Assembly (NCBI GenBank): GCA_034422455.1
Contig: DAOUJQ010000013.1
Coordinates: 17,632-81,631 of the forward strand
Length of the DNA: 64,000 bases
Reading direction: 5' to 3'
Source: Dehalococcoidia bacterium
GTDB taxonomy: Bacteria; Chloroflexota; Dehalococcoidia; Lucifugimonadales; UBA1127
In this document: positions 1 through 64,000 of the stretch, one piece after another
How positions within the stretch are numbered: position 1 is the stretch's first letter
How the letters are laid out: every line of letters starts with the position of its first letter
Position numbers and translations under genes: made by a program
The notes under the pieces: generated by a model
Told to the model about the DNA's origin: nothing
The model's input: only the letters and a program-made list of their open reading frames with translations
Database searches by the model: none

Positions 1-484
1 GCTCCATCTTCACGCCGGAGAGGGTCGCAAAACTGCCCTCATAGTCGGCGGTGTCCTCCGTCCACAGCGCCTTCATGACGCGGATGCCCTCTATGAAGCG
101 GGCGACGCGGCGCTCCTCGGCGAGGCCGTAGGCCGGGTACATGCGGGTATTGGTGCCGAGGCCGAGACCGACGGTGAGCCGGCCTTCGCTCAGGTGGTCG
201 AGGGTGCCGATGGCTTTGGCGAACTGCACGGGGTTGCGCAGCGTGCTCACGAAGACGGATGCGCCGATGCGGATGCGCTGGGTGAGGGCGGCGACGTACG
301 ACAGCAGTCCCACCGGCTCCAGCGACGCGATGATGCCGGTGATCTGCTCGGCGACCCAGAGGTCATCGTAGCCGAGGGCCTCCGCGCGGGCCACGAACCG
401 GCGCACGAGGGCCATGTCGACAGCGCCGTCGGCGAACCCCTGCGGCACCGCGATGCCCAGCTTCACCCCGCTCTTCGTCAGCAT
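1..484 (-). CDS. LLM-class (luciferase-like) flavin/F420-dependent oxidoreductase, C-terminal part outside window
   Basis: Hand translation of the minus strand from ATG 484-482 gives MLTKSGVKLGIAVPQGFADGAVDMALVRRFVARAEALGYDDLWVAEQITG...LDHLSEGRLTVGLGLG. The pattern matches 739-1704 and 35087-35959. It is absent from the ORF track because the window edge cuts it. Confidence 0.75.
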   Translation of the reverse strand, partial: MLTKSGVKLGIAVPQGFADGAVDMALVRRFVARAEALGYDDLWVAEQITGIIASLEPVGLLSYVAALTQRIRIGASVFVSTLRNPVQFAKAIGTLDHLSEGRLTVGLGLGTNTRMYPAYGLAEERRVARFIEGIRVMKALWTEDTADYEGSFATLSGVKME

Positions 485-565
485 AGGCCCTCCTTGTGCG
501 GGGGTGATTGTAGCACGGGGGGAGGGGGGTGACGTCGTGCGGAGTAGGTTATGGACAGGGGTTGT

Positions 566-673
566 CTTCTGGTACCTCATCGAGAGGCACCAGAAGACCC
601 CTTCGACAGGCTCAGGGCGAACGGTCGAATTTGGCGGCGAACGTGGGGGCCCCTGCCTCCGCAGGGGCGACGG
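566..673. repeat. Hairpin-repeat cluster (C-like, D, B')
   Basis: Contains TCTTCTGGT...ACCAGAAGA, CCCCTTCGACAGGCTCAGGGCGAACGG (598-624) and GGCCCCTGCCTCCGCAGGGGCGACGG (648-673). Confidence 0.8.
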
Positions 674-738
674 TGAGTGGGAGGCCCTTCGCGGTTGACC
701 CTGCGTGTTGGCACGGCTAGGCTTCACGTGCTCCCAAA

Positions 739-1704
739 TTGCGCGAGGAGACAGCTGTGGCCCTTGCGAACCAGGCCAAGATCGGCATATCGCTGCCCCA
801 GGCCTTCCCGGACGGGCCGGTGCAGCCGGCGGTGGTCTCGCGGTTTGCCCAGCGCGCCGAGGACCTGGGCTACCACAGCCTGTGGGTGCAGGACCGGTTC
901 ATGGGGCGGACGACGTGGCTGGAGCCGCTGGGGCTGCTGTCGTTTGCGGCGGGGGTGACGTACGACATCCGGCTGGGCGTCGCGACGATGCCGCTGCCGT
1001 GGCACAACCCGGCGCGGCTGGCTAAATCGCTGGCGTCGCTGGACCAGCTCTCCGGCGGGCGGATGATCGCGGGGCTGTCGCTCGGCGGATATTACGTCAA
1101 CGAGAACCTGCCGGGCACGGCGCCGGAGCGTCGCGTCGCGGCCTTCAACGAGGCGCTGGAGCTAATGCAGCGGCTGTGGACGGAGGAGGACGTCACCATC
1201 GACGGCGCCTTCTGGCCGGTGCGCGACGCTACCCTCGACCCGAAGCCAGTGCAGACGGCGGGCCGCGGGCACATGCCGATCTTCCTCGGCGGCGGGCACC
1301 CCAACGCGATCCGGCGGGCCGTGCGCGTCGCCGACGGGTGGATCGGCGGCAGCTCGACGTCCATCGAGGCGTTCCGCGAGCAGGCGGCGATGGTGCAGGA
1401 CGCGCTGGACGCGGCGGGGCGCGACCGCGCGACCTTCACTATCGCCAAGCGGCAGTTCCTCGCGCTGGACGACAGCGTCGAGCGGGCGACCAAGCGCATG
1501 CGCGACTGGGCGGAGCGCAGCATCATGAACGCGGACCTGGGCGAGCGCGCCAGCCTGCGCGGCCCGAGCGGCGAGGTGGCGGCGGGCCTGCAGGAGATCG
1601 TCGACGCGGGGGCGGACCTGCTGGTGCTGAACCCCGTCGACGACCTGCTGGCGCAGGTGGAGCACCTGGCGCTGGTGATGGGGCTGGAGGACGACGATAG
1701 GTAG
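739..1704 (+). CDS. LLM-class flavin/F420-dependent oxidoreductase
   Basis: ORF track, 321 aa. Contains GYHSLWVQDRFMG...LDQLSGGRMIAGLSLGG, typical of luciferase-like monooxygenases. The true start may lie a few codons downstream. Confidence 0.85.
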   Translation: MREETAVALANQAKIGISLPQAFPDGPVQPAVVSRFAQRAEDLGYHSLWVQDRFMGRTTWLEPLGLLSFAAGVTYDIRLGVATMPLPWHNPARLAKSLASLDQLSGGRMIAGLSLGGYYVNENLPGTAPERRVAAFNEALELMQRLWTEEDVTIDGAFWPVRDATLDPKPVQTAGRGHMPIFLGGGHPNAIRRAVRVADGWIGGSSTSIEAFREQAAMVQDALDAAGRDRATFTIAKRQFLALDDSVERATKRMRDWAERSIMNADLGERASLRGPSGEVAAGLQEIVDAGADLLVLNPVDDLLAQVEHLALVMGLEDDDR

Positions 1705-1723
1705 GGTGGGCGCTATCGCGGCC

Positions 1724-1800
1724 CCGTTCATGCTTCGATTTCCCTCAGCACGAACGGTTTCCCCGCCCCTCTGGGTTCCTGCCTGCGCAGGAACGACGAG
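1724..1800. repeat. Modules A + B
   Basis: Contains CCGTTCATGCTTCGATTTCCCTCAGCACGAACGG (1724-1757) and CCCCGCCCCTCTGGGTTCCTGCCTGCGCAGGAACGACGAG (1761-1800). Confidence 0.85.
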
Positions 1801-1834
1801 AGGGTGTGCGACAGGAATTTGGAAGGAGGACACC

Positions 1835-2326
1835 ATGCCTGACCTGACACCACTCGCGGAGTCCGTGGGGGCGCTGCTGAAGGAGCGCGGCGAGAAGATC
1901 GCGATTGCCGACTCGTCGGCGGGCGGGCTGATCTCGGCGGCGCTGCTGTCGGTGCCGGGGGCGTCGGCGTACTACCTGGGCGGCATCGTGTCGTACACGG
2001 GGGTGTCGCGGCTGGCGCTGCTGGGGATCTCGGAGGACGACATGGCTCGCGCCGGGATGCGGGCGAGCACAGAGCCGTACGCGGCCCTCATCGCCAAGAC
2101 GCTGCGCGAAAAGATGGGCGCGACGTGGGCGCTCGCGGAGACGGGCGCCAGCGGGCCGACGGGCAACCGCTACGGCGACGACGCGGGGCACGCGTGCTTC
2201 GCCGTCGCCGGCCCCGTGGAGCGCGCGGTCACGCTGGAGACGGGCAGTGCAGACCGGGAGGCGAACATGTGGGCCTTCGCGCGCCGGGCGCTGGAGCTGC
2301 TGGAGGAGTGCGTGCGAGCGGCGTAG
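1835..2326 (+). CDS. CinA-family / PncC-type nicotinamide-nucleotide amidohydrolase domain protein
   Basis: ORF 1706-2326 trimmed to ATG 1835, which follows GGAAGGAGGA; the upstream part of the ORF only translates repeat modules. ADSSAGGLISAALLSVPGASAYYLGGIVSY is the CinA C-terminal domain pattern. Confidence 0.85.
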   Translation: MPDLTPLAESVGALLKERGEKIAIADSSAGGLISAALLSVPGASAYYLGGIVSYTGVSRLALLGISEDDMARAGMRASTEPYAALIAKTLREKMGATWALAETGASGPTGNRYGDDAGHACFAVAGPVERAVTLETGSADREANMWAFARRALELLEECVRAA

Positions 2327-2335
2327 GGGGCGCAT

Positions 2336-2596
2336 CGCCCTTCGATTTCCCTCAGGGCGAACGGAGGGGGGGCGGGCGACGTAGGTCGCGGGGTTTCTGG
2401 ATACCGGCATACGCCGGTATGAGGGGGCGGAGAGACAGAAGAGGGCGGTGGTCACCCCGCCCAGTACCACCCCTCTGGGCCCCTGCCTTCGCAGGGGCGA
2501 CGGGCGCTGTCGCGCCCCCGTTCATCCTTCGATTTCCCTCAGGACGAACGGAGGGGGAGGCGGGTTTGTCGGGGCCCCTGCCTCCGCAGGGGCGAC
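2336..2596. repeat. Densest mosaic: A, C, B', A, B'
   Basis: A lies at 2336-2364, C (GGGTTTCTGGATACCGGCATACGCCGGTATGAGGGGG) at 2391-2427, B' at 2471-2503, A at 2518-2551 and B' at 2572-2596. Confidence 0.85.
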
Positions 2597-2662
2597 AGGG
2601 GGTGCGTTGCCGTCGCCCGACGCCCTGTGTACCCTAGACCCATCCCGCAACAGGAGTGACCT

Positions 2663-3145
2663 ATGGTGAAGAGCGCCGCGAGCACCGTCGAGGAGTACAT
2701 GGCCGAGCTGTCGCCGGAGAGGCGCGAGGCCCTGGGCGTCGTCCGGGACGTCGTGCTGGAGAACCTGCCGGAGGGCTACGAGGAGATCATGGACTTCGGC
2801 ATGATCAGCTACGTCGTGCCGCTGGAGGTGTTCCCGAAGACGTACAACGGGCACCCCTTGATGTACGCCGCGCTGGCCGACCAGAAGAACCACATGGGCC
2901 TCTACCTGATGTGCCTGTACTCCCACCAGGAGAGCCTGCACTGGTTCGAGGAGCGGTACCGGGCCAGCGGCAAGAAGCTGGACATGGGGAAGTCGTGCGT
3001 GCGCTTCAAGCGGCTCGACGACCTGCCCCTCGACGTGGTGGGCGAGGTCATCGCCAAGACGCCGATGGAGAGCTACATCGCCTTCTACGAGGAGGCCCGG
3101 GCAGCGTACACGCCGCGGAAGCGTGCGCAGGCGAAAGCGAATTAG
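2663..3145 (+). CDS. DUF1801 (YdhG-like) domain protein
   Basis: ORF track, 160 aa. Contains STVEEYMAELSPERREALGVVRDVVLENLPEGYEE...MISY, typical of DUF1801. Confidence 0.75.
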   Translation: MVKSAASTVEEYMAELSPERREALGVVRDVVLENLPEGYEEIMDFGMISYVVPLEVFPKTYNGHPLMYAALADQKNHMGLYLMCLYSHQESLHWFEERYRASGKKLDMGKSCVRFKRLDDLPLDVVGEVIAKTPMESYIAFYEEARAAYTPRKRAQAKAN

Positions 3146-3147
3146 AG

Positions 3148-3182
3148 GCGTTCACCCTTCGATTTCCCTCAGGGCGAACGGG
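3148..3182. repeat. Module A
   Basis: GCGTTCACCCTTCGATTTCCCTCAGGGCGAACGG. Confidence 0.8.
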
Positions 3183-3211
3183 GGAACCCGGAGTGGTCAG
3201 CGAGGAGCGAC

Positions 3212-3520
3212 ATGCACATCCTGTTTGTGACCATCAACATGAAGCCGGAGCACCGCGAGCGGTACCTGGAGGAGATGCTCCTGAACGCGAAGGGCGCTCG
3301 CGAGGACGAGCCGGGCTGCCTGCGCTTCGACGTGGTGCAGGACGCCAACGACCCGAACACCATCCACCTGTACGAGGTCTACACGGACGAGGCGGCGTTC
3401 CAGGCGCACACGTCGGCGCCCCACTTCCTGCGCATGCGGGAAACGACGGCCGACTGGCGCGCGGGGCAGTCGGTGCACATGGGGACGAATTTGGCGCCGT
3501 CGGATGCGGAGTGGGGGTAG
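3212..3520 (+). CDS. Antibiotic-biosynthesis-monooxygenase (ABM/YgiN-like) family protein
   Basis: ORF track, 102 aa. Contains CLRFDVVQDANDPNTIHLYEVYTDEAAFQAHTSAPHF, a ferredoxin-like ABM domain signature. Confidence 0.8.
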   Translation: MHILFVTINMKPEHRERYLEEMLLNAKGAREDEPGCLRFDVVQDANDPNTIHLYEVYTDEAAFQAHTSAPHFLRMRETTADWRAGQSVHMGTNLAPSDAEWG

Positions 3521-3545
3521 GGGGAAGGTTAAGGCCGTTGAACGC

Positions 3546-3657
3546 GGGGTTCCTGGTTACCGGCATGCGCCGGTATGAAGGGTTGAGGGCGAATGGCTTC
3601 GGGAGCGACCCCGCCCACGCCCCGCCCCTCTGGGTTCCTGCCTGCGCAGGAACGACG
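3546..3657. repeat. Modules C + B
   Basis: GGGGTTCCTGGTTACCGGCATGCGCCGGTATGAAGGG (3546-3582) and CCCCGCCCCTCTGGGTTCCTGCCTGCGCAGGAACGACG (3620-3657). Confidence 0.85.
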
Positions 3658-3700
3658 ATTGGATTTGTGGGAACAAGTATGTTATGACAAGGAGAGTGTC

Positions 3701-4252
3701 ATGCCACGGGTGAAGCTGTTGACGGAGAAGACGGACGTTGGTGAGGACCAGCACGGAGAAATTGACGCGATTATCGAGACGCTGAACCGCGTCAGGGGGC
3801 CGTTCGGCGTGCTGCTGTACAGCCCGGGGCTGGCGCAGAAGGTCATGGAGGCCGGCGCGCACGTCCGCCTGAAGTCCACCCTGTCGATGGTCGAGCGCGA
3901 GCTGTGCATCATCGCCGTCTCCCGCGAGAAGGACGCGCGGTACGAGTGGGCGTCGCACGTCGCGACCGGCCGCCGCCACGGCATACGCGAGGAGGCCATC
4001 GAGGCCGTGCGCAACCGCGAGTCTGTCGACGGGCTGGAGCAGGACGAGCAGGACATCATCACCTACGTCCGCCAGCTCCTGCAGACCAACAAGGTGGAGC
4101 AGTCGCTGTTCGACTCGCTGGTCGAGCGCAAGGGCACACGCTGGCTGGTCGAGCTGACGGGCACCATCGGCCAGTACCAGTACATTTCGGCCATCAACAA
4201 CGCGTTCGACCTGCAGCCGGCTGAGGACGCCGACCAGCTTCCGGTGCCGTAG
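3701..4252 (+). CDS. Carboxymuconolactone decarboxylase (AhpD-like) family protein
   Basis: ORF 3593-4252 trimmed to ATG 3701 (MPRVKLL); the upstream part translates repeat modules. RELCIIAVSREKDARYEWASH matches the CMD-family helix pattern. Confidence 0.7.
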   Translation: MPRVKLLTEKTDVGEDQHGEIDAIIETLNRVRGPFGVLLYSPGLAQKVMEAGAHVRLKSTLSMVERELCIIAVSREKDARYEWASHVATGRRHGIREEAIEAVRNRESVDGLEQDEQDIITYVRQLLQTNKVEQSLFDSLVERKGTRWLVELTGTIGQYQYISAINNAFDLQPAEDADQLPVP

Positions 4253-4259
4253 CGCGTCG

Positions 4260-4670
4260 ATGGAAGCGCAGCGAGGGCAGTTCGCGGAGGGGCCGCTGCA
4301 GACGGAGTCGCTGTACACGCGCGTCGGGGGCATCCCGTACTTCACGGAGTTGGTGGAGCGCTTCTACGCGAGGGTGGAGGCCGACCCGGTCCTGCGTCCC
4401 ATCTACCCGGAGGACCTGGAGCCGGGGAAGCACAACCTCGCCATGTTCCTGGTGCAGCTGTGGGGCGGGCCGCCGTACTTCGCGATGGAGCGCGGCAGGC
4501 CGATGCTGCGCATGCGGCACCTGCCCTTCGCCATCGGGCAGGCCGAGCGCGACGCGTGGTTCACGCACATGCGCGACTGCGTGCTGGAGTCGGGCTGCGA
4601 CGAGGGCGACACGGCCATCCTCATCGACTATTTCGACAAGGCGTCCCAGTTCATGATCAACAAGGAGTAG
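4260..4670 (+). CDS. Group II truncated hemoglobin (GlbO-like)
   Basis: ORF track, 136 aa. Contains LYTRVGG...FYARVEADPVLRPIYPEDLEPGKHNLAMFLVQLWGGPPYF...RGRPMLRMRHLPF, the trHbO signature. Confidence 0.85.
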   Translation: MEAQRGQFAEGPLQTESLYTRVGGIPYFTELVERFYARVEADPVLRPIYPEDLEPGKHNLAMFLVQLWGGPPYFAMERGRPMLRMRHLPFAIGQAERDAWFTHMRDCVLESGCDEGDTAILIDYFDKASQFMINKE

Positions 4671-4681
4671 GGGCGGCGGCC

Positions 4682-4773
4682 CCGGTTCACCCTTCGATTT
4701 CCCTCAGGGCGAACGGGGGTCAGCCCCGCCCGCGCCCCGCCCCTCTGGGTTCCTGCCTGCGCAGGAACGACGG
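4682..4773. repeat. Modules A + B
   Basis: A lies at 4682-4716 and B at 4735-4773, ending 4 nt before the tam stop codon. Confidence 0.85.
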
Positions 4774-4777
4774 AGAA

Positions 4778-5554
4778 CTACCGGACGGCGACCATGAAGA
4801 TACGGCGGAAGGGGAAGATGGTTTTGCCGTCGGCCTGCTTGGGGTAGTGCGGGGCGACGCGTCGGCTGTACTCCTCGACGAATGCGGCGCGCTCGTCGTC
4901 GGTCAGGGGATCGAGGAGCGGGCGCAACGATGACCCGGACGTCCACGCGACGATGGGGTTGTCGCCCTCCAGCTGCTGGTGGTAGGTGGTCTCCCAGATG
5001 TTCAGGTAGCTGACCAGCGGGCGCAGGATGGCGTAGTACTCCTGCGAGGTCAGCACCGGGACGCCGCGCAGCAGCGGCGCAACGCGGTCGCGCCATGCCG
5101 GGTTCTGTGCCGTGTCCGACATGCTCGTGTGGCTGGGCTCGCGCCAGTTGTTGGGCACCTGGATCGCGAGCGCGCCGCCGGGCTTCACCGCCTCCACGAC
5201 GCGCGGCAGCAGCGTTTCGTGGTCGTCCAGCCACTGGAAGACGGCGTTGGAGTAGACGACGTCGCCGAGGGCTTCCGGCCGCCACGCCGTCAGGTCCGCC
5301 TCCACCCACTCGATGTCGCCGTGCTCGCTGCGGGCGCGCTCCAGCATGTCGGGCGAGCCGTCGACGCCGACGACCCTCGCGCCGGGCCAGCGGCGCTTCA
5401 GGTGGACGGTCGCGGTGCCGGGCCCGCAGCCGAGGTCGTACACCAGCCCCGGCCGGTCGATGGGCACCTGCGCCAGCAGGTCGAGGGCGGGCCGCAGCCG
5501 CTCGTTACCGAAGCTCAGGTAGACCTCTGCGTTCCAGTCGCTTGTGCTTGTCAT
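4778..5554 (-). CDS. tam: Trans-aconitate 2-methyltransferase-like SAM-dependent methyltransferase
   Basis: ORF 4778-5647 trimmed to ATG 5554 (MTSTSDWNAEVYLSFGNERLRPALDLL...VYDLGCGPG), which resembles a Tam-like N-terminus with SAM motif I. Confidence 0.8.
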   Translation of the reverse strand: MTSTSDWNAEVYLSFGNERLRPALDLLAQVPIDRPGLVYDLGCGPGTATVHLKRRWPGARVVGVDGSPDMLERARSEHGDIEWVEADLTAWRPEALGDVVYSNAVFQWLDDHETLLPRVVEAVKPGGALAIQVPNNWREPSHTSMSDTAQNPAWRDRVAPLLRGVPVLTSQEYYAILRPLVSYLNIWETTYHQQLEGDNPIVAWTSGSSLRPLLDPLTDDERAAFVEEYSRRVAPHYPKQADGKTIFPFRRIFMVAVR

Positions 5555-5693
5555 GGCGGGTATTGTAGCGGTTTTGCCGCATCGACGCGCAAGGATGCAC
5601 CACAACATCTGGCGCACGTTAATTGGAGGAAGACGTAGGGTTTCCACCGATGCCTAAACCCCGAATCTTGAACAATTGCTAGCAGTTTTATGA

Positions 5694-5722
5694 TTGACCA
5701 GGTGACTCTCGAGTGCTACAGT
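5694..5722 (+). promoter_or_regulatory. Sigma70-like promoter (TTGACC-17-TACAGT)
   Basis: TTGACC lies at 5694-5699 and TACAGT at 5717-5722 with a 17-nt spacer, just upstream of the 5745 gene in an AT-richer stretch. Confidence 0.5.
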
Positions 5723-5744
5723 TTGAGTGGAGTCGCTTACATTA

Positions 5745-6092
5745 ATGGACTTTTCACAGTCATATTGGCACCTTGCGGTCTTTGCCGTATTATTCTTTGC
5801 CGGGCTGGTCCTGGTGGTATGGCAGGCTGGAGAGAAGGCATCCCAGTTTGCCCTTGCCAATAACGTCATTCAAGAGATGGGCGCGGTCGTTGTTGTTTCG
5901 GCCGCCGTGGCAATCCTGAGCGTGGACGGTGCAAAGATGTTTGCTGAATCGTTTCTGCAGAAAAGATACCAGGATGGTCTGCAGGCTGGTCTGAAGGCGG
6001 GTGAGCGCAGGATCTTGGACACCCTTGTTAAGGAGCGCGTGATCACCGACGAACAGCGCAGGCAGATCGAGTCGGAGCGCAAAGAGAAGTAA
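5745..6092 (+). CDS. Hypothetical membrane protein (two hydrophobic segments, charged C-terminal tail)
   Basis: ORF 5727-6092, with the start moved to ATG 5745 because the predicted promoter would leave no leader for GTG 5727. I recognise no family. The region is AT-richer than its neighbours. Confidence 0.5.
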   Translation: MDFSQSYWHLAVFAVLFFAGLVLVVWQAGEKASQFALANNVIQEMGAVVVVSAAVAILSVDGAKMFAESFLQKRYQDGLQAGLKAGERRILDTLVKERVITDEQRRQIESERKEK

Positions 6093-6191
6093 GGCTCCGC
6101 TTCCACCCTGCGAGGAACCACGAGCGCCGTTGGCAGCTCGGACTGCCGGCGGCGCTTTTGTTATGACCCCCTACGCATGGGGCACTGCGCA

Positions 6192-6226
6192 CCTCTGGAT
6201 ACCGACATGCGCCGCTATGACGATGG
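6192..6226. repeat. Degenerate module C next to tRNA-Gly
   Basis: CTCTGGATACCGACATGCGCCGCTATGACGATGG. Confidence 0.55.
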
Positions 6227-6234
6227 CAGGTGGA

Positions 6235-6309
6235 TGGAGCGGGCGATGGGAGTTGAACCCACGACAACCTGCTTGGAAGGCAGGGGCTCTGCCGCTGAGC
6301 TACGCCCGC
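6235..6309 (-). tRNA. tRNA-Gly (anticodon UCC), CCA encoded
   Basis: The reverse complement reads GCGGGCGTAGCTCAGCGGCAGAGCCCCTGCCTTCCAAGCAGGTTGTCGTGGGTTCAACTCCCATCGCCCGCTCCA. It has a cloverleaf, anticodon loop CTTCCAA and T-loop GGTTCAACTCC. Confidence 0.92.
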
Positions 6310-6359
6310 TCGCAGCTATGTACCGGAGGGCGTTCCGGCCCTCACAGGCCGTGTATCGC

Positions 6360-6614
6360 CTAGAACCGCGGTTCCCTCGGCCGGGCCTCGTTGACGGTCA
6401 GCACGCGGCCGCCCATCTCCTGGCCGTTGAGCGCGTTGATCGCTGACTGCGCCGCGCCGCTCTCCGGCATCTCCACGAACCCGAACCCCTTGGACCGGCC
6501 AGTGTCCCGGTCCCGGATAATCGTCACGGATTCAACATCGCCGTGCCGGCGAAACACCTCTTCAATTTCCTCTTCCGTCGATGAGTACGGCAAATTGCCC
6601 AGATAGATCCTCAA
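6360..6614 (-). CDS. RNA-binding protein with RRM domain
   Basis: ORF track, 84 aa. Has RNP-2 IYLGNL and RNP-1 KGFGFVEM. Confidence 0.9.
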   Translation of the reverse strand: MRIYLGNLPYSSTEEEIEEVFRRHGDVESVTIIRDRDTGRSKGFGFVEMPESGAAQSAINALNGQEMGGRVLTVNEARPREPRF

Positions 6615-6719
6615 CCCTGTCTCCTTCTGCTGTTGGGTGCAACCCGGAAATGTGTCCAGGGGCTATACAACCCCCACCCTCAAGTATAGACGGTTCATAC
6701 GGAACGTCTAGGGGCCGAC

Positions 6720-7202
6720 TCATGCACTTGTCGTCGCATTCAGGTAATCGTGCAGGAGGTCCAGCGCGGCCTCCGCAGCGGCCCTGCGCGTTTGGTCCCG
6801 GTCGCCGGCGAAGTGGTGCGTAGTCACGGCGCGATGCCCGCCGGCGGTTGCGATGCCGACGTAGAACAGCCCGACCGGCTTGGTCTCCGTCGCGCCGCCG
6901 GGCCCGGCGATGCCGGTGTTCGACAGGCCGACGTCGGCGTGCATCGCCAGCCGTGCGCCCTCCGCCATCGCAGCCGCGACGGCCTCGCTGACGGCGCCGC
7001 CCGCGAACGCGGCTTCCGGCACGCCGAGCTGCTCCATCTTGGCCTCGTTGGAGTAGGCCGTCACGCCGCCGAGGAAGTACTGAGACGCGCCCGGCGGCGA
7101 GGAGAGCAGGTAGCTGAGCAACCCGCCCGTCGCGGACTCGCCGACGGCCACGGTGAGGCCTCGGGCTGCGAGGTCGGTCGCGAGCTGGTGCAGGTCCGCC
7201 AT
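6720..7202 (-). CDS. CinA-family / PncC-type nicotinamide-nucleotide amidohydrolase (second paralog)
   Basis: ORF 6720-7442 trimmed to ATG 7202 (MADLHQLATDLAARGLTVAVGESATGGLLSYLLSSPPGASQYFLGGVTAYSNEAK). It is paralogous to 1835-2326. Confidence 0.85.
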   Translation of the reverse strand: MADLHQLATDLAARGLTVAVGESATGGLLSYLLSSPPGASQYFLGGVTAYSNEAKMEQLGVPEAAFAGGAVSEAVAAAMAEGARLAMHADVGLSNTGIAGPGGATETKPVGLFYVGIATAGGHRAVTTHHFAGDRDQTRRAAAEAALDLLHDYLNATTSA

Positions 7203-7440
7203 GGGGGTATTGTAGACGGCGGAGTCGGTCGCACCCAAGCCATTCACCCTGCCACAGCCCCCTTGCCCCTGCGCCTTCGCCCTCGCTACCCTTCCCACAT
7301 GAATGCACTGCCCCGTCACCCGAAACCCATCACGGCGGCAACATTTGCGGTCATCCCCAGCTACGAGAATCGCCCGATTCGAACGCGCCGCGTTTTGGGG
7401 ACGATTCCGTATCTGCGCGCCGCCGCCTCGGATAGGAGCC

Positions 7441-7667
7441 ATTTCCCTTTTTTCGCTTTTTCTTCGTTTCCGTATCTGAGTTGTTCCCTTTCAGCTACGA
7501 GTCGATTTGGGGAATCGACCAGGTTGCAGATACGGTTCGATTTTGCGAACTTGCGCGCCGCAACAGTTGAAGACCTCGGGCTGTGGTTGCTTTGCGTGGG
7601 CGAAAGACGGACCCGTTGACCGGGCCCACCGGGCGGGCCAGGCCCCTGCCTGCGCAGGGGCGACGAG
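7441..7667. repeat. Degenerate E/F-related mosaic plus B'
   Basis: It shares GTTGCAGATAC, CTGAGTTG, GTTGAAG and GGCTGTGGTTG strings with elements E and F. B' (GGCCCCTGCCTGCGCAGGGGCGACGAG) lies at 7641-7667. Confidence 0.45.
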
Positions 7668-7713
7668 GGGGGTGTTGGGCTATAATGGCCCCAAGACCAC
7701 CCAAGAGGCGAGC

Positions 7714-8469
7714 ATGGACCTGGTGTTTGAGCGAGGGGAAGCGTCGGCCCCCAGGGGGCACGCCCTTCTGTACTTCCGGGAGATCGGCGGCGAGGGCAAG
7801 CTGTACGCCACCTACGTCGTCGTGCTGCCCATCGCCATCGACCTGGTCAAGTACATGCCGCCCTTCCTCGCCAACCAGATCCCGCAGGTGAACGCGCAGG
7901 AGATGTCCGCCTTCGCCTTCCCTCCCATGCCGGAGGCGGCGGCGGGCCACGCGCAGCTCGAGTCGCTGGCGGCCGCCCGCGGCGACGACCTCCTCTACGG
8001 CGGCGACATCTCGCCGTCGCAGGTGCAGGACATGCTCGTGCGCGTCAACGACCTGACGCAGGAGTACGCCGAGCGCTACCACAGCACGATGCAGCACGCG
8101 GCGCCGGTGGAGGAGCCGTCTACGCCGGAGGGCCTCCCCGGCCACGGCGTCAACGAGGTGCTCTTCGAGCTGATGAGCGACCGCGACCGGCTGGGCGAGC
8201 TCTCGAAGCTCACGGGCCGGCTGCGCTTCGCCGTCGAGGGCAACGACACGCGGCAGGTGCAGGAGGCGGAGGACGAGGTGCAGGTGCTGTCGCGCTACCT
8301 GCCGCAGCGGTACCAGATCGACGACCTGCTGCGGGCCGCCAAGGACCCCACGCGCAACGGCGGGGACCTGGCACAGCTCTACCTCGAACGGTGCTACAAG
8401 CTGGCGGACGAGGACTACCCGAGCCTGCAGGGGATAGAGGAGCGGATTCGGCAGCTGGAAGCGGGGTAG
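7714..8469 (+). CDS. Hypothetical protein
   Basis: ORF 7507-8469 trimmed to ATG 7714 (MDLVFERGEASAPRGHALLYF). Codon usage resembles the neighbouring genes. I recognise no family. Confidence 0.6.
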   Translation: MDLVFERGEASAPRGHALLYFREIGGEGKLYATYVVVLPIAIDLVKYMPPFLANQIPQVNAQEMSAFAFPPMPEAAAGHAQLESLAAARGDDLLYGGDISPSQVQDMLVRVNDLTQEYAERYHSTMQHAAPVEEPSTPEGLPGHGVNEVLFELMSDRDRLGELSKLTGRLRFAVEGNDTRQVQEAEDEVQVLSRYLPQRYQIDDLLRAAKDPTRNGGDLAQLYLERCYKLADEDYPSLQGIEERIRQLEAG

Positions 8470-8474
8470 GGGAT

Positions 8475-8520
8475 CGCCGGTATGAGGGGTTGAGGGCGAC
8501 CCTTCGACAATCTTCAGAGC
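8475..8520. repeat. Partial C + D-like
   Basis: CGCCGGTATGAGGGG followed by CGACCCTTCGACAATCTTCAGAGC. Confidence 0.55.
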
Positions 8521-8657
8521 CTGCCCCGCGCTTGATACGGGGGTGAACGGACTCCCGGCCCCGTTGACGCGCAACACCCATCGCATTACCCTGCTATCGT
8601 CCGTTGCTGTGTCCTGCGCAACCGCCGGACGCGGCTACAACAACAAGGAGGAGTTGA

Positions 8658-9977
8658 ATGCTCACACGCGAAGACAATGAGATGCTCACTCGGGTAGGGC
8701 CGGGGACGCCCATGGGCGAGCTCATGCGCGAGTACTGGATGCCCTTCGGCCTCTCCAGCGAGCTGCCGGAGGCCGACTGCCCGCCCGTCCGCATCATGCT
8801 GCTCTGCGAGGAGCTGGTCGCGTTCCGCGACACCGAGGGCAAGGTCGGCCTGGTCGACAACTACTGCCCCCACCGGCGGGCGAGCCTCTTCTTCGGCCGG
8901 AACGAGGAGTGCGGGCTGCGCTGCGTCTACCACGGCTGGAAGTTCGACGTCAGCGGCGACTGCGTCGACATGCCGTCGGAGCCTGCGGAGTCCAACTTCA
9001 AGGAGAAGGTGAAGATCAAGGCGTACCCCGTGCAGGAGCGCGGCGGCATCATGTGGGCCTACATGGGCCCGCGCTCGACGCCTCCGGGCCTGCCGGAGCT
9101 GCCGTCGAACATGATGGAGGACGTTGTCATCTCCGCGTACATGCGCCCGTGCAACTGGATGCAGGCGCTGGAAGGCGACATCGACACAGTGCACACGCTG
9201 TACCTGCACCTGGGCCTCACGCAGTACGACCAGACCCCGACGGGCAGCTGGGCGTGGTGGCACCTGCAGAACCGGGCGCCCCACTACGCGGCCATCGACA
9301 CGGACTTCGGCACGATGTACGGCGCGTACCGGCCCGCCATGGAGGGCATGAACTACTGGCGCTTCGCCAACTTCCTGATGCCCTTCTACGCCATGACGCC
9401 CCCCGGCGTCCTGGGCCTCGAGGACAAGTTCCGCGCCTGGGTGCCCATGGACGACACCCACACGCTGGCGATCTCCTCCAACACGAGGTCGCCGCTGTTC
9501 GGCCCGAACGGCGAACGGCCGAAGGGCAAGTGGGCGTCCGGCGCCACGGAGCTGCACCCGCAGGGCACGGGCTTCTTCGACCGGTTCGTGTGCGTGGCGG
9601 ACATGGACAACGACTTCCAGATCGACCGCGAGAGGCAGAAGACCGAGTCCTACGCGGGGCTGAAGAGCATCTTCCTGGAGGACCAGGCCGTCACCGTCAG
9701 CATGGACCCCATCGTCGACCGCGAGCAGGAGCGGCTGGGCACCAGCGACCAGATGATCATCCGCACGCGGCGCCGGCTGCTGCGGGCCGCCCGCTCGCTG
9801 CAGGAGGGCGAGACCCCGCCCGGCGTCGACACCCCCCATGTGTACGCCGTCCGGTCCGGCGGCGCGATGCTGCCCATCGGCTGCGACTGGTACGAGGCGA
9901 CGAAGGACTTCCGGGCAGGCTGGGTTGACCACCCGGAGCTGGACCGCGCCATCATCGGCGGCGTGCCGGCGGTGTAG
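8658..9977 (+). CDS. Rieske [2Fe-2S] aromatic-ring-hydroxylating oxygenase, alpha-subunit-like
   Basis: ORF track, 439 aa. The Rieske motif is CPHRRASLFFGRNEECGLRCVYHGWKF (CxH...CxxH) and an RBS AAGGAGGAG precedes the ATG. Confidence 0.85.
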   Translation: MLTREDNEMLTRVGPGTPMGELMREYWMPFGLSSELPEADCPPVRIMLLCEELVAFRDTEGKVGLVDNYCPHRRASLFFGRNEECGLRCVYHGWKFDVSGDCVDMPSEPAESNFKEKVKIKAYPVQERGGIMWAYMGPRSTPPGLPELPSNMMEDVVISAYMRPCNWMQALEGDIDTVHTLYLHLGLTQYDQTPTGSWAWWHLQNRAPHYAAIDTDFGTMYGAYRPAMEGMNYWRFANFLMPFYAMTPPGVLGLEDKFRAWVPMDDTHTLAISSNTRSPLFGPNGERPKGKWASGATELHPQGTGFFDRFVCVADMDNDFQIDRERQKTESYAGLKSIFLEDQAVTVSMDPIVDREQERLGTSDQMIIRTRRRLLRAARSLQEGETPPGVDTPHVYAVRSGGAMLPIGCDWYEATKDFRAGWVDHPELDRAIIGGVPAV

Positions 9978-10004
9978 AGGACGACGGTACTAGCGAACAA
10001 ATAG

Positions 10005-10044
10005 GAGCGGCCCGGCGGAGTTCCGCCGGGCCGCTCTCATTTTG
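10005..10044. terminator. Intrinsic terminator between the convergent Rieske and CDF genes
   Basis: GAGCGGCCCGGCGGA (10005-10019) pairs perfectly with TCCGCCGGGCCGCTC (10022-10036), followed by TCATTTTG. Confidence 0.75.
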
Positions 10045-10070
10045 CCTGTCGATGACGCCTGGAGGCCGCC

Positions 10071-11342
10071 TCACGATTGAGGCTGGAAGCGGGCCTGCAG
10101 GTGCTCGACGTGGTGGCGCTCCTCCGTGCACTCCGCGACGGAGAGCTCCACCTGGATCGTCACGTGGTTGAGCCCGTGGCTGTACACGATCTTCCGGAGC
10201 TGCTTCAGTATGTCCTCCTGGCGTCCGGCCTGGGTGGGGCTCACGAAGACGTGGGCCGTGAAGGCGTCGTAGCCGGAGGTGATGGTCCAGGCGTGGACGT
10301 CGTGGACCAGCGTCACGCCCTGCACGTCCTCCATCTCGCTGCAGATGTTGTAGATGTCCACGGTCTCCGGCGTGCCCTCCAGCAATACCTTGAACACCCG
10401 CATGAACAGGCCCCAGGAGACCTTGAGGATGAGCAGGCCGATGAGGACGCTCATGATGGGGTCGGCGATGTACCAGGTCGAATTGTCGTCGGCGAACGCA
10501 ACGATCAGGATGCCGGAAATGATGACGCCGACGGAGCCCATGAGGTCCGCCATGACGTGCTGGAAGGCGCCCTCCACGTTGAGGCTCTCTCCCGCCGCCC
10601 GGTGCAGCACCCACGCCGCGGCGATGTTGATGATGAGGCCGATGACGCCGACGCTGAACATCAGCGGGCCCTCGACCTCCGGCGTGTCGGAGAAGCGGTG
10701 GTAGGCCTCCAGGAAGATCCACCCGGCGATGAGCCACAGGCTCACGGTGTTGGCGAGCGCGGCAAGCACCTCCGTCCGGTAGAAGCCGAAGGTCGAACCC
10801 GCCACGGCCGGCCGGTTGGCGATCCACATGGCGAACAGCGCCAGCGCGATGGAGGCGGCGTCGGTCAACATGTGCGCGGCGTCCGCCAGCAGCGCGAGGC
10901 TGCCGGAGAGGATGCCGCCGACGACCTCCACGAACATGAACCCGCCAATGAGGACGAGCGCCAAAATCAGGCTCTTCTTGCTGGCCCCGCGCAGGTCATG
11001 GGCATGGTCATGGCCGCCGTGCCCATGGTGATGGTGACCGTGGCCCGCGTGGGCGTGGTCATGCTCATCGTGGTCGTGGTCCTCATGCTCGTGGTCGTGG
11101 TCATGCTCGTGGTCGTGCTCCGTGTGGTCGTGCCCCGCGTGGTCGTGGGCATGGTCATGCTCATGGTCGTGGCCCGCGTGGTCGTGGGCATGGTCATGCT
11201 CGTGATCGTGCCCCGCGTGGTCGTGCCCTTCATGGTCGTGAGCATGGTCGTGGTCGTGCTCCGCGTGGTCATGGTCGTGGCCCGCGTGGTCGTGGGCATG
11301 GTCATGCTCGTGATCATGGTCATGCCGGTGTTCAGTCGTCAC
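10071..11342 (-). CDS. Cation diffusion facilitator (CzcD/ZitB-like) transporter with a very long His/Asp-rich N-terminus
   Basis: ORF track, 423 aa, GTG start with GGGAAGGGATGG upstream. The C-terminal ~300 aa has the CDF pattern ([16 protein letters not shown]...[13 protein letters not shown]...). The first ~115 aa are HDHxH repeats. Confidence 0.9.
11031..11340 (-). repeat. Coding tandem repeat (His/Asp tract of the CDF gene)
   Basis: The core GCGTGGTCGTGGGCATGGTCATGCT recurs at about 11137, 11176 (39-nt period, or 13 aa: [13 protein letters not shown]) and 11284. Confidence 0.7.
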
Positions 11343-11359
11343 GTCTATCCATCCCTTCC

Positions 11360-11400
11360 CACAGAAACGAAAGCCCGGCGATGCATTCTTGCGCCGGGCT
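11360..11400 (-). terminator. Hairpin plus T-run between the His-rich gene and the CDF gene (terminator/attenuator)
   Basis: AGCCCGGCG (11372-11380) pairs with CGCCGGGCT (11392-11400). On the minus strand the hairpin is followed by TTCGTTTCTG. Confidence 0.55.
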
Positions 11401-11447
11401 CCCGTTTATCTCCCGCTACGGACGTGTCTGCCTAGCTACGCCGAAGC

Positions 11448-11705
11448 CTAGACTGCGTGGGCAACGTGGTGCGGGTCGTCTGCCGCCGCGCAGTGCTCGC
11501 CGCCGTGCTCGTGGCAGTGGATGTGGCCGTGCTCGTCCATGTCCTCCGGGCCCATGATGGCCTGGCAGGCCGCGTCGCCGTGGATGTGGCAGTGGCCGGC
11601 GCCGTGCTCGTGGCAGTGGACGCCGTCATGGGCGTGGCAATGCTCGCCTGCATGCTCGTGACAGTGGTCGTCATGCTCGTGACTGTGGTCGTGCGCTTCC
11701 GCCAT
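11448..11705 (-). CDS. Small His/Cys-rich putative metal-binding protein (HCH repeats)
   Basis: ORF track, 85 aa with 25 His and 7 Cys by my count. The motif HCH(E/A/I)H occurs five times. RBS is AAGGAGGGG. It lies directly upstream of the CDF gene on the same strand. Confidence 0.7.
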   Translation of the reverse strand: MAEAHDHSHEHDDHCHEHAGEHCHAHDGVHCHEHGAGHCHIHGDAACQAIMGPEDMDEHGHIHCHEHGGEHCAAADDPHHVAHAV

Positions 11706-11730
11706 CTCTACCCCTCCTTACGATTTCCTC

Positions 11731-11787
11731 TTTTGAGACTCACCGTTGACAACTGAAACGTACCGTTTTGAGACAATTGGTGTCAAC
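11731..11787 (-). promoter_or_regulatory. Promoter plus candidate operator of the His-rich/CDF locus
   Basis: On the minus strand TTGACA (11786-11781) is separated by 18 nt from TACGTT (11762-11757). The 7-bp inverted repeat GTTGACA 11745-11751 / TGTCAAC 11781-11787 flanks it. An inner AAACG-TAC-CGTTT and a direct repeat TTTTGAGAC at 11731 and 11766 are also present. Confidence 0.5.
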
Positions 11788-12095
11788 CCACTACGAGAAG
11801 ATGATACTAGGTCTAGTTATCGGGCCGGTCGCTCAAGGACGAGTATCAGTAATCCACCAGGTTGCACTCCAGCCACGAGCCGCAGGGGGTACTTGACGAA
11901 GGGGCCGGCATCCGCAATCCCCATGCTCCCCCGCAGGCGTCCAGGACCCGATTGCGGCGCCGGCTGATACCCATTCTCAGTAAATGGGCCGAAAAGAGCC
12001 GGAAGGCCTTGGAAACACGCCAAAAAACGGGCCTTCGCGGGCGTCAAAGGCCGTCGAAAACGGGCCGCCGATGTCCATCACCCAGGGCTCATGCC

Positions 12096-12101
12096 CTATA
12101 A
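12096..12101 (+). promoter_or_regulatory. Consensus -10 box (TATAAT) upstream of the selenoprotein gene
   Basis: TATAAT lies 33 nt upstream of ATG 12134. The -35 is weak. RBS GGAGGTGGGG lies at 12123-12132. Confidence 0.4.
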
Positions 12102-12133
12102 TGAGAGAAAGGACGACAACGGCGGAGGTGGGG

Positions 12134-13534
12134 ATGAAACAGAACAGGCCATCGTTCCGGGCCACGGCCCGATGGTCCGCGCTCCTGGCGCTTGCCGCCG
12201 CCCTCGGCGTGCTGGCGGCCGCCGCGTGCGGCCCAACCGACGACGCGACCGAGCCCTCGTCGTCACAGGAGGCCGCCGGGACCACGGAGACGTCCGGCAG
12301 CGACGCGACGACGGCCACGACGGACGCCGCCCCGAAACCGAGCGTCGAAGTCGGCCACGCCGTCGGGATGATGGCCCCGGACTTCACCGCGGAGACGGTG
12401 GCGGGCGACTCGATCACCCTGTCGGAGGTGACCGCGGGATCGCCGGTCCTCCTCTACTTCTTCACGACGTGGTGACCGACGTGCAATGCCGAGTTTCGGC
12501 ATCTGCGGTCGCTCTACCCCGGCTACCAGGACGACGTCGCCCTCATCGGCGTCGGCGTCGACCCAAGCGAGTCAGCCGACAAAATCTCGAGATGGGCCGA
12601 AAGGAACGGCTTTGATTGGCCCCTCACGGAAGCGGTCGGCAGCGCCCTGACCGACTACCGCGTGACGCAGCAATCCGCAGCCGTCGGCATCGACGCGGAC
12701 GGCATCATCGTGCTCCGCAAGAACGGCGGCCTCCAGGGCGAGGGCAAGTGGACGGAGTGGCTGGACACCCTGGGCGGTCCAAGGACTTCCGCGGAGCTGG
12801 AGGCTCCCTCCACCGCCGCCCAGGCGGCCCCGGCTCCCGTGGAAGCCGTCCCGACGCAGGCGCCAGCGCCGAGCCAGCCTTCGCCAACGGCCGCGCCCGC
12901 GCCCACAACAGCTCCGCCTCCTGCGGCTACGGCAGCTCCGGCCCCGACCACGGGCCCAGCGCCGACGGCAGCGCCTCCCCCGACGGCAATCCCAGCCCCG
13001 ACACAGGCGCCGCCTCCACCCCCAACGGCAACACCACGGCCCCGCCCGACATCGACGCCGACCCCCGCGCCAACGGCGACGCCGAACATTCCTGTCGGCC
13101 ACAACATCGGCCAGCGGGCGCCGGACTTCACCGTGACGGCGGTGAGCGGGGAGACGATCACGCTGTCCGAGGTTACGGCAACCGGCAAGCCCGTCCTCAT
13201 CTACTTCTTCGCGACATGGTGACCGACCTGCAATGCGGAGTTGCCGCATCTGCAGGGCCTCTACTCAGCCAATAGCGATGACGTGTTGATCGTGGGCATC
13301 AGCACGGACCCGGGCGACTCCGAGTCCCGCGTCCGAAGCCACGCCCGCAACAGGGGGATAACGTTCCCGATGGCGCCGCACGACCGCAGCATCGTGATCG
13401 ACTCCTACCGGGTGAGCGCGCAGTCCAGCGCCGTCGGCATCGACGCGAACGGGGTCATCCGGCTCCGCAAGGGCTACGGGCTGCAGGACGGGAACGAGTG
13501 GCGGAACTGGGTGGAGACGCTGACGGGCAGCTAG
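12134..13534 (+). CDS. Tandem two-domain TlpA/ResA-like thioredoxin-fold lipoprotein with two in-frame UGA (predicted selenocysteine) codons
   Basis: ORFs 11984-12475, 12662-13222 and 13241-13534 share one frame and are separated only by TGA at 12473 and 13220. The TGAs sit in YFFTTW-U-PTC and YFFATW-U-PTC, the redox CxxC position. A SECIS-like hairpin follows each. The signal peptide ends in a lipobox-like LAAAAC after ATG 12134. Confidence 0.75.
12482..12507 (+). promoter_or_regulatory. Bacterial SECIS-like hairpin 1
   Basis: Upper stem ATGCCGA (12486-12492) pairs with TCGGCAT (12496-12502) around loop GTT. Lower stem is TGCA/TGCG with a C bulge. The upper stem starts 10 nt after the TGA. 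Confidence 0.7.
13228..13255 (+). promoter_or_regulatory. Bacterial SECIS-like hairpin 2
   Basis: Upper stem ATGCGG (13233-13238) pairs with CCGCAT (13244-13249) around loop AGTTG. Lower stem is CTGCA/TGCAG with a C bulge. The spacer after the TGA is 10 nt. The stem differs from hairpin 1 by compensatory changes. Confidence 0.7.
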
Positions 13535-13537
13535 CCT

Positions 13538-13695
13538 CCGTTCATCCTTCGATTTCCTCTTTCGAGAACCTCAGGACAGGCTCAGGACGAACGGAAGGCT
13601 CCACACCGCCCCGCCCCTCTGGGTTCCTGCCTGCGCAGGAACGACGATTCTCCCTCCAAAACCCCTGGATACCGGCATTCGCCGGTATGAGGTGG
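13538..13695. repeat. Modules A/D hybrid + B + C
   Basis: The hybrid lies at 13538-13594, B at 13607-13646 and C (CCCCTGGATACCGGCATTCGCCGGTATGAGGTGGG) at 13661-13695. Confidence 0.85.
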
Positions 13696-13696
13696 G

Positions 13697-15070
13697 TTAG
13701 CCCCTCGCCAGCAGCGGGCGCAGGTCCTGGACGTTGGCGACGTCCTCGATGTGGAGGACGGCGTCGATGAGGCGTCCCGTCGCGTCCTCGCCCAGCACGG
13801 GCGCGATGAGGTCGCGGGCCTTGGCGCAGACTCCGTTGGTGTCGAGCGGGTTCTGCGCGGTGCCGGGAGCATACTTGGTGTGGTGGCTGACGACGCGCCC
13901 GTCCGTGGTGGTCACCTCGATAATGGCCTGCCGCGGGGCCTCTGGCATCACGAGGCTCGGCTCGGCCTGCAGCGTCACGCGCTCCTTCATCGCCAGCACC
14001 GCCGGGTCGCCCATGCGCTCGTAGGAGTGCGTCGACGTGAAGGAGACGCCGCCGTCGACCAGCGCCAGCGCGATGCAGTGCTGGATGTTGATGTCGGGCA
14101 TGGTGCGGTTGTTGACGACGCCCGCGCCGTCGGTCGGGAGCTTGGCGACGACGCTCTCGACGTCCGCGCCGGTGATGTTGTGGGCGCTCGTCAGCGTGAG
14201 CAGCGCGTCCAGCGCAGACTGTATGGGGTAGCCGACGGGGTAGGGCTTGATGGCGGTGGCGGTCACGGAGAAGCGCTCGCCCAGCGCGTCCGTGAGCTGA
14301 TCGGGGTCCGGATCCTGCGAGAATGCCTGCAGCAGGTTGTGTTCGCCGTCCAAGACGTTGGGGACGCCGGAGAAGCCCATCTGCACCATCGTGGCGGCGG
14401 TGACGCCGTTGCGCGCGCCCATGCCGGCGAAGTCGAACGCCTTCTCCACGTGCTCCTCGTCGCCGACCCACGCCCAGATGCCGGACGCCTGCTGGGCCGC
14501 GTAGGAGAGGACGTAGCGCATCTGCATGGCGTCGAGCCTTGCAAGCGATGCCGCGGCGCCAGTCGCGCCGAATGTCGCGCCGAACCCCTCGGCGCTGTGG
14601 TGGGCCGCCCGCAGCTTGTCGGCGTCCACGGCGAGGAGCATGCGGCAGGCCACGTCATAGCCGAGGGCGACGGCCCGGAGCATCGCGGTCCCGGACGCGC
14701 CCTCGCGCTCGGCCATCGCCCACGCGGCGGGCACGACGCTGCAGCCGGGGTGGGCCTTGGAGGAGGGATCGAAGTCGTCGGTCTCGTCGGCGTGGCCCAT
14801 CATGCCGTTGGCCAGGGCCGCGTTGGCGGCGGAGGTCACGATGTCCGTGGTCATCACCATCGCTTCCGGCGTGCCTCCGAGGGGGCGGACGTACTTGACG
14901 GCCATCTCGCCCGGCAGCAGCGTGCTGCCGGAGATGACGGCGGCGAGGCTGTCGAGGAGCCGGTGCTTTGCCTCCCGGTCGACGTCAGCGGGCAGGGCTC
15001 GGTCGCGGGCCTCCGCCATGTAGGCCGCAAGGGTTGCGGTGACGCCGGTGTTGGGTGTCGCCTGGGACAT
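13697..15070 (-). CDS. MmgE/PrpD family protein (2-methylcitrate dehydratase-like)
   Basis: ORF track, 457 aa. Contains AKHRLLDSLAAVISGS...NGMMGHADETDDF...AHPGCSVVPAAWAMAE, the PrpD-family pattern. Confidence 0.85.
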   Translation of the reverse strand: MSQATPNTGVTATLAAYMAEARDRALPADVDREAKHRLLDSLAAVISGSTLLPGEMAVKYVRPLGGTPEAMVMTTDIVTSAANAALANGMMGHADETDDFDPSSKAHPGCSVVPAAWAMAEREGASGTAMLRAVALGYDVACRMLLAVDADKLRAAHHSAEGFGATFGATGAAASLARLDAMQMRYVLSYAAQQASGIWAWVGDEEHVEKAFDFAGMGARNGVTAATMVQMGFSGVPNVLDGEHNLLQAFSQDPDPDQLTDALGERFSVTATAIKPYPVGYPIQSALDALLTLTSAHNITGADVESVVAKLPTDGAGVVNNRTMPDINIQHCIALALVDGGVSFTSTHSYERMGDPAVLAMKERVTLQAEPSLVMPEAPRQAIIEVTTTDGRVVSHHTKYAPGTAQNPLDTNGVCAKARDLIAPVLGEDATGRLIDAVLHIEDVANVQDLRPLLARG

Positions 15071-15150
15071 AGCGCTCCCTCTCAGTGTGATTTGGGGCAG
15101 GGGCCGCGCGTAGTATAGCGGCTGGCGGGCAATCGTGCGCTGCGGCTGCG

Positions 15151-15214
15151 CTTCCGGATACCGGCGAACGCACGTATGAGGAGTGGCCCTTCGACAGGCT
15201 CAGGGCGAACGGGG
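15151..15214. repeat. Modules C' + D
   Basis: CTTCCGGATACCGGCGAACGCACGTATGAGGAG and GGCCCTTCGACAGGCTCAGGGCGAACGGGG. Confidence 0.75.
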
Positions 15215-15226
15215 TAGTTGCAAGTG

Positions 15227-15264
15227 AAAGGGGCCGGTGCGCTTGCGCGCTCGCCGGCCCCTTT
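15227..15264 (-). terminator. Intrinsic terminator downstream of the cupin gene
   Basis: AAAGGGGCCGG (15227-15237) pairs with CCGGCCCCTTT (15254-15264). On the minus strand the stem is followed by TTTCACTTG. Confidence 0.6.
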
Positions 15265-15446
15265 CCCGCCGCCATCGATTGTGGTCCGCTCCGGCGCGAC
15301 TTCGGGAGGCCTGTCGCGGGCGCCCCCACCCCCTCTGCGGAGGCGCCCCGCGATTCCACGCGTCCCTATGCCGGCATTGCCTCACCCGAACAAGTGTACG
15401 CACAAGAATAGAACATGCATTCCGGGTTGTCAACACCCACGTGGGG

Positions 15447-15833
15447 CTACTCGCTCACGGACTCGGGGCGGGCGCCCTCCAGGTAGTGCGTGTGCTCCGC
15501 TGAGTAGGGGTCGAGGGCAGGGAAGAAGACAAGCAGGTGCGCCTCATCGTGGCCGGTCACCGTGAAGCCGTGCGCCGCGCCGGGCGGGATGACGACGGTG
15601 TGGTCGGGCCCGACGGTGTGCGTCCGGCCGTCCAGGCTGACCTGCAGCGTCCCCTCGAGGACGACGATGAGCTCGTCCACGGTGTGGGTGTGCAGGGGCG
15701 CCCCGGCGCCGGGCTCGGCGGTGTTGATGCTGAGGGTGCTGCTGACGCCCTGCTCGTGGCCGGCGATGTCCCACTTCCGGTAGCCGGGCCGCCACGGGGT
15801 CTCGGGCGCGTGCGAGTGATCGATGATTGGCAT
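15447..15833 (-). CDS. Cupin domain protein
   Basis: ORF 15447-16079 trimmed to ATG 15833 (MPIIDHSHAPE...); the upstream part translates element E. Motifs are GAGAPLHTHTVDELIVVLEG and VVIPPGAAHGF. Confidence 0.8.
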   Translation of the reverse strand: MPIIDHSHAPETPWRPGYRKWDIAGHEQGVSSTLSINTAEPGAGAPLHTHTVDELIVVLEGTLQVSLDGRTHTVGPDHTVVIPPGAAHGFTVTGHDEAHLLVFFPALDPYSAEHTHYLEGARPESVSE

Positions 15834-15932
15834 GGTCCACGCTCCTCGCCGGGGCGGACGCGCGCCCGGCCTGGATTTGGGGGTCATTGTACCGCACGGC
15901 GTGGTGGCCGGCGGCGCGGGGGTGAGGGTAGC

Positions 15933-16324
15933 GGGGATTCGTCTTGCTTTTCGTGTTGAAGCTGAGTTGGCACGTTGCAGATACAACACGGATATTACCC
16001 GAGGGGAAGCGAATCCCGGCCCTTCGACAGGCTCAGGACAGGCTCGGCGTCCGCTTCCCCCACCCCAGCCCTCCCCCACGAGGGGGGAGGGAGAACGGGT
16101 CGCGGCGCGGCTGTGGTGTTGTGGCAGCGGTGCATGGGACGAGGGTAGCGGGCGGGACGGCTTTCGCGCGAGGGGGTGGTGGCAGGGGAGCCCCGCTGCC
16201 GCCCCTCTGGGTTCCTGCCTGCACAGGGCCCTTCGACAGGCTCAGGGTAATCGGAGGGGGCTGGAGCGGCAGCCGCCGTTGGGCGCGGGGTTTCTGGATA
16301 CCGGCATGCGCCGGTATGAGGGGG
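15933..16324 (+). repeat. Composite repeat copy 1: E - D - F - B - D - C
   Basis: E lies at 15933-16017, D-like at 16020-16049, F at 16107-16188, B at 16199-16228, D at 16229-16255 and C at 16289-16324. It is colinear with 20059-20462. Confidence 0.8.
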
Positions 16325-16331
16325 AGGGGGG

Positions 16332-17291
16332 CTAGTAGCCGACGTCCTCCAGGAAGGATGGGTCGTCGCGCCACTCACCCCAGACCTGCACCCACACGTC
16401 GAGGTAGATGGGGCGGCCGAAGAGGTCCTCCATCTGCAGCCGCGCGGCCGTGGCGACCTCCTTCATCGCCGCGCCGCCCTTGCCGATGAGGATGCGCCGC
16501 TGGGTCGGCCGGCTCACGTATACGACCACGCGCAGGTAGTCCTTGGCGCGTTCCTTGCCGTCCGCCTCCAGGAACTCCTCCACCTCGACGGCGGTGTCGT
16601 AGGGGACCTCCTGGCCGAAGCGGCGAAAGAGCTGCTCGCGGACCAGCTCGGAGGCGAGGAAGCGCTCGGAGCGGTCGGTGAGCTCGTCGGCGGCGTACTC
16701 GGGGCCGCGCTGGGGCAGCCGCTCGACGAGCAGGCGCAGCAGCAGGTCCGTGCCGTCGACGTGGAGGGCGCTGATGGGCACGATCTCCAGCGACGGCGCG
16801 ATCTCGTGGTAGGCCTCCATGACGGGCAGCAGCAGGGGCTTGCTCACCTTGTCGATCTTGTTGATGGCGACCACGACGGGCGTGTCTTCCGCCGCGAGGG
16901 CCTTGAGGAGCGACTTCTCCGTTTCGCCGGGCGGCCTGGGCTCGGCGACCAGCAGCGCGAGGTCGGCGGCGATCATCGCCTCCTGCACGTGGCCGAGCAT
17001 GCGGCGGTCGAGGGCGTCACGGGTGCGGCGCATGTAGCCGGGGGTGTCCCAGAAGACGATCTGGTAGTCGTCGTGGGTGAGGATGCCGAGGAGCTGCTGG
17101 CGGGTCGTCTGCGGCCGGGGCGAGGTGATGGCGAGCTTCTCCTGCAGCAGCGTGTTGAGCAGCGTGGACTTGCCGGCGTTGGGCCTGCCGAGGATGGTGA
17201 CGAACCCCATCCTGTGCGCAGGCCGCCTAGGCCTGCGTCCGCGGGGGGAGCGCGTCCCGGCCGCGGCCCGCGTGTCTCCAGCCGACGCCAT
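16332..17291 (-). CDS. era: GTPase Era
   Basis: ORF track, 319 aa. Contains GFVTILGRPNAGKSTLLN (G1), DTPG and NKID, plus a C-terminal KH region. The Arg-rich 27-aa N-terminal extension is uncertain, and ATG 17210 is an alternative start. Confidence 0.9.
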   Translation of the reverse strand: MASAGDTRAAAGTRSPRGRRPRRPAHRMGFVTILGRPNAGKSTLLNTLLQEKLAITSPRPQTTRQQLLGILTHDDYQIVFWDTPGYMRRTRDALDRRMLGHVQEAMIAADLALLVAEPRPPGETEKSLLKALAAEDTPVVVAINKIDKVSKPLLLPVMEAYHEIAPSLEIVPISALHVDGTDLLLRLLVERLPQRGPEYAADELTDRSERFLASELVREQLFRRFGQEVPYDTAVEVEEFLEADGKERAKDYLRVVVYVSRPTQRRILIGKGGAAMKEVATAARLQMEDLFGRPIYLDVWVQVWGEWRDDPSFLEDVGY

Positions 17292-17314
17292 GGCGCGCCC
17301 AGCCGGCGGGCCGG

Positions 17315-17533
17315 CTAGAACTTCTCCCGCTTGAAGTAGGCCACGGTGGTGCCCGACGGGATGCCCAAGTCCTCTTCGTCGGACTCGTCTATGTACTCGG
17401 TCTCGGTGACGGCCACCAGCTCCCAGCCCGCTTCGCCGAGGTCGTTCATGAGCTCCTCGTACCCGGCAACCCTGTCAGCGCCGTCCTCGATCTCGTCGCC
17501 AAGCTCAATGACCCGGTATTCCCACTTCGGCAT
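17315..17533 (-). CDS. DUF4177 domain protein
   Basis: ORF track, 72 aa. MPKWEYRVIEL...AGWELVAV is the usual DUF4177 pattern. Confidence 0.7.
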   Translation of the reverse strand: MPKWEYRVIELGDEIEDGADRVAGYEELMNDLGEAGWELVAVTETEYIDESDEEDLGIPSGTTVAYFKREKF

Positions 17534-17597
17534 TGTTCACCCCTGCGCGTCCGGCGCGAGCCTGCCGCTGTCCTCGCGACGGGCGCTGTTTCGAATC

Positions 17598-18740
17598 CTA
17601 CAAGCTGTTGGCCAGCTGGTAGGCCTTGCCTTCCATCTTTATGTCAGGCGCGTAGACCAGGTCCGTCTGCTGCAGTTCCCGGACGTTGAAGGCCCCCACC
17701 ATTCCCATGCAGGCGCGGAGCGCGCCCGTCAGGTTCATGGTGCCGTCCGTGCGCGACGACGGCCCGAAGAGCACCTCCTTGAGGGTGCCCTTGGTTCCCA
17801 CGCGAATGCGCGTGCCCCGGGGCAGGGCCGGGTCCGGGGTCGCCATGCCCCAGTTGTAGCCGCGGCCGGGCGCTTCCACCGACTGGGCGAAGGGGGTGCC
17901 GAGCATGACGCCGTCGGCGCCGGCGACCATCGACTTGCAGAAGTCGCCGCCGGTGCGGATGCCGCCGTCGGTGATGATCGCCACGTACCGGCCCGTCCGG
18001 TGCAGGTACTCCTCCCTTGCCGCCGCGCAGTCCATCGTCGCGGTGACCTGCGGCACGCCGATGCCGACGACCTCGCGGCTGGTGCACGCAGCGCCGGGGC
18101 CGATGCCCACGAGGACGCCGTGGATGCCGTTCTCCATGAGCTCCAGCGCCACGTCGTAGCCGACGCAGTTGCCGACGATGACAGGGCGGCGGATCTGGTC
18201 GACGAGCTCGGAGAAGATGAGGCCGCGGTAGCTCTTGGAGATATGCCGCGCGGTGGTGACCGTCGACTGCACCACCACGACGTCCGCCCCGGCCTCGACG
18301 GCGATGGGGGCGAGCCGCTTGGCCCGCTGGGGCGTGATGGCGACGGCGCAGGCGACGTCGCCCGCCTTGATCTCCTGCACGCGCTGGGCGACCAGCTCGT
18401 CCTGCACGGGCTGCTGGTACAGGCGCTGCAGGAGCAGCGTCGCTTCTTCGATGGGCGTTTCCGCCACCTCCGCGAGTTTGTCGGCCGCGTCGGGGTAGCG
18501 GGTCCACAGCCCCTCCAGGTTCAGGACGGCCAGCCCGCCGAGCTTGCCCATCTTGACGGCAAAGTCCGGCGAGACGACGGCGTCCATGGCGGACGCCAGC
18601 ACGGGGATGGGGAAGCGGTGCTCACCAATGGTCAGACCCATATCTGCTTGCTCCGGGTTGATGGTCACCTGGCCGGGGACAATGGCCACCTCATCGAACC
18701 CGTAGCTACGGCGGACCTCCTTGAAATGGGGAACCCCCAT
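17598..18740 (-). CDS. GuaB3-type IMP dehydrogenase-related protein (no CBS pair)
   Basis: ORF 17598-18785 trimmed to ATG 18740, which follows GGAGAAAGGAAG. Contains RRSYGFDEVAIVPGQ...SAMDAVVSP...GIGPGAACTSREV. Confidence 0.85.
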   Translation of the reverse strand: MGVPHFKEVRRSYGFDEVAIVPGQVTINPEQADMGLTIGEHRFPIPVLASAMDAVVSPDFAVKMGKLGGLAVLNLEGLWTRYPDAADKLAEVAETPIEEATLLLQRLYQQPVQDELVAQRVQEIKAGDVACAVAITPQRAKRLAPIAVEAGADVVVVQSTVTTARHISKSYRGLIFSELVDQIRRPVIVGNCVGYDVALELMENGIHGVLVGIGPGAACTSREVVGIGVPQVTATMDCAAAREEYLHRTGRYVAIITDGGIRTGGDFCKSMVAGADGVMLGTPFAQSVEAPGRGYNWGMATPDPALPRGTRIRVGTKGTLKEVLFGPSSRTDGTMNLTGALRACMGMVGAFNVRELQQTDLVYAPDIKMEGKAYQLANSL

Positions 18741-18896
18741 AGGCCACTTCCTTTCTCCGGCGAATGATTTCGGGGAGTCTAGCAACGGGGTTTTTCGCCG
18801 TCAATTTGCTTTGCGTGCGCTTCCGGAGCACTTTTGAGCAGCGGCACGGCACCGGCCATGGTCCGCTTGGCAACCATCAGCCCGGCCCGTTCCGAG

Positions 18897-18971
18897 GAAC
18901 CCTTCGACAGGCTCAGGGCGAACGGGCCCTCCCCACACGCCTGGATATCGGCATCCGCCGGTATGGCGGGG
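18897..18971. repeat. Modules D + C
   Basis: GAACCCTTCGACAGGCTCAGGGCGAACGGG and CCTGGATATCGGCATCCGCCGGTATGGCGGGG. The C-to-T change in the C stem gives a G-U pair. Confidence 0.8.
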
Positions 18972-19064
18972 TGGGCGGCAAAAGTCAGGGGCCTGTCAAC
19001 AGGACAGGCCCCTTGCGCATTTGCCTTTGCCGCCATATGTGCTTTCGGCATTCCCATGGCGGGC

Positions 19065-19829
19065 TTACTCTCCCACCACCGGGTTTCGGAGCGTCCCGAT
19101 GCCCGGGATCTCCACCTCCACAACGTCGCCCGGATGCAGCTCGCTGGTCTGCCCCGGCGTGCCGGAATAGATGACGTCGCCCGGGTCCAGGGTGACGTAG
19201 CGGCTGATCTCGCTGATGACCGTGGGGATGTCGAAGATCAGGTCCTCGGCGTGGGCGTGGTTGTGCGTCTTCTCGCCGTTGACGGAGACCTGGATGGTGA
19301 AGTCGAAGGGGTCGATGTCGGTGTCGATGACCGGCCCCAACGGCCCGAAGGTGTCGGCGCCCTTGGCCCGCCACCACTGCATGTCCTTCTCCGGCCCGTT
19401 CTGCCAGTCACGCGCGCTCACGTCATTGCCGATGGTGTAGCCGAGCACGTAGTCCAGCGCCTCCTCTTTGGAGACCTTGCTGCACGTCTTGCCGATGACC
19501 ACCACCAGCTCGCCCTCCTCGTCCACGCGCCCCGCGCCGTCGGGCAGCACGATGTTCTCGCCGTCGGCGATGATGCAGTTGTGGGGCTTGTAGAAGCCCT
19601 CGACGCGCTTGGGCGCGGGCCGCTCGCCCAGGTGGGTGCTGTAGTTGAGGGCGATGGCGATGACCTTGCCGGGGTGGACCGGCGCGAGGATCTGGACCTC
19701 GTCCAGCGTGTGCGTGTGGTCGGTGATTTCGTATTCCTCGAAGGGCGACGTGGTGAGCTGAAACACCCTGCCGTCCTCGACCACGCCGTAGGCGACCTCG
19801 CCGTGGGCGTAGTACCTGGCGAACTGCAT
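19065..19829 (-). CDS. Fumarylacetoacetate hydrolase (FAH) family protein
   Basis: ORF track, 254 aa. Contains EGELVVVIGK...VLGYTIGNDVSARDWQ...GTPGQTSELHPGDVVEVEIPGIG. Confidence 0.9.
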   Translation of the reverse strand: MQFARYYAHGEVAYGVVEDGRVFQLTTSPFEEYEITDHTHTLDEVQILAPVHPGKVIAIALNYSTHLGERPAPKRVEGFYKPHNCIIADGENIVLPDGAGRVDEEGELVVVIGKTCSKVSKEEALDYVLGYTIGNDVSARDWQNGPEKDMQWWRAKGADTFGPLGPVIDTDIDPFDFTIQVSVNGEKTHNHAHAEDLIFDIPTVISEISRYVTLDPGDVIYSGTPGQTSELHPGDVVEVEIPGIGTLRNPVVGE

Positions 19830-19963
19830 ATACCCTCCTTATCGTCTATGCGTGGATATGTTGCAGAAGAGTATAACGAATTTCGTTACGCTGCCCAAGG
19901 GGGATTTTGGAGCAATTTCCGGCGAATGCCCGCCGGATGCTGGGCCGGCCGCCCTCCCTGTGG

Positions 19964-20003
19964 CCCCGCCCCTCTGGGTTCCTGCCTTCGCAGGAACGAC
20001 GAG
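19964..20003. repeat. Module B
   Basis: CCCCGCCCCTCTGGGTTCCTGCCTTCGCAGGAACGACGAG. Confidence 0.85.
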
Positions 20004-20058
20004 AACGGGGTTGGGGGGTGTGCGGGGCCGAATTGATTCCCGCGTCCGGTGTAGCTGC

Positions 20059-20462
20059 GGAGAATTGTTTTGTTTTTCGTGTTGAAGCTGCGTTGGCACG
20101 TTGTAGATACAAGACGAAAATTTTTTCATCCGGGGGGAACAATTCCCGGCCATCGGACATGGGGCCATACACGGCGGGGCGGTTGTGGTGTTGTGGTGGC
20201 GGTGCATGGGGTGAGGGTAGCGGAGAGGACGGCGTTCGCGCGAGGGGGTGGTGGCAGGGGGGTGCCCGTTCATCCTTCGATTTCCCTCAGGACGAACGGG
20301 GGAGGTTGGGGTCGCGAGCGTGTTCCGTCGCGGGGTTGCCCCGCCGCCGCCCTGCCCCTCTGGGCCCCTGCCTGCGCAGGGGCGACGAGAGGAGAGTTGG
20401 GCATTGCAGCCGCTGTTGGGTGCAGGGTTTCTGGATACCGGCATCCGCCGGTATGAAGGGGA
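20059..20462 (+). repeat. Composite repeat copy 2: E - F - A - B' - C
   Basis: E lies at 20059-20147, F at 20179-20261, A at 20266-20299, B' at 20355-20387 and C at 20425-20462. Confidence 0.8.
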
Positions 20463-20491
20463 GGAGCCGTAGAGGAACGGATTTGGCGCGG

Positions 20492-21148
20492 CTAGATCCC
20501 CGTGATGCGAATGGAGGAGTGGGCCTTGTAGATCCGGTTGATGTTGATGAGGAGCGACGTCAGGTGCTCGACGTAGCGGGAGTTGACCAGCGCGCCGCCG
20601 TCGACGGCCCGCACGCCCTTGATCGACTCCGCCAGCGCCATCACCTTTTGCTTGGCCTCACGGTCGTCGCCGCAGACCACCACGTCGCACTCGAGGGGAC
20701 GCAGGGGGATCAGCAGGTCTATGGCGCTGAGGTTATGGAAGGCGCCGACGACGGACGATTCCGGCAGCAGGTCGCGCGCCTCCTCGGCGGCGGACCCCGC
20801 CTCGACGGGCAGGGCCTGCGCGGAGCCCTTCGAGAACACCAGGGGTGCGACCACGTTGACGATGACCTTGCCGCGCAGGTGCGGTTCGAGGTCCGTGAGG
20901 GTGTCCCACTGCGCCGAGTACGGGACGGCGATGAACACGATGTCGCCCATGCGCGCGGCCTGCTCATTGTCGCCGCCGAGGACCGTTTGGGCCGGGTACG
21001 TTCCGGGCAGCAGCGCCCTCACATCGTCGGCGGCGGCCGTGCCCCGCTGCGGGTCCCGCGACCCGAGGAAGACCTGCTCGCCGACGATGGCGAACCGCAG
21101 GGCGAGTCCTCTTCCCTCAGGCCCCGTCCCGCCGATGAACGAGATCAT
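20492..21148 (-). CDS. NADPH-dependent F420 reductase (NpdG/FNO-like)
   Basis: Only the 3' part of ORF 20492-22252 is coding. The start is ATG 21148 (MISFIGGTGPEGRGLALRFA), which follows GGAGGATTGGAAGG. Rossmann motif is GGTGxxG. Confidence 0.85.
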   Translation of the reverse strand: MISFIGGTGPEGRGLALRFAIVGEQVFLGSRDPQRGTAAADDVRALLPGTYPAQTVLGGDNEQAARMGDIVFIAVPYSAQWDTLTDLEPHLRGKVIVNVVAPLVFSKGSAQALPVEAGSAAEEARDLLPESSVVGAFHNLSAIDLLIPLRPLECDVVVCGDDREAKQKVMALAESIKGVRAVDGGALVNSRYVEHLTSLLININRIYKAHSSIRITGI

Positions 21149-21346
21149 TCCGCCTTCCAATCCTCCGTTGTCAGCCATATCGGCCGTATAACCAGCATAG
21201 CAGGTTTTTTGTTCGCTATTTTCGTGATAAAGCAAAAACCAACGCCCGGCCTTGCGGGCCTCGAAGATTCTCCCAACTTCCAATGCAATGCGTTGACAGC
21301 TCCCTGGCCACCGTGGAACGCCAATCCGGCACGTGGGCGGTATGGT

Positions 21347-22312
21347 ATGCTGCCAAACATGGACCGGGCGGTTACGGCAAGAGACGCGCTTGTTCGACGT
21401 TCGATGCTTGTGGTGTCGCCGCTGGACGCGGAGGCCGTCGCCCGCGCCGCAACGTCGGGAGCAGACGCCATCGTCATCGAGCTTGCGCGGGGCCCCGCCG
21501 CCCACCGGCGCGGGGAGGCCCGCGCGGCCCTGCGCGAGACCGTCTTGCCGGCCCTCGCAGGCTGCTCGTCCGACGTGCTCCTCTGGACGGACCCGGACGG
21601 CATAGCAGACGACCTCGACGGCTGCGATGTCGTCGGACTCGCAGGCGTTGTCGTGTCCCTTGACGCACCGCAAGCCGTCGCCCCCATCGACGCCGCACTG
21701 GCGCGGTTTGAGGCGGCGCACGGCCTCGCGCCCGGCTCGTTGGGCATCGAGGTCGCGGTATCTTCGGTTACGGCATTCCACGCCTGGTGCGCAGCCGCCG
21801 CCGCAGGCGAGCGTATCGCAGCGCTGGTCCTCGACGAGCAGAACGTTACCCGGAACCCGGCCCTTTCGGCGCGGGCGCGGGAGGACCTGGCCGCCTACTG
21901 CCGCGGCGCGCTCGTGGTCAGCGCCAGGAGGCTCGGCATTCAGGCTCACGGGTCGGCGCCGTCCGGCACGGGCGTGCTCGCCGCGGCATACGCAACCGCC
22001 GCCCGGCGCATGGGGCTCCGGGGCGCCCTGTGCGCCGACCCGGCGGCTGTCCCGATGCTCAACGTGGCTTTCAGCCCCAGCGCAGACGAGGTGGAATCGG
22101 CGCGGCGCACATTGGACGCCATGGACGCCGCAGTCGCGGAGGGACGCGGCGCGATCAGCGCCTCGGCGGGCACGATGGCGGACCTCGCGAACGTGCGCCA
22201 GGCCCAGGCCGTCGTCGACCGGGCGGAGGCCATCCAGCTTCGCAACGCTCACCGCGAAGCCGCCGGCGGCGCTTCACCACCGGCGGAAGGGAGCGTATCC
22301 CGGTGGCCCTAG
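21347..22312 (+). CDS. CitE/HpcH-HpaI aldolase-lyase family protein, divergent paralog 1
   Basis: This is the 3' part of ORF 19907-22312, from ATG 21347. RRSMLVVSPLD...GADAIVIELARG aligns by eye with RRSLLFTPVN...ADVVVLDLEDS of the canonical paralog at 23706. The DLED and xxES/ETAxG acidic positions are replaced. Confidence 0.65.
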   Translation: MLPNMDRAVTARDALVRRSMLVVSPLDAEAVARAATSGADAIVIELARGPAAHRRGEARAALRETVLPALAGCSSDVLLWTDPDGIADDLDGCDVVGLAGVVVSLDAPQAVAPIDAALARFEAAHGLAPGSLGIEVAVSSVTAFHAWCAAAAAGERIAALVLDEQNVTRNPALSARAREDLAAYCRGALVVSARRLGIQAHGSAPSGTGVLAAAYATAARRMGLRGALCADPAAVPMLNVAFSPSADEVESARRTLDAMDAAVAEGRGAISASAGTMADLANVRQAQAVVDRAEAIQLRNAHREAAGGASPPAEGSVSRWP

Positions 22313-23697
22313 CCGACTACCTCCAACCCGGCGAACGCGTCGCGGCCGAGTGCGGTCGCGTCGTGGTCACCAATTCCCGGCTGATCAACTACAACCCGCG
22401 CTCCAGCGGGCTGGCGTTCCGGGACTTTCCCTACACCGCCGTGGCCGGGCTCAGGCTGATCCAGCGGCCGCGCTACACAACCGTGGTCCTGGGCGCCCTG
22501 ATCGCCGTGCTGAGCCTCCTTGCCGGGCCCGGCACGCCGCTTCAGCTCATCGCGGGCGGCATCGGCCTGGCGGCGGTCCTGCTGGGACTTGTGTTCGGCG
22601 AGCTGTCGCTGGAGATATCGACGCAGACCGGCGGCAGGAAGCCCTTCCGCTGGCAGCTCAGGGAGGTGGGCCGCCGCGAGAGCGAAGATCTGGTCACCGT
22701 CGCCCGCGACGCCATGCGCGGCGGCTATGACCCCATGCCGGCAGCCCAACCGACCCCCCTTGCGGCCGGGGGCCTAGGAAGGTCGGTCCTGCTCGTTCCC
22801 GCCGACCGGTCGGACCTCGCGCTGGAAGCCCTGGGCGGCGACGCCGACGTGGTGTGCCTCGACCTGACGACGCTGGTGCACCCGTCCCGGCGCGCGGCGG
22901 CACGAGAGATCGCCGCGAGGACGATCCCCGTGGCCCACCGCGCCCGCCGCCGCGCCTGGGCCCGCGTCGGCGCGGACGGGACCGCCGACGACCTCGCCGC
23001 CTGCGTGTGGCCGGGCCTGACCGCCGTGGCGCTCGCCGCCGAGTCGTCCGGCGACGTGCTCCGGCTCGCGGCGCACCTGAACGCGCTGGAGGCTGAGCGG
23101 GGCGTTCCGGAGCCCGTGCGCATCGTCGTTGTGGTGGAGACGGCCGCGGGGGCGCTGGCCCTGCGGGAGACGCTTAGCGCGAGCACGCGGGTCTGCGCGG
23201 CCATCGTCGCCACCCACGACGCCCTCGACCTGCCCGGCAAACCGGACGCCCGCTCGACGTGGACGTCGCTTGTGCCGCCGGCGCTACCCGACGCGGCGCA
23301 CCTGCGCGGGCGAATCGCCGCGGCCGCGGAGGAAACCGGCGTGCCGCTCTACGCGAGCCTTGCGACGGGCATAGCGCCCGGGGGTCTCGCCGAGGCGCTT
23401 GGCGATGACGCCGCCGACCGGCTCACCGACGCGGCGATCGTGGCACGGGCCAACGGGCACCGGGGCGCCGTCACGCTCCACGCCGAGGGCGTCGCGTCGT
23501 GCAACGCCGTCTTCCCGGCGGTTCTTCCGGTCAGCGCGCCCGCGGCAACGCCGTTGCCCACCGAGTACCAACCGGTCATCCCGTCGCACTTCGGCATTGG
23601 CGTGCCGCCGCAGCCTCCGGCGGAGCCTGCCGCCGCCCAGAACGGCGACAGCGGTGTCGCCGACGTTCACCAAGCCGGCAAGGAAGAGGAGACCTAG
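22303..23697 (+). CDS. PH-like domain + 2 TM segments fused to a CitE-like domain, divergent paralog 2
   Basis: This is the 3' part of ORF 21787-23697. GTG 22303 overlaps the upstream stop and GGAAGGGAG lies 10 nt upstream. The N-terminus DYLQPGERV...VVVTNSRLINY is followed by two hydrophobic helices. The C-terminal domain reads GRSVLLVPADR...DVVCLDLTTLV...VVVETAAG. Confidence 0.55.
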   Translation: MALADYLQPGERVAAECGRVVVTNSRLINYNPRSSGLAFRDFPYTAVAGLRLIQRPRYTTVVLGALIAVLSLLAGPGTPLQLIAGGIGLAAVLLGLVFGELSLEISTQTGGRKPFRWQLREVGRRESEDLVTVARDAMRGGYDPMPAAQPTPLAAGGLGRSVLLVPADRSDLALEALGGDADVVCLDLTTLVHPSRRAAAREIAARTIPVAHRARRRAWARVGADGTADDLAACVWPGLTAVALAAESSGDVLRLAAHLNALEAERGVPEPVRIVVVVETAAGALALRETLSASTRVCAAIVATHDALDLPGKPDARSTWTSLVPPALPDAAHLRGRIAAAAEETGVPLYASLATGIAPGGLAEALGDDAADRLTDAAIVARANGHRGAVTLHAEGVASCNAVFPAVLPVSAPAATPLPTEYQPVIPSHFGIGVPPQPPAEPAAAQNGDSGVADVHQAGKEEET

Positions 23698-23705
23698 AGA
23701 CCGCC

Positions 23706-24668
23706 ATGCCGCCTGTCAGACGCTCGCTGCTGTTCACGCCGGTCAACGTGCGCCGATTCGTCGAGGGCGCGTGGCGGCACTCGGCCGACGTGGTCGTGCT
23801 GGACCTGGAGGACTCGGTCGCGCCGGAGGAGAAGCCCGCCGCCCGCGCGATGGTTCGCGAGGCCATCGACCTCGTGCAGCGGGGCGGGTCGGAGGCCGCC
23901 CTGCGCGTCAACCACGACGCCGTTGAGTCGGACTGCGAGGCGGGCGTGTGGCCGGGGCTGTGCGCCATCGTCCTCCCAAAGGCGGACACAGCGGAGCAGG
24001 TCCGGCACCTGGACGCCGTGCTCTCCCGGCTGGAGGCAGCGCGCGGCATGCCCGCGGGAGGCGTCGAAATCATGCCCATGATCGAGTCGGCCGAGGGCGT
24101 GCGGAACGCCCACGCAGTCGCCGCGGCCAGCCTGCGCGTCAAGTCGTTCGGCGTGCTGGGCGAGGCCGACCTGACGGCGGACCTCGGCATTGCGTTCCAG
24201 GACCTGCACGAGGCCGACGTCCTGGCATACCCCCGCGCCGAGGTGGGGCTGGCCGCGCGGGCGCTGGGCCTCACGGTGAACGGCCGCGCGTGGACGCCCG
24301 GACGCTCCACCATCGCGGACTACGGCGACGCAGCCGGCATGGAGCGCTCCATGCGGGCGTCATGGGAAGCCGGCTGCCGCAGCTCGTTCTGCGTGCACCC
24401 CGCGCAGGTCGCCGCCGCCAACCGGGGGCTGCGGCCGTCGCAGGCCAACGTCGTGCGGTGCGCCGAGGCCATCCGGGCCTTCACGGATGCGCAGCAACGG
24501 GGCCTGCCCTACGGCGTCCTGCAGGGCGTCATGATCGACCTGAAGATCGCTCGCGCCGCAACGGCCGCCATCGGCTACGCGCTGGACTGCGCCGCCAGGG
24601 ACGCGGCCAAGCTGCTGCGGCGGCGAGAAATGGAGCGGGAGTTGGAGGGGAAGGATTTGACTCGCTAG
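23706..24668 (+). CDS. CitE-like (citryl/malyl/beta-methylmalyl-CoA lyase family) protein, canonical paralog 3
   Basis: ORF 23499-24668 trimmed to ATG 23706, which follows AAGGAAGAGGAG. Contains RRSLLFTPV...VLDLEDSV...MPMIESAEG...GEADLTADLG. Confidence 0.8.
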   Translation: MPPVRRSLLFTPVNVRRFVEGAWRHSADVVVLDLEDSVAPEEKPAARAMVREAIDLVQRGGSEAALRVNHDAVESDCEAGVWPGLCAIVLPKADTAEQVRHLDAVLSRLEAARGMPAGGVEIMPMIESAEGVRNAHAVAAASLRVKSFGVLGEADLTADLGIAFQDLHEADVLAYPRAEVGLAARALGLTVNGRAWTPGRSTIADYGDAAGMERSMRASWEAGCRSSFCVHPAQVAAANRGLRPSQANVVRCAEAIRAFTDAQQRGLPYGVLQGVMIDLKIARAATAAIGYALDCAARDAAKLLRRREMERELEGKDLTR

Positions 24669-24692
24669 CGCAATCGTTTACCATGGGAGTAC

Positions 24693-33592: not shown

Positions 33593-34264
33593 ATGTCAGA
33601 ATGGCTGGGCCGCGAGTACAACTACGCCGTGTGGCGGCCGTCGCAGGCCGAGTTCCAGCTGCTGAAGGAGATCCACCACGCGGGCGACGTCGCCCCCGAC
33701 TTCACGCTGCCCCTCCTCGACGGCGGCGAGCTGAGCCTCTCCGACCTGAAGGGCAAGCCCGTCGTCATCGAGTTCGGCTCCATCACCTGACCGCCATGCC
33801 AGGGGGAGTTCCCCCTCATGGACCAGCTGGCCCGCGACTACGCCGACCGCGCCCACTTTCTCTTCGTCTACGTGCGTGAGGCCCACCCGGACGACTTCCC
33901 GCAGTGGCCGGAGCACAAGACCATCAAGCAGAAGTTCGAGCAGGCGCGCCTCATGCGGGAGCGCCACGGCACGCCGCGCACCATCGTGGTCGACGACGTG
34001 GAGGGCACGGTGCACCGGGCGTGGAGCGGCATGCCCAACATGAGCTGGATCATCGACCACACCGGCCGCGTGTTCTTCAAAGCGGGGTGGACGGTGGAGT
34101 CCGACCTGCGCGCCGGACTGGAGGACTACTTCGACCTGAGGGAGCGCATGCGGGAGGGCTCGACGGCGCGCTACTACAAGGAGTACATCACCGCCACGCC
34201 GCGGATGCGCGAGGGCGGTGGCATGATGCGGCCGCAGCGCGAGCCCGCGGAGACCGGCGGGTAA
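33593..34264 (+). CDS. Deiodinase-like (DIO/Prx-like thioredoxin-fold) protein with one in-frame UGA (predicted selenocysteine)
   Basis: ORFs 33374-33790 and 33818-34264 share a frame across TGA 33788-33790. ATG 33593 follows AAGGAGGG. The motif VVIEFGSIT-U-PPC ... FLFVYVREAHPDD resembles the iodothyronine deiodinase active site FGSxTUPPF. A SECIS-like hairpin follows. Confidence 0.75.
33794..33821 (+). promoter_or_regulatory. Bacterial SECIS-like hairpin 3
   Basis: Upper stem AGGGGG (33801-33806) pairs with CCCCCT (33811-33816) around loop AGTT. Lower stem is CCATG/CATGG with a CC bulge. The spacer after the TGA is 10 nt. Confidence 0.7.
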
Positions 34265-34293
34265 GCCAACATACCTGCCAAGGCGGAAGAAAC

Positions 34294-34331
34294 CCCCGTT
34301 CGTCCTGAGGGAAATCGCAGGGTGAACGGGG
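34294..34331. repeat. Module A, reverse orientation
   Basis: CCCCGTTCGTCCTGAGGGAAATCGCAGGGTGAACGGGG. Confidence 0.8.
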
Positions 34332-34362
34332 GTTTTGCACTGTGCGTGAGGGAGAGGTTGCC

Positions 34363-34680
34363 CTATCCGGCGTGAGAGGAATCCCCATGATTGGGTTGAG
34401 CGCCCTGCTCACTATCCACCAGCCGCCCCGACAGATACCTGTGGACAACGTTAGAAAGCAGCGCCTGGCAGGAAACGCCCTCCTCCCTCGCCCTGGAATG
34501 CGCGAGTTGGAAGTCGCGCTCCGAAACCCGCAACTGTAGCCGCTTGCTCCTGGAGAGGGTGTTACGGGCCTTCTGCCTGGCATCCTCAATTTCCCGCTCC
34601 ATGTCGGGCACCGGGCGCAGTTCCCCTCTCTCGAATCGCTTCAATATATCGCGCTCCTCAGCGTCAAGCATCTCTTTCAC
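34363..34680 (-). CDS. brnA: BrnA-like (CopG/RHH) antitoxin
   Basis: ORF track, 105 aa, GTG start. KRLQLRVSERDFQLAHSRAREEGVSCQALLSNVVHRYLSGRL matches the BrnA ribbon-helix-helix C-terminus. Confidence 0.65.
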   Translation of the reverse strand: MKEMLDAEERDILKRFERGELRPVPDMEREIEDARQKARNTLSRSKRLQLRVSERDFQLAHSRAREEGVSCQALLSNVVHRYLSGRLVDSEQGAQPNHGDSSHAG

Positions 34681-34682
34681 GT

Positions 34683-34964
34683 TTACCCTCTCCGCCGATA
34701 GGTCCTGGTCGCTTTCCGGCTTGGAATGATCGTCTTCAGAAAACTTGTGCCGTCAGACTGTGCAACGAAGGGCACTAGATACAGGTACTCGTCAATCTCT
34801 ACGACATAGATTCGCTGGCCCGGATACCGTTCAGGGTTGGGATGGTCCAGCACCTCCAGCAAGCGACCCTCTTCTATGGCAGAGACAATCCTCCCAAATG
34901 AGATTCCCCGCTGTTCAATGAGCTGTCTATCTTTTGGCGTGCTCCACTCGAAGCCAGGAGGCAT
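34683..34964 (-). CDS. brnT: BrnT-like (DUF497) toxin
   Basis: ORF track, 93 aa. Contains FEWSTPKDRQLIEQRGISF...IIPSRKATRTY, a DUF497-like pattern. The toxin-first order and 2-nt gap to the antitoxin match brnTA operons. Confidence 0.6.
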   Translation of the reverse strand: MPPGFEWSTPKDRQLIEQRGISFGRIVSAIEEGRLLEVLDHPNPERYPGQRIYVVEIDEYLYLVPFVAQSDGTSFLKTIIPSRKATRTYRRRG

Positions 34965-35086
34965 GATTCAATATTCTTCCCCAGCAAGCCATTTGGCAAC
35001 CCCAGCGTTCCGATGCTTGCCAGTGTGGACAATCCTGAATAAGCCCAGAACGTCGCTAGCACTCGATACGGAGACGGCAGGGAAAG

Positions 35087-35959
35087 CTACCCCACGCGGT
35101 CCGCGACTTCCTTGAACCGCCGGATGACGTCGATGTGCTGGTCCGCCGACGTAAAGCCCGCGCCCATCGTGACCGCGTCGAGCTGCGTGGCGCCCGTCTC
35201 CTTCCACCACGCGATGGCCGCTGCCCACTCGCTCTCCGGTATGCGCGCCGGGTTGACGCGCCCGCAGACCACGATGTCCGCCGGGTCCCGGCCCGCCTCC
35301 CGAGCGTACTCTCGCATCTTCTCGATGTGCTGCCGGCCCGCCTCATCCATCTGGGCCTGCGGGAGCCAGCCGTCGGCAAGCGTCGCCACCCGGCGGAGCA
35401 CGGGATCGGCGCCGCCGCCCATCCAGATGGGGATGGGCCGCTGGACGGGCAGGGGGTTGATGCCCGCGCCGCTGACCGTGTGCCACCGCCCGGCGAAGTC
35501 GACCGACTCCTCCGTCCACAGCGCCCGCAGCAGCGCGACCTGCTCCTCCACGCGCCGGCCCCGGTTGTGGAAGTCCTGGCCGAGCGCCTCGTACTCGACG
35601 CGGTTCCACCCCAGCCCGATGCCCAGCCGCATCCGGCCGCCGCTCAGCACGTCGATGGCCGCAGCCTGCTTGGCGACGAGCGCCGTCTGTCGCTGCGGCA
35701 GGATGATGATGCCCGTCGTCAGCTTGATGGTGGTCGTCAGGCCCGCCAGGTAGCCAAAGAGGACAAAGGGCTCGTGGAATGCCGAGTCCATGGTGTACGC
35801 GCCGCCCCAGTCGGGGTGCTTGGCGGGGTCTGCGCCCAGCACGTGGTCGTAGGCCAGGATGTGCTCGTAGCCGAGCCCTTCGGCGGCCTGCGCGAACTCG
35901 CGGATTGCGCCGGGGTCGTTGCCAATCTCTGTCTGCGGAAAGATAACGCCGAGTTTCAT
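35087..35959 (-). CDS. LLM-class F420-dependent oxidoreductase
   Basis: ORF track, 290 aa. Contains MKLGVIFPQTEIG...GYEHILAYDHVLG...LSGGRMRLGIGLGWNRVEYEALG. Confidence 0.85.
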   Translation of the reverse strand: MKLGVIFPQTEIGNDPGAIREFAQAAEGLGYEHILAYDHVLGADPAKHPDWGGAYTMDSAFHEPFVLFGYLAGLTTTIKLTTGIIILPQRQTALVAKQAAAIDVLSGGRMRLGIGLGWNRVEYEALGQDFHNRGRRVEEQVALLRALWTEESVDFAGRWHTVSGAGINPLPVQRPIPIWMGGGADPVLRRVATLADGWLPQAQMDEAGRQHIEKMREYAREAGRDPADIVVCGRVNPARIPESEWAAAIAWWKETGATQLDAVTMGAGFTSADQHIDVIRRFKEVADRVG

Positions 35960-35983
35960 AGTTGCCTCCGTCCGTTGATTGGC

Positions 35984-36012
35984 CCCCTTCGGCTCCGCTC
36001 AGGGCGAACGGG
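35984..36012. repeat. Module D variant
   Basis: CCCCTTCGGCTCCGCTCAGGGCGAACGGG. Confidence 0.6.
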
Positions 36013-36069
36013 CGGGCGATTCACAGGTCGCCCCTGCAATGGGGGAAGCGGGCTTTGCCGTGCGCGGGC

Positions 36070-37344
36070 CTACCGGGCGCCGGCCGAGCGCATCCCGCTA
36101 CCGAGCACGCCCGGCAGCATCAGCGCGGCCAGCGTGCCGATGGCGTAGAAGGCCGCCGCGTACATGAAGAAGATGCCGACGCCGTACACGCTCGTGAGGA
36201 TGCCCAGCACGATGGGGGAGAGCGCGCCGAAGAGGGCGTTGACGCCCCACAGCAGCCCGATCATGCTGCCTTCCAGGTTCAGCCCCTCCGCCATGTCCAT
36301 CGACCCGGCCTGCGTCAGCGAGTTCACGGAGAACATGAAGATGCCCGCCAGCATCACCAGCGCAGCCAGCGCAAGGCCGTCGTTGAAGACGGTCATCGTG
36401 GACACGATGACGGTGCTGCACGCCATGATCATGAAGATGACCCTGCCGCGGCCCCAAGAGTCGGACAGCCGCCCGAAGAGGGGGCCGGTGAAGATGGCGA
36501 CGGCGGTGAGCAGCGACACGTAGAGGCCGATGGTCCACGCGTCCATCTCCAGCTCGCGCCGCAGGTAGATGGGCAGGAAGAGCATGACCGCGCCGTCGGC
36601 GATGCCCCGTACGCCGCCGACGAACAGCAGCGCCACGAACGACCTGTACCGGAACAGGTTCCCTATCGCGCCAAGCTGCGCGCCAAGGCTGCGGTTGCCG
36701 CCGTGGACCATCTGCTGCTTGCTGCCGCCGATGTTCCGCAAGTACAGCATGATGAGCACAGCCACGCCGAGGGCCAGCGGGAAGACGCCCCAGAGGACCG
36801 CCTGCCACGTGATGATGGCCAGCAGCAGGCCAAACACCACAGGGGCGATAGTCTCGCCGACGTTACCGGCGGAGCGGTGGAGCGACACGTAGAGGCCCCG
36901 TCGCTCCGGGACCCGCTGCGAGATGATGCCCAGCGCCGGCGGGTGCCAGATGGACCCGGCCGCCGCCGCAAACCCCAGCGCGATCAGGATGACGTAGTAG
37001 TTGGGAAAAACGCCGATGATGAGGTAGCCAAACCCCATCAGGCCTATGCTGCCCGCGAGGATGGGGCCGCGCAGGTGCTGGACGCGGTCGGTCAGGACGC
37101 CGCCGCCCATGCTCGCGACGCCGCTGGTGACGCGCCGCACGGCCTCCATGACGCCCGCGCCGATGGTGCCGATGCCGAGGGACTCCATCATGAACGGCAG
37201 CAGCACCAGGAAACCGCGGGTATACACGTGCTGCATCGTATGGGCGACGATCAGCCCCCATACGACAAAGAGGTCGCTCTGCCCGCCCTTGGACTCCCTC
37301 TTTTCTTCGAGCGCAACGGGCGTGGCGATGTCGGCTTGGGCCAT
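36070..37344 (-). CDS. MFS transporter
   Basis: ORF track, 424 aa with about 12 hydrophobic segments. Contains MFS motif-A-like GRLSDSWGRGRV. Confidence 0.85.
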   Translation of the reverse strand: MAQADIATPVALEEKRESKGGQSDLFVVWGLIVAHTMQHVYTRGFLVLLPFMMESLGIGTIGAGVMEAVRRVTSGVASMGGGVLTDRVQHLRGPILAGSIGLMGFGYLIIGVFPNYYVILIALGFAAAAGSIWHPPALGIISQRVPERRGLYVSLHRSAGNVGETIAPVVFGLLLAIITWQAVLWGVFPLALGVAVLIMLYLRNIGGSKQQMVHGGNRSLGAQLGAIGNLFRYRSFVALLFVGGVRGIADGAVMLFLPIYLRRELEMDAWTIGLYVSLLTAVAIFTGPLFGRLSDSWGRGRVIFMIMACSTVIVSTMTVFNDGLALAALVMLAGIFMFSVNSLTQAGSMDMAEGLNLEGSMIGLLWGVNALFGALSPIVLGILTSVYGVGIFFMYAAAFYAIGTLAALMLPGVLGSGMRSAGAR

Positions 37345-37487
37345 TCGGGTCTCCGTGGTGAGGCTCGGTAGCTACGTGACGATGCTACGGGCGCAGGCGC
37401 GGGAGTGTCAAGGCGGGAGGGGGGCTGGGCGACAATCCTACGTCCGGCACAGGCCAAGCGAATCGATAGCGCGATGTCCAGGAAAGT

Positions 37488-37521
37488 CCGTTCGTCCTGA
37501 GGGAAATCGAAGGATGAACGG
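37488..37521. repeat. Module A, reverse orientation (left flank of the GIY-YIG gene)
   Basis: CCGTTCGTCCTGAGGGAAATCGAAGGATGAACGG. Confidence 0.85.
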
Positions 37522-37566
37522 GGCGGGCGCAGCCCGCCGCCCGCGTCGCGCCCCAGAAGCGCCCGC

Positions 37567-37863
37567 TTAGCGCGGTCGGTCCGGTGTGCGACGCCTAGCG
37601 AGCTCCGACAGCGCTGACCAGTCACCGCGAATCAGGGCTTCCTTCTTTGCTCTTGACCACTTTTTCACTTGGAATTCGGCTGCGAGCGCCTCTTCGCGAG
37701 TATAGAAGGCCTCGGAATAGACGAGAATAACAGGGCGCCTGTTGGATGTGTATCCTGGCAGTTCCCCGTCCTGATGCGCCCCCAACCTGCTCTCCAGCGC
37801 GTCAGTGTGGCCCGTGTAGTAGGAGCCGTTGGCGCAGCGGAGAATGTACACCCAGAACGACAT
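37567..37863 (-). CDS. GIY-YIG nuclease family protein (UPF0213-like)
   Basis: ORF track, 98 aa. Contains WVYILRCANGSYYTGHTDALESRLGAHQ...E..KKWSRAKK. Confidence 0.85.
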   Translation of the reverse strand: MSFWVYILRCANGSYYTGHTDALESRLGAHQDGELPGYTSNRRPVILVYSEAFYTREEALAAEFQVKKWSRAKKEALIRGDWSALSELARRRTPDRPR

Positions 37864-37893
37864 TTGGTGGAAAGTCTAGCATTCCCGACCCCT

Positions 37894-37927
37894 CCGTTCA
37901 TCCTTCGATTTCCCTCAGGACGAACGG
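37894..37927. repeat. Module A, forward orientation (right flank of the GIY-YIG gene)
   Basis: CCGTTCATCCTTCGATTTCCCTCAGGACGAACGG, the exact reverse complement of 37488-37521. Confidence 0.85.
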
Positions 37928-38079
37928 AGGGGTCGACGTGACCACCATGGCCGCGTGCCGCATCCTCGTATAGCAAAATGAAAAGAGCAGGCCTATGCCT
38001 GCTCCTCCCACGCTAGGCCTGCACGGCCTATCCAATTCCAGCATAGTGAATAGCCCGTATGATGTCTACCAGTTGCCCC

Positions 38080-38682
38080 CTACCCGCTGATCGTCCCCTT
38101 GGTGCTGGGCACCTGGTCCGACTGGCGCGGGTCGACGGCGATGGCCGCCCGCAGGGCGCGGGCGAGGGCCTTGAACAGCGCTTCCGCCTTGTGGTGGCTG
38201 TTCTGCCCCGCCAGCACCGTCGCGTGCAGGTTGAAGCGGCCCTCCATCGCGATGGATTCCAGCGAGTGGCGCACCAGGTCCGCCGGCAGGCTCTCCACCA
38301 TGCCGCCCTCGATGGCGGTGTCCACAATGGCGTAGCTGCGCCCGCTCAGGTCGACGGCCACCTGCACCAGCGTCTCGTCGAAGGGCACCATCGAGTGCCC
38401 CATGCGCACGATGCCGCGGCCGTCGCCCAGCGCCTCGTGCAGCGCGCGGCCCACGGCGATGGACACGTCCTCGACGGTGTGGTGCCAGCCCGTCTTGTCG
38501 GCGTCGCCCTCTGCCTCGACCGTCAGGTCCATCAGCGAGTGGCGCGAAAGCTGCGACAGCAGGTGGTCGAAGAAGCCGTTGCCCGTGTTGACGTTGTATT
38601 GCCCGGTCCCGTCCAGGGACAGCTCGACGCTGACCCTGGTCTCCCTGGTCTCCCGCTTTATCGTGGCCGTTCTTGCTTCCAT
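38080..38682 (-). CDS. hisB: Imidazoleglycerol-phosphate dehydratase
   Basis: ORF 38080-39114 trimmed to ATG 38682 (MEARTATIKRETRETRVSVELSLDG...GFFDHLL...HHTVEDV...HHKAEALFKA). Confidence 0.92.
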   Translation of the reverse strand: MEARTATIKRETRETRVSVELSLDGTGQYNVNTGNGFFDHLLSQLSRHSLMDLTVEAEGDADKTGWHHTVEDVSIAVGRALHEALGDGRGIVRMGHSMVPFDETLVQVAVDLSGRSYAIVDTAIEGGMVESLPADLVRHSLESIAMEGRFNLHATVLAGQNSHHKAEALFKALARALRAAIAVDPRQSDQVPSTKGTISG

Positions 38683-38690
38683 GTCGCCAC

Positions 38691-39785
38691 CTACTTCATC
38701 AGGTCTGTGAGTGCGTTGATGAGGGCGTCGGTCTCCTCCGGCTTGCCCGCGGAGATGCGCAGGCACTCCCGGAGCCGGTCCTCGTTGAACCGCCGTACGA
38801 AGATGCCTCGCTTGGCCAGCAGCCCTTGCAGCTCCGCCGCGCGGCCGTCCGGGACCTCGCAGAGGAGGAAGTTCGCCTTGGACGGGTAGCAGCGGAGGCC
38901 CAGCGAGTCCTCCAACAGCCCGCGCATGCGCTCGCGCTCCTCCACCAGCGTCCGCACCCGCTGCAGCAGCTCGTCCGTGTCCTGCAGCGACGCGTCGAGC
39001 GCCGTCTGCGCCGCCACGCTGACGTTGTACGGCTGCTTGATGCCCATCAGGTGCTCCACCAGCCGCGGGTGCATGATGCCGTACCCCAGCCGCACGCCCG
39101 CGAGCCCGGCCCACTTGCTCAGGCTCCGCAGCACGACGAGGTTCGGGTATTCGTCGACGAGGTGGGCCGACGTGAAGCCGCAGAACTCGTGGTACGTCTC
39201 GTCCACCACGACCATCAGCCCCAGGTCCAGCAGCGCGAGGATGTCCGGCTCCGGCGACAGCGTGCCCGTCGGGTTGTTGGGGTTGCAGAGGAAGACGAGC
39301 TTGGCCCGGCCGTCGGCCGCCGCGGCGCGCACCGCGTCCATGTCGACGCCGAACGACGCATCGCGCGGCGCGTCCACCACCTCGGCGCCGGCGAGCTTCA
39401 GCGTGACGGAGTACATCCCGAACGTGGGCGTCAGGTTGATCGCTGTGTCGCCTGGGTCCATCGTCAGCCGCACGACGAGGTCGATCAGCTCGTCGCAGCC
39501 CGCGCCGGCGATGACGCTCTCGAACGGCACGCCCGCGTACGCCGCGAGCGCGGCCCGCACCTCGCGCTGGAACGGGTCGGGGTAGATGTTGTAGCCGGAG
39601 AACGCCCCCATCGCCTCAGCCACGCGCGGCGACGGCCCGTAGGGGTTCTCGCTGGCGTCCATCTTGATGACCTGCGACGCCGGGATCCCCTCGCGCTTGG
39701 CCAGCTCCTCCGGCGGCTCGACCGGCTTATACGGGTCGAGCGCGCGGACGAGAGGCCGCACCAGCTTGTCGACGTCGTTGTTCAT
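38691..39785 (-). CDS. hisC: Histidinol-phosphate aminotransferase
   Basis: This is the 3' part of ORF 38691-40820, from ATG 39785 (MNNDVDKLVRPLVRALDPYKP...DASENPYGPSP...SLSKWAGLAGVRLGY). The ATG overlaps the hisD stop (ATGA). Confidence 0.9.
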   Translation of the reverse strand: MNNDVDKLVRPLVRALDPYKPVEPPEELAKREGIPASQVIKMDASENPYGPSPRVAEAMGAFSGYNIYPDPFQREVRAALAAYAGVPFESVIAGAGCDELIDLVVRLTMDPGDTAINLTPTFGMYSVTLKLAGAEVVDAPRDASFGVDMDAVRAAAADGRAKLVFLCNPNNPTGTLSPEPDILALLDLGLMVVVDETYHEFCGFTSAHLVDEYPNLVVLRSLSKWAGLAGVRLGYGIMHPRLVEHLMGIKQPYNVSVAAQTALDASLQDTDELLQRVRTLVEERERMRGLLEDSLGLRCYPSKANFLLCEVPDGRAAELQGLLAKRGIFVRRFNEDRLRECLRISAGKPEETDALINALTDLMK

Positions 39786-41170
39786 CGCCCGTTCCCCGCT
39801 CGCCCTGGGCCTGTCGAAGGGCCGCGTCCCGCCGTTCGCCCTGAGCTTGTCGAAGGGTCCAGCCGCAGCCGCGCCGCCCGCGCGTGCCCCTCGAGGCCCT
39901 CGGCCTCGGCCAGCCGCGCGGCGTCCTCGCCCAGCGCGTGGAACGCCTCCGAGTCCAGCCCGATGACGTTGGTCACCTTCAGGAACTGGTGGACGCCCAG
40001 CGCGCTGTTGAACCGCGCCGTGCCGCCCGTCGGCATGACGTGGCTCGGCCCGGCAATGTAGTCGCCCGCCACCTCCGGCGAGGCCTCGCCGAGGAAGACG
40101 CCGCCCGCGTTGCGCACGCTGACCAGCAGCCGCTGCGGCTCCTCGACGAGGAGGCACATGTGCTCCGGCCCGTACAGGTTCGCGAGCGACATCGCCTGGT
40201 CCAGGTCGTCCACCAGCACGGCCATGCCCTGGTTCTCGACGGCCGCCGACGCGATGTCCCGCTTGGGCAGCGTGACGAGCTGCCGCTCGACCTCCGCGCG
40301 CACGCTCTCCAGCGTGTCCCGCGATGTCGTGATAAGCACCGGCGACGCCAGCGTGTCGTGCTCCGCCTGCGCCAGCAGGTCGGCCGCGCACACGACGGGG
40401 TCGACGGACGCGTCCGCGATGACCAGCGTCTCCGTGGGTCCGTACAGGCCGTCGACTGCCACCTCGCCGTACACCATCTGCTTGGCCAGCGTCACGAAGA
40501 TGTTGCCGGGCCCGCAGACGATGTCCACCTTGGGCACCGACTCCGTCCCGAACGCCATCGCGGCGATGGCCTGGGCGCCGCCAATCTGGAAGACCCGGTC
40601 GACGCCCGCGACGTACGCCGCGGCCAGCACCGCCGGGTTCGGGCCCGCTCCCTGCCGCGACGGCGTCGCCAGCACGACCTCTTCGACGCCCGCCACGCGC
40701 GCGGGCACTGCGGTCATCAGCACCGTCGAGGGGTAGGCGGCCTGCCCGCCGGGCGCGTAGACGCCGGCCCGGGCCATCGCCGTGAACTGCTCGCCAAGGC
40801 CCGTCGCGGGGTCCCGCCACGACCGGGGCATGCAGGCTTCGTGGAAGGCGCGAATACGGCCGGCGGCGGTGTGCAGCGCGCGCCGCAGCTCCTCCGGCGT
40901 CTCGTCATAGGCCTGCCGCAGCGCGGAGGCGGGGGCCTCCAGCGTGTCCGGCGCGCCGCCGTCGAGCATCCCGGCGTACCTGCGCACCGCGGCGTCGCCG
41001 CCGTCGCGCACGTCGTCCAGCACGCGCGACACCGCCTGCCGGGGCGTCAGCCGCTCGCCGAACAGCGCCTCGATGCGCTCCAGCGTCTCCGGCGACGCTG
41101 AGTCCCACACGCGAAGCGCGCCCCGTTCAAGCGCCTTCCGCCCGTTTTCATAGCCCACGACTACCCGCAT
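39782..41170 (-). CDS. hisD: Histidinol dehydrogenase with a repeat-encoded C-terminal extension
   Basis: ORF track, 462 aa. The body is typical HisD (GGAQAIAAMAFGTES...CGPGNIFV...AQAEHD). The last ~27 aa (DPSTSSGRTAGRGPSTGPGRAGNGR) are encoded by two D-type repeat modules. Confidence 0.9.
   Translation of the reverse strand: MRVVVGYENGRKALERGALRVWDSASPETLERIEALFGERLTPRQAVSRVLDDVRDGGDAAVRRYAGMLDGGAPDTLEAPASALRQAYDETPEELRRALHTAAGRIRAFHEACMPRSWRDPATGLGEQFTAMARAGVYAPGGQAAYPSTVLMTAVPARVAGVEEVVLATPSRQGAGPNPAVLAAAYVAGVDRVFQIGGAQAIAAMAFGTESVPKVDIVCGPGNIFVTLAKQMVYGEVAVDGLYGPTETLVIADASVDPVVCAADLLAQAEHDTLASPVLITTSRDTLESVRAEVERQLVTLPKRDIASAAVENQGMAVLVDDLDQAMSLANLYGPEHMCLLVEEPQRLLVSVRNAGGVFLGEASPEVAGDYIAGPSHVMPTGGTARFNSALGVHQFLKVTNVIGLDSEAFHALGEDAARLAEAEGLEGHARAARLRLDPSTSSGRTAGRGPSTGPGRAGNGR
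39796..39859. repeat. Two D modules (reverse orientation) inside the hisD 3' coding region
   Basis: CCGCTCGCCCTGGGCCTGTCGAAGGGCC and CCGTTCGCCCTGAGCTTGTCGAAGGGTC. Confidence 0.75.
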
Positions 41171-41233
41171 GGCTTTGGTCTTGCCCCCATCCTGACCTTC
41201 CCCTCGTTTGGGGGAAGGGAAATGCAGTCGGCG

Positions 41234-42268
41234 TCAGGCCTGGTTGCCGGCCACGGCGGCCGCCAGCCGCTCGTAGGCGTCGCACTGCGCGAAGAACAGG
41301 TACGACGGCTGCGAGATCGTGATGCCGTTGCCGCCGAACCCGCGCAGGTGCTCCACCGCGTCCAGCGCCCGGTCCCTCCCTACGAGGATGGTCACGCTGT
41401 AGAGGTCGTCGCCGCTGGGCTCGAAGACCGGCGCGACCGTCGGGCCCTCCAGCCCGGACAGGTCCCGCCGCTCGAGGATCAGCGCCGCGACGGCCTCCGG
41501 CGACGGCCCGCGCACGTTGGCGGCCACGCGGCAGTAGTCCTGCGCCCGCAGGTACCCCTCGGCGCGCTCCAGCACGGCCTTCACCAGCGCCATCTTGCCG
41601 CCGGACTCCCGCAGCGCGCGCCGGTTCGCGATGAAGCACGACTGCGACGACAGGATCGTGCCGTCCAGCAGCGTCTTCAGCCGGTTCTCGCGCAGCGTCG
41701 TGCCCGTCGCCGTGATGTCCGCGATGAGGTCCGCCTGCCCGATGGCCGGGGCCACCTCCAGCGTCCCGCTCGACGGCACGAGCTTCAGGTAGTTGATGCC
41801 CCTGGCGAAGAGGAACTGCTGCGTCAGGCGCGGGTACTTCGTCGCCACCCGCAGCTCCCGCCCGCGCTCCCGGAACTCCAGCGCGATGTCCGCAAGGTCG
41901 GCGGTCGTCGTCACGTCGAGCCACGTCTCCGGCACCGCCAGCGCCAGCTCGCAGCCGCCGAACCGCAGGTCGTCCATCACCACGAGGGCGTCGCCGCCCT
42001 CCTGCGACGACTCCCTGACCCGGTCGAGACCCGTGATGCCGCAGTCCGCCGTGCCGTCCTCCACCTTGCCCGGTATGTCCGAGGCCCGTTGGAAGAGCGT
42101 GTTGACGCCCGGCACCCCCGCTAGGCTGCCGGTGTAGCCCCGGCTGCTGACGCGGCGGTTACTCATGCCGCAGGCGCGCAGGAACTCCAGCGTCGGCTCG
42201 TACAATGCGCCGTCGCTGGGAATCGCGAGCCGCAGCTCGGTTGCGCCGTTAGAGCCAGGTGCGTTCAC
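41234..42268 (-). CDS. hisG: ATP phosphoribosyltransferase, long form with C-terminal regulatory domain
   Basis: ORF track, 344 aa. Contains LRLAIPSDGALYEPTLEFL...DIPGKVEDGTADCGITGLD...ADITATGTTLRENRL, plus a HisG_C-like tail. Confidence 0.85.
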   Translation of the reverse strand: MNAPGSNGATELRLAIPSDGALYEPTLEFLRACGMSNRRVSSRGYTGSLAGVPGVNTLFQRASDIPGKVEDGTADCGITGLDRVRESSQEGGDALVVMDDLRFGGCELALAVPETWLDVTTTADLADIALEFRERGRELRVATKYPRLTQQFLFARGINYLKLVPSSGTLEVAPAIGQADLIADITATGTTLRENRLKTLLDGTILSSQSCFIANRRALRESGGKMALVKAVLERAEGYLRAQDYCRVAANVRGPSPEAVAALILERRDLSGLEGPTVAPVFEPSGDDLYSVTILVGRDRALDAVEHLRGFGGNGITISQPSYLFFAQCDAYERLAAAVAGNQA

Positions 42269-43688
42269 TTGCGCCGTCCTCGTCCACTGCCACTATCGCG
42301 CGGAAGCCCTGCCTGCGGGCCTCCTCCTCGTCCGCCTCGCCGTTGAGGGCCACGGCCGCCGCCTCGCCGCCGAGCCGCAGCGACGCCACTGTCTGCAGCG
42401 CGGCGGCCACGGCCTTCGCGTTGCGGGGCGCGACGAGCGTCATCCCCCGGTCCCGCGAGTCCGCCGCCAGCGCACCCGCTTCAGTCAGCGCCTCCACGAC
42501 GGGTTCCAGGCTGTACGCGAAGCCGAGCGCGGGGATGTCCTCCTCGCCGCCGAGCGCCTTGACGAGCCCGTCGTAGCGGCCGCCGCCGGCCAGCTTGACC
42601 GCGCCGCCCCAGACCTCGAAGAGCGGGCCGGTGTAGTAGGCGATGCCGCCCGCCATGCCCAGGTCGACGGACACCTCGACGTCCTTTGCCCCGTGCAGCG
42701 CCAGCGCCGCCAGGCACGCGTCCAGCGTGTCCAGCGCCGTGGCGTCGAGGCCGTAGGACACGGCCAGCGACCGTGCGCTTGCCAGCGTCTCGTCCGGCGC
42801 GCCGTTCAGCCGGGAGATCTCGCTCGTGAAGACCAGCGCGCGCTCGAGCTGCTCCGCGCTGTCCGACGCCTGCAGCTTGCGCGCCAGCCGCTCCAGGATC
42901 TCCGCGGGCGTCCGCGCGCCGAACGTCGCCGTTGCGGAGGCGTCCACCGCCGCCAGGTGCTGCGCCAGCGCCGTCATACCCTGCCGCTCGACCTGTGCAA
43001 GCAGCCCGAGCTCGTTCGCCCGTGACCGCACGGCGTCGAGCTGCTCCGGTCCCTCCCGCAGCTGCCCGATCGAGTCGAGCAGGAAGTGCGTTGCCCGCTC
43101 GGACAGCGAGAACTGCCGCAGCATGCCCAGTACCGCGCCGACATCACCGACGACCAGCCGAAGCGGCCGCAAGCCCAACGACGTCAGCGCGCCGCACGCC
43201 GTCGCCATCACCTCGGCCTCCGCCGCGGCGCCGCCCGCGCCGATGAGCTCCGCGCCCACCTGCGTGAACTGCCGGCCGTGGCCCGCCTCGCCAGCCGTGT
43301 AGCGGAACACGGGCCCGGCGTACTGCCACCGCACCGGCAGCGCCTGCGACTCCCGCTCCTGCACGAAGAGCCGGATCACCTGCGACGTGAACTCCGGCCG
43401 CAGGCTGACGCTGTGCCCGCCCGGCTCCACGAAGCTGTACATCTGCGACGCCAGCTCGCCGCCGGACTTGCGCAGGAAGATGTCGGTCGGCTCCAGCACG
43501 GGCATGTCGACCGTCCGGTAGCCGCACAGCGACAGCGCCGCCTGCAGCTCGCTCTGCACGCGCAGCTTCAGCCGGCTCTCTTCCTCGAAGAGCGCCCGCA
43601 TGCCCGCGAGGGGACTGTTGCCCTGCGCCGCCACGATGCCTCCGTCGCTTACCCGTAGCTGGGTTGCGCCGCCCAAAACGGGCGACAT
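42249..43688 (-). CDS. hisZ: HisZ-like ATP phosphoribosyltransferase regulatory subunit (HisRS paralog)
   Basis: ORF 42249-43796 trimmed to ATG 43688. It has a class-II aaRS-like core (GYRTVDMPVLEPTDIF...LRPEFTSQV...FRYTAGEAGHGRQFTQVGAELIG) but lacks the HisRS motif-2 ErPQ. Confidence 0.7.
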   Translation of the reverse strand: MSPVLGGATQLRVSDGGIVAAQGNSPLAGMRALFEEESRLKLRVQSELQAALSLCGYRTVDMPVLEPTDIFLRKSGGELASQMYSFVEPGGHSVSLRPEFTSQVIRLFVQERESQALPVRWQYAGPVFRYTAGEAGHGRQFTQVGAELIGAGGAAAEAEVMATACGALTSLGLRPLRLVVGDVGAVLGMLRQFSLSERATHFLLDSIGQLREGPEQLDAVRSRANELGLLAQVERQGMTALAQHLAAVDASATATFGARTPAEILERLARKLQASDSAEQLERALVFTSEISRLNGAPDETLASARSLAVSYGLDATALDTLDACLAALALHGAKDVEVSVDLGMAGGIAYYTGPLFEVWGGAVKLAGGGRYDGLVKALGGEEDIPALGFAYSLEPVVEALTEAGALAADSRDRGMTLVAPRNAKAVAAALQTVASLRLGGEAAAVALNGEADEEEARRQGFRAIVAVDEDGASERTWL

Positions 43689-43890
43689 ACGCAATCCATT
43701 GTAGCTTAGGCAGGGCAGACCCTCAAACGGGGCGGGCAGCGGAGAGAGCCGGGAGCTAGTCGTTGCTGATGGTGACGTCGCCGGTCCGGCCGTCATACGT
43801 CATGGTGAAGTCACGGAGGGACGATCTGCCGAGGATGGCCGCGTATGGCAGTCCTGAATCAGACAACCGCGCGCCGAATACACTTGGGAG

Positions 43891-44094
43891 CTATTCTGCT
43901 TCCTCCTGCCGCTCCTTCTCCGGGAAAGTGATTGTAAAGACCCTCTCGCTCTCCCCACGGCCCATGTGAATCACGACCTTCATCACGTCGTCGCCCAGCT
44001 TCTCGCGCAGCTCATGCGCCGCTTGGCTTGCCCGGGCCAACGGGTTCAGCACCGTGTGCTTGTAAATCGTGAAGCTCAGGTTGTCCACGCCCAT
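43891..44094 (-). CDS. Hypothetical small protein
   Basis: ORF track, 67 aa in an AT-richer stretch. I recognise no family. Confidence 0.4.
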   Translation of the reverse strand: MGVDNLSFTIYKHTVLNPLARASQAAHELREKLGDDVMKVVIHMGRGESERVFTITFPEKERQEEAE

Positions 44095-44176
44095 CCCTCC
44101 ATTGGGGTTTGCGAAGTCAATTGCATTAATTCCAATTTAAATACGCTGTCAGGCCAATTTTACCATTCCTTTGCCC

Positions 44177-44986
44177 CTATTTCGAGTCTGTCCCTACCAC
44201 CGTCACCTCGCCGGCGTTCAGCGACACGACGCTCCCGTCGTCGCGCCGCAGCACAAGGTCGCCGTTGCGCTCCACGTCCACCGCGACGCCTTCCACGATG
44301 GCTCCCCCATCGCCGGCCCACGCAACGCGCACTCGCTGCCCCAGCGTGTCCAGCGACGCCTTCCAGCGTTCGTACAGCGCCTCATCGCTCGATTGGTCGA
44401 CGTACAGCGCGTCGAAGGCCCGCAGGAAGGCCCGCAGCACGGGTATTCGGTCCACCGGCCTGCTCAGGGCGGCGGCCAGGCTCGTGGCCTCGGCGGGCGG
44501 TTCCAGCTCCGCGCTCGGGTCGTGGTTCACGTTCAGTCCGACGCCGAGGACGGCATGGCCCTCGTCACCCTCCGCGGACGCCGTGCGCGCCTCGATGAGG
44601 ATGCCCGCCGCCTTGCGGCCGTCCACACGCACGTCGTTGGGCCACTTCACCGTCGCCGTCAGCCCGGTGGACTCGGCGATGGCCTCCACAAGCGACACGC
44701 TCGCGGCCATGTTCAGCAGGTGCAGCCGCTCCGCCGGTGGCCGCAGCACGATGGAGAAGGTCAGGTTCATGCCCGCGGGCGAGACCCATCGCCGTGCAAA
44801 TCTGCCCCGGCCGCTGCCCTGCCGCTCGGCGAGGACGACCGTGCCCTCCGGCGCGCCCCGCTCCGCCAGCCGCCGTGCCGTGTCCATCGTGCTCGCGACG
44901 GCTCGGTAGCATCGCACGCGGCGGCCCATCACGGACGTGGCGAGGTCTCGCTTGATTGCTCGGGCGGAGAGTGTGTCAGCGGTCAT
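44177..44986 (-). CDS. birA: Biotin--[acetyl-CoA-carboxylase] ligase
   Basis: ORF track, 269 aa. GRGRFARRWVSPAGMNLTFS is the BirA biotin-binding loop. Confidence 0.85.
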   Translation of the reverse strand: MTADTLSARAIKRDLATSVMGRRVRCYRAVASTMDTARRLAERGAPEGTVVLAERQGSGRGRFARRWVSPAGMNLTFSIVLRPPAERLHLLNMAASVSLVEAIAESTGLTATVKWPNDVRVDGRKAAGILIEARTASAEGDEGHAVLGVGLNVNHDPSAELEPPAEATSLAAALSRPVDRIPVLRAFLRAFDALYVDQSSDEALYERWKASLDTLGQRVRVAWAGDGGAIVEGVAVDVERNGDLVLRRDDGSVVSLNAGEVTVVGTDSK

Positions 44987-45008
44987 TGCGCTGTTCTCAG
45001 GCGAAAGG

Positions 45009-45400
45009 GGCCGGTGGGCCTGTAAGCCGAGTTCTGTCCCCGGCCGCCATCAGTTTACGCCCCGTCGCCGGGACTTCCTCCTCATGCGCAGCCGGGTGGC
45101 GGCCATCCCTCTAGCCCTGCCGTTGCCGGCAGGGTCGTGCGGCCAACCCGGGGGCGAGCCGGGCGCTCATGGCCCCCCTATTTGGCCTTGCTCCGGGTGG
45201 GGCTTGCCCGCCGCCGTGTCACCACGGTCGGCCGGGAGCTCTTGCCTCCCGATTTCACCCTTACTCCGGCGGACCGGAGCGGTATGTTTCTGTGGCGCTT
45301 TCCGTCGGGTTGCCCCGCCTGGGCGTTACCCAGCACCCTGCCCGGAGGAGCTCGGACTTTCCTCTCCGACGAATCGGAGCGGCCACCCGGCCCACCGGCC
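45009..45400 (-). ncRNA. rnpB: RNase P RNA (bacterial type A)
   Basis: The minus strand contains GAGAGGAAAGTCCGAGCTCC (P4 5' half), GGAGTAAGGGTGAAA and ACAGAACTCGGCTTA (P4 3' half). P1 forms between GGCCGGTGGGCC (5' end, complement of 45389-45400) and GGCCCACCGGCC (3' end, complement of 45009-45020). Confidence 0.88.
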
Positions 45401-45440
45401 CCGCCTTTATTCTAGCAGGGACGGACTGCGCACGCCGGGA

Positions 45441-45884
45441 TCACCCGAACAGCTCAATGCTCGCGGCGAGGAAAGCGGCCTGCACCGCAACGCCGCCAGC
45501 CACCGCGACCGCCCCCGTGGCCAGCGGCAGCCGCTGCTTGCTCTGCACCGCCTTCTGCACGCCGTGCGCCGAGCAGCCCGCGATGAGGATGGTGAGAAAG
45601 ACCTCGAAGTTGGTGTAGCTCCCGGACGCGATGTCCGACAGCCCCAGCAGGTACGCCCATATCACTGCCATGACCGCGAACCACACGCCGAGAACACCGA
45701 CGGCCGCCCACGTGGCCGCGGCACGCCATCGCGGGATGAGTGCGAAGGCGAGGACCAGCGGAAGCGCCTGCACGAGGTGGCGCGGCAGGGTGTCGCTGAC
45801 GATCCCCACAACGATGAGCGCTGCGGCCACGACGAAGAGGCAGACGGCCACCTGCCTGGACTCCCACGAAATCTCAGGGTTCAC
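45441..45884 (-). CDS. Hypothetical integral membrane protein
   Basis: ORF track, 147 aa with four or five hydrophobic segments. I recognise no family. Confidence 0.55.
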   Translation of the reverse strand: MNPEISWESRQVAVCLFVVAAALIVVGIVSDTLPRHLVQALPLVLAFALIPRWRAAATWAAVGVLGVWFAVMAVIWAYLLGLSDIASGSYTNFEVFLTILIAGCSAHGVQKAVQSKQRLPLATGAVAVAGGVAVQAAFLAASIELFG

Positions 45885-46006
45885 TGCTGACCTCGTACTC
45901 AGGCTGGGTGCGTGGGCTCATAGCCGGCTGGTCGCTGGAAACCGGCTGATTGGGGAGAGATAACCGGCGAAGGCCAAGCGCTCGTGCTGGGAGCGGCGCA
46001 GGACCG

Positions 46007-46705
46007 CTACCCGTGGTACAGGTACCGCCCGCAGCTGCCGCACCGCACGGGCTGGTGGGACGTCCGCACCAGCTGCTGCTCGTGCGATGGCACGGACATG
46101 CCGCAGCCGCCGCACATGCCGCGCGCGATCTTGACGATGGCCTGGCCCCGGCTCGACTCCAGGTTGCGGAAGGCCTTCACCTCCACCGCCGTCAGCGCCG
46201 CCTCCGCCTGGTCCCGGGCCTGGGCCACCTCCGTTGCCTGCTCCTGCAGCCGCTGCTGGCGCTCCTTCAGCGAGGGCATCTCCTGCTGCCAGCGCGCCTG
46301 CGCCTCCTCGTGCTCTGCGCTCAGGTCCGCGGACTTGGCCTCGGCGGCCTCCACCTGCTCCATCTTGGTCAGGAGCCGCTCCTCGAGGCCCCCCTGTTTC
46401 TCCCGGAGGAAGCCGATCTCCTTTTGAAGGGCAAACAGGTCCTTGGAGGCTGTGGTGGCGCCGCTGTAGAGCCGCTGCTCCAGGCCCTTGATGCGGGAGG
46501 CCGTGTCCTGCACGTCGTCGTCCAGTTTGGTCTGCTCGCCCCTGAGCACGGTCAGCGCCCGCTCCGCCCGCGCGGACAGCGCCTCCGTGCGGTCGACCGC
46601 TTCGTCGCGTGCGATGCGGGCGGCAACGTCTTCCAGGTCACCCCTGCACTTCCTGAGGGCCAGTTCCAGTTCCTGGAGCCTGTACAGGTCCTCGATCGTC
46701 GCCAT
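46007..46705 (-). CDS. C4-type zinc-ribbon / coiled-coil protein (COG1579-like)
   Basis: ORF 46007-46861 trimmed to ATG 46705 (MATIEDLYRLQELE...). It has a long coiled coil and C-terminal CGGCGM...CGSCGRYL. Confidence 0.75.
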   Translation of the reverse strand: MATIEDLYRLQELELALRKCRGDLEDVAARIARDEAVDRTEALSARAERALTVLRGEQTKLDDDVQDTASRIKGLEQRLYSGATTASKDLFALQKEIGFLREKQGGLEERLLTKMEQVEAAEAKSADLSAEHEEAQARWQQEMPSLKERQQRLQEQATEVAQARDQAEAALTAVEVKAFRNLESSRGQAIVKIARGMCGGCGMSVPSHEQQLVRTSHQPVRCGSCGRYLYHG

Positions 46706-47154
46706 ATGCGTCACACTCGAAGGTCCGGGCTTCTGGAGAGTGGGCAACATTCTAGGAAGCCCCCATAGCAGTGTCAACGAGCGGGACTTCCCCTCAAACG
46801 GCCGCTCATCCCTTTGCCGCGACGGGCGGTCGGGACCAATTTTCTTCCCGGCGATACCCAAGTGCGCCCTTCATTCGTTTGCACAGCTATGCGGGCCCCT
46901 GCGTGACCTGCCCCGCCGCCGCCGTGCCGATTGCTCCTCAGGGGAGGGAACCCGCGCTGGACACTTGCGTTTTCTTTTGGGCAATGGGTTGGTACCATGG
47001 GAGCAATAGAGCAGTGACGTTGAGTCAGGATGAGTAGAGCTGCGTGCGGCATGGCAATCTTTTGGAAGCCGTACACCAGGGGCGGTCTTTCACCCGCTCG
47101 CTGTGACACTGCCTTCCGCCCACCCTGCGCTTTATGCGAAGAAGGGATGACGTT

Positions 47155-48540
47155 ATGACAAGAGTTCTAACGGCGGTGTTGCTTCTCCTATTGCTTTCGG
47201 CGTCGCTGCTGGCGTGTTCCGACGAAGCATCCGAGAGCGAGGCAGCTCCCGCGCCAACCCCAATTCCGTCAATGGCGGCAGTCGAGCCCGCTCAGCCGGC
47301 GCCCGCGCCTACCGCGGCCCCGGCTCCCACGGCAAGGCCTGCCCCCGAACCAACGGCCCGGCCGACACAGGCGCCCGCTCCCCCACCTCCGCCGACCCCA
47401 ATGCCCGCGCCGACGCCCTCGCTCTCGCAAATCCTCAGCCACGCGAGCCAGGCCATCGTGCAGGTCACCTCTTCCGGCGGGACCGGCTCCGGGACCATCT
47501 TCGACCCGCTTGGCTACGTCGTGACGGCGGAGCACGTAGTCGGCTCCGATGCTTCCGTGATGGTGCTCCACCACAACGGCGACGAGGAGCGCGCGCTGGT
47601 GGTGGGCCGCGACGAGGTCCGGGACCTGGCCGTGCTGAAGATCAGCGGCAGCGCTGACCTCAAGTGGCTGCCCCTGGGGAACCTGGAGGACGTCGAGGAA
47701 GGCGACCCCGTAGTCACCCTGGGGTACACGCCCTTCAACGAGGCCACCACCAGCACCGACGGCATCGTGTCGAAGATCCTCCAGTATGAGGAGGACCAGT
47801 TCACCTACCTGCAGACCGACGCCACGTTCCACCAGGGCCAGAGTGGCGGCCCCGTGATGACCCGCGACGGCATGGTCGTGGGCCTCGTCAGCCGCGCTCC
47901 CGCGACGACCAGCCCGCTCGTGACCCTCGGCTGGGCCATCGCGATGGACAAGCAGGCCCGGGACCTGATTGGGCGACTCCAGCAGGGAGAGGTGAACCTG
48001 GTCCCCATCCCGCCCGGACCGGGCCACTCCCACCGGAACCCGGCGCCGCTCGGCTACTCCGTGCGCGTGCTCAGCCGGTACTTCGACGGCAGCCCCCTCG
48101 CGCACGACATCACCGTGCTGCAGGTCCTCCGCGGCGAGCCGGCGTGGCGGATCATCCGGCAGGCGTACAGGTTCAACCTCCCGCCCACGCCGGGCTCGGA
48201 GTACATGCTCGCCTGGATCCGCATCGACTACGCCTCCGGGCCGGAAGGGCACACGGACTGGGTCAACCAGCTTGACTTCGGCCTGCTCTCAAGCCAGGGG
48301 CATGACTACATCATTCCCTTCGGTGTCCGCCCGCCGCAGCCCTTCCTGAGCGCCCGGCTTTACCCCGGCGCCCGCATCGAGGCGTGGACCATCTGGCAGG
48401 TGAGCGTCGACGATCCTGCGCCAATGCTGGTCTTTGGGCTGGACTCCTTCTACAGGGCCGGCAAGGGCTACTTCATGACAGGCGAGCAACCGGCGGACGA
48501 TGCGGCGGCAAGCTCTGACCGGAATGAGGTTTCCAGTTGA
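47155..48540 (+). CDS. Secreted trypsin-like (S1C) serine protease lipoprotein with an uncharacterised C-terminal domain
   Basis: ORF 47134-48540. The start is ATG 47155 and the lipobox is LLAC. The triad context is TAEHVV, RDLAVLKI and GQSGGPV. A P/A/T-rich linker follows the signal peptide. Confidence 0.8.
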   Translation: MTRVLTAVLLLLLLSASLLACSDEASESEAAPAPTPIPSMAAVEPAQPAPAPTAAPAPTARPAPEPTARPTQAPAPPPPPTPMPAPTPSLSQILSHASQAIVQVTSSGGTGSGTIFDPLGYVVTAEHVVGSDASVMVLHHNGDEERALVVGRDEVRDLAVLKISGSADLKWLPLGNLEDVEEGDPVVTLGYTPFNEATTSTDGIVSKILQYEEDQFTYLQTDATFHQGQSGGPVMTRDGMVVGLVSRAPATTSPLVTLGWAIAMDKQARDLIGRLQQGEVNLVPIPPGPGHSHRNPAPLGYSVRVLSRYFDGSPLAHDITVLQVLRGEPAWRIIRQAYRFNLPPTPGSEYMLAWIRIDYASGPEGHTDWVNQLDFGLLSSQGHDYIIPFGVRPPQPFLSARLYPGARIEAWTIWQVSVDDPAPMLVFGLDSFYRAGKGYFMTGEQPADDAAASSDRNEVSS

Positions 48541-48660
48541 TCCGGCGCACCGGCAACGTGACCGCAGTGCGCCATGACCGCGACAGTCTCATGTCCATAG
48601 CACGGGGGGCCGCGGGCTCCCCGTGGTCGGCGATGCCGGACCGGCTGTAAGGAGAAGCAG

Positions 48661-49425
48661 ATGTTCAAGTCGAATTCAATGGGAATGTTCAGCCTCGTAT
48701 TCCTGCTGCCGGCGATTACGCTGGCGGTCGGCATAGGCGTCGGATACCTGCTGTTCCAGACCGGGACGGCTGAAGCAGCCTCCAATCTGGACGCCAGCCG
48801 TGACCGCGTCGTCAGGCTTGAGGCCTCCATTGGCGACAAGGACGCCCGATACCGGGAACTTCTGGCCGAGGTGGCCGGCTACAAGAGGGAAATCGCCGGC
48901 GTGACGGCCACCAACGAAACCCTCCGCGAAGAGCTCGACCGCAAGGGGACCGACATCGAGTCGGCTGAAGAGACCGGCAAGGACCTGCAGCAACAGCTGA
49001 ACGAGGCGCAGGGACGCATTCGCGCGCTGGAAGCCCAGATCGGCGCCGAGGCCGACCTGACGGCACGGCTCGATCAGATCCGGGAGGTGATTTCGCCCCT
49101 GGAGCAGGACAGGCTGCTGCTCGTTGAGCTCCGCAAGGACACGCCGGACGTCCTCGAAGAAGCGCAGGATTACTGGGAGACCATCAAGGAACTGGCGATC
49201 GCCGCAGACCCGACGCTGGGCGCCAAGGTCGACCGCGTCATCCGTTTCCTCCCCACCTACTTCGAGTGGTTTGATGGGGAGTATTCGAGCAACTGTGAGG
49301 CCTTGCAGGCATTCTTCGACACGGGCGCCGTCGAGTTCGGCAGGCTCTCGGGCGACCTGCAGAGCGACATCTTCCTGCTGCTCATCAACAGAATTGACGC
49401 CGCGGCGGGCGAGCTGGAAGGCTAG
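48661..49425 (+). CDS. Membrane-anchored coiled-coil protein, hypothetical
   Basis: ORF track, 254 aa. It has an N-terminal TM helix followed by heptad-like charged repeats. RBS is AAGGAGAAG. Confidence 0.6.
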   Translation: MFKSNSMGMFSLVFLLPAITLAVGIGVGYLLFQTGTAEAASNLDASRDRVVRLEASIGDKDARYRELLAEVAGYKREIAGVTATNETLREELDRKGTDIESAEETGKDLQQQLNEAQGRIRALEAQIGAEADLTARLDQIREVISPLEQDRLLLVELRKDTPDVLEEAQDYWETIKELAIAADPTLGAKVDRVIRFLPTYFEWFDGEYSSNCEALQAFFDTGAVEFGRLSGDLQSDIFLLLINRIDAAAGELEG

Positions 49426-49488
49426 CGCCCGGCCGCGCCTGGACACGCAGGCCGGCCCATCACACGGAGTTTGAAAGGGGAGCATGGC

Positions 49489-51981
49489 ATGAAGCGGAGC
49501 ATCTCGCTGGGGCTAGGGATGATGGCGGTCGTCCTGCTGCTGACGGCGGCGCCCGACGCCGCGCTGGCGCAGGCGCCGGAAGACGACGCGGCCGGCGGCG
49601 ATGTGCCGGAGGCCGTCACCCCGTTCATCCACTCCGTCCAGAACAACGTCAACCCGGCTCCCTTCACGTACCTTACGCCCTTCACGGAACTGCTCTCCAG
49701 CACCATCGGCATCATGGCGCGCGGCCTTGATCCGCGCGGGACGGTCCCCCTCGCCTATCAGGGCAGGAGCAACAACGCTCCGCCTCCCGGCCTTGCGTGG
49801 GAAGCCCTGCCAGAGGTCTACGTCGCGCCCAACATGCCGCCCAACGCGCCCGCCACCCAGGGCGCCGGCCTCGTGCCCTTCCGCGACCCGGCCCCCGCCT
49901 TCAGCCGCAACATCCTCATTCCGCGGGACTTCTCCAGCTCGCCGATCCAGACGGAGCCCCACATCGCGGTGAACCCGAACGACCCTGACCACCTGGTCAT
50001 GGGCTCCGTCGACTACAACTTCCCCAACGTCAGCATCTACGTCTCCATCGACGGCGGCGTGACGTGGGAAGGCCCCTCGCAGCCGCCGTACCTTGCCGAC
50101 GACCTCGGCGCGGGCGGCGACCCCGTCGTCGCCTTTGACCGCGACGGCAACGTCTACGTCATCTTCATCTCCATCGGCGTGGAGGAGTTTACCGTGGGGC
50201 AGGCGGCCGACCAGGCGACCGTCTCCAGCATCGGCATCACCAAGTCCGAGGATGGGGGGCGCACCTGGAGCGAGCCGATATCCGCGACCCGCAGCAAGAT
50301 CGGCAGGGACCTCAGTCCGGGCGAGCGGGGACGCTTGGAGGGGACCGTCTCCCTCGGCTTCCTGGACAAGCCGTGGATGACCATCGGCCCCAGCGCGGAC
50401 GACCTGAGCAAGGACGCCATCTACATCACCTACACGGAGTTTGAGTCCGTCTATCCCATCGTCTTCCCCTTTGCCGGCAACTTCCCCTTCTTCGGCATCC
50501 CCGTGCTGGAGACCTCCATCAAGGTGGTCAGCTCGGTGGACGGCGGAAGGAGTTGGAGCGACCCTCAGCTCGTGAGCCCCGTTGTCCGGCGGATATTCGC
50601 CCGGGGCAGCGGCTCGGAGGAGGGGACGTCGGAGGAGACGCAGGAGCTCCAGGACTCGACCACCGACGCCGAGGGCACGCAGCGGGTGCTGCAGGGTTCC
50701 CAGCCCCAGGTTGCCACTGACGGCACGCTCTACGTGACCTGGCTCGACTCCACCGACGACGACTCCATGGAGGGCCTCGCCGAGAACTACGTCGCCCGCT
50801 CGGAAGACGGCGGCGAGACGTTCGGCAAACCCGTGCGCACCGGCGTCTTCAACGAGCCCGGCTTCCGGCCCCGCAACGGCTTCTTCCGCTACTGGGGCTC
50901 CGCCTTCCCGCAGATAGCCACCGGCCCCGGCGACGAGGTCTACATCGTCTACACCGCCAGGCCGCCCGACTCCACGGTCGATGACGGCGACATCTACTTC
51001 ACCCGCTCCAAGGACCGCGGAGAGACGTGGACGCGCCCCAGGGCCCTGAACGGCGACGAGACCCATAACCTGCAGTTCTTCCCCAGCATCGCCGCCTCGC
51101 CCAACGGCGACCTGCACGTCATGTGGGGCGACTTCCGCGACGACCGCTCCCAGACGCGCTACCACATCTACTACACCACTTCGACCGACGAGGGCGACAC
51201 CTGGGGCTTCCGCGACGAGGAGCTGGACATCGACACGCCCGACACCCGCGTGACCGACTTCCACTCCAACGCCAACAGAGGCTTCCCCGGCGGCGTCTTC
51301 ATCGGCGACTACTTCTCCATCGCCGCCTCCGATGAGGACGTGTACCTGACCTGGGCGGACACCCGGCTCGGCGAGTTCGGCCCCATCAACCAGAAGATCG
51401 GCTTCACCCGGCGCTCGCAGATCCAGTCGCCGGAGGTCTTCCTGAACCCGCCCGCCGGTCCCGGCGGCCAGCCGGTCACCCTGCAGGGGTTCAACTTCCA
51501 GCCGGACATCAACGTGCTCATCCGCGTGGGCGGCGTCTCCGTCGCGACGGAGCGCACCAACGAGCTTGGCCGGTTTACCAGCCAGGTGTTCATACCGATC
51601 TCCGGCGAGGGGGCCCACGCGATCGACGTCTTTGACGATTCGGGCAACTTCGCAACGTCCTCCTTCTACATGGAGTTCGGCTTCGACAACATCCAGGACA
51701 CCCAGGAAGAGCTTGTGGACAAGGTGGGGGCGTTGGAAAGCCAGCTGGCAGGGCTGGCGGGCCTTGCGGACACCCTGACCGCGCCGCCTCCCGCGCCGGC
51801 CCCGGAGGAGAGGGAAGAGCCCGCGATGGAGATCGTCGTCCCCGAGATTCCGGCTCCTATCGTGGAGATCACGCAGGCGCCGTGGTGGCTGCTGGCGCTG
51901 GCCATTGCCGTCACCGCTGCTGTCGTTGGCGGCCTCGCGTACCTGGCGGGCAAGCGGCCCCAGGCGCCAACCGGCGCATAA
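49489..51981 (+). CDS. Secreted BNR/Asp-box repeat (sialidase-fold-like) protein with IPT-like domain and C-terminal TM anchor
   Basis: ORF 49471-51981. The start is ATG 49489, which follows AAAGGGGAG. At least six SxDxGxTW boxes are present (SIDGGVTWEG, SEDGGRTWSE, SVDGGRSWSD, SEDGGETFGK, SKDRGETWTR, STDEGDTWGF). Confidence 0.8.
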   Translation: MKRSISLGLGMMAVVLLLTAAPDAALAQAPEDDAAGGDVPEAVTPFIHSVQNNVNPAPFTYLTPFTELLSSTIGIMARGLDPRGTVPLAYQGRSNNAPPPGLAWEALPEVYVAPNMPPNAPATQGAGLVPFRDPAPAFSRNILIPRDFSSSPIQTEPHIAVNPNDPDHLVMGSVDYNFPNVSIYVSIDGGVTWEGPSQPPYLADDLGAGGDPVVAFDRDGNVYVIFISIGVEEFTVGQAADQATVSSIGITKSEDGGRTWSEPISATRSKIGRDLSPGERGRLEGTVSLGFLDKPWMTIGPSADDLSKDAIYITYTEFESVYPIVFPFAGNFPFFGIPVLETSIKVVSSVDGGRSWSDPQLVSPVVRRIFARGSGSEEGTSEETQELQDSTTDAEGTQRVLQGSQPQVATDGTLYVTWLDSTDDDSMEGLAENYVARSEDGGETFGKPVRTGVFNEPGFRPRNGFFRYWGSAFPQIATGPGDEVYIVYTARPPDSTVDDGDIYFTRSKDRGETWTRPRALNGDETHNLQFFPSIAASPNGDLHVMWGDFRDDRSQTRYHIYYTTSTDEGDTWGFRDEELDIDTPDTRVTDFHSNANRGFPGGVFIGDYFSIAASDEDVYLTWADTRLGEFGPINQKIGFTRRSQIQSPEVFLNPPAGPGGQPVTLQGFNFQPDINVLIRVGGVSVATERTNELGRFTSQVFIPISGEGAHAIDVFDDSGNFATSSFYMEFGFDNIQDTQEELVDKVGALESQLAGLAGLADTLTAPPPAPAPEEREEPAMEIVVPEIPAPIVEITQAPWWLLALAIAVTAAVVGGLAYLAGKRPQAPTGA

Positions 51982-52070
51982 ACGCATGACAGGCTGAGTA
52001 TCATGGAGGCCCGACCGGCAGGACGCCGGGTCTCCGGGGAAATGCCGAGAGCGGAAGAGGAGGAGGGCAC

Positions 52071-54677
52071 ATGCAGGCCCGTCGAGTCCGATGGTTGCTG
52101 AGTCTGGGCGTCGTCTTGCTCCTCGCCGTCGCGTGGGGCGCCGGAAGCGCGCTCGCGGCGGAGCCTGGGCAGTCGCAGAAGGGCCCCGCGGTGGACAAGG
52201 TCTACTTCAAGGCCTTCCACGTCGACCGCGCCCCGCTCGACCTCGAGCAGGGCAACATGGACCTCTACCTCTTCGGCCTCAAGACCGCCGCCGCCACGGA
52301 GCTCCGCGACTCGGACGACCTCCAGATCTTCGAGGCCCCGGCCACCACGCTGTCCATCATCCTGAACCCGGCCGAGGCGCCGGAGGGCCAGCTCAACCCC
52401 TTCTCCATCCGTGAGGTCCGCTGGGCCGTCCAGCACCTCATCAACCGCGACTTCGTGGCGGGCGAGATCTATCGCGGCATGGCCGACCCCATGGTCACCC
52501 ACGTCAGCCCCTCGGACTTCGACCAGCTCACCGTCTTCGACCTCATCCGCGAGCTGAACATCCGCTACGACCCCGAGTTCGCCCGCGGCCTCATCCAGTC
52601 GGCGATGACCGGCGCCGGCGCCGAGATGCGCGACGGCGTCTGGCACTACAATGACCGCCCCATCCGCCTCAAGTTCATCATCCGCATCGAGGACGAGCGC
52701 CGGGAGATCGGCGACCTCCTCCGCGCGGAGCTGCGCGAGGCCGGCTTCCAGGTGGACCCCGTCTACCAGAACTTCGCTCCGGCCATCCTGACCGTCTACT
52801 CCTCCAACCCCCAGGTCTTCGACTGGCACCTCTACACGGAGGGGTGGGGCCGCTCCGCCCCCGTCCGCTATGACTACTCCTCCATCAACCAGTTCACCGC
52901 CCCCTGGACCGGCGGCATGCCCGGCTGGCGGGAGGCCGGCTTCTGGCAGTACGAGAACGAGGAGCTCGACGCGATCGGCCAGCGCATCTTCACCGGCGAG
53001 TTCAGCAACCTGGAGGAGCGCAACCAGCTCTACGAGCGGGCGACGCGCATCGCAGTCGAGGAGTCCGTCCGCCTCTGGGTCGCGACGGTGCAGAACAGCT
53101 TTGCGGCCAACAGCGGGCTGACGGGGGTCACGCAGGACCTCGTGGCCGGCCCCAAGGCGCCCTGGACCCTGCGCGAGGCCGAGGTCCCCGGCCAGAGCGA
53201 GCTCACCGTCGGCCACCTGTGGGTGTGGACGGAGCGCACCACGTGGAACCCCGTCGGCGGCTTCGGCGACGTCTACAGCACGGACATCTGGCGCAACATC
53301 GCCGACCCGGCCATCTGGAACCACCCCTTCTCCGGCGTGCCGCAGCCCGTCCGCGCGTCCTTCGACATCGAGACCGCCGGCCCGTCGGGTAAGCTGTCCG
53401 TGCCCTCGGACGCTGTCATCCTCGACCCCGGGTCGGACGCGTGGGTCCGCGTGCCCGGCGGCACGCAGGCCACCAGCAAGGTGACCTTCGACTACAGCAA
53501 GTATTTCTCCGCCGACTGGCACCACGGCATAGACATCACCATGGCGGACGTCCTCTACTCCATCTACCAGAGCTTCGACATGACCTACGACACGGAGAAG
53601 TCGAAGATCGAGCGCGCCATCGCCGTGACGGCCAAGCCCTTCCTGGACACCTTCAAGGCCATCCGCGTCGTGGACGACAACCGGCTGGAGGTCTACGTCG
53701 ACTTCTGGCACTTCGAGGAGAACTACATCGCCTCCTACGCCAGCCCCTCGGCCGTGTCTATGCCGTGGGAGGTCCTCGCGGCCATGGACGACCTCGTCTT
53801 CGCGCAGCGCCGCGCAGCCTACAGCGACACCGCCGCCGCCCGCTTCGACGTGCCGTGGATCAGCCTCGTGCAGGACCGCGACTCCCGCCTCGTGCGTACC
53901 ACGCTGCTGAAGTTCCAGCGCGAGGACACTCTCCCGGAGAGCGTCTTCACCGTCAACGGCAGGAGCTACGCCTCGGCGAGTGAGGCGCAGGCCCGCTACC
54001 AGGCCGTCATCGACTGGTTCAAAGAGCACAACCTCATGGTCATCAGCAACGGCCCGTTCATGCTCACGCGCTACGACCCGCCGGCCCAGTTCGCCGAGCT
54101 GACGGCCAACCGCCACCCGGACTACCCCTTCTCCAGGGGCGACTTCAGCTTCGGCGAGGCCGAGCTCGTGCGGCTCTCCGACACGCCGTCGGCGCCGCTG
54201 CAGATCGGCGCGGCGAACACGCTCACCGTGCAGGTCGACGGCCCCGGCGCCCTCGGCCTCCAGTACACCCTGTTCGACCCGGCGGAGAACCGCGTCGTGG
54301 CGATGGGCCAGGCGCAACCCGGCGCGGGCGGCGCGTTCACCATCGCGCTCGACCAGTCCATCGGCGACAACCTGCAGCCCGGCCTGTACCAGCTCTTCCT
54401 CGGCGGCTACAGCGACGCCGTTTCCAGCATGACCCAGCGCCGCATCGACCTGGAGGCCTCGCTGGACGCCCCGGCCCCCACCACGCCCACGACGCCGTCG
54501 ACGGACACGGCGCAGCCGGAGGCCACCTCCGCCCCCGCCGAGCAGCCTGAGACCCGCACGCCGACCCAGCAGGACACGGGCGGCGGCTGCGGCCGCGCGG
54601 AGGGCACGGACTCCGTCTACGCGTTGGCTGCGCTGGCGTTGGTGGGGCTGGTGTTCCGGCGGCGGATCTGGCGGTAG
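52071..54677 (+). CDS. ABC transporter substrate-binding protein (family 5, Opp/Dpp-like), enlarged, with a C-terminal anchor-like signal
   Basis: ORF track, 868 aa. It has a signal peptide and SBP_bac_5-like regions. The C-terminus reads GGGCGRAEGTDSVYALAALALVGLVFRRRIWR. Confidence 0.8.
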   Translation: MQARRVRWLLSLGVVLLLAVAWGAGSALAAEPGQSQKGPAVDKVYFKAFHVDRAPLDLEQGNMDLYLFGLKTAAATELRDSDDLQIFEAPATTLSIILNPAEAPEGQLNPFSIREVRWAVQHLINRDFVAGEIYRGMADPMVTHVSPSDFDQLTVFDLIRELNIRYDPEFARGLIQSAMTGAGAEMRDGVWHYNDRPIRLKFIIRIEDERREIGDLLRAELREAGFQVDPVYQNFAPAILTVYSSNPQVFDWHLYTEGWGRSAPVRYDYSSINQFTAPWTGGMPGWREAGFWQYENEELDAIGQRIFTGEFSNLEERNQLYERATRIAVEESVRLWVATVQNSFAANSGLTGVTQDLVAGPKAPWTLREAEVPGQSELTVGHLWVWTERTTWNPVGGFGDVYSTDIWRNIADPAIWNHPFSGVPQPVRASFDIETAGPSGKLSVPSDAVILDPGSDAWVRVPGGTQATSKVTFDYSKYFSADWHHGIDITMADVLYSIYQSFDMTYDTEKSKIERAIAVTAKPFLDTFKAIRVVDDNRLEVYVDFWHFEENYIASYASPSAVSMPWEVLAAMDDLVFAQRRAAYSDTAAARFDVPWISLVQDRDSRLVRTTLLKFQREDTLPESVFTVNGRSYASASEAQARYQAVIDWFKEHNLMVISNGPFMLTRYDPPAQFAELTANRHPDYPFSRGDFSFGEAELVRLSDTPSAPLQIGAANTLTVQVDGPGALGLQYTLFDPAENRVVAMGQAQPGAGGAFTIALDQSIGDNLQPGLYQLFLGGYSDAVSSMTQRRIDLEASLDAPAPTTPTTPSTDTAQPEATSAPAEQPETRTPTQQDTGGGCGRAEGTDSVYALAALALVGLVFRRRIWR

Positions 54678-54798
54678 CCCCCGCCCTCTCATACCGGTGC
54701 ATGGGCCCCCCCGTACCCCGATACGGGGCCGGCATCCAGAAACCCCGCGCCCAACGGTCGCCCCGTTCGTCCTGAGGGAAATCGAAGGATGAACGGGG
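54678..54798. repeat. Expanded C (reverse) + A (reverse)
   Basis: CCCTCTCATACCGG...CCGGCATCCAGAAACCCC (54678-54749) and CCCCGTTCGTCCTGAGGGAAATCGAAGGATGAACGGGG (54761-54798). Confidence 0.8.
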
Positions 54799-54842
54799 CG
54801 CATCTGGCGGTAGCGTTTGGCGCTCCGGAGAGGCCGTACCAA

Positions 54843-54871
54843 TTGACCCCGCACTCCCGGAAGACTAAACT
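54843..54871 (+). promoter_or_regulatory. Sigma70-like promoter (TTGACC-17-TAAACT) of the two-gene cassette
   Basis: TTGACC lies at 54843-54848 and TAAACT at 54866-54871. Confidence 0.5.
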
Positions 54872-54960
54872 CCATCGGCTGGGCGGCCCTTGCCGCTGTG
54901 CATTGCCTGTCAGTGCACACACGGTATTCGGCGCGGGTTGCCAATGAAGGAGAATGTGCT

Positions 54961-55335
54961 ATGGGTATGCGCTACAGTGGCGTGTCCCGGGTTCCACGCA
55001 ATCGAATACCGGACGGCCTGCATTTCCCTCTGGAAACCGAGTGTGCGTTGACATCGTTTCGGAGGGAGGTCCTGAATTCAATTTATCGTACCGCGCTCGA
55101 CCTGTCCGGAGAGCGTCTGGCATCCGCCGGAGTCTCACTGACCAGTACGCCTGACGAGGAAGAATCCTCGCACCTGGACTTGACGCTAACCCTGAACGCC
55201 GACTGGGACGCCGCGCAAGAGTTGGCTCAGGGCATCCTCGACAGGGTGAGCGACTGGTCCAAGGAGTGGTCGGAAGAAGAACGGCAAGACTACGGTCGGT
55301 GGATATACTTCGGCGTAATTCCGGCTGGCCTGTGA
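54961..55335 (+). CDS. Hypothetical protein (cassette gene 1; possible degenerate MNT-like fold)
   Basis: ORF 54898-55335 trimmed to ATG 54961, which follows GAAGGAGAA. It is AT-richer. SSHLDLTLTL loosely resembles the SDIDL strand of minimal nucleotidyltransferases. Confidence 0.5.
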   Translation: MGMRYSGVSRVPRNRIPDGLHFPLETECALTSFRREVLNSIYRTALDLSGERLASAGVSLTSTPDEEESSHLDLTLTLNADWDAAQELAQGILDRVSDWSKEWSEEERQDYGRWIYFGVIPAGL

Positions 55336-55757
55336 AGCCTATTGAGATCTATCGCCTGGGTGTGGCGGAAGCTCCGAACGCCTCTTCGGAAGCGCAGCAA
55401 CGAATGCTTGTCGGACGCGTGTACTATGGGCTGCACCACGAGGCTTGCTGCCGGTACTTCCGCGACGAGCCGACTTCCATCCCTTTGACCCGAACTAGCA
55501 GGCACATTGACCTTTGCACACGGTACAACGCCTTGAGCGACTCCAGGGCTAGGAGGGTTGGACAACTGCTCAATGACCTGCGCGTGCTTCGCTCACAAGC
55601 CGACTATGAGCTTGGGCAAATCTCGTATAGGGGCCGAACGCTGACCGGGGCTGGGTGCTTGGATACGGCGCTTCGGTTGGGACGGGAACTCTTGCAGCAT
55701 CTTGATTCTTACTTCCCCGGCGAGGCATCCGACAGCTGCAATTGCCCTACGCAGTAG
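55332..55757 (+). CDS. Hypothetical all-helical protein (cassette gene 2; possible HEPN-like)
   Basis: This lies in the frame of ORF 55266-55757. GTG 55332 overlaps the upstream stop (GTGA). LRVLRSQADYE resembles the RxxxxY/H motif of HEPN domains. Confidence 0.45.
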   Translation: MKPIEIYRLGVAEAPNASSEAQQRMLVGRVYYGLHHEACCRYFRDEPTSIPLTRTSRHIDLCTRYNALSDSRARRVGQLLNDLRVLRSQADYELGQISYRGRTLTGAGCLDTALRLGRELLQHLDSYFPGEASDSCNCPTQ

Positions 55758-55907
55758 TTCAACCAATGTTCACGGAGTAACTGCCACCACCCCCTTTCCC
55801 CGCCGCTCTCCTCCCCTCTACCCTCTTCCCATGAGCGCCAGAATCATCGGTCCCGAACAGCAGGACGCCACCCTCTTCCCCTGCTTGCTGCGGCCGCCTG
55901 ATCGGCC

Positions 55908-56025
55908 GGGAATTGTTTCTGCTGGGCGCGATTTTTTGTGTCGTAGCTGAAGTGCGCCACATCGGCTACAAGACGAAGACCAAACAGAACGCCCCTCAGC
56001 TACGAAAAACGAAGATACAATTCCC
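55908..56025 (+). repeat. Element E, third clear copy (118 nt), upstream of the ABC permease genes
   Basis: The termini GGGAATTGT (55908-55916) and ACAATTCCC (56017-56025) pair. An inner perfect 10-bp inverted repeat is TCGTAGCTGA (55941-55950) / TCAGCTACGA (55996-56005). It shares the TTTT(C/G)TGT...GCTG...ACAAGACGAA core with copies 1 and 2. Confidence 0.7.
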
Positions 56026-56072
56026 CGCTCGCCAGATAGGAGAGCGCCGGCTCTGGGCCGTCCGCTATACTG

Positions 56073-57170
56073 GTGCCGGCGGCCCCGCCCCCATCACCCT
56101 TACGGAGGAGCCCGTTGGCCCTTGTCCGCACCCTCGGCCTGCGCGCCGCGACACTGCTGGGCGTCCTGCTCACCGTGCTCGTCCTGCTGGTGGTCACCCT
56201 CGGCTCCACTGGCTTCTCCGACCGCATCCTGACCGCCGTCATCAACGAGGAGATCCGCGCCCTCCGCACGGCGCAGGCCACCCAGGCCCGCGACACCGAG
56301 GCCCTCGAGCAGGCGATTGAGGTCCGCCGCCAGGAGCTCATCGAGTTCTACGACCTCGACAAGGCGTGGTGGCAGCGCATGCCCGCCACCGTCTACCGCG
56401 TCATCACCCTCGACCTCGGCGAGGCCCGCACGCTGCGCAGCTCCGACGGCAGCCGCCGCGTGTCCGACATCGTGCTGGAGCGCCTGCCCAACACCGCGTT
56501 GCTGCTGACGACGAGCCTCGTCATCACCGCCGTCATCGGCCTCGCCGTCGGCGTCAAGATGGCGACGCGCGTCGGCACCCGCCTCGACCGCGTCGTGTCC
56601 TTCGGCGCCGCCGTCTCCTTCGCCCTGCCCGCGTGGTGGACGGGCATCCTGCTGATCCTGCTTCTGTCCTTCCAGTTCAACGTCCTGCCGAGCGGAGGCA
56701 TGTTCAGCACCCCGCCCCCCGAGGGCGGCATCGCCCGCTTCTTCGACCTGCTGAAGCACGCGATCCTCCCCATCATCACCCTCGTGCTCGTCAGCGTCGG
56801 CCCGTACCTCTACTCCGTGCGCACGATGACCCTGAACGTCGCGCAGGAGGACCACGTGCTCGTCGCCCGCGCCAAGGGCCTTGCCGAGAGCGCCGTCATG
56901 CGGCAGCACATCCTGCGCGTGGCCGCCCCGCCCATCGTCACGGGCCTCATCCTCAGCCTTGTCGGCTCCCTCGGCGGCTCCATCCTCGTCGAGACCGTCT
57001 TCAACTGGAACGGCATGGGCCGCCTCTACTTCGAGGCCGTCGCCGGCACGCCCGACGAGGGCCTCATCGTCGCCCTCACCTTCATCTTCACGCTCATGTA
57101 CGTGGCGGCCCGGTTTGTGTTGGAGGTCCTCTACCTCCTGCTTGACCCAAGGGTACGGTACACCGGATGA
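56073..57170 (+). CDS. ABC transporter permease (DppB/OppB-like)
   Basis: ORF track, 365 aa, GTG start. Has an EAA-like loop (VARAKGLAESAVMRQHILRVAAPP). Confidence 0.9.
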   Translation: MPAAPPPSPLRRSPLALVRTLGLRAATLLGVLLTVLVLLVVTLGSTGFSDRILTAVINEEIRALRTAQATQARDTEALEQAIEVRRQELIEFYDLDKAWWQRMPATVYRVITLDLGEARTLRSSDGSRRVSDIVLERLPNTALLLTTSLVITAVIGLAVGVKMATRVGTRLDRVVSFGAAVSFALPAWWTGILLILLLSFQFNVLPSGGMFSTPPPEGGIARFFDLLKHAILPIITLVLVSVGPYLYSVRTMTLNVAQEDHVLVARAKGLAESAVMRQHILRVAAPPIVTGLILSLVGSLGGSILVETVFNWNGMGRLYFEAVAGTPDEGLIVALTFIFTLMYVAARFVLEVLYLLLDPRVRYTG

Positions 57171-58606
57171 ACACCAGCCTCAGCGGAGCAGTGCGTGTCC
57201 TGGTGGGCAGCTCCATCGGCAAGGCGGGGCTCACCCTGCTGGCCTTCCTGGTCGCCGTGTCCGTATGGGTGCTGGTCACCTACCCGCTCGACTTCGGCAC
57301 CCGCGAGTGGAGCAACCCGGCCGTGTGGGCCGACAACCCCAAGGCCGTGCCGCCGACGTGGGTGAACGTCCTGCCCGGCTCCGACCACGTCGCCCACGCC
57401 ACCCTCGAGTCCGGCCCTCCCGCCGAGGTGAAGCAGGCCGGCAACGTGAAGGCGGAGACCTACCGGCTGCCCCTGTCGCACACCTTCAACGCCTTCCCCA
57501 CCTTCGTGTCCTTCTCGCTCGACACTGTGACGTTCAGCGGCCGGCCGCCGCTGATCACCCTGTCGCTGGAGCGGCCCGACGGCGGCACGGTGCGCCTCGT
57601 GCAGCACGTGCCCACCGGCGGGCGCGACGGCGAAGCCGCCCCCTTCGTGCGCTACCTCGACACGCCCCTGCGCGTCCTGCTCGGCACGGACGAGACCGTC
57701 CGCTCCGCCCTCGCCGATTACCACAACGAGCGCTACGGCACGTCGTTCGACGAGCGCGACCTGCGCGGCTTCGGCGACCACGCCGCCTTCGGCACGCCCG
57801 TCCCCGGCGGCGACGTCGCCTTCGAGCCGCTGCAGGGCGAGTACACCTTCGTCGTGGAGGCCACCTTCGCCAACGCCGACGACAGCCTTGACGGCGTCAG
57901 GATCGTGGTCGGCGGCGACGTCTTCGGCGGCATGGGGTCGGACTCGCAGGGCCGCGACCTGTTCGTAGGCCTCCTCTTCGGCTTCCCCGTCGCCCTCTTC
58001 ATCGGCCTGCTGGCCTCCACCCTGACGACGGCCATCGGCGCGTCGCTCGGCATCATGAGCGGCTACCTCGGCGGCTGGGTCGACACCGCCATCCAGCGCC
58101 TCGCCGACGTGGTGGCGAACGTGCCCCTGCTGCCCATCCTGATCTTCATGGTCATCGTCCTCGGCTCCAACCTGTTGCTCATCATCCTTGTGCTCGTTGC
58201 GTTCAGCTGGCCCGGCCTCACCATCCTCATCCGAAGCATGGTGCTGCAGCTCCGCTCCGGCCAGCTCGTGGAGGCGACGAAGGCCCTTGGGGCGTCCCAG
58301 CGGCGGGTCATGCTGCGGCACATCTTCCCGCAGACGGCGCCCTACGTCTTCGCGCAGATGATCTTCTTCACGCCCGCCGCCATCCTCGCCGAGGCCGGCC
58401 TCAGCTTCCTCGGGCTCGGCGACCCGTCCATCCCCACGTGGGGGCAGATACTGGAGCAGGGCTTCCGCACCGGCGCGGTGTACGTCGGCTACTGGTGGTG
58501 GGTGCTGCCGCCAGGCCTGCTCATCGTCCTTACGGCGATGGCCTTCGTCCTCCTTGCCCTCGCCATCGAGCCCGTCCTGAACCCGCGCCTCCGCACCATG
58601 CGATAA
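57167..58606 (+). CDS. ABC transporter permease (DppC/OppC-like) with a long extracytoplasmic N-terminal region
   Basis: ORF track, 479 aa. The ATGA overlap with the upstream permease suggests coupling. The EAA-like loop is EATKALGASQRRVMLRHIFPQTAP. Confidence 0.9.
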   Translation: MNTSLSGAVRVLVGSSIGKAGLTLLAFLVAVSVWVLVTYPLDFGTREWSNPAVWADNPKAVPPTWVNVLPGSDHVAHATLESGPPAEVKQAGNVKAETYRLPLSHTFNAFPTFVSFSLDTVTFSGRPPLITLSLERPDGGTVRLVQHVPTGGRDGEAAPFVRYLDTPLRVLLGTDETVRSALADYHNERYGTSFDERDLRGFGDHAAFGTPVPGGDVAFEPLQGEYTFVVEATFANADDSLDGVRIVVGGDVFGGMGSDSQGRDLFVGLLFGFPVALFIGLLASTLTTAIGASLGIMSGYLGGWVDTAIQRLADVVANVPLLPILIFMVIVLGSNLLLIILVLVAFSWPGLTILIRSMVLQLRSGQLVEATKALGASQRRVMLRHIFPQTAPYVFAQMIFFTPAAILAEAGLSFLGLGDPSIPTWGQILEQGFRTGAVYVGYWWWVLPPGLLIVLTAMAFVLLALAIEPVLNPRLRTMR

Positions 58607-58665
58607 CGCCGCAAATCCCCCGTGGGATCGCGCGTTCCGCATGCCCGTTGCCGTATACTGTCCCC

Positions 58666-58941
58666 ATGCTCTTCCGCGTCACCGAAGCCGCCCTTGAAGC
58701 CCTCCTCGAGGGGCGCATCGCCGAGAACCACCCCTCCGGCCAGGTCATGCGCGTCATCTGGGACGGCGACGACCTCGCCTTCGAGATGGACGAGCCGGAC
58801 CTCCTCGACATGGTCTTCCGCTGCGACGGCGAGCCCGTCCTCCTGGTCGACCCCGACATGAACGCCGACCTCGGCGACATGACCCTCGACGTCGCCGCCG
58901 ATGACGAGGGGTTCAGCTTCTTCCTCATGCCAACCGACTAG
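58666..58941 (+). CDS. Small HesB/IscA-fold-like protein lacking the Cys ligands, hypothetical
   Basis: This lies in the frame of ORF 58438-58941, from ATG 58666. MLFRVTEAALEALLEG...VLLVDPDMNADLGDMTLDV resembles the IscA-like beta-sandwich pattern. Confidence 0.45.
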   Translation: MLFRVTEAALEALLEGRIAENHPSGQVMRVIWDGDDLAFEMDEPDLLDMVFRCDGEPVLLVDPDMNADLGDMTLDVAADDEGFSFFLMPTD

Positions 58942-58958
58942 CCGCCGCGCGCCGCCCT

Positions 58959-58982
58959 CCGTTCGCGCTGGGCCGTCGAAGC
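58959..58982. repeat. Module D variant (reverse)
   Basis: CCGTTCGCGCTGGGCCGTCGAAGC. Confidence 0.5.
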
Positions 58983-59107
58983 ACGCCCGACCTTGACACC
59001 CCTCCGGCGCTTGGCGAACCTATCGTCCACCGAAATGGCCTCCTGCGACCCGCGACGGGTCAGGGCCGCCGGCCTGCGGGCCTCACACCACGCAAAGGAG
59101 AGACGAC

Positions 59108-60184
59108 ATGGGCTTCGCCGTGCACGGAAACCACGGGGTGACCTACTGGGAGAAGGACCGCACCTTCAACGGCGTCACGCTCTACAGCACCTTCGGCAGC
59201 CCCAGGACCAGGCTCATCAACATGGACGGAGACGTGGTGCACGAGTGGACAGCCCCGGACCCCGCCAAGCCCTTCTTCGGCTACCTCCGGGACAACGGCA
59301 ACCTCCTCGTCCGGTGCTTCGACGGCTCGGAGCCGTACACCTACGGCGGCAACGGCGGCGTCCTCGTGGAGCTCGACTGGGACAGCAACGTCCTCTGGCG
59401 CTACGACAACCCGGTCATCCACCACGACCACATCGTCCTGCGCAACGGCAACATCATGGTCATCGGCTGGGAGCCCCTCACGTCGGAGGAGAAGGACCTG
59501 GTGCAGGGCGGCTACGAAGAGCTCGACGACGAGGGCAACCTCAAGGAGATGCTCTGCGACTTCCTCCTGGAGCTGACGCCGGACCGGCAGGTCGTCTGGG
59601 AGTGGCACGGGAAGGACAGGCTGGACCCCGCGCAGGACGTCATCTGCCACATGGACACCCGCAACGAGTGGACGCACTGCAACGCCGTCCTGGAGCTGCC
59701 GGACGGCAACATCTGCCTCAGCTTCCGGCAGACGAGCCAGCTCATCTTCATCGACAAGGCGACCGGCGATGTCTACTGGCGCTTCGGCCCCGGCGAGCTC
59801 TTCCACCAGCACAACCCCACGCTGCTGGAGAACGGCAACCTCCTGGTCTTCGACAACGGCGAGCACCGGCCGAGGCCGTCGGCAACCTCGCGCGTCGTGG
59901 AGCTTGACCCCGCCACGAAGGAGATCGTATGGGAGTACAAGGGCGACCCCACGGCCTCCTTCTACAGCACGCACATCAGCGGCGCCCAGCGCCTCCCCAA
60001 CGGCAACACCCTCATCTGCGAGGGCCGCCCCGGACGGTTCTTCGAAATAACGCCGGAAAAGGACCTCGTCTGGGAGTTCATGAACCCGGAGATCCTGGAG
60101 TTCCGCGAGGAGAAGTTCAACCGCGCCGTCTTCCGCGCCCGCCGCTACGCTGTCGACGGCCCGGAGGTGCGCGGCCGCGTATAG
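59108..60184 (+). CDS. Arylsulfotransferase (ASST)-like beta-propeller protein, paralog 1
   Basis: ORF track, 358 aa. It has repeated xNGNxLx blades (DNGNLLV, RNGNIMV, PDGNICL, ENGNLLVFDNG, PNGNTLI) and HHDH. There is no signal peptide. Confidence 0.7.
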   Translation: MGFAVHGNHGVTYWEKDRTFNGVTLYSTFGSPRTRLINMDGDVVHEWTAPDPAKPFFGYLRDNGNLLVRCFDGSEPYTYGGNGGVLVELDWDSNVLWRYDNPVIHHDHIVLRNGNIMVIGWEPLTSEEKDLVQGGYEELDDEGNLKEMLCDFLLELTPDRQVVWEWHGKDRLDPAQDVICHMDTRNEWTHCNAVLELPDGNICLSFRQTSQLIFIDKATGDVYWRFGPGELFHQHNPTLLENGNLLVFDNGEHRPRPSATSRVVELDPATKEIVWEYKGDPTASFYSTHISGAQRLPNGNTLICEGRPGRFFEITPEKDLVWEFMNPEILEFREEKFNRAVFRARRYAVDGPEVRGRV

Positions 60185-60285
60185 CCGCCCGACGCTCGCC
60201 CGTTCTTGACATTCGCATGGCCGAGGGCGCACCTTGCCGCCATTCCCCCCACCCGACCCGTGCAATACGGGGAAGGAGATCGCAC

Positions 60286-61359
60286 ATGGGCTTCCCGATC
60301 TACGGCCCGAAGGGCGTCACGCACTGGGACAGGGAGAACGCCTACCCCGGCGTCACGCTCTACACCACCATCGGCGGCGAGCGAGTGCATCTCGTCGACA
60401 TGGACGGGATGGTGGTCCACGAGTGGACGCCGCCGGAGGGGATGAAGCCCTTCTACGGCTTCCTCCGCGACAACGGCAACCTCCTCGTGCGCTGCCACAC
60501 CGGCACGGAGCCGTGGCAGATGGGCGGCTTCGCGGGCATCATGCTGGAGCAGGACTGGGACGGCAACGTCCTCTGGCGCTACGACAACCCGGTCATGCAC
60601 CATGACCACATCGTCCTGCGCAACGGCAACATCATGGTCATCGGCTGGGAGGTCATACCGCCGGAGGTGGCGGCAAGGGTGCAGGGCGGCGTGCTCTCGG
60701 CCCCGGACGGCGGTCCGGGCGAGATGCTTGGCGACTTCCTCCTGGAGCTCACGCCCGACAAGGAAGTCGTATGGGAATGGCACGGCCACGAGAAGCTGGA
60801 CCCGGCGCAGGAGGTCATCTGCCCCCGTGAGGCCCGCCACGAGTGGACCCACTGCAACGCCGTCATCGAGCTCGCCGACGGCAACATCTGCCTGAGCTTC
60901 CGGCAGACCAGCCAGGTCATCTTCATCGACAAGGCCACGGGCGACGTCACCTGGCGCTTCGGCCCCGGCGAGCTCGTCCACCAGCACAACCCCACGCAGC
61001 TCGCCAACGGCAACCTGCTCATCTTCGACAACGGCGAGCACCGCCCCGGCCCCGGCATGTACTCCCGCGTCGTGGAGGTCAACCCGGCCACGGAAGAGAT
61101 CGAGTGGCAGTTCCGCGGCGACCCGGCGCTCTCCTTCTTCAGCAACGGCATCAGCAGCGCCCAGCGTCTAGCCAACGGCAACACCTTCATCTGCGATGGC
61201 CGCACGGGCCGCCTCTTCGAGGTCACGATGGACGGCGACGTCGTCTGGGAGTTCATCAACCCGGAGGAGGCCCCCTGGCGCACCGAGAAGCGCAACCGCG
61301 CCGTCTTCCGCGCCATCCGCTACCCCGTCGACGGCCCGGAGGTGCGCGGCCGGGTGTAG
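60286..61359 (+). CDS. Arylsulfotransferase (ASST)-like beta-propeller protein, paralog 2
   Basis: This is the 3' part of ORF 59929-61359, from ATG 60286, which follows GGAAGGAGA. It is colinear with paralog 1. Confidence 0.7.
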   Translation: MGFPIYGPKGVTHWDRENAYPGVTLYTTIGGERVHLVDMDGMVVHEWTPPEGMKPFYGFLRDNGNLLVRCHTGTEPWQMGGFAGIMLEQDWDGNVLWRYDNPVMHHDHIVLRNGNIMVIGWEVIPPEVAARVQGGVLSAPDGGPGEMLGDFLLELTPDKEVVWEWHGHEKLDPAQEVICPREARHEWTHCNAVIELADGNICLSFRQTSQVIFIDKATGDVTWRFGPGELVHQHNPTQLANGNLLIFDNGEHRPGPGMYSRVVEVNPATEEIEWQFRGDPALSFFSNGISSAQRLANGNTFICDGRTGRLFEVTMDGDVVWEFINPEEAPWRTEKRNRAVFRAIRYPVDGPEVRGRV

Positions 61360-61482
61360 CTGATCCGACGCAGCAGCATCGCCTCCGTTCAACGGCCTTG
61401 ACACCCTTGGCAGGCTCGGCGAACCTAGCGCGCAATCCTTTGGCCAGGTTACGCGCACGATCGGCCCGAAAGGAGCGGACAC

Positions 61483-64000: not shown

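Follow-up and report, generated by a model that had tools for sequence, protein, structure and literature searches.

Chained REP-type hairpin modules in a sponge-associated Dehalococcoidia genome are oriented with the G/C strand asymmetry of the chromosome

Results

Hairpin modules in the intergenic spacers

The DNA analysed here (a stretch of 64,000 nt, hereafter the window) belongs to a sponge-associated Dehalococcoidia, and its gene gaps are crowded with chains of REP-type hairpins. Based on covariance-model searches (13 copies of module A1 and 18 of modules B, B' and C) and on about nine additional copies of A2 (CCCTTCGACAGGCTCAGGGCGAACGG, probably the module D of the original prediction), the window contains about 40 hairpin modules, where none is expected by chance. 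The A1 loop, TTCGATTTCCCTCAG, is found 12 times with at most one mismatch (0.00 expected from 100 shuffles), and the frame common to B and C, CTGG-N3-CCNGC-NTNC-GCNGG-N3-GA, 14 times (0.00 expected). Most copies form chains in intergenic spacers and their spread is very uneven: the first 21 kb of the window hold about 30, the remaining sequence few. The total bears out the "at least 35" copies of the original prediction, which had also placed them in intergenic chains; its ten chained sites are all present where it located them, and its consensus sequences, including the distinction of B from B' and the GCCCT, ATCCT and ATGCT variants, are correct. The features are:

564-598, plus strand: hairpin E, GTCTTCTGGTACCTC-ATCGA-GAGGCACCAGAAGAC, variable, 5' of A2
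599-624, plus strand: A2
646-672, plus strand: B' module (B/C covariance model), minus strand CGTC-GCCCCTGC-GGAG-GCAGGGGC-CCC
1724-1757, plus strand: A1 hairpin with the ATGCT/AGCAC stem variant (A1 covariance model)
1772-1798, plus strand: B module (B/C covariance model), minus strand CGTC-GTTCCTGC-GCAG-GCAGGAAC-CCA
2331-2364, plus strand: A1 hairpin opening the focal chain, its outer 5' arm degenerate
2398-2424, plus strand: C module, minus strand CCTC-ATACCGGC-GTAT-GCCGGTAT-CCA
2443-2462, no strand assigned: linker hairpin GGGCGG-N8-CCGCCC, between C and B' of the focal chain
2476-2502, plus strand: B' module, CGTC tag on the minus strand
2518-2551, plus strand: A1 hairpin CCGTTCATCCT-TCGATTTCCCTC-AGGACGAACGG, the top-scoring copy (69 bits)
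2571-2597, plus strand: B' module closing the focal chain, its minus-strand tag of the TGTC variant
3148-3181, plus strand: A1 hairpin, 3 nt past the stop codon of the upstream gene
3549-3661, plus strand: chain of C (3549-3584) and B (3631-3657)
4683-4772, plus strand: A1 (4683-4716) chained to B (4746-4772), between convergent genes
6191-6226, plus strand: degenerate C module, adjoining tRNA-Gly
7639-7665, plus strand: solitary B' module, in a divergent spacer
13538-13692, plus strand: A1/A2 hybrid (13538-13595) chained to B (13620-13646) and C (13666-13692)
15151-15212, plus strand: degenerate C-like unit and A2 (15187-15212)
16020-16321, plus strand: truncated A2 (about 16020-16050), truncated B fused to A2 (16206-16254) and C (16295-16321), with an 87-nt repeat in between these modules
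18885-18972, plus strand: A2 with 5' arm (18885-18925) and C (18937-18972), between two minus-strand genes
19975-20462, plus strand: B (19975-20001), A1 (20266-20299), B' (20361-20387) and C (20427-20462), likewise between two minus-strand genes
28209-28242, plus strand: solitary A1 hairpin with a perfect GCCCT/AGGGC stem (A1 covariance model)
32236-32379, plus strand: A2-like unit, A1 (32261-32294), B (32316-32342) and truncated A2 (32359-32375), the last plus chain ahead of the orientation flip
34296-34329, minus strand: A1 hairpin, the first in the opposite orientation (A1 covariance model)
37488-37521, minus strand: A1 hairpin (A1 covariance model)
37894-37927, plus strand: A1 hairpin, the single copy of the second half that keeps the plus orientation (A1 covariance model)
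39805-39868, minus strand: two A2-type copies, overlapping the 3' end of a minus-strand ORF
54678-54796, minus strand: C module with a loop insertion (54678-54745) and A1 (54763-54796)

At gathering thresholds, the Rfam search of the window returned RNase P and one tRNA only, with no match for the modules, and a permissive scan of positions 400-5000 returned chance-level matches only. The recurring peptides PFDFPQGER, LWVPACAGTT and GFWIPA(Y/C)AGMR, already suspected to come from spurious ORFs, are translated modules; such false ORFs are numerous, and the modules break assemblies and alignments in Chloroflexota MAGs.

Two hairpin families

The original prediction had treated B and C as separate modules, but all 18 B/B'/C copies of the window align without gaps in a single 8 + 4 + 8 frame and constitute one family. 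Read on the minus strand, they consist of a CGTC, TGTC or CCTC tag, an 8-bp stem, a 4-nt loop (GNAG or GNAT) and a CCA tail. The same anatomy (CGTC tag with the variants TGTC and CCTC, 8-bp stem, 4-nt loop and CCA tail) has been described for the CGTC-1 REPs, which include Neisseria dRS3 and Rickettsia RPE-6 (Di Nocera, De Gregorio and Rocco 2013, PMC3733652), and it is on these sequence features that we assign B, B' and C to a family of CGTC-tagged REPs of the CGTC-1 type. Perfect-stem hairpins on the minus strand of the window comprise ten B/B' with CGTC, three C with CCTC and one with TGTC, as well as two CGTC hairpins unrelated to B/B', against one CGTC, one TGTC and no CCTC hairpin on the plus strand. 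The tail is CCA in 11 of the 14 tagged copies and CCC (672, 2597) or CTG (7665) in the remainder. Similarly to the published elements, the modules are present in high copy number (185 matches to the B/C model in 0.83 Mb), are heterogeneous in their stems and lie mainly between tandem and convergent genes; moreover, no dedicated transposase has been reported for CGTC REPs (PMC3733652), and none associated with the modules was found in the window and the related loci.

There are also differences. The host is a member of the Chloroflexota (Dehalococcoidia), a phylum missing from the five in which the 2013 survey lists CGTC repeats (PMC3733652). A complementary A-T at stem positions 1 and 2, "almost invariably" present in CGTC-1 (PMC3733652), is found in C (ATACCGGC) and in a ATTCCCGC variant (locus L074), but not in B (GTTCCTGC) or B' (GCCCCTGC), whose stems begin with GT or GC. 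Published CGTC elements are mostly head-to-head dimers (a tendency, not a definition), whereas here single units are chained head-to-tail with other module types. Copies inside genes are reported in the same paper, the intragenic copy found here (see below) being an A1 and not a B/C module, and the GC-skew polarity of the present modules is a topic that PMC3733652 does not discuss.

A1 and A2 (module A and the probable D of the original prediction) make up a second hairpin family. The claim that loops vary freely stands only at base 3 of the B/C tetraloop (CTNC/ATNC) and fails for A1, whose 12-nt loop is 97-100% identical over 136 distinct copies, an invariance to which ascertainment contributes, the loci having been retrieved by searching for the loop itself. 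The 26-nt core of A2 (as reverse complement) is identical to a repeat in Sphingobium replicons and is identical also in Comamonas replicons, and to judge by this identity the A2 form is present in Proteobacteria as well; A1, in contrast, gave just two weak, partial plasmid matches outside Chloroflexota. We discarded carriage by phages, as 2.9 million viral contigs contained no match to A1 and three to A2, and a literature search for the loop strings returned unrelated primer matches only. The linkers between modules are G-rich on the plus form. Stem mismatches in the plus form of A1 are 103 A.C and 13 G.T, an asymmetry tied to the DNA strand and not to the transcribed strand, and one fixed A.C mismatch (G.T on the other strand) is kept in about half of the A1 copies.

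Compensatory changes in the stems

Covariation was evaluated on 136-139 distinct copies, taken from the window and from 99 loci of related genomes. In the B/C stem (139 distinct copies) 98.6% of the cells pair, six of the eight pairs change on both sides and 204 cells carry double changes, compared with 65 +/- 7 in shuffles, and in the A1 stem 87.7% of the cells pair, three of 11 pairs covary and double changes number 55, compared with 25 +/- 3; these tallies count sequences and not events, are inflated by subfamily amplification and derive from alignments fitted to the model. As originally proposed, the stems are kept through compensatory change, with covariation that is statistically supported and weaker for A1. 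Stem pairs of B/C are almost entirely Watson-Crick (1082, with 13 G.T and 5 A.C). Hairpin E has a counterpart in the same spacer of OZ220679.1 (L074), two compensatory pair changes apart.

Dispersal and turnover

The A1 pattern matched more than 111 eight-kb stretches, all from Dehalococcoidia/Chloroflexota MAGs, and in OZ220679.1 the 27 tabulated chunks with A1 cover 0.19-2.56 Mb of the chromosome. Complete Dehalococcoidia chromosomes carry many modules at scattered positions, and the modules turn over from one related species to the next; dispersal beyond this region, on which the original prediction had staked its reading, is seen in the relatives, where the family is spread genome-wide. 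Module sets differ between orthologous spacers of species with about 86% nucleotide identity, one spacer being empty in the window and filled in the relative, and in a relative (L042) a chain has been amplified in tandem to seven units of about 190 nt. For strain-level insertion polymorphism, an exact-protein look-up matched the source scaffold only. Modules are also able to land inside genes: one A1 copy forms a 39-nt in-frame insertion in a hisZ/hisS-like gene of OZ220679.1, with no obvious target duplication, and the ortholog in the window has no A1. Separately, one IS110 element is targeted to one module.

Orientation relative to GC skew

Module orientation follows the G/C strand asymmetry of the chromosome and not gene direction. 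It agrees with the coding-only GC skew for 179 of 188 modules (95%; A1 93:4, A2 36:2, B/C 50:3), for 58 of 60 eight-kb chunks and for 80 of the 81 modules of OZ220679.1, a chromosome with several skew sign changes, polarity being measured here against GC skew only. The skew has the same sign in plus- and minus-strand genes in 27 of 33 chunks (r = 0.80), and the G-rich strand carries just 38% of the coding bases in the sampled chunks. In the window, all copies before 33 kb are in the plus orientation and six of the seven confident A1/A2 copies after 34 kb are in the minus orientation (there is also a weak, degenerate plus match at 35979-36017); the flip, which coincides with that of the skew, falls within a 2-kb interval at about 32-34 kb, and the cumulative skew has its maximum at 31 kb. 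Adjacent modules in strong-skew genomes (window included) form 46 direct pairs and one inverted pair. Inverted neighbours are otherwise confined to weak-skew relatives (36 of 90 pairs), where the same modules are in mixed or inverted arrangement (107 plus and 97 minus), and the polarity is therefore lineage-specific.

An origin or terminus at the flip was considered and rejected, as this region has no dnaA gene, DnaA box or dif-like core and its genes are housekeeping genes and a low-GC DUF3800 island. The KOPS-like octamer GGGNAGGG was likewise rejected as a polar signal, since it does not flip across the skew switch. Among the titles and abstracts retrieved on REPs, replichores, strand bias and GC skew, none dealt with the orientation of REPs relative to the replication strands.

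Gene context and search for a mobilising enzyme

By spacer type, 79 modules are convergent, 156 tandem and 26 divergent, and chains begin 3-30 nt past stop codons. Relative to the flanking genes, modules in tandem spacers point 73 times in one sense and 83 times in the other (A1 37 vs 51, A2 10 vs 12, B/C 26 vs 20). A terminator scan of the window called nine sites overall (8.1 expected), none of them a module, and no T-run (U-tract) follows any module; classical T-tailed hairpins occur elsewhere in the window (10004-10037, 6122-6157). We rejected the modules as intrinsic terminators on both grounds.

We scanned the six-frame ORFs of the window and 111 loci for Y-x2-3-NP, whether or not preceded by HUH, and found nothing credible, and phmmer with E. 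coli RayT against 8,460 ORFs (window and loci) gave no match at E <= 10. The RAYT suggested by the original prediction was thus not found in 0.93 Mb, a sample that covers about 8% of any one genome. Eight ORFs flanked by inverted modules gave no RAYT in Pfam and were dismissed as mobilisers: apart from one IS110 transposase and an orthologous pair of lipoproteins without Pfam domain, they are ordinary enzymes. No repeated GTAG hairpin occurs in the window; a relative (L042) has a GTAG double-foot hairpin.

Discussion

Few non-coding repeats of bacteria are as abundant as REPs, which are usually discussed as inverted doublets or RNA elements. Orientation that tracks strand composition and not gene direction points to a DNA-level, replication-linked life cycle and not to a terminator role, and we consider it probable that the present modules are non-autonomous hairpin repeats of the REP class, which form mosaics comparable to E. 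coli BIMEs or Neisseria NIMEs and are spread or filtered as single-stranded DNA, with any RNA role being secondary. The comparison with BIME/REP mosaics fits, since both consist of short hairpins and conserved linkers, joined in changing order between genes, in chains that can be amplified in tandem. In BIMEs, however, the REPs alternate in orientation, bear GTAG tags and are associated with a RAYT, whereas the chains described here are co-oriented, without a GTAG hairpin in the window and with no RAYT found. The original prediction had left two branches open, and it is the recognition hairpin for a mobilising enzyme that best fits the evidence, while its preferred terminator or 3'-end stabiliser reading conflicts with the missing T-runs and the gene-independent orientation.

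That reading would make the modules primarily RNA elements, either terminators devoid of a U-tract or hairpins blocking 3'-5' exonucleases at gene 3' ends, with stems kept by selection on the RNA fold. Their position tight behind stop codons, the threefold richness of convergent over divergent spacers and the compensatory changes would all suit such a role, a palindromic stem folds in RNA from either direction of transcription, and REPs have been reported as mRNA stabilisers (PMC3733652). Like Rho-independent terminators, the modules are G+C-rich hairpins directly past stop codons; yet they have neither a U-tract nor a terminator call in an organism with true T-tailed hairpins elsewhere, they are oriented independently of transcript sense, one copy lies in frame within a coding sequence, and the A1 wobble asymmetry follows the DNA strand. 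RNA function cannot explain the near-absolute orientation relative to GC skew, and we hold this explanation to be improbable. The same orientation, common to all three module types, could instead reflect host-selected polar chromosome signals or protein-binding sites (analogous to KOPS, Chi or the gyrase/IHF sites in BIMEs), maintained by selection for replication, segregation or supercoiling management. The nearly invariant A1 loop, the A2 core conserved across phyla and the G-rich linkers of the plus form agree with this. We regard it as highly improbable, given that the module content of orthologous spacers is not conserved, the copies are very unevenly distributed, weak-skew sister genomes have them both ways round, the KOPS-like octamer does not flip, and intragenic insertion and tandem amplification of chains look like selfish spread.

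A further explanation concerns the stems themselves, whose changes may owe nothing to selection. Intrastrand template switching at quasi-palindromes during replication, together with amplified master copies, would copy one arm from the other and yield perfect stems and apparent covariation with no functional constraint. The scarcity of wobble intermediates in B/C stems and the few discrete subfamilies into which the variation falls (such as GTTCCTGC, GCCCCTGC, ATACCGGC and ATTCCCGC) are in line with it, and related sequences may, by the covariation method's own caveat, exceed all shuffles without any structure. On the other hand, the fixed A.C mismatch has gone uncorrected in about half of the A1 copies, and the unpaired tag, tail and loop are conserved, as is the stem, which argues for recognition rather than mere self-templating. 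Template switching is compatible with spread as single-stranded DNA, and as the source of the stem changes we hold it to be rather unlikely.

In the favoured mechanism, the REP-class modules would function as single-stranded DNA hairpins at the replication fork, where a strand-specific enzyme (a candidate, with a Y1/HUH-type transposase as the obvious model) would copy, insert or remove them. Insertion or survival may be restricted to one orientation relative to fork movement, a restriction that would account for the shared direction of all three module types within a replication arm. Modules would persist mainly past stop codons because insertions there do little harm, and transcribed copies folding as 3' hairpins would be a by-product or secondary use and not the force that shapes the family. 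Replication-linked orientation bias is a known signature of IS200/IS605 single-strand transposition (PMC3971601, PMC6006769), and the bias found here, relative to GC skew, is very strong. In REPIN/RAYT and IS200/IS605 systems hairpins are recognised in single-stranded DNA, a likeness that holds if the present modules are recognised in the same way, and insertion occurs without target duplication, consistently with the one clean A1 insertion. Differently from REPIN/RAYT, the strong-skew genomes are without inverted REP doublets (apart from the single inverted pair), there is no GTAG tag, and the 0.93 Mb yielded no Y1 transposase.

We also put forward, tentatively and as a possibility that is on balance doubtful, a more specific proposal: that in certain lineages of Dehalococcoidia at least three unrelated REP-type families are near-fully polar to the replication strands through a non-RAYT, fork-associated, strand-specific enzyme that installs or removes them on single-stranded DNA, reading the A loop and the CGTC tag. 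To our knowledge, CGTC-class REPs have no known way of spreading. If this proposal is true, these "orphan" REPs would gain a propagation mechanism, and the identical A2 core found in Proteobacteria would imply that one machinery, or one host factor, acts across phyla. Three module types share one orientation, which tracks strand composition in 95% of the copies and flips within 2 kb of the window. If this polarity corresponds to fork direction, these genomes would be a natural system in which to identify, for REPs without a RAYT, both the enzyme and the active strand, and in uncultured symbionts the repeats would offer a convenient way to mark out replication arms and inversions.

Module copies, chains and placement

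The repeats of the window are real and abundant, and they form a system whose general type is already known: REP/BIME-like, the B/C modules being of the CGTC-1 class. The A1 loop occurs 12 times and the frame shared by B, B' and C 14 times, against 0.00 expected in each case; covariance models place 13 A1 and 18 B/B'/C copies, and with some nine copies of A2 (CCCTTCGACAGGCTCAGGGCGAACGG), which is probably the module originally called D, there are about 40 in all. Reading each of the ten chains of the original prediction, we found the modules as described there, and the peptides quoted with them are plain module translations. The composition of the focal spacer is as follows.

Units of the focal spacer (window coordinates)
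2327-2662: focal spacer, six units in the order A1, C, linker hairpin, B', A1, B'
2331-2364: A1
2398-2424: C
2443-2462: linker hairpin
2476-2502: B'
2518-2551: A1, second copy
2571-2597: B', second copy

By exact protein matches, the window belongs to scaffold_386 (154.7 kb) of ENA assembly ERZ23495174. According to the gene calls of that scaffold, five unrelated genes in a row (luciferase-like, CinA, DUF1801, ABM and CMD) each have a chain on their 3' side, whose first module lies from a few to about 30 nt past the stop codon. Convergent spacers hold 79 modules and divergent ones 26, a threefold difference compatible with tolerance at 3' ends as well as with an RNA role. An 87-nt repeat that is not part of the A/B/C modules (16102-16188 and 20174-20260, 89% identical) is found upstream of two chains, both just downstream of - strand genes, and a degenerate C module abuts a tRNA-Gly(UCC) (6235-6309, - strand).

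Module anatomy and stem covariation

B, B' and C align gap-free in a single frame (YCTGG, 8-nt arm, (C/A)TNC, 8-nt arm, GA).

B/C modules, complementary strand of the window copies
B: CGTC-GTTCCTGC-GNAG-GCAGGAAC-CCA
B': CGTC- or TGTC-GCCCCTGC-GNAG-GCAGGGGC-CC(A/C)
C: CCTC-ATACCGGC-GNAT-GCCGGTAT-CCA

A1 consists of an 11-bp stem and a 12-nt loop (CCGTTCATCCT-TCGATTTCCCTC-AGGACGAACGG), with stem variants CCGTTC/GAACGG, CGGTTC/GAACCG and GTCCGTTC/GAACGGAC; A2 has the inner stem and 3' arm in common with A1, and its loop is TCGACAGGCTC. A separate 15-bp hairpin, E (e.g. 564-598), is often found 5' of A2, and shows two compensatory pair changes when one such spacer of the window is compared with its ortholog in OZ220679.1 (a complete Dehalococcoidia MAG chromosome of 2.59 Mb).

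Two covariance models were built from window copies and searched against the window and 99 eight-kb loci of related genomes. In the resulting alignments, which are fitted to the model and whose cells represent sequences and not events, the 139 distinct B/C copies have standard pairs in 98.6% of cells and both-side changes at 6 of the 8 pairs (204 such cells, against 65 +/- 7 when shuffled), a signal that is lost when partner columns are slid. The 136 distinct A1 copies pair in 87.7% of cells and change on both sides at 3 of 11 pairs (55 cells, against 25 +/- 3), the visible variation being limited by the retrieval of the loci through an A1 loop and 3' arm pattern. Both-side changes thus exceed the shuffles in B/C and A1, and the stems are under structural constraint, as originally proposed. 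The accompanying claim that loops vary freely holds for one base of the B/C tetraloop only, since each of the 12 positions of the A1 loop shows 97-100% identity (a figure inflated by the loop-based retrieval). Some of the apparent covariation could arise, with no selection involved, through template-switch self-correction of quasi-palindromes; recognition is nevertheless favoured by the A.C/G.T position that persists in A1 and by the conservation of the unpaired tag, tail and loop.

A1 stem mismatches on the G-rich strand are A.C in 103 cases and G.T in only 13, which means wobble pairs on the C-rich strand. The latter (the CGTC-tag strand) also folds slightly better as DNA, both in A1 (117 of 136 copies, mean 1.2 kcal/mol) and in B/C (131 of 139, mean 0.3 kcal/mol), and the whole focal chain reaches z = -4.9 on it, against -2.9 on the other strand.

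Dispersal, turnover and insertion

The window (68% G+C) is syntenic with OZ220679.1 at 402.8-460.5 kb, with about 86% nucleotide identity. Among 185,579 species genomes, the A1 pattern was found in at least 111 stretches, all listed ones in Dehalococcoidia/Chloroflexota MAGs, and the 27 tabulated OZ220679.1 chunks range from 0.19 to 2.56 Mb; copies are therefore spread across this chromosome and other MAGs, and not confined to one region. The genomes with repeats include the Chloroflexota MAGs named RHO1/RHO3, which we take to be sponge-derived.

Dispersal is accompanied by turnover and intragenic insertion. Where spacers of the window and OZ220679.1 are orthologous, chains are present in both, with differing module sets, and spacer 4253-4259 (7 nt in the window) holds A1 and a C-like unit in OZ220679.1. 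The hisZ/hisS-like protein of the latter (L034, one of the eight-kb loci, ~1581-1619) reads ...FEVWGG-PPSVRPEGNRRTD-GVRLASGGRYDGL, while its window ortholog (42249-43796, - strand) reads ...FEVWGGAVKLAGGGRYDGL and lacks the insertion. The additional 39 nt consist of an A1 hairpin and 5 bases flanking it, inserted in frame (13 codons) just before the GGGRYDGL motif, with no target duplication evident between the two orthologs. Chains can also amplify locally, as seen in a seven-fold tandem array (CBDFLN010000001.1, locus L042, 1150-2650) whose ~190-nt unit comprises a B-like hairpin (ATTCCCGC-N4-GCGGGAAT), A1 and a GTAG double-foot hairpin (GTAGGGGCGAAA...TTTCGCCCCTAC), with strongly G/T-rich linkers.

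In OZ244824.1 (~1,283,784-1,284,916; locus L093, 3784-4916), an IS110-family element of ~1.13 kb, with an ORF (3954-4901) containing DEDD_Tnp_IS110 and Transposase_20 domains, lies inside an A1 module, between CCGTTCGTC[CT] and [CT]GAGGGAAATCGAAGG, with a CT dinucleotide at each side; an uninterrupted paralogous unit is present at 5340-5400. An IS110-type recombinase thus targets A1 specifically, just as some Pseudomonas ISs target REPs.

Other features of the window
10071-11405, - strand: ORF with a long imperfect 12-33-nt periodic repeat (11014-11325) encoding a His/Asp/Glu-rich stretch (HEHDHDH...), probably a metal-binding low-complexity domain
12437-12498, 13184-13245 and 33752-33813: three thioredoxin-fold ORFs with in-frame TGA at the expected first Cys of CxxC (FFTTW*PTC, FFATW*PTC, GSIT*PPC), the ORF after the third matching Pfam T4_deiodinase; candidate selenoprotein genes, which ORF callers will split
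45007-45398, - strand: RNase P RNA, bacterial class A
59094-62546: three tandem paralogous genes of ~1.18 kb each, 70-86% nucleotide identity

Polarity relative to GC skew

All window modules before 33 kb have the same orientation, whereas 6 of the 7 confident A1/A2 copies past 34 kb have the opposite one (plus a weak '+' match at 35979-36017). The sign of the GC skew switches over this interval too, and the cumulative G-C count is maximal at 31 kb. A low-GC island (30000-31300, 57% vs 68%) with a DUF3800 ORF (30349-31206, - strand) lies exactly at the cumulative skew peak, just downstream of DinB (28980-30047). No dnaA, DnaA box or dif was found in the flip region.

With genes called by GC3 in every locus and skew taken from coding DNA only, module orientation matches the skew sign in 179 of 188 modules at |skew| > 0.04 (A1 93:4, A2 36:2, B/C 50:3), in 58 of 60 chunks and in 80 of 81 OZ220679.1 modules. 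In relatives with near-zero coding skew, orientation is mixed (107:97), often with inverted neighbours. The skew of OZ220679.1 switches sign several times along the chromosome, a pattern suggestive of inversions or of an unusual architecture.

The skew belongs to the DNA strand and not to transcription: + and - strand genes of one chunk have equal skew sign in 27 of 33 chunks (r = 0.80). Module orientation is independent of neighbouring gene direction, the transcript sense in tandem spacers containing the '+' form 73 times and the '-' form 83 times; at 18.9 and 20.0-20.5 kb of the window, '+' chains are flanked on both sides by genes of the - strand. An RNA role, preferred in the original prediction (terminators or 3'-end stabilisers), cannot account for this polarity. 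A consensus terminator scan of 20 kb returned 9 sites (8.1 expected), including classical T-tailed hairpins at 6122-6157 and 10004-10037. Since no A/B/C module has a T-run behind it, the scan flagged none of them, and the terminator preference is unsupported.

We suggest instead that the polarity may reflect fork direction, with a strand-specific enzyme handling the elements as single-stranded hairpins, and that placement 3' of genes would represent tolerance. IS200/IS605 elements, whose transposition is single-stranded and uses the lagging-strand template, show a replication-tied orientation bias (PMC3971601, PMC6006769). No RAYT-like ORF was found in the 0.93 Mb of window and loci, and ORFs bracketed by inverted modules, considered as mobiliser candidates, are ordinary genes.

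Comparison with known repeats

B/C are CGTC-1 REPs, a class equated with Neisseria dRS3 and Rickettsia RPE-6 (PMC3733652): B, B' and C agree with it in tag, stem, loop and tail, the CCA tail being part of the definition of CGTC-tagged REPs by Di Nocera et al. (PMC3733652). Unlike the published repeats, B and B' have no A-T stem start, and B/B'/C are chained head-to-tail (and not as head-to-head dimers) and polar relative to skew. CGTC repeats "apparently lack a dedicated transposase", and the five phyla named for them do not include Chloroflexi (PMC3733652).

The A family lacks both the GTAG and the CGTC tag. Large replicons of Sphingobium (up to 17 places per record), Comamonas, Novosphingobium, Moraxella and others carry the A2 core (CCGTTCGCCCTGAGCCTGTCGAAGGG) with 93-100% identity; one copy outside Chloroflexota is flanked by convergent rpoN and DUF1489 genes. 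These replicons essentially lack the A1 loop variant. The Rfam search gave no match for the modules, the literature search found no paper containing the module strings, and no title or abstract in the limited literature collection searched deals with REP orientation relative to replication strands.

As far as we have checked, three aspects are new: the occurrence of the repeat system in Dehalococcoidia, a hairpin family with a conserved loop, apparently undescribed, whose A2 form is also present in Proteobacteria, and the nearly absolute agreement in orientation between GC skew and every module type.

Follow-up and report, generated by a model that had tools for sequence, protein, structure and literature searches.

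A conserved HCH-repeat protein encoded upstream of a CDF exporter in sponge-associated and marine Dehalococcoidia, a probable cytoplasmic metal buffer

Introduction

What does a small protein rich in His and Cys do when its gene stands directly upstream of a CDF metal exporter? Such a pair lies in a stretch of 64,000 nucleotides from a Dehalococcoidia bacterium (contig DAOUJQ010000013.1, assembly GCA_034422455.1), here called the window, whose own positions are used throughout. Hpn and Hpn-2 of gastric Helicobacter are cytoplasmic proteins of 60–72 aa that are dominated by His, contain few Cys and have no stable apo fold; each chain binds several metal ions, and the proteins serve to buffer or store metal and give protection against its excess. 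The tails of SlyD, HypB, UreE and CooJ and the periplasmic protein SmbP are disordered, His(/Cys)-rich, multi-ion metal reservoirs. For CDF exporters, a very large transporter family, we know of no soluble partner protein, unlike for P-type ATPases. An earlier note, made from the letters of this DNA, had proposed that the small protein is a cytoplasmic metal buffer or chaperone, or else a metal-sensing partner of the exporter. Here we describe the gene (referred to as HCH), the family to which it belongs and the exporter beside it, and weigh the functions that these observations allow.

Results

The HCH gene and its product

The gene and the two parts of its product are as follows.

11448–11705, minus strand: HCH-repeat protein gene, 85 aa, 9.2 kDa, pI 5.6, with 18 Asp/Glu; identified by translation, conservation and dN/dS
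HCH residues 1–29: variable-number (E-H-C-H-x-H-x-G) repeat region
HCH residues 30–85: conserved core, HCHEHGAGHCHIHGDAAC-AI-G-E--DEHG-IHCHEHGGEHCAA-DDPHH-AHA

Translation of the window from the ATG at 11705 to the TAG stop at 11448–11450 gave exactly the protein string of the earlier note and confirmed its counts of 85 aa, 25 His and 7 Cys, with five HCHxH units that start at residues 14, 22, 30, 38 and 63; 9 Asp and 9 Glu are also present. Of the window's 609 open frames that reach 60 aa or more, HCH has by far the highest combined His and Cys fraction (0.36; runner-up, 0.17). His accounts for 29% of the residues, the longest His run is two, and Cys stands singly inside HCHxH. The protein contains no Lys, Arg, Phe, Trp or Tyr, and the lack of Lys and Arg makes binding to DNA or RNA unlikely. 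Neither a signal peptide nor a transmembrane or other hydrophobic segment was found in it. AlphaFold2 modeling with a six-sequence alignment returned a mean pLDDT of 44.8 and a pTM of 0.21, a model that indicates predicted disorder and is otherwise meaningless; low pLDDT is as expected for a protein that would fold only on metal. The window holds no second copy of either HCH or the CDF gene. An open antisense frame (11457–11756, plus strand) was rejected as a by-product of the CAC/GTG-rich composition of the DNA.

An undescribed family under purifying selection

Searches of Pfam and NCBIfam with 12 HCH members gave zero matches at E ≤ 1, including none to the metallothionein family PF02069, and no similarity to SmtA was detected. 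A profile search of the PDB returned only a chance antibody match (E = 0.83). BLASTP against Hpn gave only E = 0.39 over 9 residues, and an exhaustive profile search of 1.84 billion proteins recovered family members only and no Helicobacter protein. One candidate from the exhaustive search (P0011) was discarded as a spurious eukaryote-like repeat protein. We found no description of the protein in the literature on His/Cys-rich and CDF-linked proteins or on sponge metagenomes. The earlier note had not recognized the protein as a described family, and by these sequence comparisons and the literature covered, HCH is a previously undescribed family.

About 20 HCH loci were found, all of them in Dehalococcoidia MAGs or marine-sponge metagenomes. 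All sequences are of MAG or metagenome origin, some at 1–7x coverage, so that some of the frameshifts and deletions reported below may be assembly errors. We defined the family by the start M-(T-T or A-E)-x-H, followed by n copies of E-H-C-H-x-H-x-G, the core HCH-x-HGD-x-x-C-x-x-I-x-G-x-E-x-x-DEHG and the C-terminus HCH-x-H-x-x-x-HCA-x-x-x-D-P-HH-x-x-HA, together with an absence of Lys and Arg and an SD-preceded gene upstream of a CDF gene. The window ORF has every one of these features, as judged from the 12-member alignment, the gene context and the composition. In that alignment, the core has 5 Cys and ~16 His that vary little or not at all.

HCH alleles occur at lengths of 36, 37, 47, 63, 79, 84, 85, 87 and 88 aa, and every indel preserves the reading frame. 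Conservation is highest in the non-repetitive C-terminus, which is kept even in the 36-aa alleles. These retain just 2 Cys and ~12 His; if they are functional, HCH can dispense with high capacity. Pairwise dN/dS values range from 0.02 to 0.33, and the variable alignment columns are distributed 29/33/68 over the three codon positions, with the third dominating. Conservation and purifying selection in the HCH frame indicate that the ORF is more than chance. The earlier note had let its proposal stand or fall with three points: conservation in related genomes, translation of the region and absence from the families already characterized. The first is borne out by the ~20 loci and the third by the searches above; the second is supported by the dN/dS values, the codon-position bias, the in-frame indels and a GGAGG-type ribosome-binding site at 13 of 14 aligned loci. 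On this evidence, HCH is a genuine gene under purifying selection, and it appears to found a family that is confined to sponge-associated and marine Dehalococcoidia.

Signals around and between the two genes

The following elements lie upstream of HCH.

11713–11719, minus strand: Shine-Dalgarno sequence AAGGAGG, 7 nt upstream of the HCH ATG
11757–11789, minus strand: promoter-like element, GGGTTGACA (11781–11789), 16-nt spacer, GGTACGTT (11757–11764)
11734–11815, minus strand: GT(A/C)TCA motif, three copies in conserved alignment columns
11802–11807, minus strand: GT(A/C)TCA copy 1, preceded by TAGACC at 11810–11815
11769–11774, minus strand: GT(A/C)TCA copy 2, within the promoter spacer
11734–11739, minus strand: GT(A/C)TCA copy 3, within the HCH 5' UTR

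The strong ribosome-binding site claimed for HCH is present as AAGGAGG, and the one aligned locus that departs from a GGAGG-type site (L010) carries the weaker AGAAGGG. The promoter-like element, which can equally be written TTGACA-N18-TACGTT, is invariant in the alignment of the window locus with L012–L015, and TTGAYA and TACKTT-like hexamers were recognized by eye upstream of HCH in L001, L003, L007 and L016 as well. A strict sigma-70 scan found no promoter for the HCH unit because the −10 hexamer reads TACGTT, and for this reason the element is called only promoter-like; its sequence suggests that it works as a promoter. The GT(A/C)TCA copies are a candidate operator for some regulator. The TAGACCNNGTATCA site occurs once in the window, where one match is expected by chance.

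The immediate neighbors of the unit encode a Rieske/LigXa oxygenase, PrpD/MmgE and thioredoxin-fold selenoprotein(s); a metal-responsive regulator was not detected among them. Rfam cmscan of positions 9000–14000 at E ≤ 1 detected no NiCo/czcD riboswitch or other cis-RNA; the matches returned were sub-threshold chance ones, far below gathering scores and from no riboswitch family. With neither a metal-sensing regulator nor a riboswitch identified near the unit, induction by metal is an assumption of the scheme proposed below.

Two further elements lie behind the genes.

11363–11401, minus strand: stem-loop (11371–11401) and T-run (11363–11371), TTCGTTTCT, between the HCH and CDF genes
10005–10036, minus strand: strong bidirectional terminator hairpin, 14–15 bp and T-run, directly past the CDF stop

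The hairpin and T-run reported earlier between the two genes were thus recovered. A spacer of 105 nt separates the HCH stop from the CDF GTG (11342), and the hairpin begins 44 nt past the stop. The folding energy of the spacer is −45.9 kcal/mol (z = −4.1 vs shuffles), and the fold contains one stable hairpin with no alternative antiterminator pairing. A strict terminator scan missed the stem-loop because its loop is 10 nt long. Ten relatives have a stem-loop of other sequence at the same position, ~21 bp long and with four compensatory pairs, and in L021 and L022 a GC-rich inverted-repeat sequence followed by TTTGTGT was seen by eye after HCH. In most relatives the T-run behind the hairpin is absent. 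The hairpin is probably a partial terminator or an mRNA stabilizer that sets a high ratio of HCH to CDF, and the T-run of the window could make HCH and CDF separate transcripts. The terminator past the CDF stop marks the end of the two-gene unit.

The neighboring CDF exporter

The second gene and its tail are located as follows.

10071–11342, minus strand: CDF metal exporter, 423 aa, GTG start, own SD GGGAAGGGA at 11352–11360
10986–11342, minus strand: His-rich cytoplasmic N-terminal tail of the CDF, 119 aa with 52 His and no Cys, (HDHxHDHxG)n

The protein matches PF01545 (8e-45) and TIGR01297 (8e-81), and its translation contains HxxxD metal-site motifs in TM2 (AAHMLTDAA) and TM5 (FQHVMADLM). 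By domain matches and motifs alike, it is classified from its sequence as a Zn-type, ZitB/CzcD-like exporter. ZitB is the best equivalog, but the score of 226 bits lies under the cutoff of 408, and the protein is therefore ZitB-like and not a ZitB orthologue. The N-terminus VTTEH(R)H is kept across loci, while the tail behind it consists of 15–108-nt tandem repeats and is hypervariable in length among strains. The automatic gene call at the window locus missed this repetitive tail.

The lengths of HCH and of the CDF tail covary, a relation that draws on few independent lineages: HCH of 79–87 aa is paired with tails of 84–134 aa, and HCH of 36–37 aa with tails of ~20 aa, counted from the VTTEH start. 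The N-termini are also similar (MTTxH in HCH, VTTEH in the CDF), and each continues into His-rich sequence. The similarity of HCH to the tail has a z of 3.3 against shuffles, and composition-corrected tblastn gave nothing at E ≤ 10. Derivation of HCH from the CDF tail has no statistical support and is kept as speculation.

HCH with and without its exporter

Association with a CDF extends well beyond the window. A CDF gene or remnant lies downstream of HCH on the same strand in 18 of 20 informative loci, adjacent in 17 and in one (L010) separated by an inserted IS. The CDF is intact and 50–170 nt downstream in the window and in L002, L003, L007, L008, L011–L015, L018 and L020–L022, and it is reduced to remnants in L001, L016 and L017. 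The pairing occurs in three distinct genomic neighborhoods, between which the other neighbors differ.

HCH can outlast its partner. It is intact beside the deleted or frameshifted CDFs of L001, L016 and L017, those of L001 and L016 being internally deleted. Comparison with L021 showed that 1.55 kb including the CDF is cleanly absent from L019, where HCH is intact with a dN/dS of 0.29. Survival of HCH after CDF loss indicates that it is not an obligate partner and favors an autonomous buffer role.

Discussion

We consider it probable, with moderate confidence, that HCH is a cytoplasmic, disordered, multi-site buffer of the Zn/Cd/Co type that is co-expressed with the exporter and transcribed from its own conserved promoter. 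Metal binding is suggested by composition; we infer the identity of the metal, its role in induction and its hand-off to the CDF. We propose that HCH would be the first gene, and the Zn-type CDF with its long His-rich N-terminal tail the second, of a two-gene unit. A rise in cytoplasmic Zn(II), or possibly Cd, Co or Ni, would induce this unit, and the stem-loop behind HCH would keep the small soluble protein in excess of the membrane pump. The ~32 His/Cys ligands and 18 carboxylates would capture several metal ions per chain; judged from the five HCHxH units and from a C-terminal C-x2-H-x3-H-C module, the tetrahedral sites may number ~5–8. HCH would buffer the pool of free metal pending export by the CDF, and transfer to the chemically similar His-rich tail of the exporter is possible and plausible but not required. 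Of the roles that the earlier note had put forward, the cytoplasmic buffer or chaperone fits everything computable, as judged from composition and context, and the metal-sensing partner found no specific support.

A closer tie to the pump is conceivable, although we regard it as doubtful. HCH could be a dedicated metallochaperone or activity modulator with little function without the CDF, which docks on the exporter, for example via the invariant C-terminal GEHCAA-DDPHH-AHA, and delivers metal to the N-terminal His tail, on the model of CopZ delivery to the N-terminal domain of CopA. The near-constant placement of HCH directly before a CDF, seen in three genomic contexts, the covariation with tail length, the common M/V-T-T-x-H opening followed by His-rich sequence, and a non-repetitive C-terminus that is the most conserved part even in 36-aa alleles all speak for such a partnership. 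However, HCH is intact and constrained after the clean CDF deletion in L019 and intact beside the broken CDFs of L001, L016 and L017, its similarity to the tail is not significant after composition correction (no tblastn match at E ≤ 10; z = 3.3), and no metallochaperone for a CDF is known to us. Similarly tentative is the elaborated version in which HCH, as a freed tail copy that acquired Cys, would be the first cytosolic metallochaperone or gating partner of a CDF, handing Zn/Cd/Co to the tail, with its repeats serving as a co-varying, fast-evolving "capacity dial" in sponge hosts, which are known to accumulate metals. The retention of HCH without a CDF would also suit an Hpn-like store of Ni, Co or Zn for metalloenzymes, with the CDF only trimming excess, and the His-dominated composition recalls Hpn, Hpn-2 and the His/Cys tails of SlyD, HypB and CooJ. 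Such a store is unlikely, given that urease, hydrogenase, CODH or cobalamin genes adjoin HCH in no locus and that the fixed partner is an exporter with a Zn/Cd-type site-A motif.

Other readings deny the peptide a role as a metal-binding protein of its own, or would have it processed. The 25 His codons and the hairpin with T-run 44 nt past the stop, ahead of the CDF, invite comparison with his-operon-like attenuation, in which HCH would be a regulatory leader ORF controlling read-through into the CDF and the peptide itself would be functionless. This reading is disfavored and very improbable: at 85 aa, HCH is far beyond known leader peptides (~15–30 codons), its non-His residues are conserved (5 Cys, GDAAC, DEHG, DDPHH) with dN/dS well below 1, the T-run is missing from most relatives' hairpins, no alternative antiterminator pairing is present, and the ORF persists where no CDF follows. 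Small, rich in Cys and His, variable in its N-terminal part and conserved in its C-terminal part, HCH also resembles a RiPP metallophore precursor, whose Cys and His would be enzymatically modified as in methanobactin. Yet only the CDF recurs beside HCH, with no conserved adjacent modifying enzyme, protease or peptide exporter, and HCH shows neither a leader/core organization nor a cleavage motif, so we give this origin hardly any weight. The least credible reading is a by-product without function: a shadow ORF that CAC/GTG-rich DNA leaves open, or a duplicate of the CDF 5' end in the process of decay. The CDF tail does have similar His codons, the antisense and other frames are open too, and the N-termini are alike (MTTxH vs VTTEH); but purifying selection is specific to the HCH frame, indels are in frame across ~20 loci, the Cys of HCH, a residue that the CDF tail lacks, follow a conserved pattern, and HCH has its own SD and promoter-like element. 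As far as sequence evidence goes, this reading is refuted.

The buffer that we favor has partial counterparts among known systems. Like Hpn and Hpn-2, HCH is small, His-dominated with some Cys, and predicted to be disordered. Hpn, however, is ~47% His with His6–7 runs, carries its Cys in EEGCC motifs and belongs to the Ni/urease setting of Helicobacter, whereas HCH is 29% His without poly-His runs, has its Cys in regular HCHxH units and accompanies a Zn-type CDF exporter in Chloroflexota. SmtA/BmtA (PF02069) and MymT are likewise small cytoplasmic Cys/His proteins; they sequester Zn/Cd (or Cu) and are part of metal-resistance loci, a setting that we count as shared with HCH. SmtA is Cys-dominated (9 Cys, 2–3 His) and has the repressor SmtB as its partner. 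In HCH, His predominates (25 His and 7 Cys, 5 of the Cys family-conserved); the protein is paired with an exporter and has neither the ligand set of the SmtA-type Zn4Cys9His2 cluster nor a zinc-finger-like fold signature. The Ni-chaperone tails are attached to folded enzymes or GTPases, and SmbP is a secreted protein without Cys; HCH, in contrast, is free-standing and cytoplasmic and has a conserved non-repetitive core.

CopZ–CopA and HCH–CDF share the logic of a small soluble metal-binding protein, as composition suggests for HCH, and an exporter with a chemically similar, cytoplasmic N-terminal region. CopZ and Atx1 are HMA domains (PF00403) with CxxC, whereas HCH has no HMA match and no CxxC and is predicted to be disordered; CopA is a P1B-ATPase and the HCH partner a CDF antiporter. 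Moreover, CopZ is homologous to the N-terminal domain of CopA, whereas homology of HCH to the CDF tail is not demonstrable and HCH persists without the pump. PacL1 (Rv3269) of M. tuberculosis, encoded immediately upstream of the P-ATPase CtpC, is a membrane-anchored scaffold for the P-ATPase with Gln/Ala repeats; it carries a His/Asp metal-binding motif and is reported to bind Zn and to be needed at high zinc (PMC9374683). HCH is similar in being a small protein encoded directly upstream of a metal exporter but, unlike PacL1, lacks any hydrophobic segment and has a CDF as its partner.

Should HCH prove to be no more than a generic buffer, it would extend a known class modestly. It is a further, independently invented case of "Hpn/metallothionein logic", here in uncultured sponge symbionts, and, with no Lys or Arg and a repetitive sequence, HCH-like proteins escape tryptic proteomics. 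The recombinant protein could serve as a compact metal-binding tag. HCH bears on how cytoplasmic zinc-group metals reach CDF exporters, and its CDF linkage and its tracking of tail length make it a concrete, easily expressed 9-kDa candidate for distinguishing buffering from hand-off.

HCH is encoded ahead of a CDF exporter

HCH, an 85-aa His/Cys-rich protein named for its HCHxH units, is encoded directly upstream of a CDF metal exporter, with the following features in the window:

11448-11705, minus strand: HCH ORF by translation (ATG at 11705, TAG at 11448-11450)
11713-11719, minus strand: Shine-Dalgarno sequence AAGGAGG, 7 nt upstream of the HCH ATG
within 11734-11815, minus strand: promoter-like GGGTTGACA-N16-GGTACGTT upstream of HCH, invariant among the window locus and L012-L015
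11371-11401, minus strand: stem-loop in the HCH-CDF spacer, then TTCGTTTCT at 11363-11371
10071-11342, minus strand: CDF transporter gene with a GTG start and its own Shine-Dalgarno sequence
10005-10036: strong terminator after CDF, from a terminator scan

The HCH product (9.2 kDa, pI 5.6) contains 25 His, 7 Cys, 9 Asp, 9 Glu and 9 Gly, with HCHxH at residues 14, 22, 30, 38 and 63. Lys, Arg, Phe, Trp and Tyr are all absent, and the sequence has no hydrophobic stretch able to serve as a signal peptide or membrane anchor. AF2 predicted no stable apo fold (mean pLDDT 44.8). GC3 of HCH (0.87) is similar to that of the CDF gene (0.90).

The CDF protein matches PF01545 (8e-45) and TIGR01297 (8e-81), and its best equivalog, ZitB, scores under cutoff (226 versus 408 bits). 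HxxxD occurs in TM2 and again in TM5, the mark of the Zn/Cd/Co group among CDF transporters. Residues 1-119 form a His-rich, Cys-free tail (52 His) made of tandem DNA repeats. An earlier note, made from the sequence alone, had described this ORF with its His and Cys counts and five HCHxH units, a strong ribosome-binding site, a hairpin plus T-run before the next gene, and a CDF assignment for that gene. The translation was identical and the Shine-Dalgarno, hairpin and CDF results agreed; therefore, all elements of that observation are confirmed.

HCH is a rare and conserved family

Word-indexed searches over 5.8 billion proteins returned only 4, then 8, HCH relatives, and exhaustive HMMER searching of 1.84 billion cluster representatives gave 6 matches (E ≤ 1e-3), of which one was spurious. 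A scan of 185,579 species-representative genomes yielded 8 loci, all in Dehalococcoidia/Chloroflexota MAGs. Three further loci, from a scan of 241 million JGI metagenome records, belong to the MKWU and LXNJ assemblies, which are marine-sponge metagenomes (PMC5099237, PMC5649159). The window comes from a metagenome scaffold in ENA. Judged from these MAG and metagenome sequences of uneven quality, the family, though real, is very rare and is confined to sponge-associated and marine Dehalococcoidia.

The alignment comprises an N-terminal (E-H-C-H-x-H-x-G)n of variable repeat number and a core that is conserved and non-repetitive, HCHxHGDxxCxxIxGxExxDEHG...HCHxHGGEHCAxxxDPHHxxHA, in which five Cys are nearly invariant. 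This indicates a protein family, more than low-complexity sequence. Pairwise dN/dS in the HCH frame is 0.02-0.33 at dS 0.2-1.6, and variable columns at codon positions 1, 2 and 3 number 29, 33 and 68. Homologues span 36, 37, 47, 63, 79, 84, 85, 87 and 88 aa; indels are in frame, except in the frameshifted low-coverage contigs of P0004 (7x) and P0005 (1x). A GGAGG-type site lies 5-9 nt upstream of the ATG in 13 of 14 aligned homologues, L010 having a weaker AGAAGGG. The open antisense frame over HCH is to be expected, as a shadow of coding DNA rich in CAC/GAC/GAG. Where the earlier note had allowed for an ORF unconserved in relatives, homologous loci under purifying selection were found, and its failure to recognize a described family was borne out by profile searches of Pfam, NCBIfam and PDB, all without a match. 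On evidence that is all computational, HCH represents a real and conserved family of small His/Cys-rich proteins that had not been described before.

HCH is linked to CDF and outlasts it

In 14 loci (the window locus, L002, L003, L007, L008, L011-L015, L018 and L020-L022), a CDF gene, intact or cut only by the contig end, lies 50-170 nt downstream of HCH on the same strand. The co-occurrence survey proposed in the earlier note found a CDF or CDF remnant downstream in 18 of 20 informative loci. The pair recurs in at least three distinct neighbourhoods, namely between a thioredoxin-fold selenoprotein and a Rieske oxygenase, between GlnRS and a beta-lactamase-fold protein, and between MFS and rhodanese genes, a recurrence better explained by functional linkage than by inherited synteny. 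Gene order thus couples HCH genetically to a CDF exporter of Zn type. In L009 (2769-2954; contig coverage 1x, too low for a reliable reading), an HCH-like ORF (P0005, MTTHHDEHCHEHQGEHCHEHDGNHCHEHGTGHCHA...) with an apparent frameshift past the fourth HCH unit lies in an unrelated context, and CDF was not found near it.

Loss of or damage to the adjacent CDF has occurred on several independent occasions; some cases may be assembly errors. It is internally deleted in L001 (~1830-2015; coverage 2x) and L016, fusing the His tail to the last ~35 residues, and carries two frame changes in L017 (6384-7313). In L010 (540-3381) it lies 2.8 kb off, past an insertion with transposase-like genes. Comparison of L019 (6224-6281) with its close relative L021 (4245-5791) revealed the clean absence of a 1.55-kb segment with the hairpin and CDF, the flanks being otherwise collinear at 84-91% identity. 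HCH is intact in all five loci, and core ligands are all kept where the adjacent CDF is lost. HCH is therefore of use even where the adjacent pump is gone. Its dN/dS is 0.29 after CDF loss versus 0.11 for the CDF-retaining L021/L022 pair, and constraint may be somewhat relaxed.

Both His-rich regions vary in copy number

Metagenome ERZ25071132 (contigs at 7-20x) contains 36/37-aa HCH alleles, MAEAHDHSHEH|GHIHCHEH.GEHCAAADDPHH..., that keep the C-terminal module only, beside CDFs with His tails that measure ~20 aa from VTTEH onwards; a further contig carries a frameshifted 46-aa form. These forms coexist in the one metagenome.

L003 6924-7064, L007 5001-5111, L008 3426-3536 and L011 2392-2505: short HCH alleles

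HCHEH-GEHCAA-DDPHH is the sole module always kept across them. Their junctions fall at repeated GAGCAYG(S) sequences, so the alleles arose through in-frame deletion or expansion mediated by repeats. Each of the unit's two His-rich regions behaves as a fast-evolving copy-number tract.

The CDF tail (10986-11342, minus strand) is hypervariable among related strains, from ~20 to ~134 aa and 6 to 57 His, with tandem repeat units of 15-108 nt (compared with L007 5162-6205, L011 2613-3596, L012 6350- and L015 6275-). Gene finders are evidently misled here by repetitive His-coding DNA: the automatic call in L005, the contig that carries the window (10271-10702, minus; 10769-11635, plus; equivalent to window ~10074-11435), begins CDF at an internal codon (288 versus 423 aa) and lays a spurious 143-aa antisense ORF across the tail.

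Neighbouring genes and regulatory elements

Divergent from the unit, a long ORF (12134-13534, plus strand) encodes a lipoprotein-like signal sequence plus a pair of thioredoxin-fold domains (AhpC/TSA/TlpA-like), with a Pro/Ala/Thr-rich linker between them. In both domains an in-frame TGA (12473-12475, YFFTTW*PTC; 13220-13222, YFFATW*PTC) falls exactly on the first Cys of W-C-P-x-C, and each TGA is followed within ~10 nt by a SECIS-like hairpin. Apart from the contig-end fragment L020, where one is visible, all syntenic loci keep both TGAs. The probable product is a secreted thiol:disulfide oxidoreductase that contains two selenocysteines and is fragmented by gene callers. A 320-aa ORF (7507-8469, plus strand) beside a Rieske/LigXa oxygenase gene had no Pfam match at E ≤ 0.1.

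The fold of the 105-nt HCH-CDF spacer has an energy of -45.9 kcal/mol (z = -4.1). Ten relatives share a ~21-bp stem-loop downstream of HCH, with four compensatory pairs and no T-run; the hairpin of the window locus, L021 and L022 is unlike theirs and has a T-rich tail. Conserved structure directly 3' of a small first gene is a classic way to out-yield a downstream membrane protein, and the hairpin would raise soluble HCH above CDF via partial termination or 3'-end protection.

Hexamers resembling the promoter-like element are present in more distant loci. GT(A/C)TCA occurs three times: one copy, itself preceded by TAGACC, lies upstream of the -35, one within the spacer and one in the 5' UTR; the -35 and spacer motif form an imperfect palindrome, TTGACA-N7-TMTCAA. 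The region looks like a regulated promoter with a candidate operator, possibly for a metal-responsive regulator. An Rfam scan found no known riboswitch around the unit, and a Pfam scan of the neighbours no adjoining regulator gene.

Proposed function of HCH

Within its 85 residues HCH offers ~32 His and Cys, which are soft or borderline ligands, along with 18 carboxylates. Most economically, it would be cytoplasmic, bind metal at several sites and fold upon doing so. Zn(II) would be favoured because of the partner pump's site-A motif, with Cd, Co or Ni as further options; tetrahedral Zn/Cd sites would fit the Cys1His3-like HCHxH units as well as the C-terminal C-x2-H-x3-H-C. Co-expression suggests that HCH, made together with the exporter, would be a first-line buffer of a metal surge while export runs. 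We consider an autonomous buffer, with predicted metal binding, reasonably probable.

HCH might also hand metal to the CDF tail, an attractive idea because the length of the tail rises and falls with that of HCH and both proteins start M/V-T-T-x-H. However, few lineages lie behind the covariation, HCH-tail homology is not significant once composition is corrected, and HCH outlasts the pump; we therefore favour the autonomous buffer and regard an obligate chaperone as unlikely. HCH could also be an Hpn-like Ni/Co store, although its surroundings contain no Ni/Co enzymes and the pump encoded with it is of Zn type. The lack of Lys and Arg argues against a nucleic-acid-binding sensor.

Other candidates were rejected. 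A His-codon attenuator leader is contradicted by ORF length, conserved non-His residues, a mostly missing T-run and retention of the ORF without CDF. Frame-specific purifying selection rules out a shadow ORF or decaying CDF duplicate, as do a conserved Cys pattern absent from the CDF tail and HCH's own Shine-Dalgarno and promoter-like elements. A RiPP precursor was dismissed, as no conserved modifying genes lie beside HCH.

In proposed function HCH resembles Hpn/Hpn-2, bacterial metallothioneins and Ni-chaperone His/Cys tails, without sequence similarity to Hpn or SmtA. The operon logic of HCH-CDF is reminiscent of CopZ-CopA and of PacL1-CtpC (PMC9374683). HCH belongs to none of them and differs in both ligand composition and partner. 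We know of no described soluble partner of a CDF, and a literature search found none. HCH is thus a new family of a known functional kind, the small disordered metal-sequestering proteins, with metal binding predicted and with CDF as a new partner class. If true, the chaperone-for-CDF reading would be considerably more interesting than a buffer.

What the first reader, a model, noticed from the sequence alone, without database searches (positions are those of the whole stretch)
12134..13534. Tandem two-domain thioredoxin-fold lipoprotein that requires two in-frame UGA codons to be read as selenocysteine
Three ORF-track ORFs (11984-12475, 12662-13222, 13241-13534) lie in the same frame and are separated only by TGA at 12473-12475 and 13220-13222. 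I translated the gaps by hand and found no other stop. After the first TGA the frame reads PTCNAEFRHLRSLYPGYQDDVALIGVGVDPSESADKISRWAERNGFDWPLTEAVGSALTDYR, and after the second PTCNAELPHLQGLYS. Both TGAs sit exactly at the first redox position of a TlpA/ResA-type WCxxC motif: VLLYFFTTW-U-PTC and VLIYFFATW-U-PTC. The sequence on both sides of each TGA forms one continuous thioredoxin fold (APDFT...ITLSEV before, ...AAVGIDADGIIVLRK after). Each TGA is followed by a stem-loop at the same distance. The protein would be signal peptide/lipobox, Trx(U), Pro/Ala/Thr linker, Trx(U). Automatic callers would report three fragments. A bacterial protein with two Sec residues in duplicated redox domains would be unusual.
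Basis: partly seen in the sequence, partly recalled or inferred. Interest (0 to 1): 0.82.

Follow-up and report, generated by a model that had tools for sequence, protein, structure and literature searches.

The report
Double-selenocysteine TlpA-like lipoprotein gene
One gene encodes an exported lipoprotein with two thioredoxin-like redox domains, each needing a UGA stop codon read as selenocysteine; the reading is well supported, but it is a two-domain version of an already known kind of bacterial selenoprotein.

Summary
Window 12134-13534 (+) is one 466-codon frame broken only by TGA at 12473 and 13220. Each TGA sits at the first position of a W-U-P-T-C motif in a TlpA/ResA-type domain.

Selenocysteine is the best-supported reading of both codons:
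- Both TGAs are kept in every orthologue found (at least 7 assemblies), always in one frame.
- Purifying selection is equal on both sides of each TGA.
- Cys homologues place Cys exactly at U.
- Each TGA is followed by a hairpin that fits the published bacterial SECIS model, shows compensatory changes, suppresses synonymous change, and is far more stable than synonymous recodings.
- A second selenoprotein gene (deiodinase-like, 33593-34264) lies in the same window.
- TGA is an ordinary stop elsewhere in the window.

The gap: selA, selB, selC and selD are not in the window and could not be searched in the source genome.

Sec-containing TlpA-like UxxC proteins have been known since 2005, bacterial double and triple selenoproteins are catalogued, and a Cys-form tandem lipoprotein of this family exists. 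This is therefore a new architectural variant of moderate interest. Orthologues occur in a marine sponge metagenome.

The parts
12124..12130 (+). Shine-Dalgarno-like GGAGGTG, 3 nt before the ATG (GGAGG core 5 nt before it)
   Evidence: Read from the sequence. Inference only.
12134..13534 (+). Complete coding sequence: 466 codons including two Sec-UGA codons, ending in TAG
   Evidence: There are no other in-frame stops. GC3 is 0.80-0.94 in every segment. Orthologues have the same structure.
12134..12229 (+). Signal peptide and lipobox (…LAAAA-C32-GP); Cys32 is the predicted lipidation site
   Evidence: Sequence. The L-x-A-[AVI]-A-C-G box is conserved in orthologues, and L002 has the canonical LSAC-G box. 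Processing is inferred, not shown.
12344..12778 (+). TlpA/ResA-like thioredoxin-fold domain 1 (residues 71-215), active site W-U114-P-T-C117
   Evidence: Pfam and NCBIfam hits in two stretches; alignment with Cys homologues.
12473..12475 (+). UGA 1, read as selenocysteine (residue 114)
   Evidence: Conserved as TGA in all orthologues; aligned to Cys in homologues; pN/pS is 0.31 before it and 0.35 after it.
12482..12507 (+). bSECIS hairpin 1: UGCAAUGCCG-AGUUU-CGGCAU(C)UGCG
   Evidence: Compared with synonymous recodings, z = -3.7. pS falls to 0.19 in the 12 codons after UGA.
12779..13084 (+). Pro/Ala/Thr-rich linker, 102 residues
   Evidence: Its length varies among orthologues only in multiples of 3 nt (TGA1-TGA2 distance 690-762 nt).
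13085..13531 (+). TlpA/ResA-like thioredoxin-fold domain 2 (residues 318-466), active site W-U363-P-T-C366
   Evidence: Pfam AhpC-TSA matches residues 325-443 to profile 1-122 of 124. PDB best hits are ResA, DsbE/CcmG and StoA.
13220..13222 (+). UGA 2, read as selenocysteine (residue 363)
13227..13256 (+). bSECIS hairpin 2: CCUGCAAUGCGG-AGUUG-CCGCAU(C)UGCAGG
   Evidence: Compared with synonymous recodings, z = -3.4. pS is 0.10 in the 12 codons after UGA.
13532..13534 (+). True terminator, TAG
   Evidence: It is TAG in all frame-intact orthologues.

Best explanation
This is a single gene for an extracytoplasmic, probably lipid-anchored protein. It carries two TlpA/ResA-type thiol:disulfide oxidoreductase domains joined by a Pro/Ala/Thr linker, each with a U-P-T-C active site. 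Each UGA is recoded as selenocysteine by the standard bacterial route. A hairpin starting 6-9 nt after the UGA (apical loop AGUUU or AGUUG, 16 nt from the UGA) would recruit SelB-GTP-Sec-tRNASec to the ribosome, so the mRNA needs two independent recoding events. Each mature domain would act as a selenol/thiol redox pair (a selenenylsulfide between U and C) that reduces or isomerises disulfides on the outer face of the membrane. Sec would be the more nucleophilic attacking residue and less prone to irreversible over-oxidation. Shown here: one continuous conserved reading frame, the Sec/Cys pairing, conserved TGA, and a selected, covarying hairpin. Inferred: SelB/tRNA-Sec dependence, lipidation, redox chemistry, the electron donor (CcdA/DsbD-type) and the substrates.
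For: One frame with only two TGAs. A Trx-fold HMM match runs across the TGA, and ResA, DsbE and StoA are the closest solved structures. TGA is kept at both sites in L001, L003, L004, L052, L053, L054/55, L056/57, L060 and L061. The TGA1-TGA2 distance is a multiple of 3 in all six frame-intact assemblies, and the final stop is TAG. pN/pS is 0.31-0.37 on both sides of each TGA, including the 33 codons after U1 that have no start codon. Cys homologues P0047, P0051, P0052, P0054, P0055, L062, P0167 and P0178 put Cys at U. On the hairpin: 96.7% of cells are paired in 15 distinct sequences, 4 of 10 pairs show compensatory change, and 0 of 500 shuffles reach the score. Synonymous divergence drops from 0.43-0.60 to 0.19 and 0.10. 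Against synonymous recodings, z = -3.7 and -3.4, versus a control sd of 1.06. The hairpin meets the bSECIS constraints quoted in PMC13188914 (loop 3-9 nt with G[G|U] in the first positions, stem of at least 4 bp, 16-37 nt spacing, MFE at or below -7.5). A second Sec gene in the window (deiodinase-like, TGA at 33788) has the same loop type and has Cys homologues. TGA terminates 8 of 41 other window genes.
Against: No selA, selB, selD or tRNA-Sec gene was found in the 64 kb window or in 10 kb beyond its end. The rest of the source genome could not be searched. Rfam has no matching SECIS model. There are no expression or selenium-incorporation data. The covariation rests on few independent events (the domain 1 / domain 2 swap, L056, and the L002 lineage). 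The structure string was derived from these same sequences.
Confidence: 0.88

Rival explanations
1. Both UGA codons are recoded, but not as selenocysteine. For example, Cys could be delivered by a tRNA-Sec-like tRNA-Cys through the SelB/SECIS route, or near-cognate read-through could insert Trp or Cys.
For: The computational signals (conserved TGA, hairpin, Cys homologues) do not identify which amino acid is inserted. The Sec machinery was not seen. That SECIS-dependent Cys insertion has been reported in some bacteria is my own recollection and was not checked here.
Against: Three independent UGA sites in two unrelated gene families in one window all sit at the catalytic Cys position, and each has a SelB-type hairpin. 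This is the classic selenoprotein signature. If plain Cys were inserted, there would be no reason to maintain TGA plus a hairpin instead of TGC across all orthologues.
Confidence: 0.06
2. The locus is three separate short genes, or a decaying pseudogene, and the TGAs are real stops, as automatic gene callers annotate it.
For: Public gene calls split every orthologue into three products. TGA is a normal stop for other genes in the window.
Against: The fragments would be a signal peptide with half a Trx fold, a leaderless chimera made of the second half of domain 1 and the first half of domain 2, and another half fold. The peptide just after each TGA is conserved with pN/pS 0.14-0.35 although no start codon is available. 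The stop is always TGA, always at the catalytic position and always in frame, in at least 7 assemblies. Linker indels are all multiples of 3.
Confidence: 0.02
3. UGA is globally reassigned in this organism (to Trp or Gly), so these are ordinary sense codons.
For: TGA is under-used as a stop (8 of 41 genes; TAG 28) in a 68% GC genome.
Against: Eight well-defined genes end at TGA, with no coding signal beyond it or with an ATGA overlap to the next gene. Only 3 in-frame coding TGAs occur in 64 kb, all at Cys positions of redox motifs and all with hairpins. W already precedes U in the motif, and the homologues have Cys at that position, not Trp or Gly.
Confidence: 0.01

Closest known systems
Sec-containing 'thiol-disulfide isomerase-like' / TlpA-like / Redoxin-family selenoproteins (cd02966 or PF08534, UxxC). 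First reported from the Sargasso Sea (PMC1088965) and listed in Table 1 of PMC13188914.
   Same: TlpA-like thioredoxin fold; Sec as the first residue of the UxxC redox motif; a bSECIS hairpin directly after the UGA; widespread Cys homologues; marine metagenomic origin.
   Different: The catalogued families have one Sec per protein. This gene has two complete domain + UGA + SECIS modules fused by a PAT-rich linker behind a lipoprotein signal. Direct sequence comparison with the catalogued representatives (for example MGB1650493.1, HEU0032618.1) was not possible.
ResA / TlpA / CcmG(DsbE) / StoA: membrane-anchored Cys-Cys thiol:disulfide oxidoreductases
   Same: Best NCBIfam hit is ResA (E 1.6e-35), and the best PDB hits are 4nmu, 1st9 and 3c71. 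Shared W-C-x-x-C motif position, extracytoplasmic anchoring and domain size.
   Different: Scores are below the curated ResA, DsbE and TlpA cut-offs (122.6 versus 170 bits, and so on). Sec replaces the first Cys. The position aligned to the cis-Pro of ResA is Ser. The protein has two domains. No cytochrome c maturation or Sco genes are nearby.
P0167: a Cys-form tandem two-domain lipoprotein of the same subfamily, from public metagenome or genome data
   Same: Lipobox, two TlpA-like domains (WCPTC and WCPVC), the same Q-[SA]-[ST]-x-V-G motif instead of cis-Pro, and 33-34% identity to both window domains.
   Different: Cys instead of Sec in both domains; a short linker; a low-GC organism.
L002 locus: two adjacent single-domain Sec TlpA-like genes
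   Same: F/T-U-x-x-C motif, and a hairpin with the same AGUUG loop but a different stem sequence (GCUCCG/CGGAGC). The downstream gene carries a canonical lipobox (LSAC-G).
   Different: The two domains are separate genes rather than one fused ORF. Identity to the window domains is 31-39%.
Bacterial double and triple selenoproteins (MbdU, MduS, arsenite methyltransferase/AhpD fusions and others; Haft & Tolstoy 2025 as cited in PMC13188914)
   Same: More than one UGA-Sec in a single bacterial ORF.
   Different: Those are fusions of unlike domains or UxxU/CU motifs. This one is a tandem repeat of the same Sec domain together with its own SECIS.

Membership tests
Bacterial selenoprotein gene (UGA-Sec recoding) | In-frame UGA with protein-coding conservation on both sides | tested here: met
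   pN/pS is 0.31-0.37 on both flanks of both UGAs. There are no other stops.
Bacterial selenoprotein gene (UGA-Sec recoding) | At least two Cys-containing homologues with Cys aligned to the UGA (criterion of PMC1088965) | tested here: met
   P0047, P0051, P0052, P0054, P0055 and L062; P0167 and P0178.
Bacterial selenoprotein gene (UGA-Sec recoding) | bSECIS model: apical loop of 3-9 nt with G in its first two positions (G[G|U]), upper stem of 4-16 bp, 16-37 nt between UGA and loop, MFE at or below -7.5 kcal/mol (PMC13188914, Fig. 2 legend) | tested here: met
   Loops are A-G-U-U-U and A-G-U-U-G. The upper stem is 6 bp, with 4 more bp after a 1-nt bulge. Spacing is 16 nt. MFE is -13.1 and -19.6 kcal/mol for 34 nt. 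Covariation is and the recoding test.
Bacterial selenoprotein gene (UGA-Sec recoding) | UGA conserved in orthologues | tested here: met
   Every site seen has TGA: 15 distinct hairpin sequences from 13 loci including the window.
Bacterial selenoprotein gene (UGA-Sec recoding) | selA, selB, selC (tRNA-Sec) and selD present in the same genome | not testable with these tools
   They are absent from the window and from 10 kb beyond its end. The remainder of the 167,629-bp contig and the rest of the genome could not be reached. Indirect support comes from a second Sec gene in the window.
Bacterial selenoprotein gene (UGA-Sec recoding) | Selenium actually incorporated at the UGA positions | not testable with these tools
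   This needs 75Se labelling or mass spectrometry.
TlpA/ResA/DsbE-like thiol:disulfide oxidoreductases (Pfam AhpC-TSA, Redoxin, Thioredoxin_8; cd02966 type) | Thioredoxin-fold domain matched above the curated Pfam thresholds | tested here: met
   AhpC-TSA 136 bits (cut-off 26), Redoxin 100.4 (26.6), Thioredoxin_8 58.7 (27), each in two stretches.
TlpA/ResA/DsbE-like thiol:disulfide oxidoreductases (Pfam AhpC-TSA, Redoxin, Thioredoxin_8; cd02966 type) | W-C-x-x-C redox motif at the conserved position | tested here: met
   W-U-P-T-C appears twice, and U aligns to the first Cys.
TlpA/ResA/DsbE-like thiol:disulfide oxidoreductases (Pfam AhpC-TSA, Redoxin, Thioredoxin_8; cd02966 type) | Named equivalogs (ResA, DsbE/CcmG, TlpA, StoA) scored above the NCBIfam cut-off | tested here: not met
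   ResA 122.6 versus 170; StoA 86.6 versus 210; DsbE 77.3 versus 123; TlpA 48.6 versus 230. The protein is therefore a superfamily member but not any of these named orthologue groups.
TlpA/ResA/DsbE-like thiol:disulfide oxidoreductases (Pfam AhpC-TSA, Redoxin, Thioredoxin_8; cd02966 type) | cis-Pro loop opposite the active site (typical of the fold, not part of the HMM definition) | tested here: inconclusive
   By sequence alignment, the ResA 'LPT' Pro aligns to Ser in 'QSSAVG' and 'QQSAAVG'. The same is true of the Cys homologues of this subfamily.
Catalogued 'thiol-disulfide isomerase-like' selenoprotein family (PMC1088965; PMC13188914 Table 1) | UxxC motif in a TlpA-like domain with one Sec per protein | tested here: not met
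   The motif and fold criteria are met, but this protein has two Sec residues in two domains. It is therefore filed as an architectural variant.
Catalogued 'thiol-disulfide isomerase-like' selenoprotein family (PMC1088965; PMC13188914 Table 1) | Sequence similarity to the family's representative sequences | not testable with these tools
   The representative accessions (MGB1650493.1, HEU0032618.1) could not be retrieved.
Bacterial lipoprotein | N-terminal signal peptide ending in a lipobox Cys | tested here: met
   The signal reads MKQNRPSFRATARWSALLALAAALGVLAAAA-C32-G. The box is conserved in orthologues and fits the PROSITE-type lipobox pattern as I recall it. Lgt/Lsp processing has not been shown.

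The most novel reading that the evidence does not exclude
The double-Sec lipoprotein may not be a ResA-like housekeeping reductase. It could instead be a lineage-specific, selenium-dependent extracytoplasmic redox module that works with the invariably adjacent, divergently oriented metal-handling genes (a His-rich CDF efflux pump and a small His/Cys-rich protein). The long PAT linker would place the second Sec domain far from the membrane. It would also be the first documented bacterial selenoprotein built by tandem duplication of a whole domain + UGA + SECIS unit.
Probability: 0.12. Interest if true: 0.6.

Novelty: new variant of a known kind. Interest (0 to 1): 0.38.

Why it matters
Public annotations split this gene into three meaningless fragments in every genome where it occurs. 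Recognising it restores a probable cell-surface redox enzyme to a lineage found in marine sponge metagenomes. It gives a clean natural example of two SECIS-dependent recoding events in one bacterial mRNA. The two SECIS copies have diverged by compensatory changes, in which the third position of an Ala codon pairs with the second position of an Arg/Pro codon. This is useful for studying how RNA structure and protein coding constrain each other. It also adds a tandem-domain architecture to the catalogue of prokaryotic selenoproteins. It does not change the understanding of Sec decoding.

Tried and rejected
- **Whole-protein homologue search.** It was swamped by the low-complexity linker and gave only 8 hits. 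The domain-only search worked.
- **Genome-contig scan with the full protein.** The peptide patterns chosen, including IYFFATWC, found only distant Cys homologues from unrelated taxa.
- **Metagenome-contig scans.** The 6-sequence alignment returned only 3 loci.
- **Rfam.** Neither the gathering thresholds nor permissive E-values gave a SECIS family hit.
- **Dinucleotide-shuffle z-scores on 68-nt stretches.** These were weak (-1.0) because of the 68% GC background. They were replaced by a synonymous-recoding test.
- **Sec machinery.** Pfam scans of 40 window genes, tRNA scans and a 10-kb extension past the window end found no sel genes.
- **Literature search for the sample accessions.** Nothing was found.
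- **Fourth TGA candidate at 43023 (+).** It was rejected as antisense to the HisS-like gene at 42249-43796 (-), with borderline GC3.
- **P0166.** This is a 1156-aa repeat protein with 13 matched stretches and looks like a spurious hit.
Full report
**Observation.**
Translating 12134-13534 gives 466 codons with only two internal stops. Both are TGA, at 12473-12475 (residue 114) and 13220-13222 (residue 363), and the terminator is TAG.

The sequence reads as follows:
- a signal peptide with a lipobox (…LAAAAC32G);
- an acidic, Thr-rich spacer;
- domain 1, with VLLYFFTTW-U-PTCNAEFRHLR;
- a 102-residue linker (P35, A28, T19);
- domain 2, with VLIYFFATW-U-PTCNAELPHLQ.

With U written as C, Pfam finds AhpC-TSA (E 8e-40), Redoxin and Thioredoxin_8, each in two stretches. 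The profile match runs uninterrupted across the second TGA. NCBIfam's best hit is ResA (E 1.6e-35, below its curated cut-off). The closest solved structures are ResA, DsbE/CcmG and StoA. GC3 stays at 0.80-0.94 in all five segments of the frame. A GGAGGTG sits just upstream of ATG 12134.

**Is it more than chance?**
I scanned both strands of the window for TGA codons flanked by 40 stop-free codons of coding-type composition on each side. The scan returned only the two sites here, a third at 33788, and one weak antisense artefact at 43023. The same scan over about 100 kb of related loci returned only the orthologous sites.

**Orthologues.**
A domain-only protein search returned dozens of clusters that are pieces of the same gene:
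- N-terminal pieces ending …YFF[TA]TW;
- middle pieces of 190-230 aa, starting at an internal start codon and ending …YFFATW;
- 97-aa C-terminal pieces starting MPHLQ.

I fetched the DNA for eleven orthologous loci, plus the related locus L002. In every orthologue both positions are TGA. In all six frame-intact assemblies the two TGAs are in one frame, with spacing of 690-762 nt that is always a multiple of 3, and the gene ends in TAG.

L001 has a 1-nt insertion between the domains. It is a 6x long-read contig, so I take this as an assembly error.

Synteny is conserved: Rieske/LigXa, a CDF efflux pump, a small His/Cys-rich ORF, this gene, then PrpD. Two relatives are circular contigs of 2.59 and 2.73 Mb. 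Two short orthologous contigs belong to MKWU01, the Illumina assembly of the sponge Aplysina aerophoba metagenome (PMC5649159).

**Is the frame translated through the TGAs?**
A codon alignment of five distinct orthologues gives pN/pS of 0.31-0.37 in every structured segment on both sides of both TGAs. This includes the 33 codons after U1, where no start codon is available. The three-gene reading would yield half-folds, one of them a leaderless chimera of two half-domains.

**Sec/Cys pairing.**
Aligned with Cys homologues, the U of both window domains and of both L002 genes falls exactly on the first Cys of W-C-x-x-C. The homologues used were P0047 (39% identity, 95% coverage), P0051, P0052, P0054, P0055 and L062.

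An exhaustive HMMER search with the post-U2 segment added two kinds of hit:
- more short fragments truncated at the U position, from other lineages;
- Cys forms, including P0167, a Cys-form lipoprotein with two tandem domains (WCPTC and WCPVC) that is 33-34% identical to both window domains.

**SECIS.**
Each TGA is followed in the same register by a hairpin with these features:
- stem at +10 to +19 paired with +25 to +35;
- a 1-nt bulge at +31;
- a 5-nt loop, A-G-U-U-U or A-G-U-U-G, at +20 to +24.

This meets the published bSECIS constraints (PMC13188914, Fig. 2 legend): a loop of 3-9 nt with G[G|U] in the first positions, an upper stem of at least 4 bp, 16-37 nt of spacing (16 here), and MFE at or below -7.5 (here -13.1 and -19.6).

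Across 15 distinct sequences, 96.7% of cells pair. Four of 10 pairs show changes on both sides. No shuffle out of 500 reaches the covariation score, and slid registers collapse to 18-57% pairing.

The clearest case is pair 18-26. The third base of the Ala codon (GCC versus GCG) covaries with the second base of the following Arg/Pro codon (CGG versus CCG). This separates domain 1 from domain 2, and it reverses again in L056. The L002 genes keep the AGUUG loop on a completely different stem (GCUCCG/CGGAGC).

Synonymous divergence falls from 0.43-0.60 to 0.19 and 0.10 in the 12 codons after each UGA. The native hairpins are far more stable than synonymous recodings of the same peptides drawn from the window's own codon usage: z = -3.7 and -3.4, against 300 control positions with mean 0, sd 1.06 and minimum -2.8. 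Rfam has no matching family.

**Does the organism use Sec?**
No selA, selB, selD or tRNA-Sec lies in the window or in 10 kb past its end. I could not search the rest of the genome, and this is the main gap. The support is indirect:
- The window holds a second selenoprotein gene at 33593-34264 (+). Its motif is FGSIT-U-PPC, it matches the Pfam deiodinase family, it has the hairpin GGGGG-AGUU-CCCCC 16 nt after the UGA (z = -2.5), many homologues are truncated at the same point, and Cys forms exist, such as P0080 with FGSLTCPNC.
- L002 carries two single-domain Sec TlpA-like genes and a UGSC selenoprotein within 8.8 kb.
- TGA is an ordinary terminator for 8 of 41 window genes, so the codon is not globally reassigned.

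**Mechanism.**
- *Shown:* one conserved ORF with two UGA + hairpin modules, each at the catalytic position of a TlpA-like fold.
- *Inferred from established Sec biology (summarised in PMC13188914):* SelB-GTP-Sec-tRNASec binds each hairpin and delivers Sec at the UGA, so a full-length product needs two recoding events.
- *Inferred from family knowledge:* after export and lipidation, the two U-x-x-C domains act as selenol/thiol reductases or isomerases outside the membrane, presumably re-reduced by a CcdA/DsbD-type protein. The substrates are unknown.

The subfamily, including its Cys members, has Ser or Ala where ResA has its cis-Pro. It may therefore differ functionally from ResA and TlpA. A structure model could not be made.

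**Comparison with what is known.**
Sec-containing 'thiol-disulfide isomerase-like' proteins with UxxC were reported from the Sargasso Sea in 2005 (PMC1088965). The 2026 review lists the following (PMC13188914):
- that family (cd02966, 1 Sec);
- a Redoxin-family UxxC selenoprotein;
- a Prx-like UxxC/UxxU family (1-2 Sec);
- deiodinase-like proteins;
- about ten double or triple selenoproteins.

No entry describes a tandem TlpA-like protein with two Sec residues, and full-text searches found none. A Cys-form tandem lipoprotein of this subfamily does exist (P0167).

**Verdict.**
The gene is very probably a genuine double-selenocysteine protein that public annotation splits into three fragments. 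It is a new architectural variant of a known selenoprotein kind rather than something categorically new, so interest is moderate.

Taxonomy is unresolved. The features are 68% GC, sample labels that point to marine host-associated metagenomes, and a weak hint of Chloroflexota from two NCBI names of distant deiodinase-like homologues.

Noticed in passing
window 33593-34264 (+), TGA at 33788-33790: This is a second selenoprotein gene: a deiodinase-like thioredoxin-fold protein with the motif FGSIT-U-PPC. The hairpin GGGGG-AGUU-CCCCC starts 16 nt after the UGA, and the gene ends in TAA. Gene callers keep only the 148-aa C-terminal part. Many homologues are truncated at the same point, and Cys forms exist (P0080, P0151, P0158).
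   Followed up: yes
window, 41 predicted genes: Stop-codon usage is TAG 28, TGA 8 and TAA 5. TAG dominance is unusual for a 68% GC genome, where TGA normally prevails. Both selenoprotein genes avoid TGA as their terminator.
   Followed up: partly
window 10071-11705 (-): A CDF cation-efflux gene with a very long His/Asp-rich N-terminus (10071-11342) and a small His/Cys-rich ORF (11448-11705) lie divergently upstream. This arrangement is conserved in all orthologous loci, which suggests a possible functional link to metal handling.
   Followed up: partly
window 12674-12694 and 13424-13444 (QQSAAVG / QSSAVG): The position that aligns to the conserved cis-Pro of ResA is Ser in both domains. It is Ser or Ala in all members of this subfamily, including the Cys forms (P0047, P0167, P0178).
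   Followed up: partly
L002 2286-4286 (+) and 4768-5334 (-): A more distant relative has two adjacent single-domain Sec TlpA-like genes (TGA at 3372 and 3972); the downstream one has its own canonical lipobox. It also has a UGSC selenoprotein split by TGA (AIGS-U-GSCSAC). That makes three Sec genes in 8.8 kb.
   Followed up: partly
L001 about 10598: A 1-nt insertion breaks the frame between the two domains in a 6x long-read contig. The database proteins P0001 and P0002 reflect this shift. It is probably an assembly error rather than a pseudogene.
   Followed up: partly
L054 5539-5631 (+): ARAGORN calls a 93-nt 'tRNA-Cys (GCA)' antisense to the PrpD gene. It is not predicted in the other orthologous loci and is probably a false positive. 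Its length is like that of tRNA-Sec, so it is worth a second look.
   Followed up: no
window 30001-32000: GC drops locally to 0.575 against about 0.68 elsewhere, around the region upstream of the LytB/IspH gene (31301-32209).
   Followed up: no
window 45007-45398 (-) and 6235-6309 (-): The window contains a bacterial class A RNase P RNA (254 bits) and a tRNA-Gly(UCC). The tRNA-Gly is also found in three related loci (L001, L003, L004).
   Followed up: no
L063 15153-21071 (about 4-10 kb beyond the window end): A block of five unannotated genes, one with a weak AAA_16 hit, lies next to an N6/N4 DNA methyltransferase. It looks like a defence island.
   Followed up: no
window 59108-62553 (+): Three consecutive arylsulfotransferase-like (ASST) paralogues sit between peptide/solute ABC transporter components.
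   Followed up: no

What the first reader, a model, noticed from the sequence alone, without database searches (positions are those of the whole stretch)
13220..13255. All three candidate Sec codons share one recoding-signal architecture
At 12473, 13220 and 33788 the TGA is followed by exactly 10 nt and then an upper stem of 6-7 bp. The stems are ATGCCGA/TCGGCAT, ATGCGG/CCGCAT and AGGGGG/CCCCCT. Each is capped by a small loop containing G-T-T (GTT, AGTTG, AGTT). Each sits on a 4-5 bp lower stem with a 1-2 nt C bulge on one side. Stem sequences differ completely between sites while the geometry and the loop GUU are kept. This is what is expected of a SelB-binding bSECIS, where conserved G/U lie in the apical loop about 11 nt after the UGA. 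It is not expected of chance hairpins. No selA/B/C/D gene is visible in this window.
Basis: partly seen in the sequence, partly recalled or inferred. Interest (0 to 1): 0.6.

Follow-up and report, generated by a model that had tools for sequence, protein, structure and literature searches.

The report
Three genuine bacterial selenocysteine recoding hairpins
Three in-frame TGA codons in two thiol-redox genes of an uncultured Dehalococcoidia-type bacterium are each followed by a conserved hairpin that fits the known bacterial selenocysteine-insertion signal, so this is a correct call of an ordinary, known mechanism.

Summary
TGA at 12473, 13220 and 33788 is each followed by 10 nt, a 6-7 bp stem and a 3-5 nt loop containing GUU. 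Of 1422 TGAs in the window, only these three fit that geometry, and only these three lie in a coding-type frame on both sides.

The TGAs replace the first Cys of a CxxC motif. Two sit in one 466-aa lipoprotein with two AhpC/TSA (ResA/TlpA-like) domains. One sits in a deiodinase-like protein.

In homologues from metagenomes and Dehalococcoidia MAGs the codon is TGA at 76 of 81 and 90 of 109 sites, and never TAA or TAG. Every TGA site in the lipoprotein family, and nearly all in the deiodinase-like family, carries the hairpin, and stem pairs co-vary. Cys (TGY) forms lack it.

A covariance model built without window sequences recovers exactly the three sites. Synonymous recoding rarely reproduces the structure, and rare codons are used where the stem needs them.

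The elements meet every structural criterion of the published bSECIS consensus, and both protein families are known selenoprotein families. selA/B/C/D were not found in the 73 kb I could inspect, and the rest of the genome was out of reach.

Verdict: real bSECIS elements, new members of a known kind. The fused two-Sec architecture is a modest extra.

The parts
12134..13534 (+). Gene A: a 466-codon ORF read through two in-frame TGAs. It has a lipoprotein-type signal (..LAAAAC), AhpC/TSA domain 1 (W-U-P-T-C), a Pro/Ala/Thr linker and AhpC/TSA domain 2 (W-U-P-T-C). It ends in TAG.
   Evidence: Translation. Pfam AhpC-TSA 136 bits in 2 stretches. NCBIfam ResA-like hit below its cut-off. Orthologues have the same architecture. 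RBS GGAGG lies upstream.
12473..12475 (+). Sec codon 1 (UGA) at the first Cys position of the CxxC motif in domain 1.
   Evidence: TGA is conserved in Dehalococcoidia homologues.
12474..12514 (+). bSECIS 1. Upper stem-loop at 12486-12502 (AUGCCGA-GUU-UCGGCAU, or 6 bp with loop AGUUU). Bulged C at 12503. The lower helices reach back into the UGA.
   Evidence: Fold -20.5 kcal/mol, z -3.3. CM hit 49 bits, E 2.7e-10. Recoding P 0.0002.
13220..13222 (+). Sec codon 2 (UGA) at the first Cys position of the CxxC motif in domain 2. It is in the same frame as codon 1, 249 codons downstream.
13227..13256 (+). bSECIS 2. Upper stem-loop at 13233-13249 (AUGCGG-AGUUG-CCGCAU). Bulged C at 13250. 6-bp lower stem.
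   Evidence: Fold -19.6 kcal/mol, z -2.9. CM hit 58.4 bits, E 1.4e-12. Recoding P 0.0006.
33593..34264 (+). Gene B: a 223-codon deiodinase-like thioredoxin-fold protein with motif T-U-P-P-C. It ends in TAA. In the source assembly it is called as two fragments.
   Evidence: Translation. Pfam T4_deiodinase 61.4 bits against a cut-off of 27. Called as 65-aa and 148-aa fragments. Most homologue clusters are truncated at the same point.
33788..33790 (+). Sec codon 3 (UGA).
   Evidence: TGA at 76 of 81 homologous sites.
33794..33821 (+). bSECIS 3. Upper stem-loop at 33801-33816 (AGGGGG-AGUU-CCCCCU). 5-bp lower stem (CCAUG/CAUGG) with a CC bulge on the 5' side.
   Evidence: Fold -18.1 kcal/mol. CM hit 44.7 bits, E 3e-9. 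Family covariation. Recoding P 0.018.

Best explanation
The three hairpins are bacterial selenocysteine insertion sequences (bSECIS).

Shown here: each TGA sits at the first Cys position of a thioredoxin-fold CxxC redox motif, inside an uninterrupted coding frame. Each is followed 10 nt later by a compact stem-loop of 16-17 nt whose loop presents G-U. The codon and the hairpin are conserved together across homologues.

Inferred from the established SelB mechanism: while the ribosome decodes the UGA, the C-terminal winged-helix domains of SelB bind the apical loop. SelB then delivers Sec-tRNA(Sec) to the A site in competition with RF2, so Sec is inserted instead of termination.

Products:
- Gene A would be a secreted lipoprotein with two UxxC thiol-disulfide reductase domains. 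It has two Sec residues, each served by its own bSECIS.
- Gene B would be a deiodinase-like UxxC redox protein.
For: 1. Only three TGAs in the window have at least 50 stop-free codons and a coding-type GC3 pattern on both sides, and they are these three.
2. Pfam domains span the TGAs: AhpC-TSA 136 bits and T4_deiodinase 61 bits.
3. In the deiodinase-like family, 76 of 81 homologous sites are TGA, 5 are TGT and none is TAA or TAG. Nearly all TGA sites carry a hairpin about 10-13 nt downstream, and the TGT sites do not.
4. In the AhpC/TSA family, 90 of 109 sites are TGA. All 68 unique TGA sites have a hairpin starting at nt +11. The 19 TGY sites have none. Mean shuffle z is -1.48 for TGA against -0.03 for TGY.
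5. Covariation: 3 of 6 stem pairs compensate in the deiodinase set, with 90.8% of cells paired against 47-62% when partners are slid, and 0 of 500 shuffles reach the observed value. In the combined non-window set, 6 of 6 pairs compensate and the loop G (column 21) is invariant.
6. A covariance model built without window sequences scores the three sites at 58, 49 and 45 bits (E 1e-12 to 3e-9). The next hit scores 17 bits and is an out-of-frame TGA in hisD.
7. Synonymous recoding with the window's own codon usage matches the native stability in only 0.02%, 0.06% and 1.8% of trials. Rare codons are used exactly where the stem or loop needs them: AAT 4%, TTG 3%, TTT 8%, CAT 14%, GGG 17%.
8. A Cys homologue (L154) encodes the identical peptide PTCNAELPHL and has no hairpin.
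9. The elements fit the published bSECIS consensus (PMC13188914).
10. Both protein families are known UXXC selenoprotein families (PMC1088965).
11. Dehalococcoidia MAGs with 46-49 selenoproteins are on record (PMC13326102).
Against: - No selA, selB or selD is annotated by Pfam, and no tRNA-Sec is found, in the roughly 73 kb of the source scaffold that I could inspect.
- There is no experimental evidence of Sec insertion.
- The fold of site 3 is not unusual against dinucleotide shuffles (z -0.43). Its support comes from family covariation and the recoding test.
- Alignment A4 was selected for in-register pairing, so its percent-paired figure is inflated. The compensatory changes are not affected.
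- No Rfam family matched.
Confidence: 0.9

Rival explanations
1. The hairpins are a by-product of a conserved peptide motif (CxxC-x-x-E-[FL]-P) and of high G+C content. On this reading they are not a selected RNA signal.
For: - The loop GAG-TTx is the Glu-Phe/Leu codon pair in all three sites.
- Sites 1 and 2 are paralogues.
- The fold of site 3 is unremarkable against shuffles.
Against: - Synonymous recoding reproduces the stability in at most 1.8% of trials, and rare codons are used at stem and loop positions.
- A Cys homologue with the identical peptide lacks the hairpin.
- The loop G-U is kept where the peptide is S-L or A-L instead of E-L.
- Stems co-vary through non-synonymous changes, for example Arg CGG to Pro CCG paired with Ala GCC to GCG.
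- The UPYC subgroup places the hairpin in a different codon register.
Confidence: 0.04
2. The TGAs are true stop codons or pseudogene lesions. Each locus is then two or three separate short genes, and the hairpins act in termination or translational coupling.
For: - Gene callers split the loci at the TGAs.
- TGA does terminate 6 of 34 long ORFs in the window.
Against: - Single Pfam domains span the TGAs.
- The codon is always TGA, never TAA or TAG, across more than 160 homologous sites, and it sits at the catalytic Cys position.
- The coding GC3 signature continues in the same frame.
- The downstream fragments would lack the redox motif.
Confidence: 0.03
3. UGA is decoded by something other than SelB. 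Candidates are a genome-wide reassignment (to Trp or Gly) or a hairpin-stimulated near-cognate readthrough that inserts Cys or Trp.
For: - The Sec machinery was not found in the accessible sequence.
- TGA is an unusually rare stop codon for a 67% G+C genome.
Against: - In-frame TGAs occur only at redox-Cys positions, three in 64 kb. A reassigned codon would be scattered.
- TGA still ends some ORFs.
- The hairpin has the SelB-type G-U loop and spacing.
- Relatives in this class are catalogued as selenoprotein-rich.
Confidence: 0.03

Closest known systems
Bacterial SECIS consensus (bSECISearch model of Zhang and Gladyshev, as summarised in PMC13188914)
   Same: - The hairpin lies immediately downstream of an in-frame UGA within the coding sequence.
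- The apical loop is 3-5 nt (allowed 3-9).
- The upper stem is 6-7 bp (allowed 4-16).
- G occupies loop position 1 or 2 and is followed by U.
- MFE is -18 to -20 kcal/mol (required at most -7.5).

   Different: - The UGA-to-loop distance is 16-17 nt, at the very bottom of the allowed 16-37 nt range.
- That distance is essentially fixed across this Dehalococcoidia set.
E. coli fdhF SECIS, the minimal element
   Same: - The upper stem-loop is about 17 nt, placed a fixed short distance after the UGA: 11 nt in E. coli and 10 nt here.
- G-U in the apical loop is the conserved determinant.
(PMC8659212.)
   Different: - There is no bulged U in the 5' arm of the upper stem. Instead a C bulge separates the upper and lower helices.
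- The G-U sits at nt 21-22 rather than 23-24.
- Loops are AGUUN or GUU rather than GGUC. The UPYC subgroup of deiodinase-like homologues does carry GGUC.
Deiodinase-like bacterial selenoproteins (Sargasso Sea selenoproteome, PMC1088965)
   Same: - Pfam PF00837 hit above its cut-off.
- Thioredoxin-type fold.
- Sec and Cys forms both exist.
- bSECIS with a conserved loop G.

   Different: Nothing substantive. This copy is simply unannotated and split in its source assembly.
Prx-like and thiol-disulfide isomerase-like UXXC selenoproteins; ResA/TlpA/DsbE-type Cys proteins
   Same: - AhpC/TSA fold.
- W-[U/C]-P-x-C redox motif.
- Secreted or lipoprotein context.

   Different: - Two such domains, each with Sec and its own bSECIS, are fused in one ORF through a Pro/Ala/Thr linker.
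- The protein scores below every NCBIfam equivalog cut-off, for example ResA 122.6 against 170 bits.

Membership tests
bSECIS (published consensus, PMC13188914) | Stem-loop immediately downstream of an in-frame UGA inside the coding region | tested here: met
bSECIS (published consensus, PMC13188914) | Apical loop of 3-9 nt on an upper stem of 4-16 bp | tested here: met
   Loops are GUU/AGUUU, AGUUG and AGUU. Stems are 6-7 bp.
bSECIS (published consensus, PMC13188914) | G in the first two loop positions, usually followed by G or U | tested here: met
   G-U at all three sites. Column 21 is G in 38 of 38 aligned homologous elements.
bSECIS (published consensus, PMC13188914) | 16-37 nt between the UGA and the apical loop | tested here: met
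   16-17 nt (10-nt spacer plus a 6-7 nt arm), at the lower limit.
bSECIS (published consensus, PMC13188914) | MFE of at most -7.5 kcal/mol | tested here: met
   -20.5, -19.6 and -18.1 kcal/mol.
bSECIS (functional definition) | Bound by SelB and directs Sec insertion at the UGA | not testable with these tools
   Needs a binding or reporter assay, or proteomics.
bSECIS (functional definition) | The host genome encodes selA, selB, selC (tRNA-Sec) and selD | tested here: inconclusive
   None found in scaffold record 8200-77056 by the precomputed Pfam annotation. No tRNA-Sec in the window or in the fetched loci.
Rfam SECIS families | Match to a curated covariance model | tested here: not met
   No SECIS family hit at the gathering threshold over the window, nor at E up to 10 over 12400-13350. 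Site 3 was checked only at the gathering threshold.
E. coli fdhF-type SECIS | Bulged U17 in the upper stem, with loop G23-U24 | tested here: not met
   No 5'-arm U bulge, and the G-U lies at nt 21-22 (PMC8659212). The element works like this type but is not a sequence-level member.
Deiodinase-like selenoprotein (PF00837) | Pfam hit above the gathering score, with Sec aligned to the Cys of Cys-form homologues | tested here: met
   61.4 bits against a cut-off of 27. P0003 has C-P-N-C at the aligned position.
AhpC/TSA thioredoxin-fold UXXC selenoprotein | Pfam PF00578 hit above its cut-off, with UxxC aligned to the CxxC of homologues | tested here: met
   136 bits in two stretches. YFFATW-C-PxC in archaeal and planctomycete homologues.
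ResA / DsbE / TlpA equivalogs (NCBIfam) | Score above the curated cut-off | tested here: not met
   ResA 122.6 against 170, DsbE 77 against 123, TlpA 48.6 against 230. It is a relative, not an equivalog.

The most novel reading that the evidence does not exclude
A Dehalococcoidia clade may use an unusually compact, position-locked bSECIS: a 10-nt spacer, a 16-17 nt stem-loop and an invariant G at nt 21, at the minimum of the published distance range. This compact element is reused twice within one mRNA to make a conserved fused two-Sec lipoprotein reductase. It may go together with genome-wide avoidance of TGA as a stop codon (TAG 23, TGA 6, TAA 5 in this 67% G+C window). If so, the lineage would show genome-level adaptation to heavy Sec decoding.
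Probability: 0.3. Interest if true: 0.45.

Novelty: new member of a known kind. Interest (0 to 1): 0.27.

Why it matters
The practical value is in annotation. These genes are called as meaningless fragments in the source assembly. Most of the 95 homologue clusters of the deiodinase-like protein in the large protein collection are truncated at the Sec codon. A small covariance model such as R1 would repair hundreds of gene models in Dehalococcoidia and SAR202-type MAGs.

Biologically, the result adds a conserved secreted lipoprotein with two Sec residues and two bSECIS elements. It also gives a very tight clade-specific bSECIS consensus that could guide SelB-SECIS specificity studies. It does not change what is known about how Sec is decoded.

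Tried and rejected
- Rfam gave no SECIS family hit at the gathering threshold over the window, nor at E up to 10 over 12400-13350.
- A protein search with full-length gene A was swamped by the low-complexity Pro/Ala/Thr linker: 8000 candidates and only 11 hits. I switched to domain alignments and locus scans.
- The TGA at 19571(+), which has a 10-nt spacer and a 6-bp stem with loop GTAG, is out of frame and was rejected.
- The TGA at 29797(-) passed the stop-free filter but has an antisense-type GC pattern and was rejected.
- The next covariance-model hits, at 40672-40716(-) and 63572-63612(+), are out-of-frame TGAs inside ordinary genes.
- The hits in L165 are equally weak.
- I looked for the Sec machinery by walking the source scaffold. 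Nothing turned up within reach, and one look-up failed because the ORF start did not match a called gene.
- ARAGORN found no tRNA-Sec in any fetched locus.
- I did not run a structure prediction, because the sequence-family evidence was already decisive.

Full report
**What is in the sequence**

- Site 1: TGA 12473, then CCGACGTGCA, then ATGCCGA-GTT-TCGGCAT.
- Site 2: TGA 13220, then CCGACCTGCA, then ATGCGG-AGTTG-CCGCAT.
- Site 3: TGA 33788, then CCGCCATGCC, then AGGGGG-AGTT-CCCCCT.

RNA folding reproduces the upper stems. It also gives 4-6 bp lower stems, set off by a bulged C on the 3' side at sites 1 and 2 and by a CC bulge on the 5' side at site 3. Energies are -20.5, -19.6 and -18.1 kcal/mol.

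Sites 1 and 2 are paralogous and differ by one compensated pair, so they are not completely different. The hairpin, not the loop, starts 11 nt after the UGA.

**Is it more than chance?**

The window holds 1422 TGAs on both strands. Exactly these three have a 10-nt spacer, a Watson-Crick stem of at least 6 bp and a 3-5 nt loop containing GTT. The number stays at three when the spacer is relaxed to 6-16 nt. Because those criteria came from the sites themselves, I ran three independent tests.

1. I asked which TGAs have at least 50 stop-free codons and a coding-type GC3 periodicity on both sides. Four passed. Three are these sites, and the fourth is an antisense-frame artefact.
2. I built covariance model R1 from 38 homologous elements, none from the window. 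It scored the three sites at 58.4, 49.0 and 44.7 bits (E 1e-12 to 3e-9). The next hit scored 17 bits and is an out-of-frame TGA in a histidinol dehydrogenase gene.
3. I recoded the 14 downstream codons synonymously, using the window's own codon usage. This matched the native stability in 0.02%, 0.06% and 1.8% of 5000 trials. The native sequences use rare codons exactly where the stem or loop requires them: AAT 4%, TTG 3%, TTT 8%, CAT 14%, GGG 17%.

**The genes**

Both TGAs at 12473 and 13220 lie in one frame of a single 466-codon ORF, 12134-13534. The ORF has a lipoprotein-type signal and two AhpC/TSA domains joined by a Pro/Ala/Thr linker. Each domain carries W-U-P-T-C (Pfam 136 bits in two stretches). 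The protein is ResA/DsbE/TlpA-like but falls below all NCBIfam cut-offs.

The TGA at 33788 lies in a 223-codon ORF, 33593-34264, with T-U-P-P-C. It matches Pfam T4_deiodinase at 61 bits.

In the source assembly (ENA ERZ23495174, scaffold_386, 154.7 kb) both genes are called as fragments.

**Comparative evidence, deiodinase-like family**

Most of the 95 homologue clusters are 125-170 aa C-terminal fragments that begin just after the TGA position. A metagenome scan seeded on a motif away from the Sec site returned 80 loci. Of 81 aligned sites, 76 are TGA, 5 are TGT and none is TAA or TAG.

Nearly all TGA sites carry a hairpin about 10-13 nt downstream, with different stems: AAGGGG/CCCCTT, AGCGGG/CCCGCT, TAGCGG/CCGCTA, TCGCGG/CCGCGA and ACGTGG/CCACGT. 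In a U-P-Y-C subgroup the stems are GCAGAG-GGUC-CUCUGC or CGCUGGC-GGC-GCCAGCG, in a different codon register. The TGT forms have no hairpin.

On 20 sequences, 3 of 6 stem pairs show compensatory changes. 90.8% of cells pair, against 47-62% when partners are slid, and 0 of 500 shuffles reach the observed covariation.

**Comparative evidence, AhpC/TSA family**

A scan of species-representative genomes returned 79 loci. The closest are all Dehalococcoidia/Chloroflexota MAGs. Of 109 family sites, 90 are TGA, all but one (a Myxococcota MAG) in Dehalococcoidia/Chloroflexota MAGs. The other 19 are TGC or TGT, all from archaea, Planctomycetota and other phyla.

All 68 unique TGA sites have a hairpin whose 5' arm starts at nt +11 after the TGA. 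In 32 it is a perfect 6-bp stem, and in 36 it is 3 bp, a bulged A, then 3 bp. The mean shuffle z is -1.48 for TGA sites and -0.03 for TGY sites.

One Cys homologue (L154) encodes the identical peptide P-T-C-N-A-E-L-P-H-L and has no hairpin. The loop G-U is retained even where the peptide is S-L or A-L rather than E-L.

In the combined non-window alignment all 6 stem pairs show compensatory changes, and the loop G (column 21) is invariant in 38 of 38 sequences. That alignment was selected for in-register pairing, so its percent-paired value is inflated, although the compensatory changes are not.

**Mechanism**

Shown here: in-frame UGA at a redox Cys position, with a conserved, co-varying, position-locked hairpin that presents G-U in its loop.

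Inferred from the established SelB mechanism: SelB binds the apical loop and delivers Sec-tRNA(Sec) to the UGA in competition with RF2. In gene A this must happen twice on one mRNA, each time with its own bSECIS.

Rivals:
- A peptide by-product is contradicted.
- True stops or pseudogenes are contradicted.
- Codon reassignment or SelB-independent readthrough is contradicted by the restriction of in-frame TGAs to three redox-Cys positions and by TGA still ending 6 of 34 long ORFs.

**Comparison with what is known**

The published bSECIS consensus asks for a 3-9 nt loop, a 4-16 bp upper stem, a G in the first two loop positions followed by G or U, 16-37 nt from UGA to loop, and an MFE of at most -7.5 kcal/mol (PMC13188914). 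All criteria are met, with the distance (16-17 nt) at the lower bound.

The E. coli minimal element is a 17-nt stem-loop 11 nt from the UGA, with U17, G23 and U24 conserved (PMC8659212). Here the stem-loop is 16-17 nt and lies 10 nt from the UGA, the G-U is at nt 21-22, and there is no U bulge. It is therefore a functional analogue and not a sequence-level member.

Deiodinase-like, Prx-like and thiol-disulfide isomerase-like UXXC selenoproteins have been known since the Sargasso Sea analysis (PMC1088965). Dehalococcoidia MAGs with 46-49 selenoproteins are catalogued in BSepDB (PMC13326102). Rfam gave no SECIS match at the thresholds used.

**What remains open**

No selA, selB or selD (by precomputed Pfam annotation) and no tRNA-Sec were found in the roughly 73 kb of the scaffold within reach, or in any fetched locus. 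The rest of the genome could not be read.

**Novelty and interest**

This is a correct identification of ordinary bSECIS elements in known selenoprotein families, in a lineage already known to be rich in selenoproteins. They are new members of a known kind.

The mildly notable points:
- The fused two-Sec, two-bSECIS lipoprotein is conserved as one ORF in 11 species-representative genomes. In 22 others it appears as two adjacent Sec genes (orthologues).
- The spacing in this clade is very tight.
- TGA appears depleted among stop codons.

Noticed in passing
window, whole (crude set of 34 long ORFs): Stop-codon usage is TAG 23, TGA 6, TAA 5. TAG dominance and TGA scarcity are unusual for a 67% G+C genome. 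They could relate to heavy use of UGA for Sec. Both selenoprotein genes end in TAG or TAA.
   Followed up: partly
window 12134-13534; L083, L084, L086-L096: The two-domain, two-Sec lipoprotein with a Pro/Ala/Thr linker is conserved as a single ORF in 11 species-representative Dehalococcoidia genomes. Another 22 genomes carry two adjacent, separately framed Sec-containing paralogues instead.
   Followed up: yes
window 1776, 3425(-), 3635, 4750, 13624, 16212, 19979, 32320: A short palindromic element, TTCCTGCCTGCGCAGGAA, occurs 8 times against 0.05 expected. It is REP-like. One copy lies about 90 nt downstream of the stop of gene A. It yields recurrent spurious 'PACAGTT/PAQERR' ORF translations.
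   Followed up: partly
window 10071-11342(-) and 11448-11705(-): Immediately upstream of gene A lie a cation-efflux (CDF) protein with a very long His/Asp-rich N-terminus (HDHDHEHDH...) and a small His/Cys-rich ORF. A similar stretch precedes the gene A orthologue in L084, which suggests a metal-handling neighbourhood.
   Followed up: no
L081, sites at about nt 1786 and 2743: One metagenome contig carries two deiodinase-like copies with TGA, one U-P-Y-C and one U-C-Y-C. Their hairpin sits much further downstream, about 23 nt, as GGCGAUGG-AUG-CCAUCGCC. The spacing is therefore not universal in that family.
   Followed up: no
L083 (ENA ERZ25067264 ctg813808), between nt 2935 and 3689: The orthologue of gene A has its two Sec codons in different frames here. 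The called protein P0096 runs into the +1 frame. This is probably a long-read indel error rather than biology.
   Followed up: no
window 45007-45398(-) and 6235-6309(-): Bacterial RNase P class A RNA (254 bits) and tRNA-Gly(UCC) are the only Rfam or ARAGORN RNA genes in the window.
   Followed up: no
window 59108-62553(+): Three tandem arylsulfotransferase-family paralogues sit next to SBP_bac_5 / BPD_transp ABC transporter genes.
   Followed up: no
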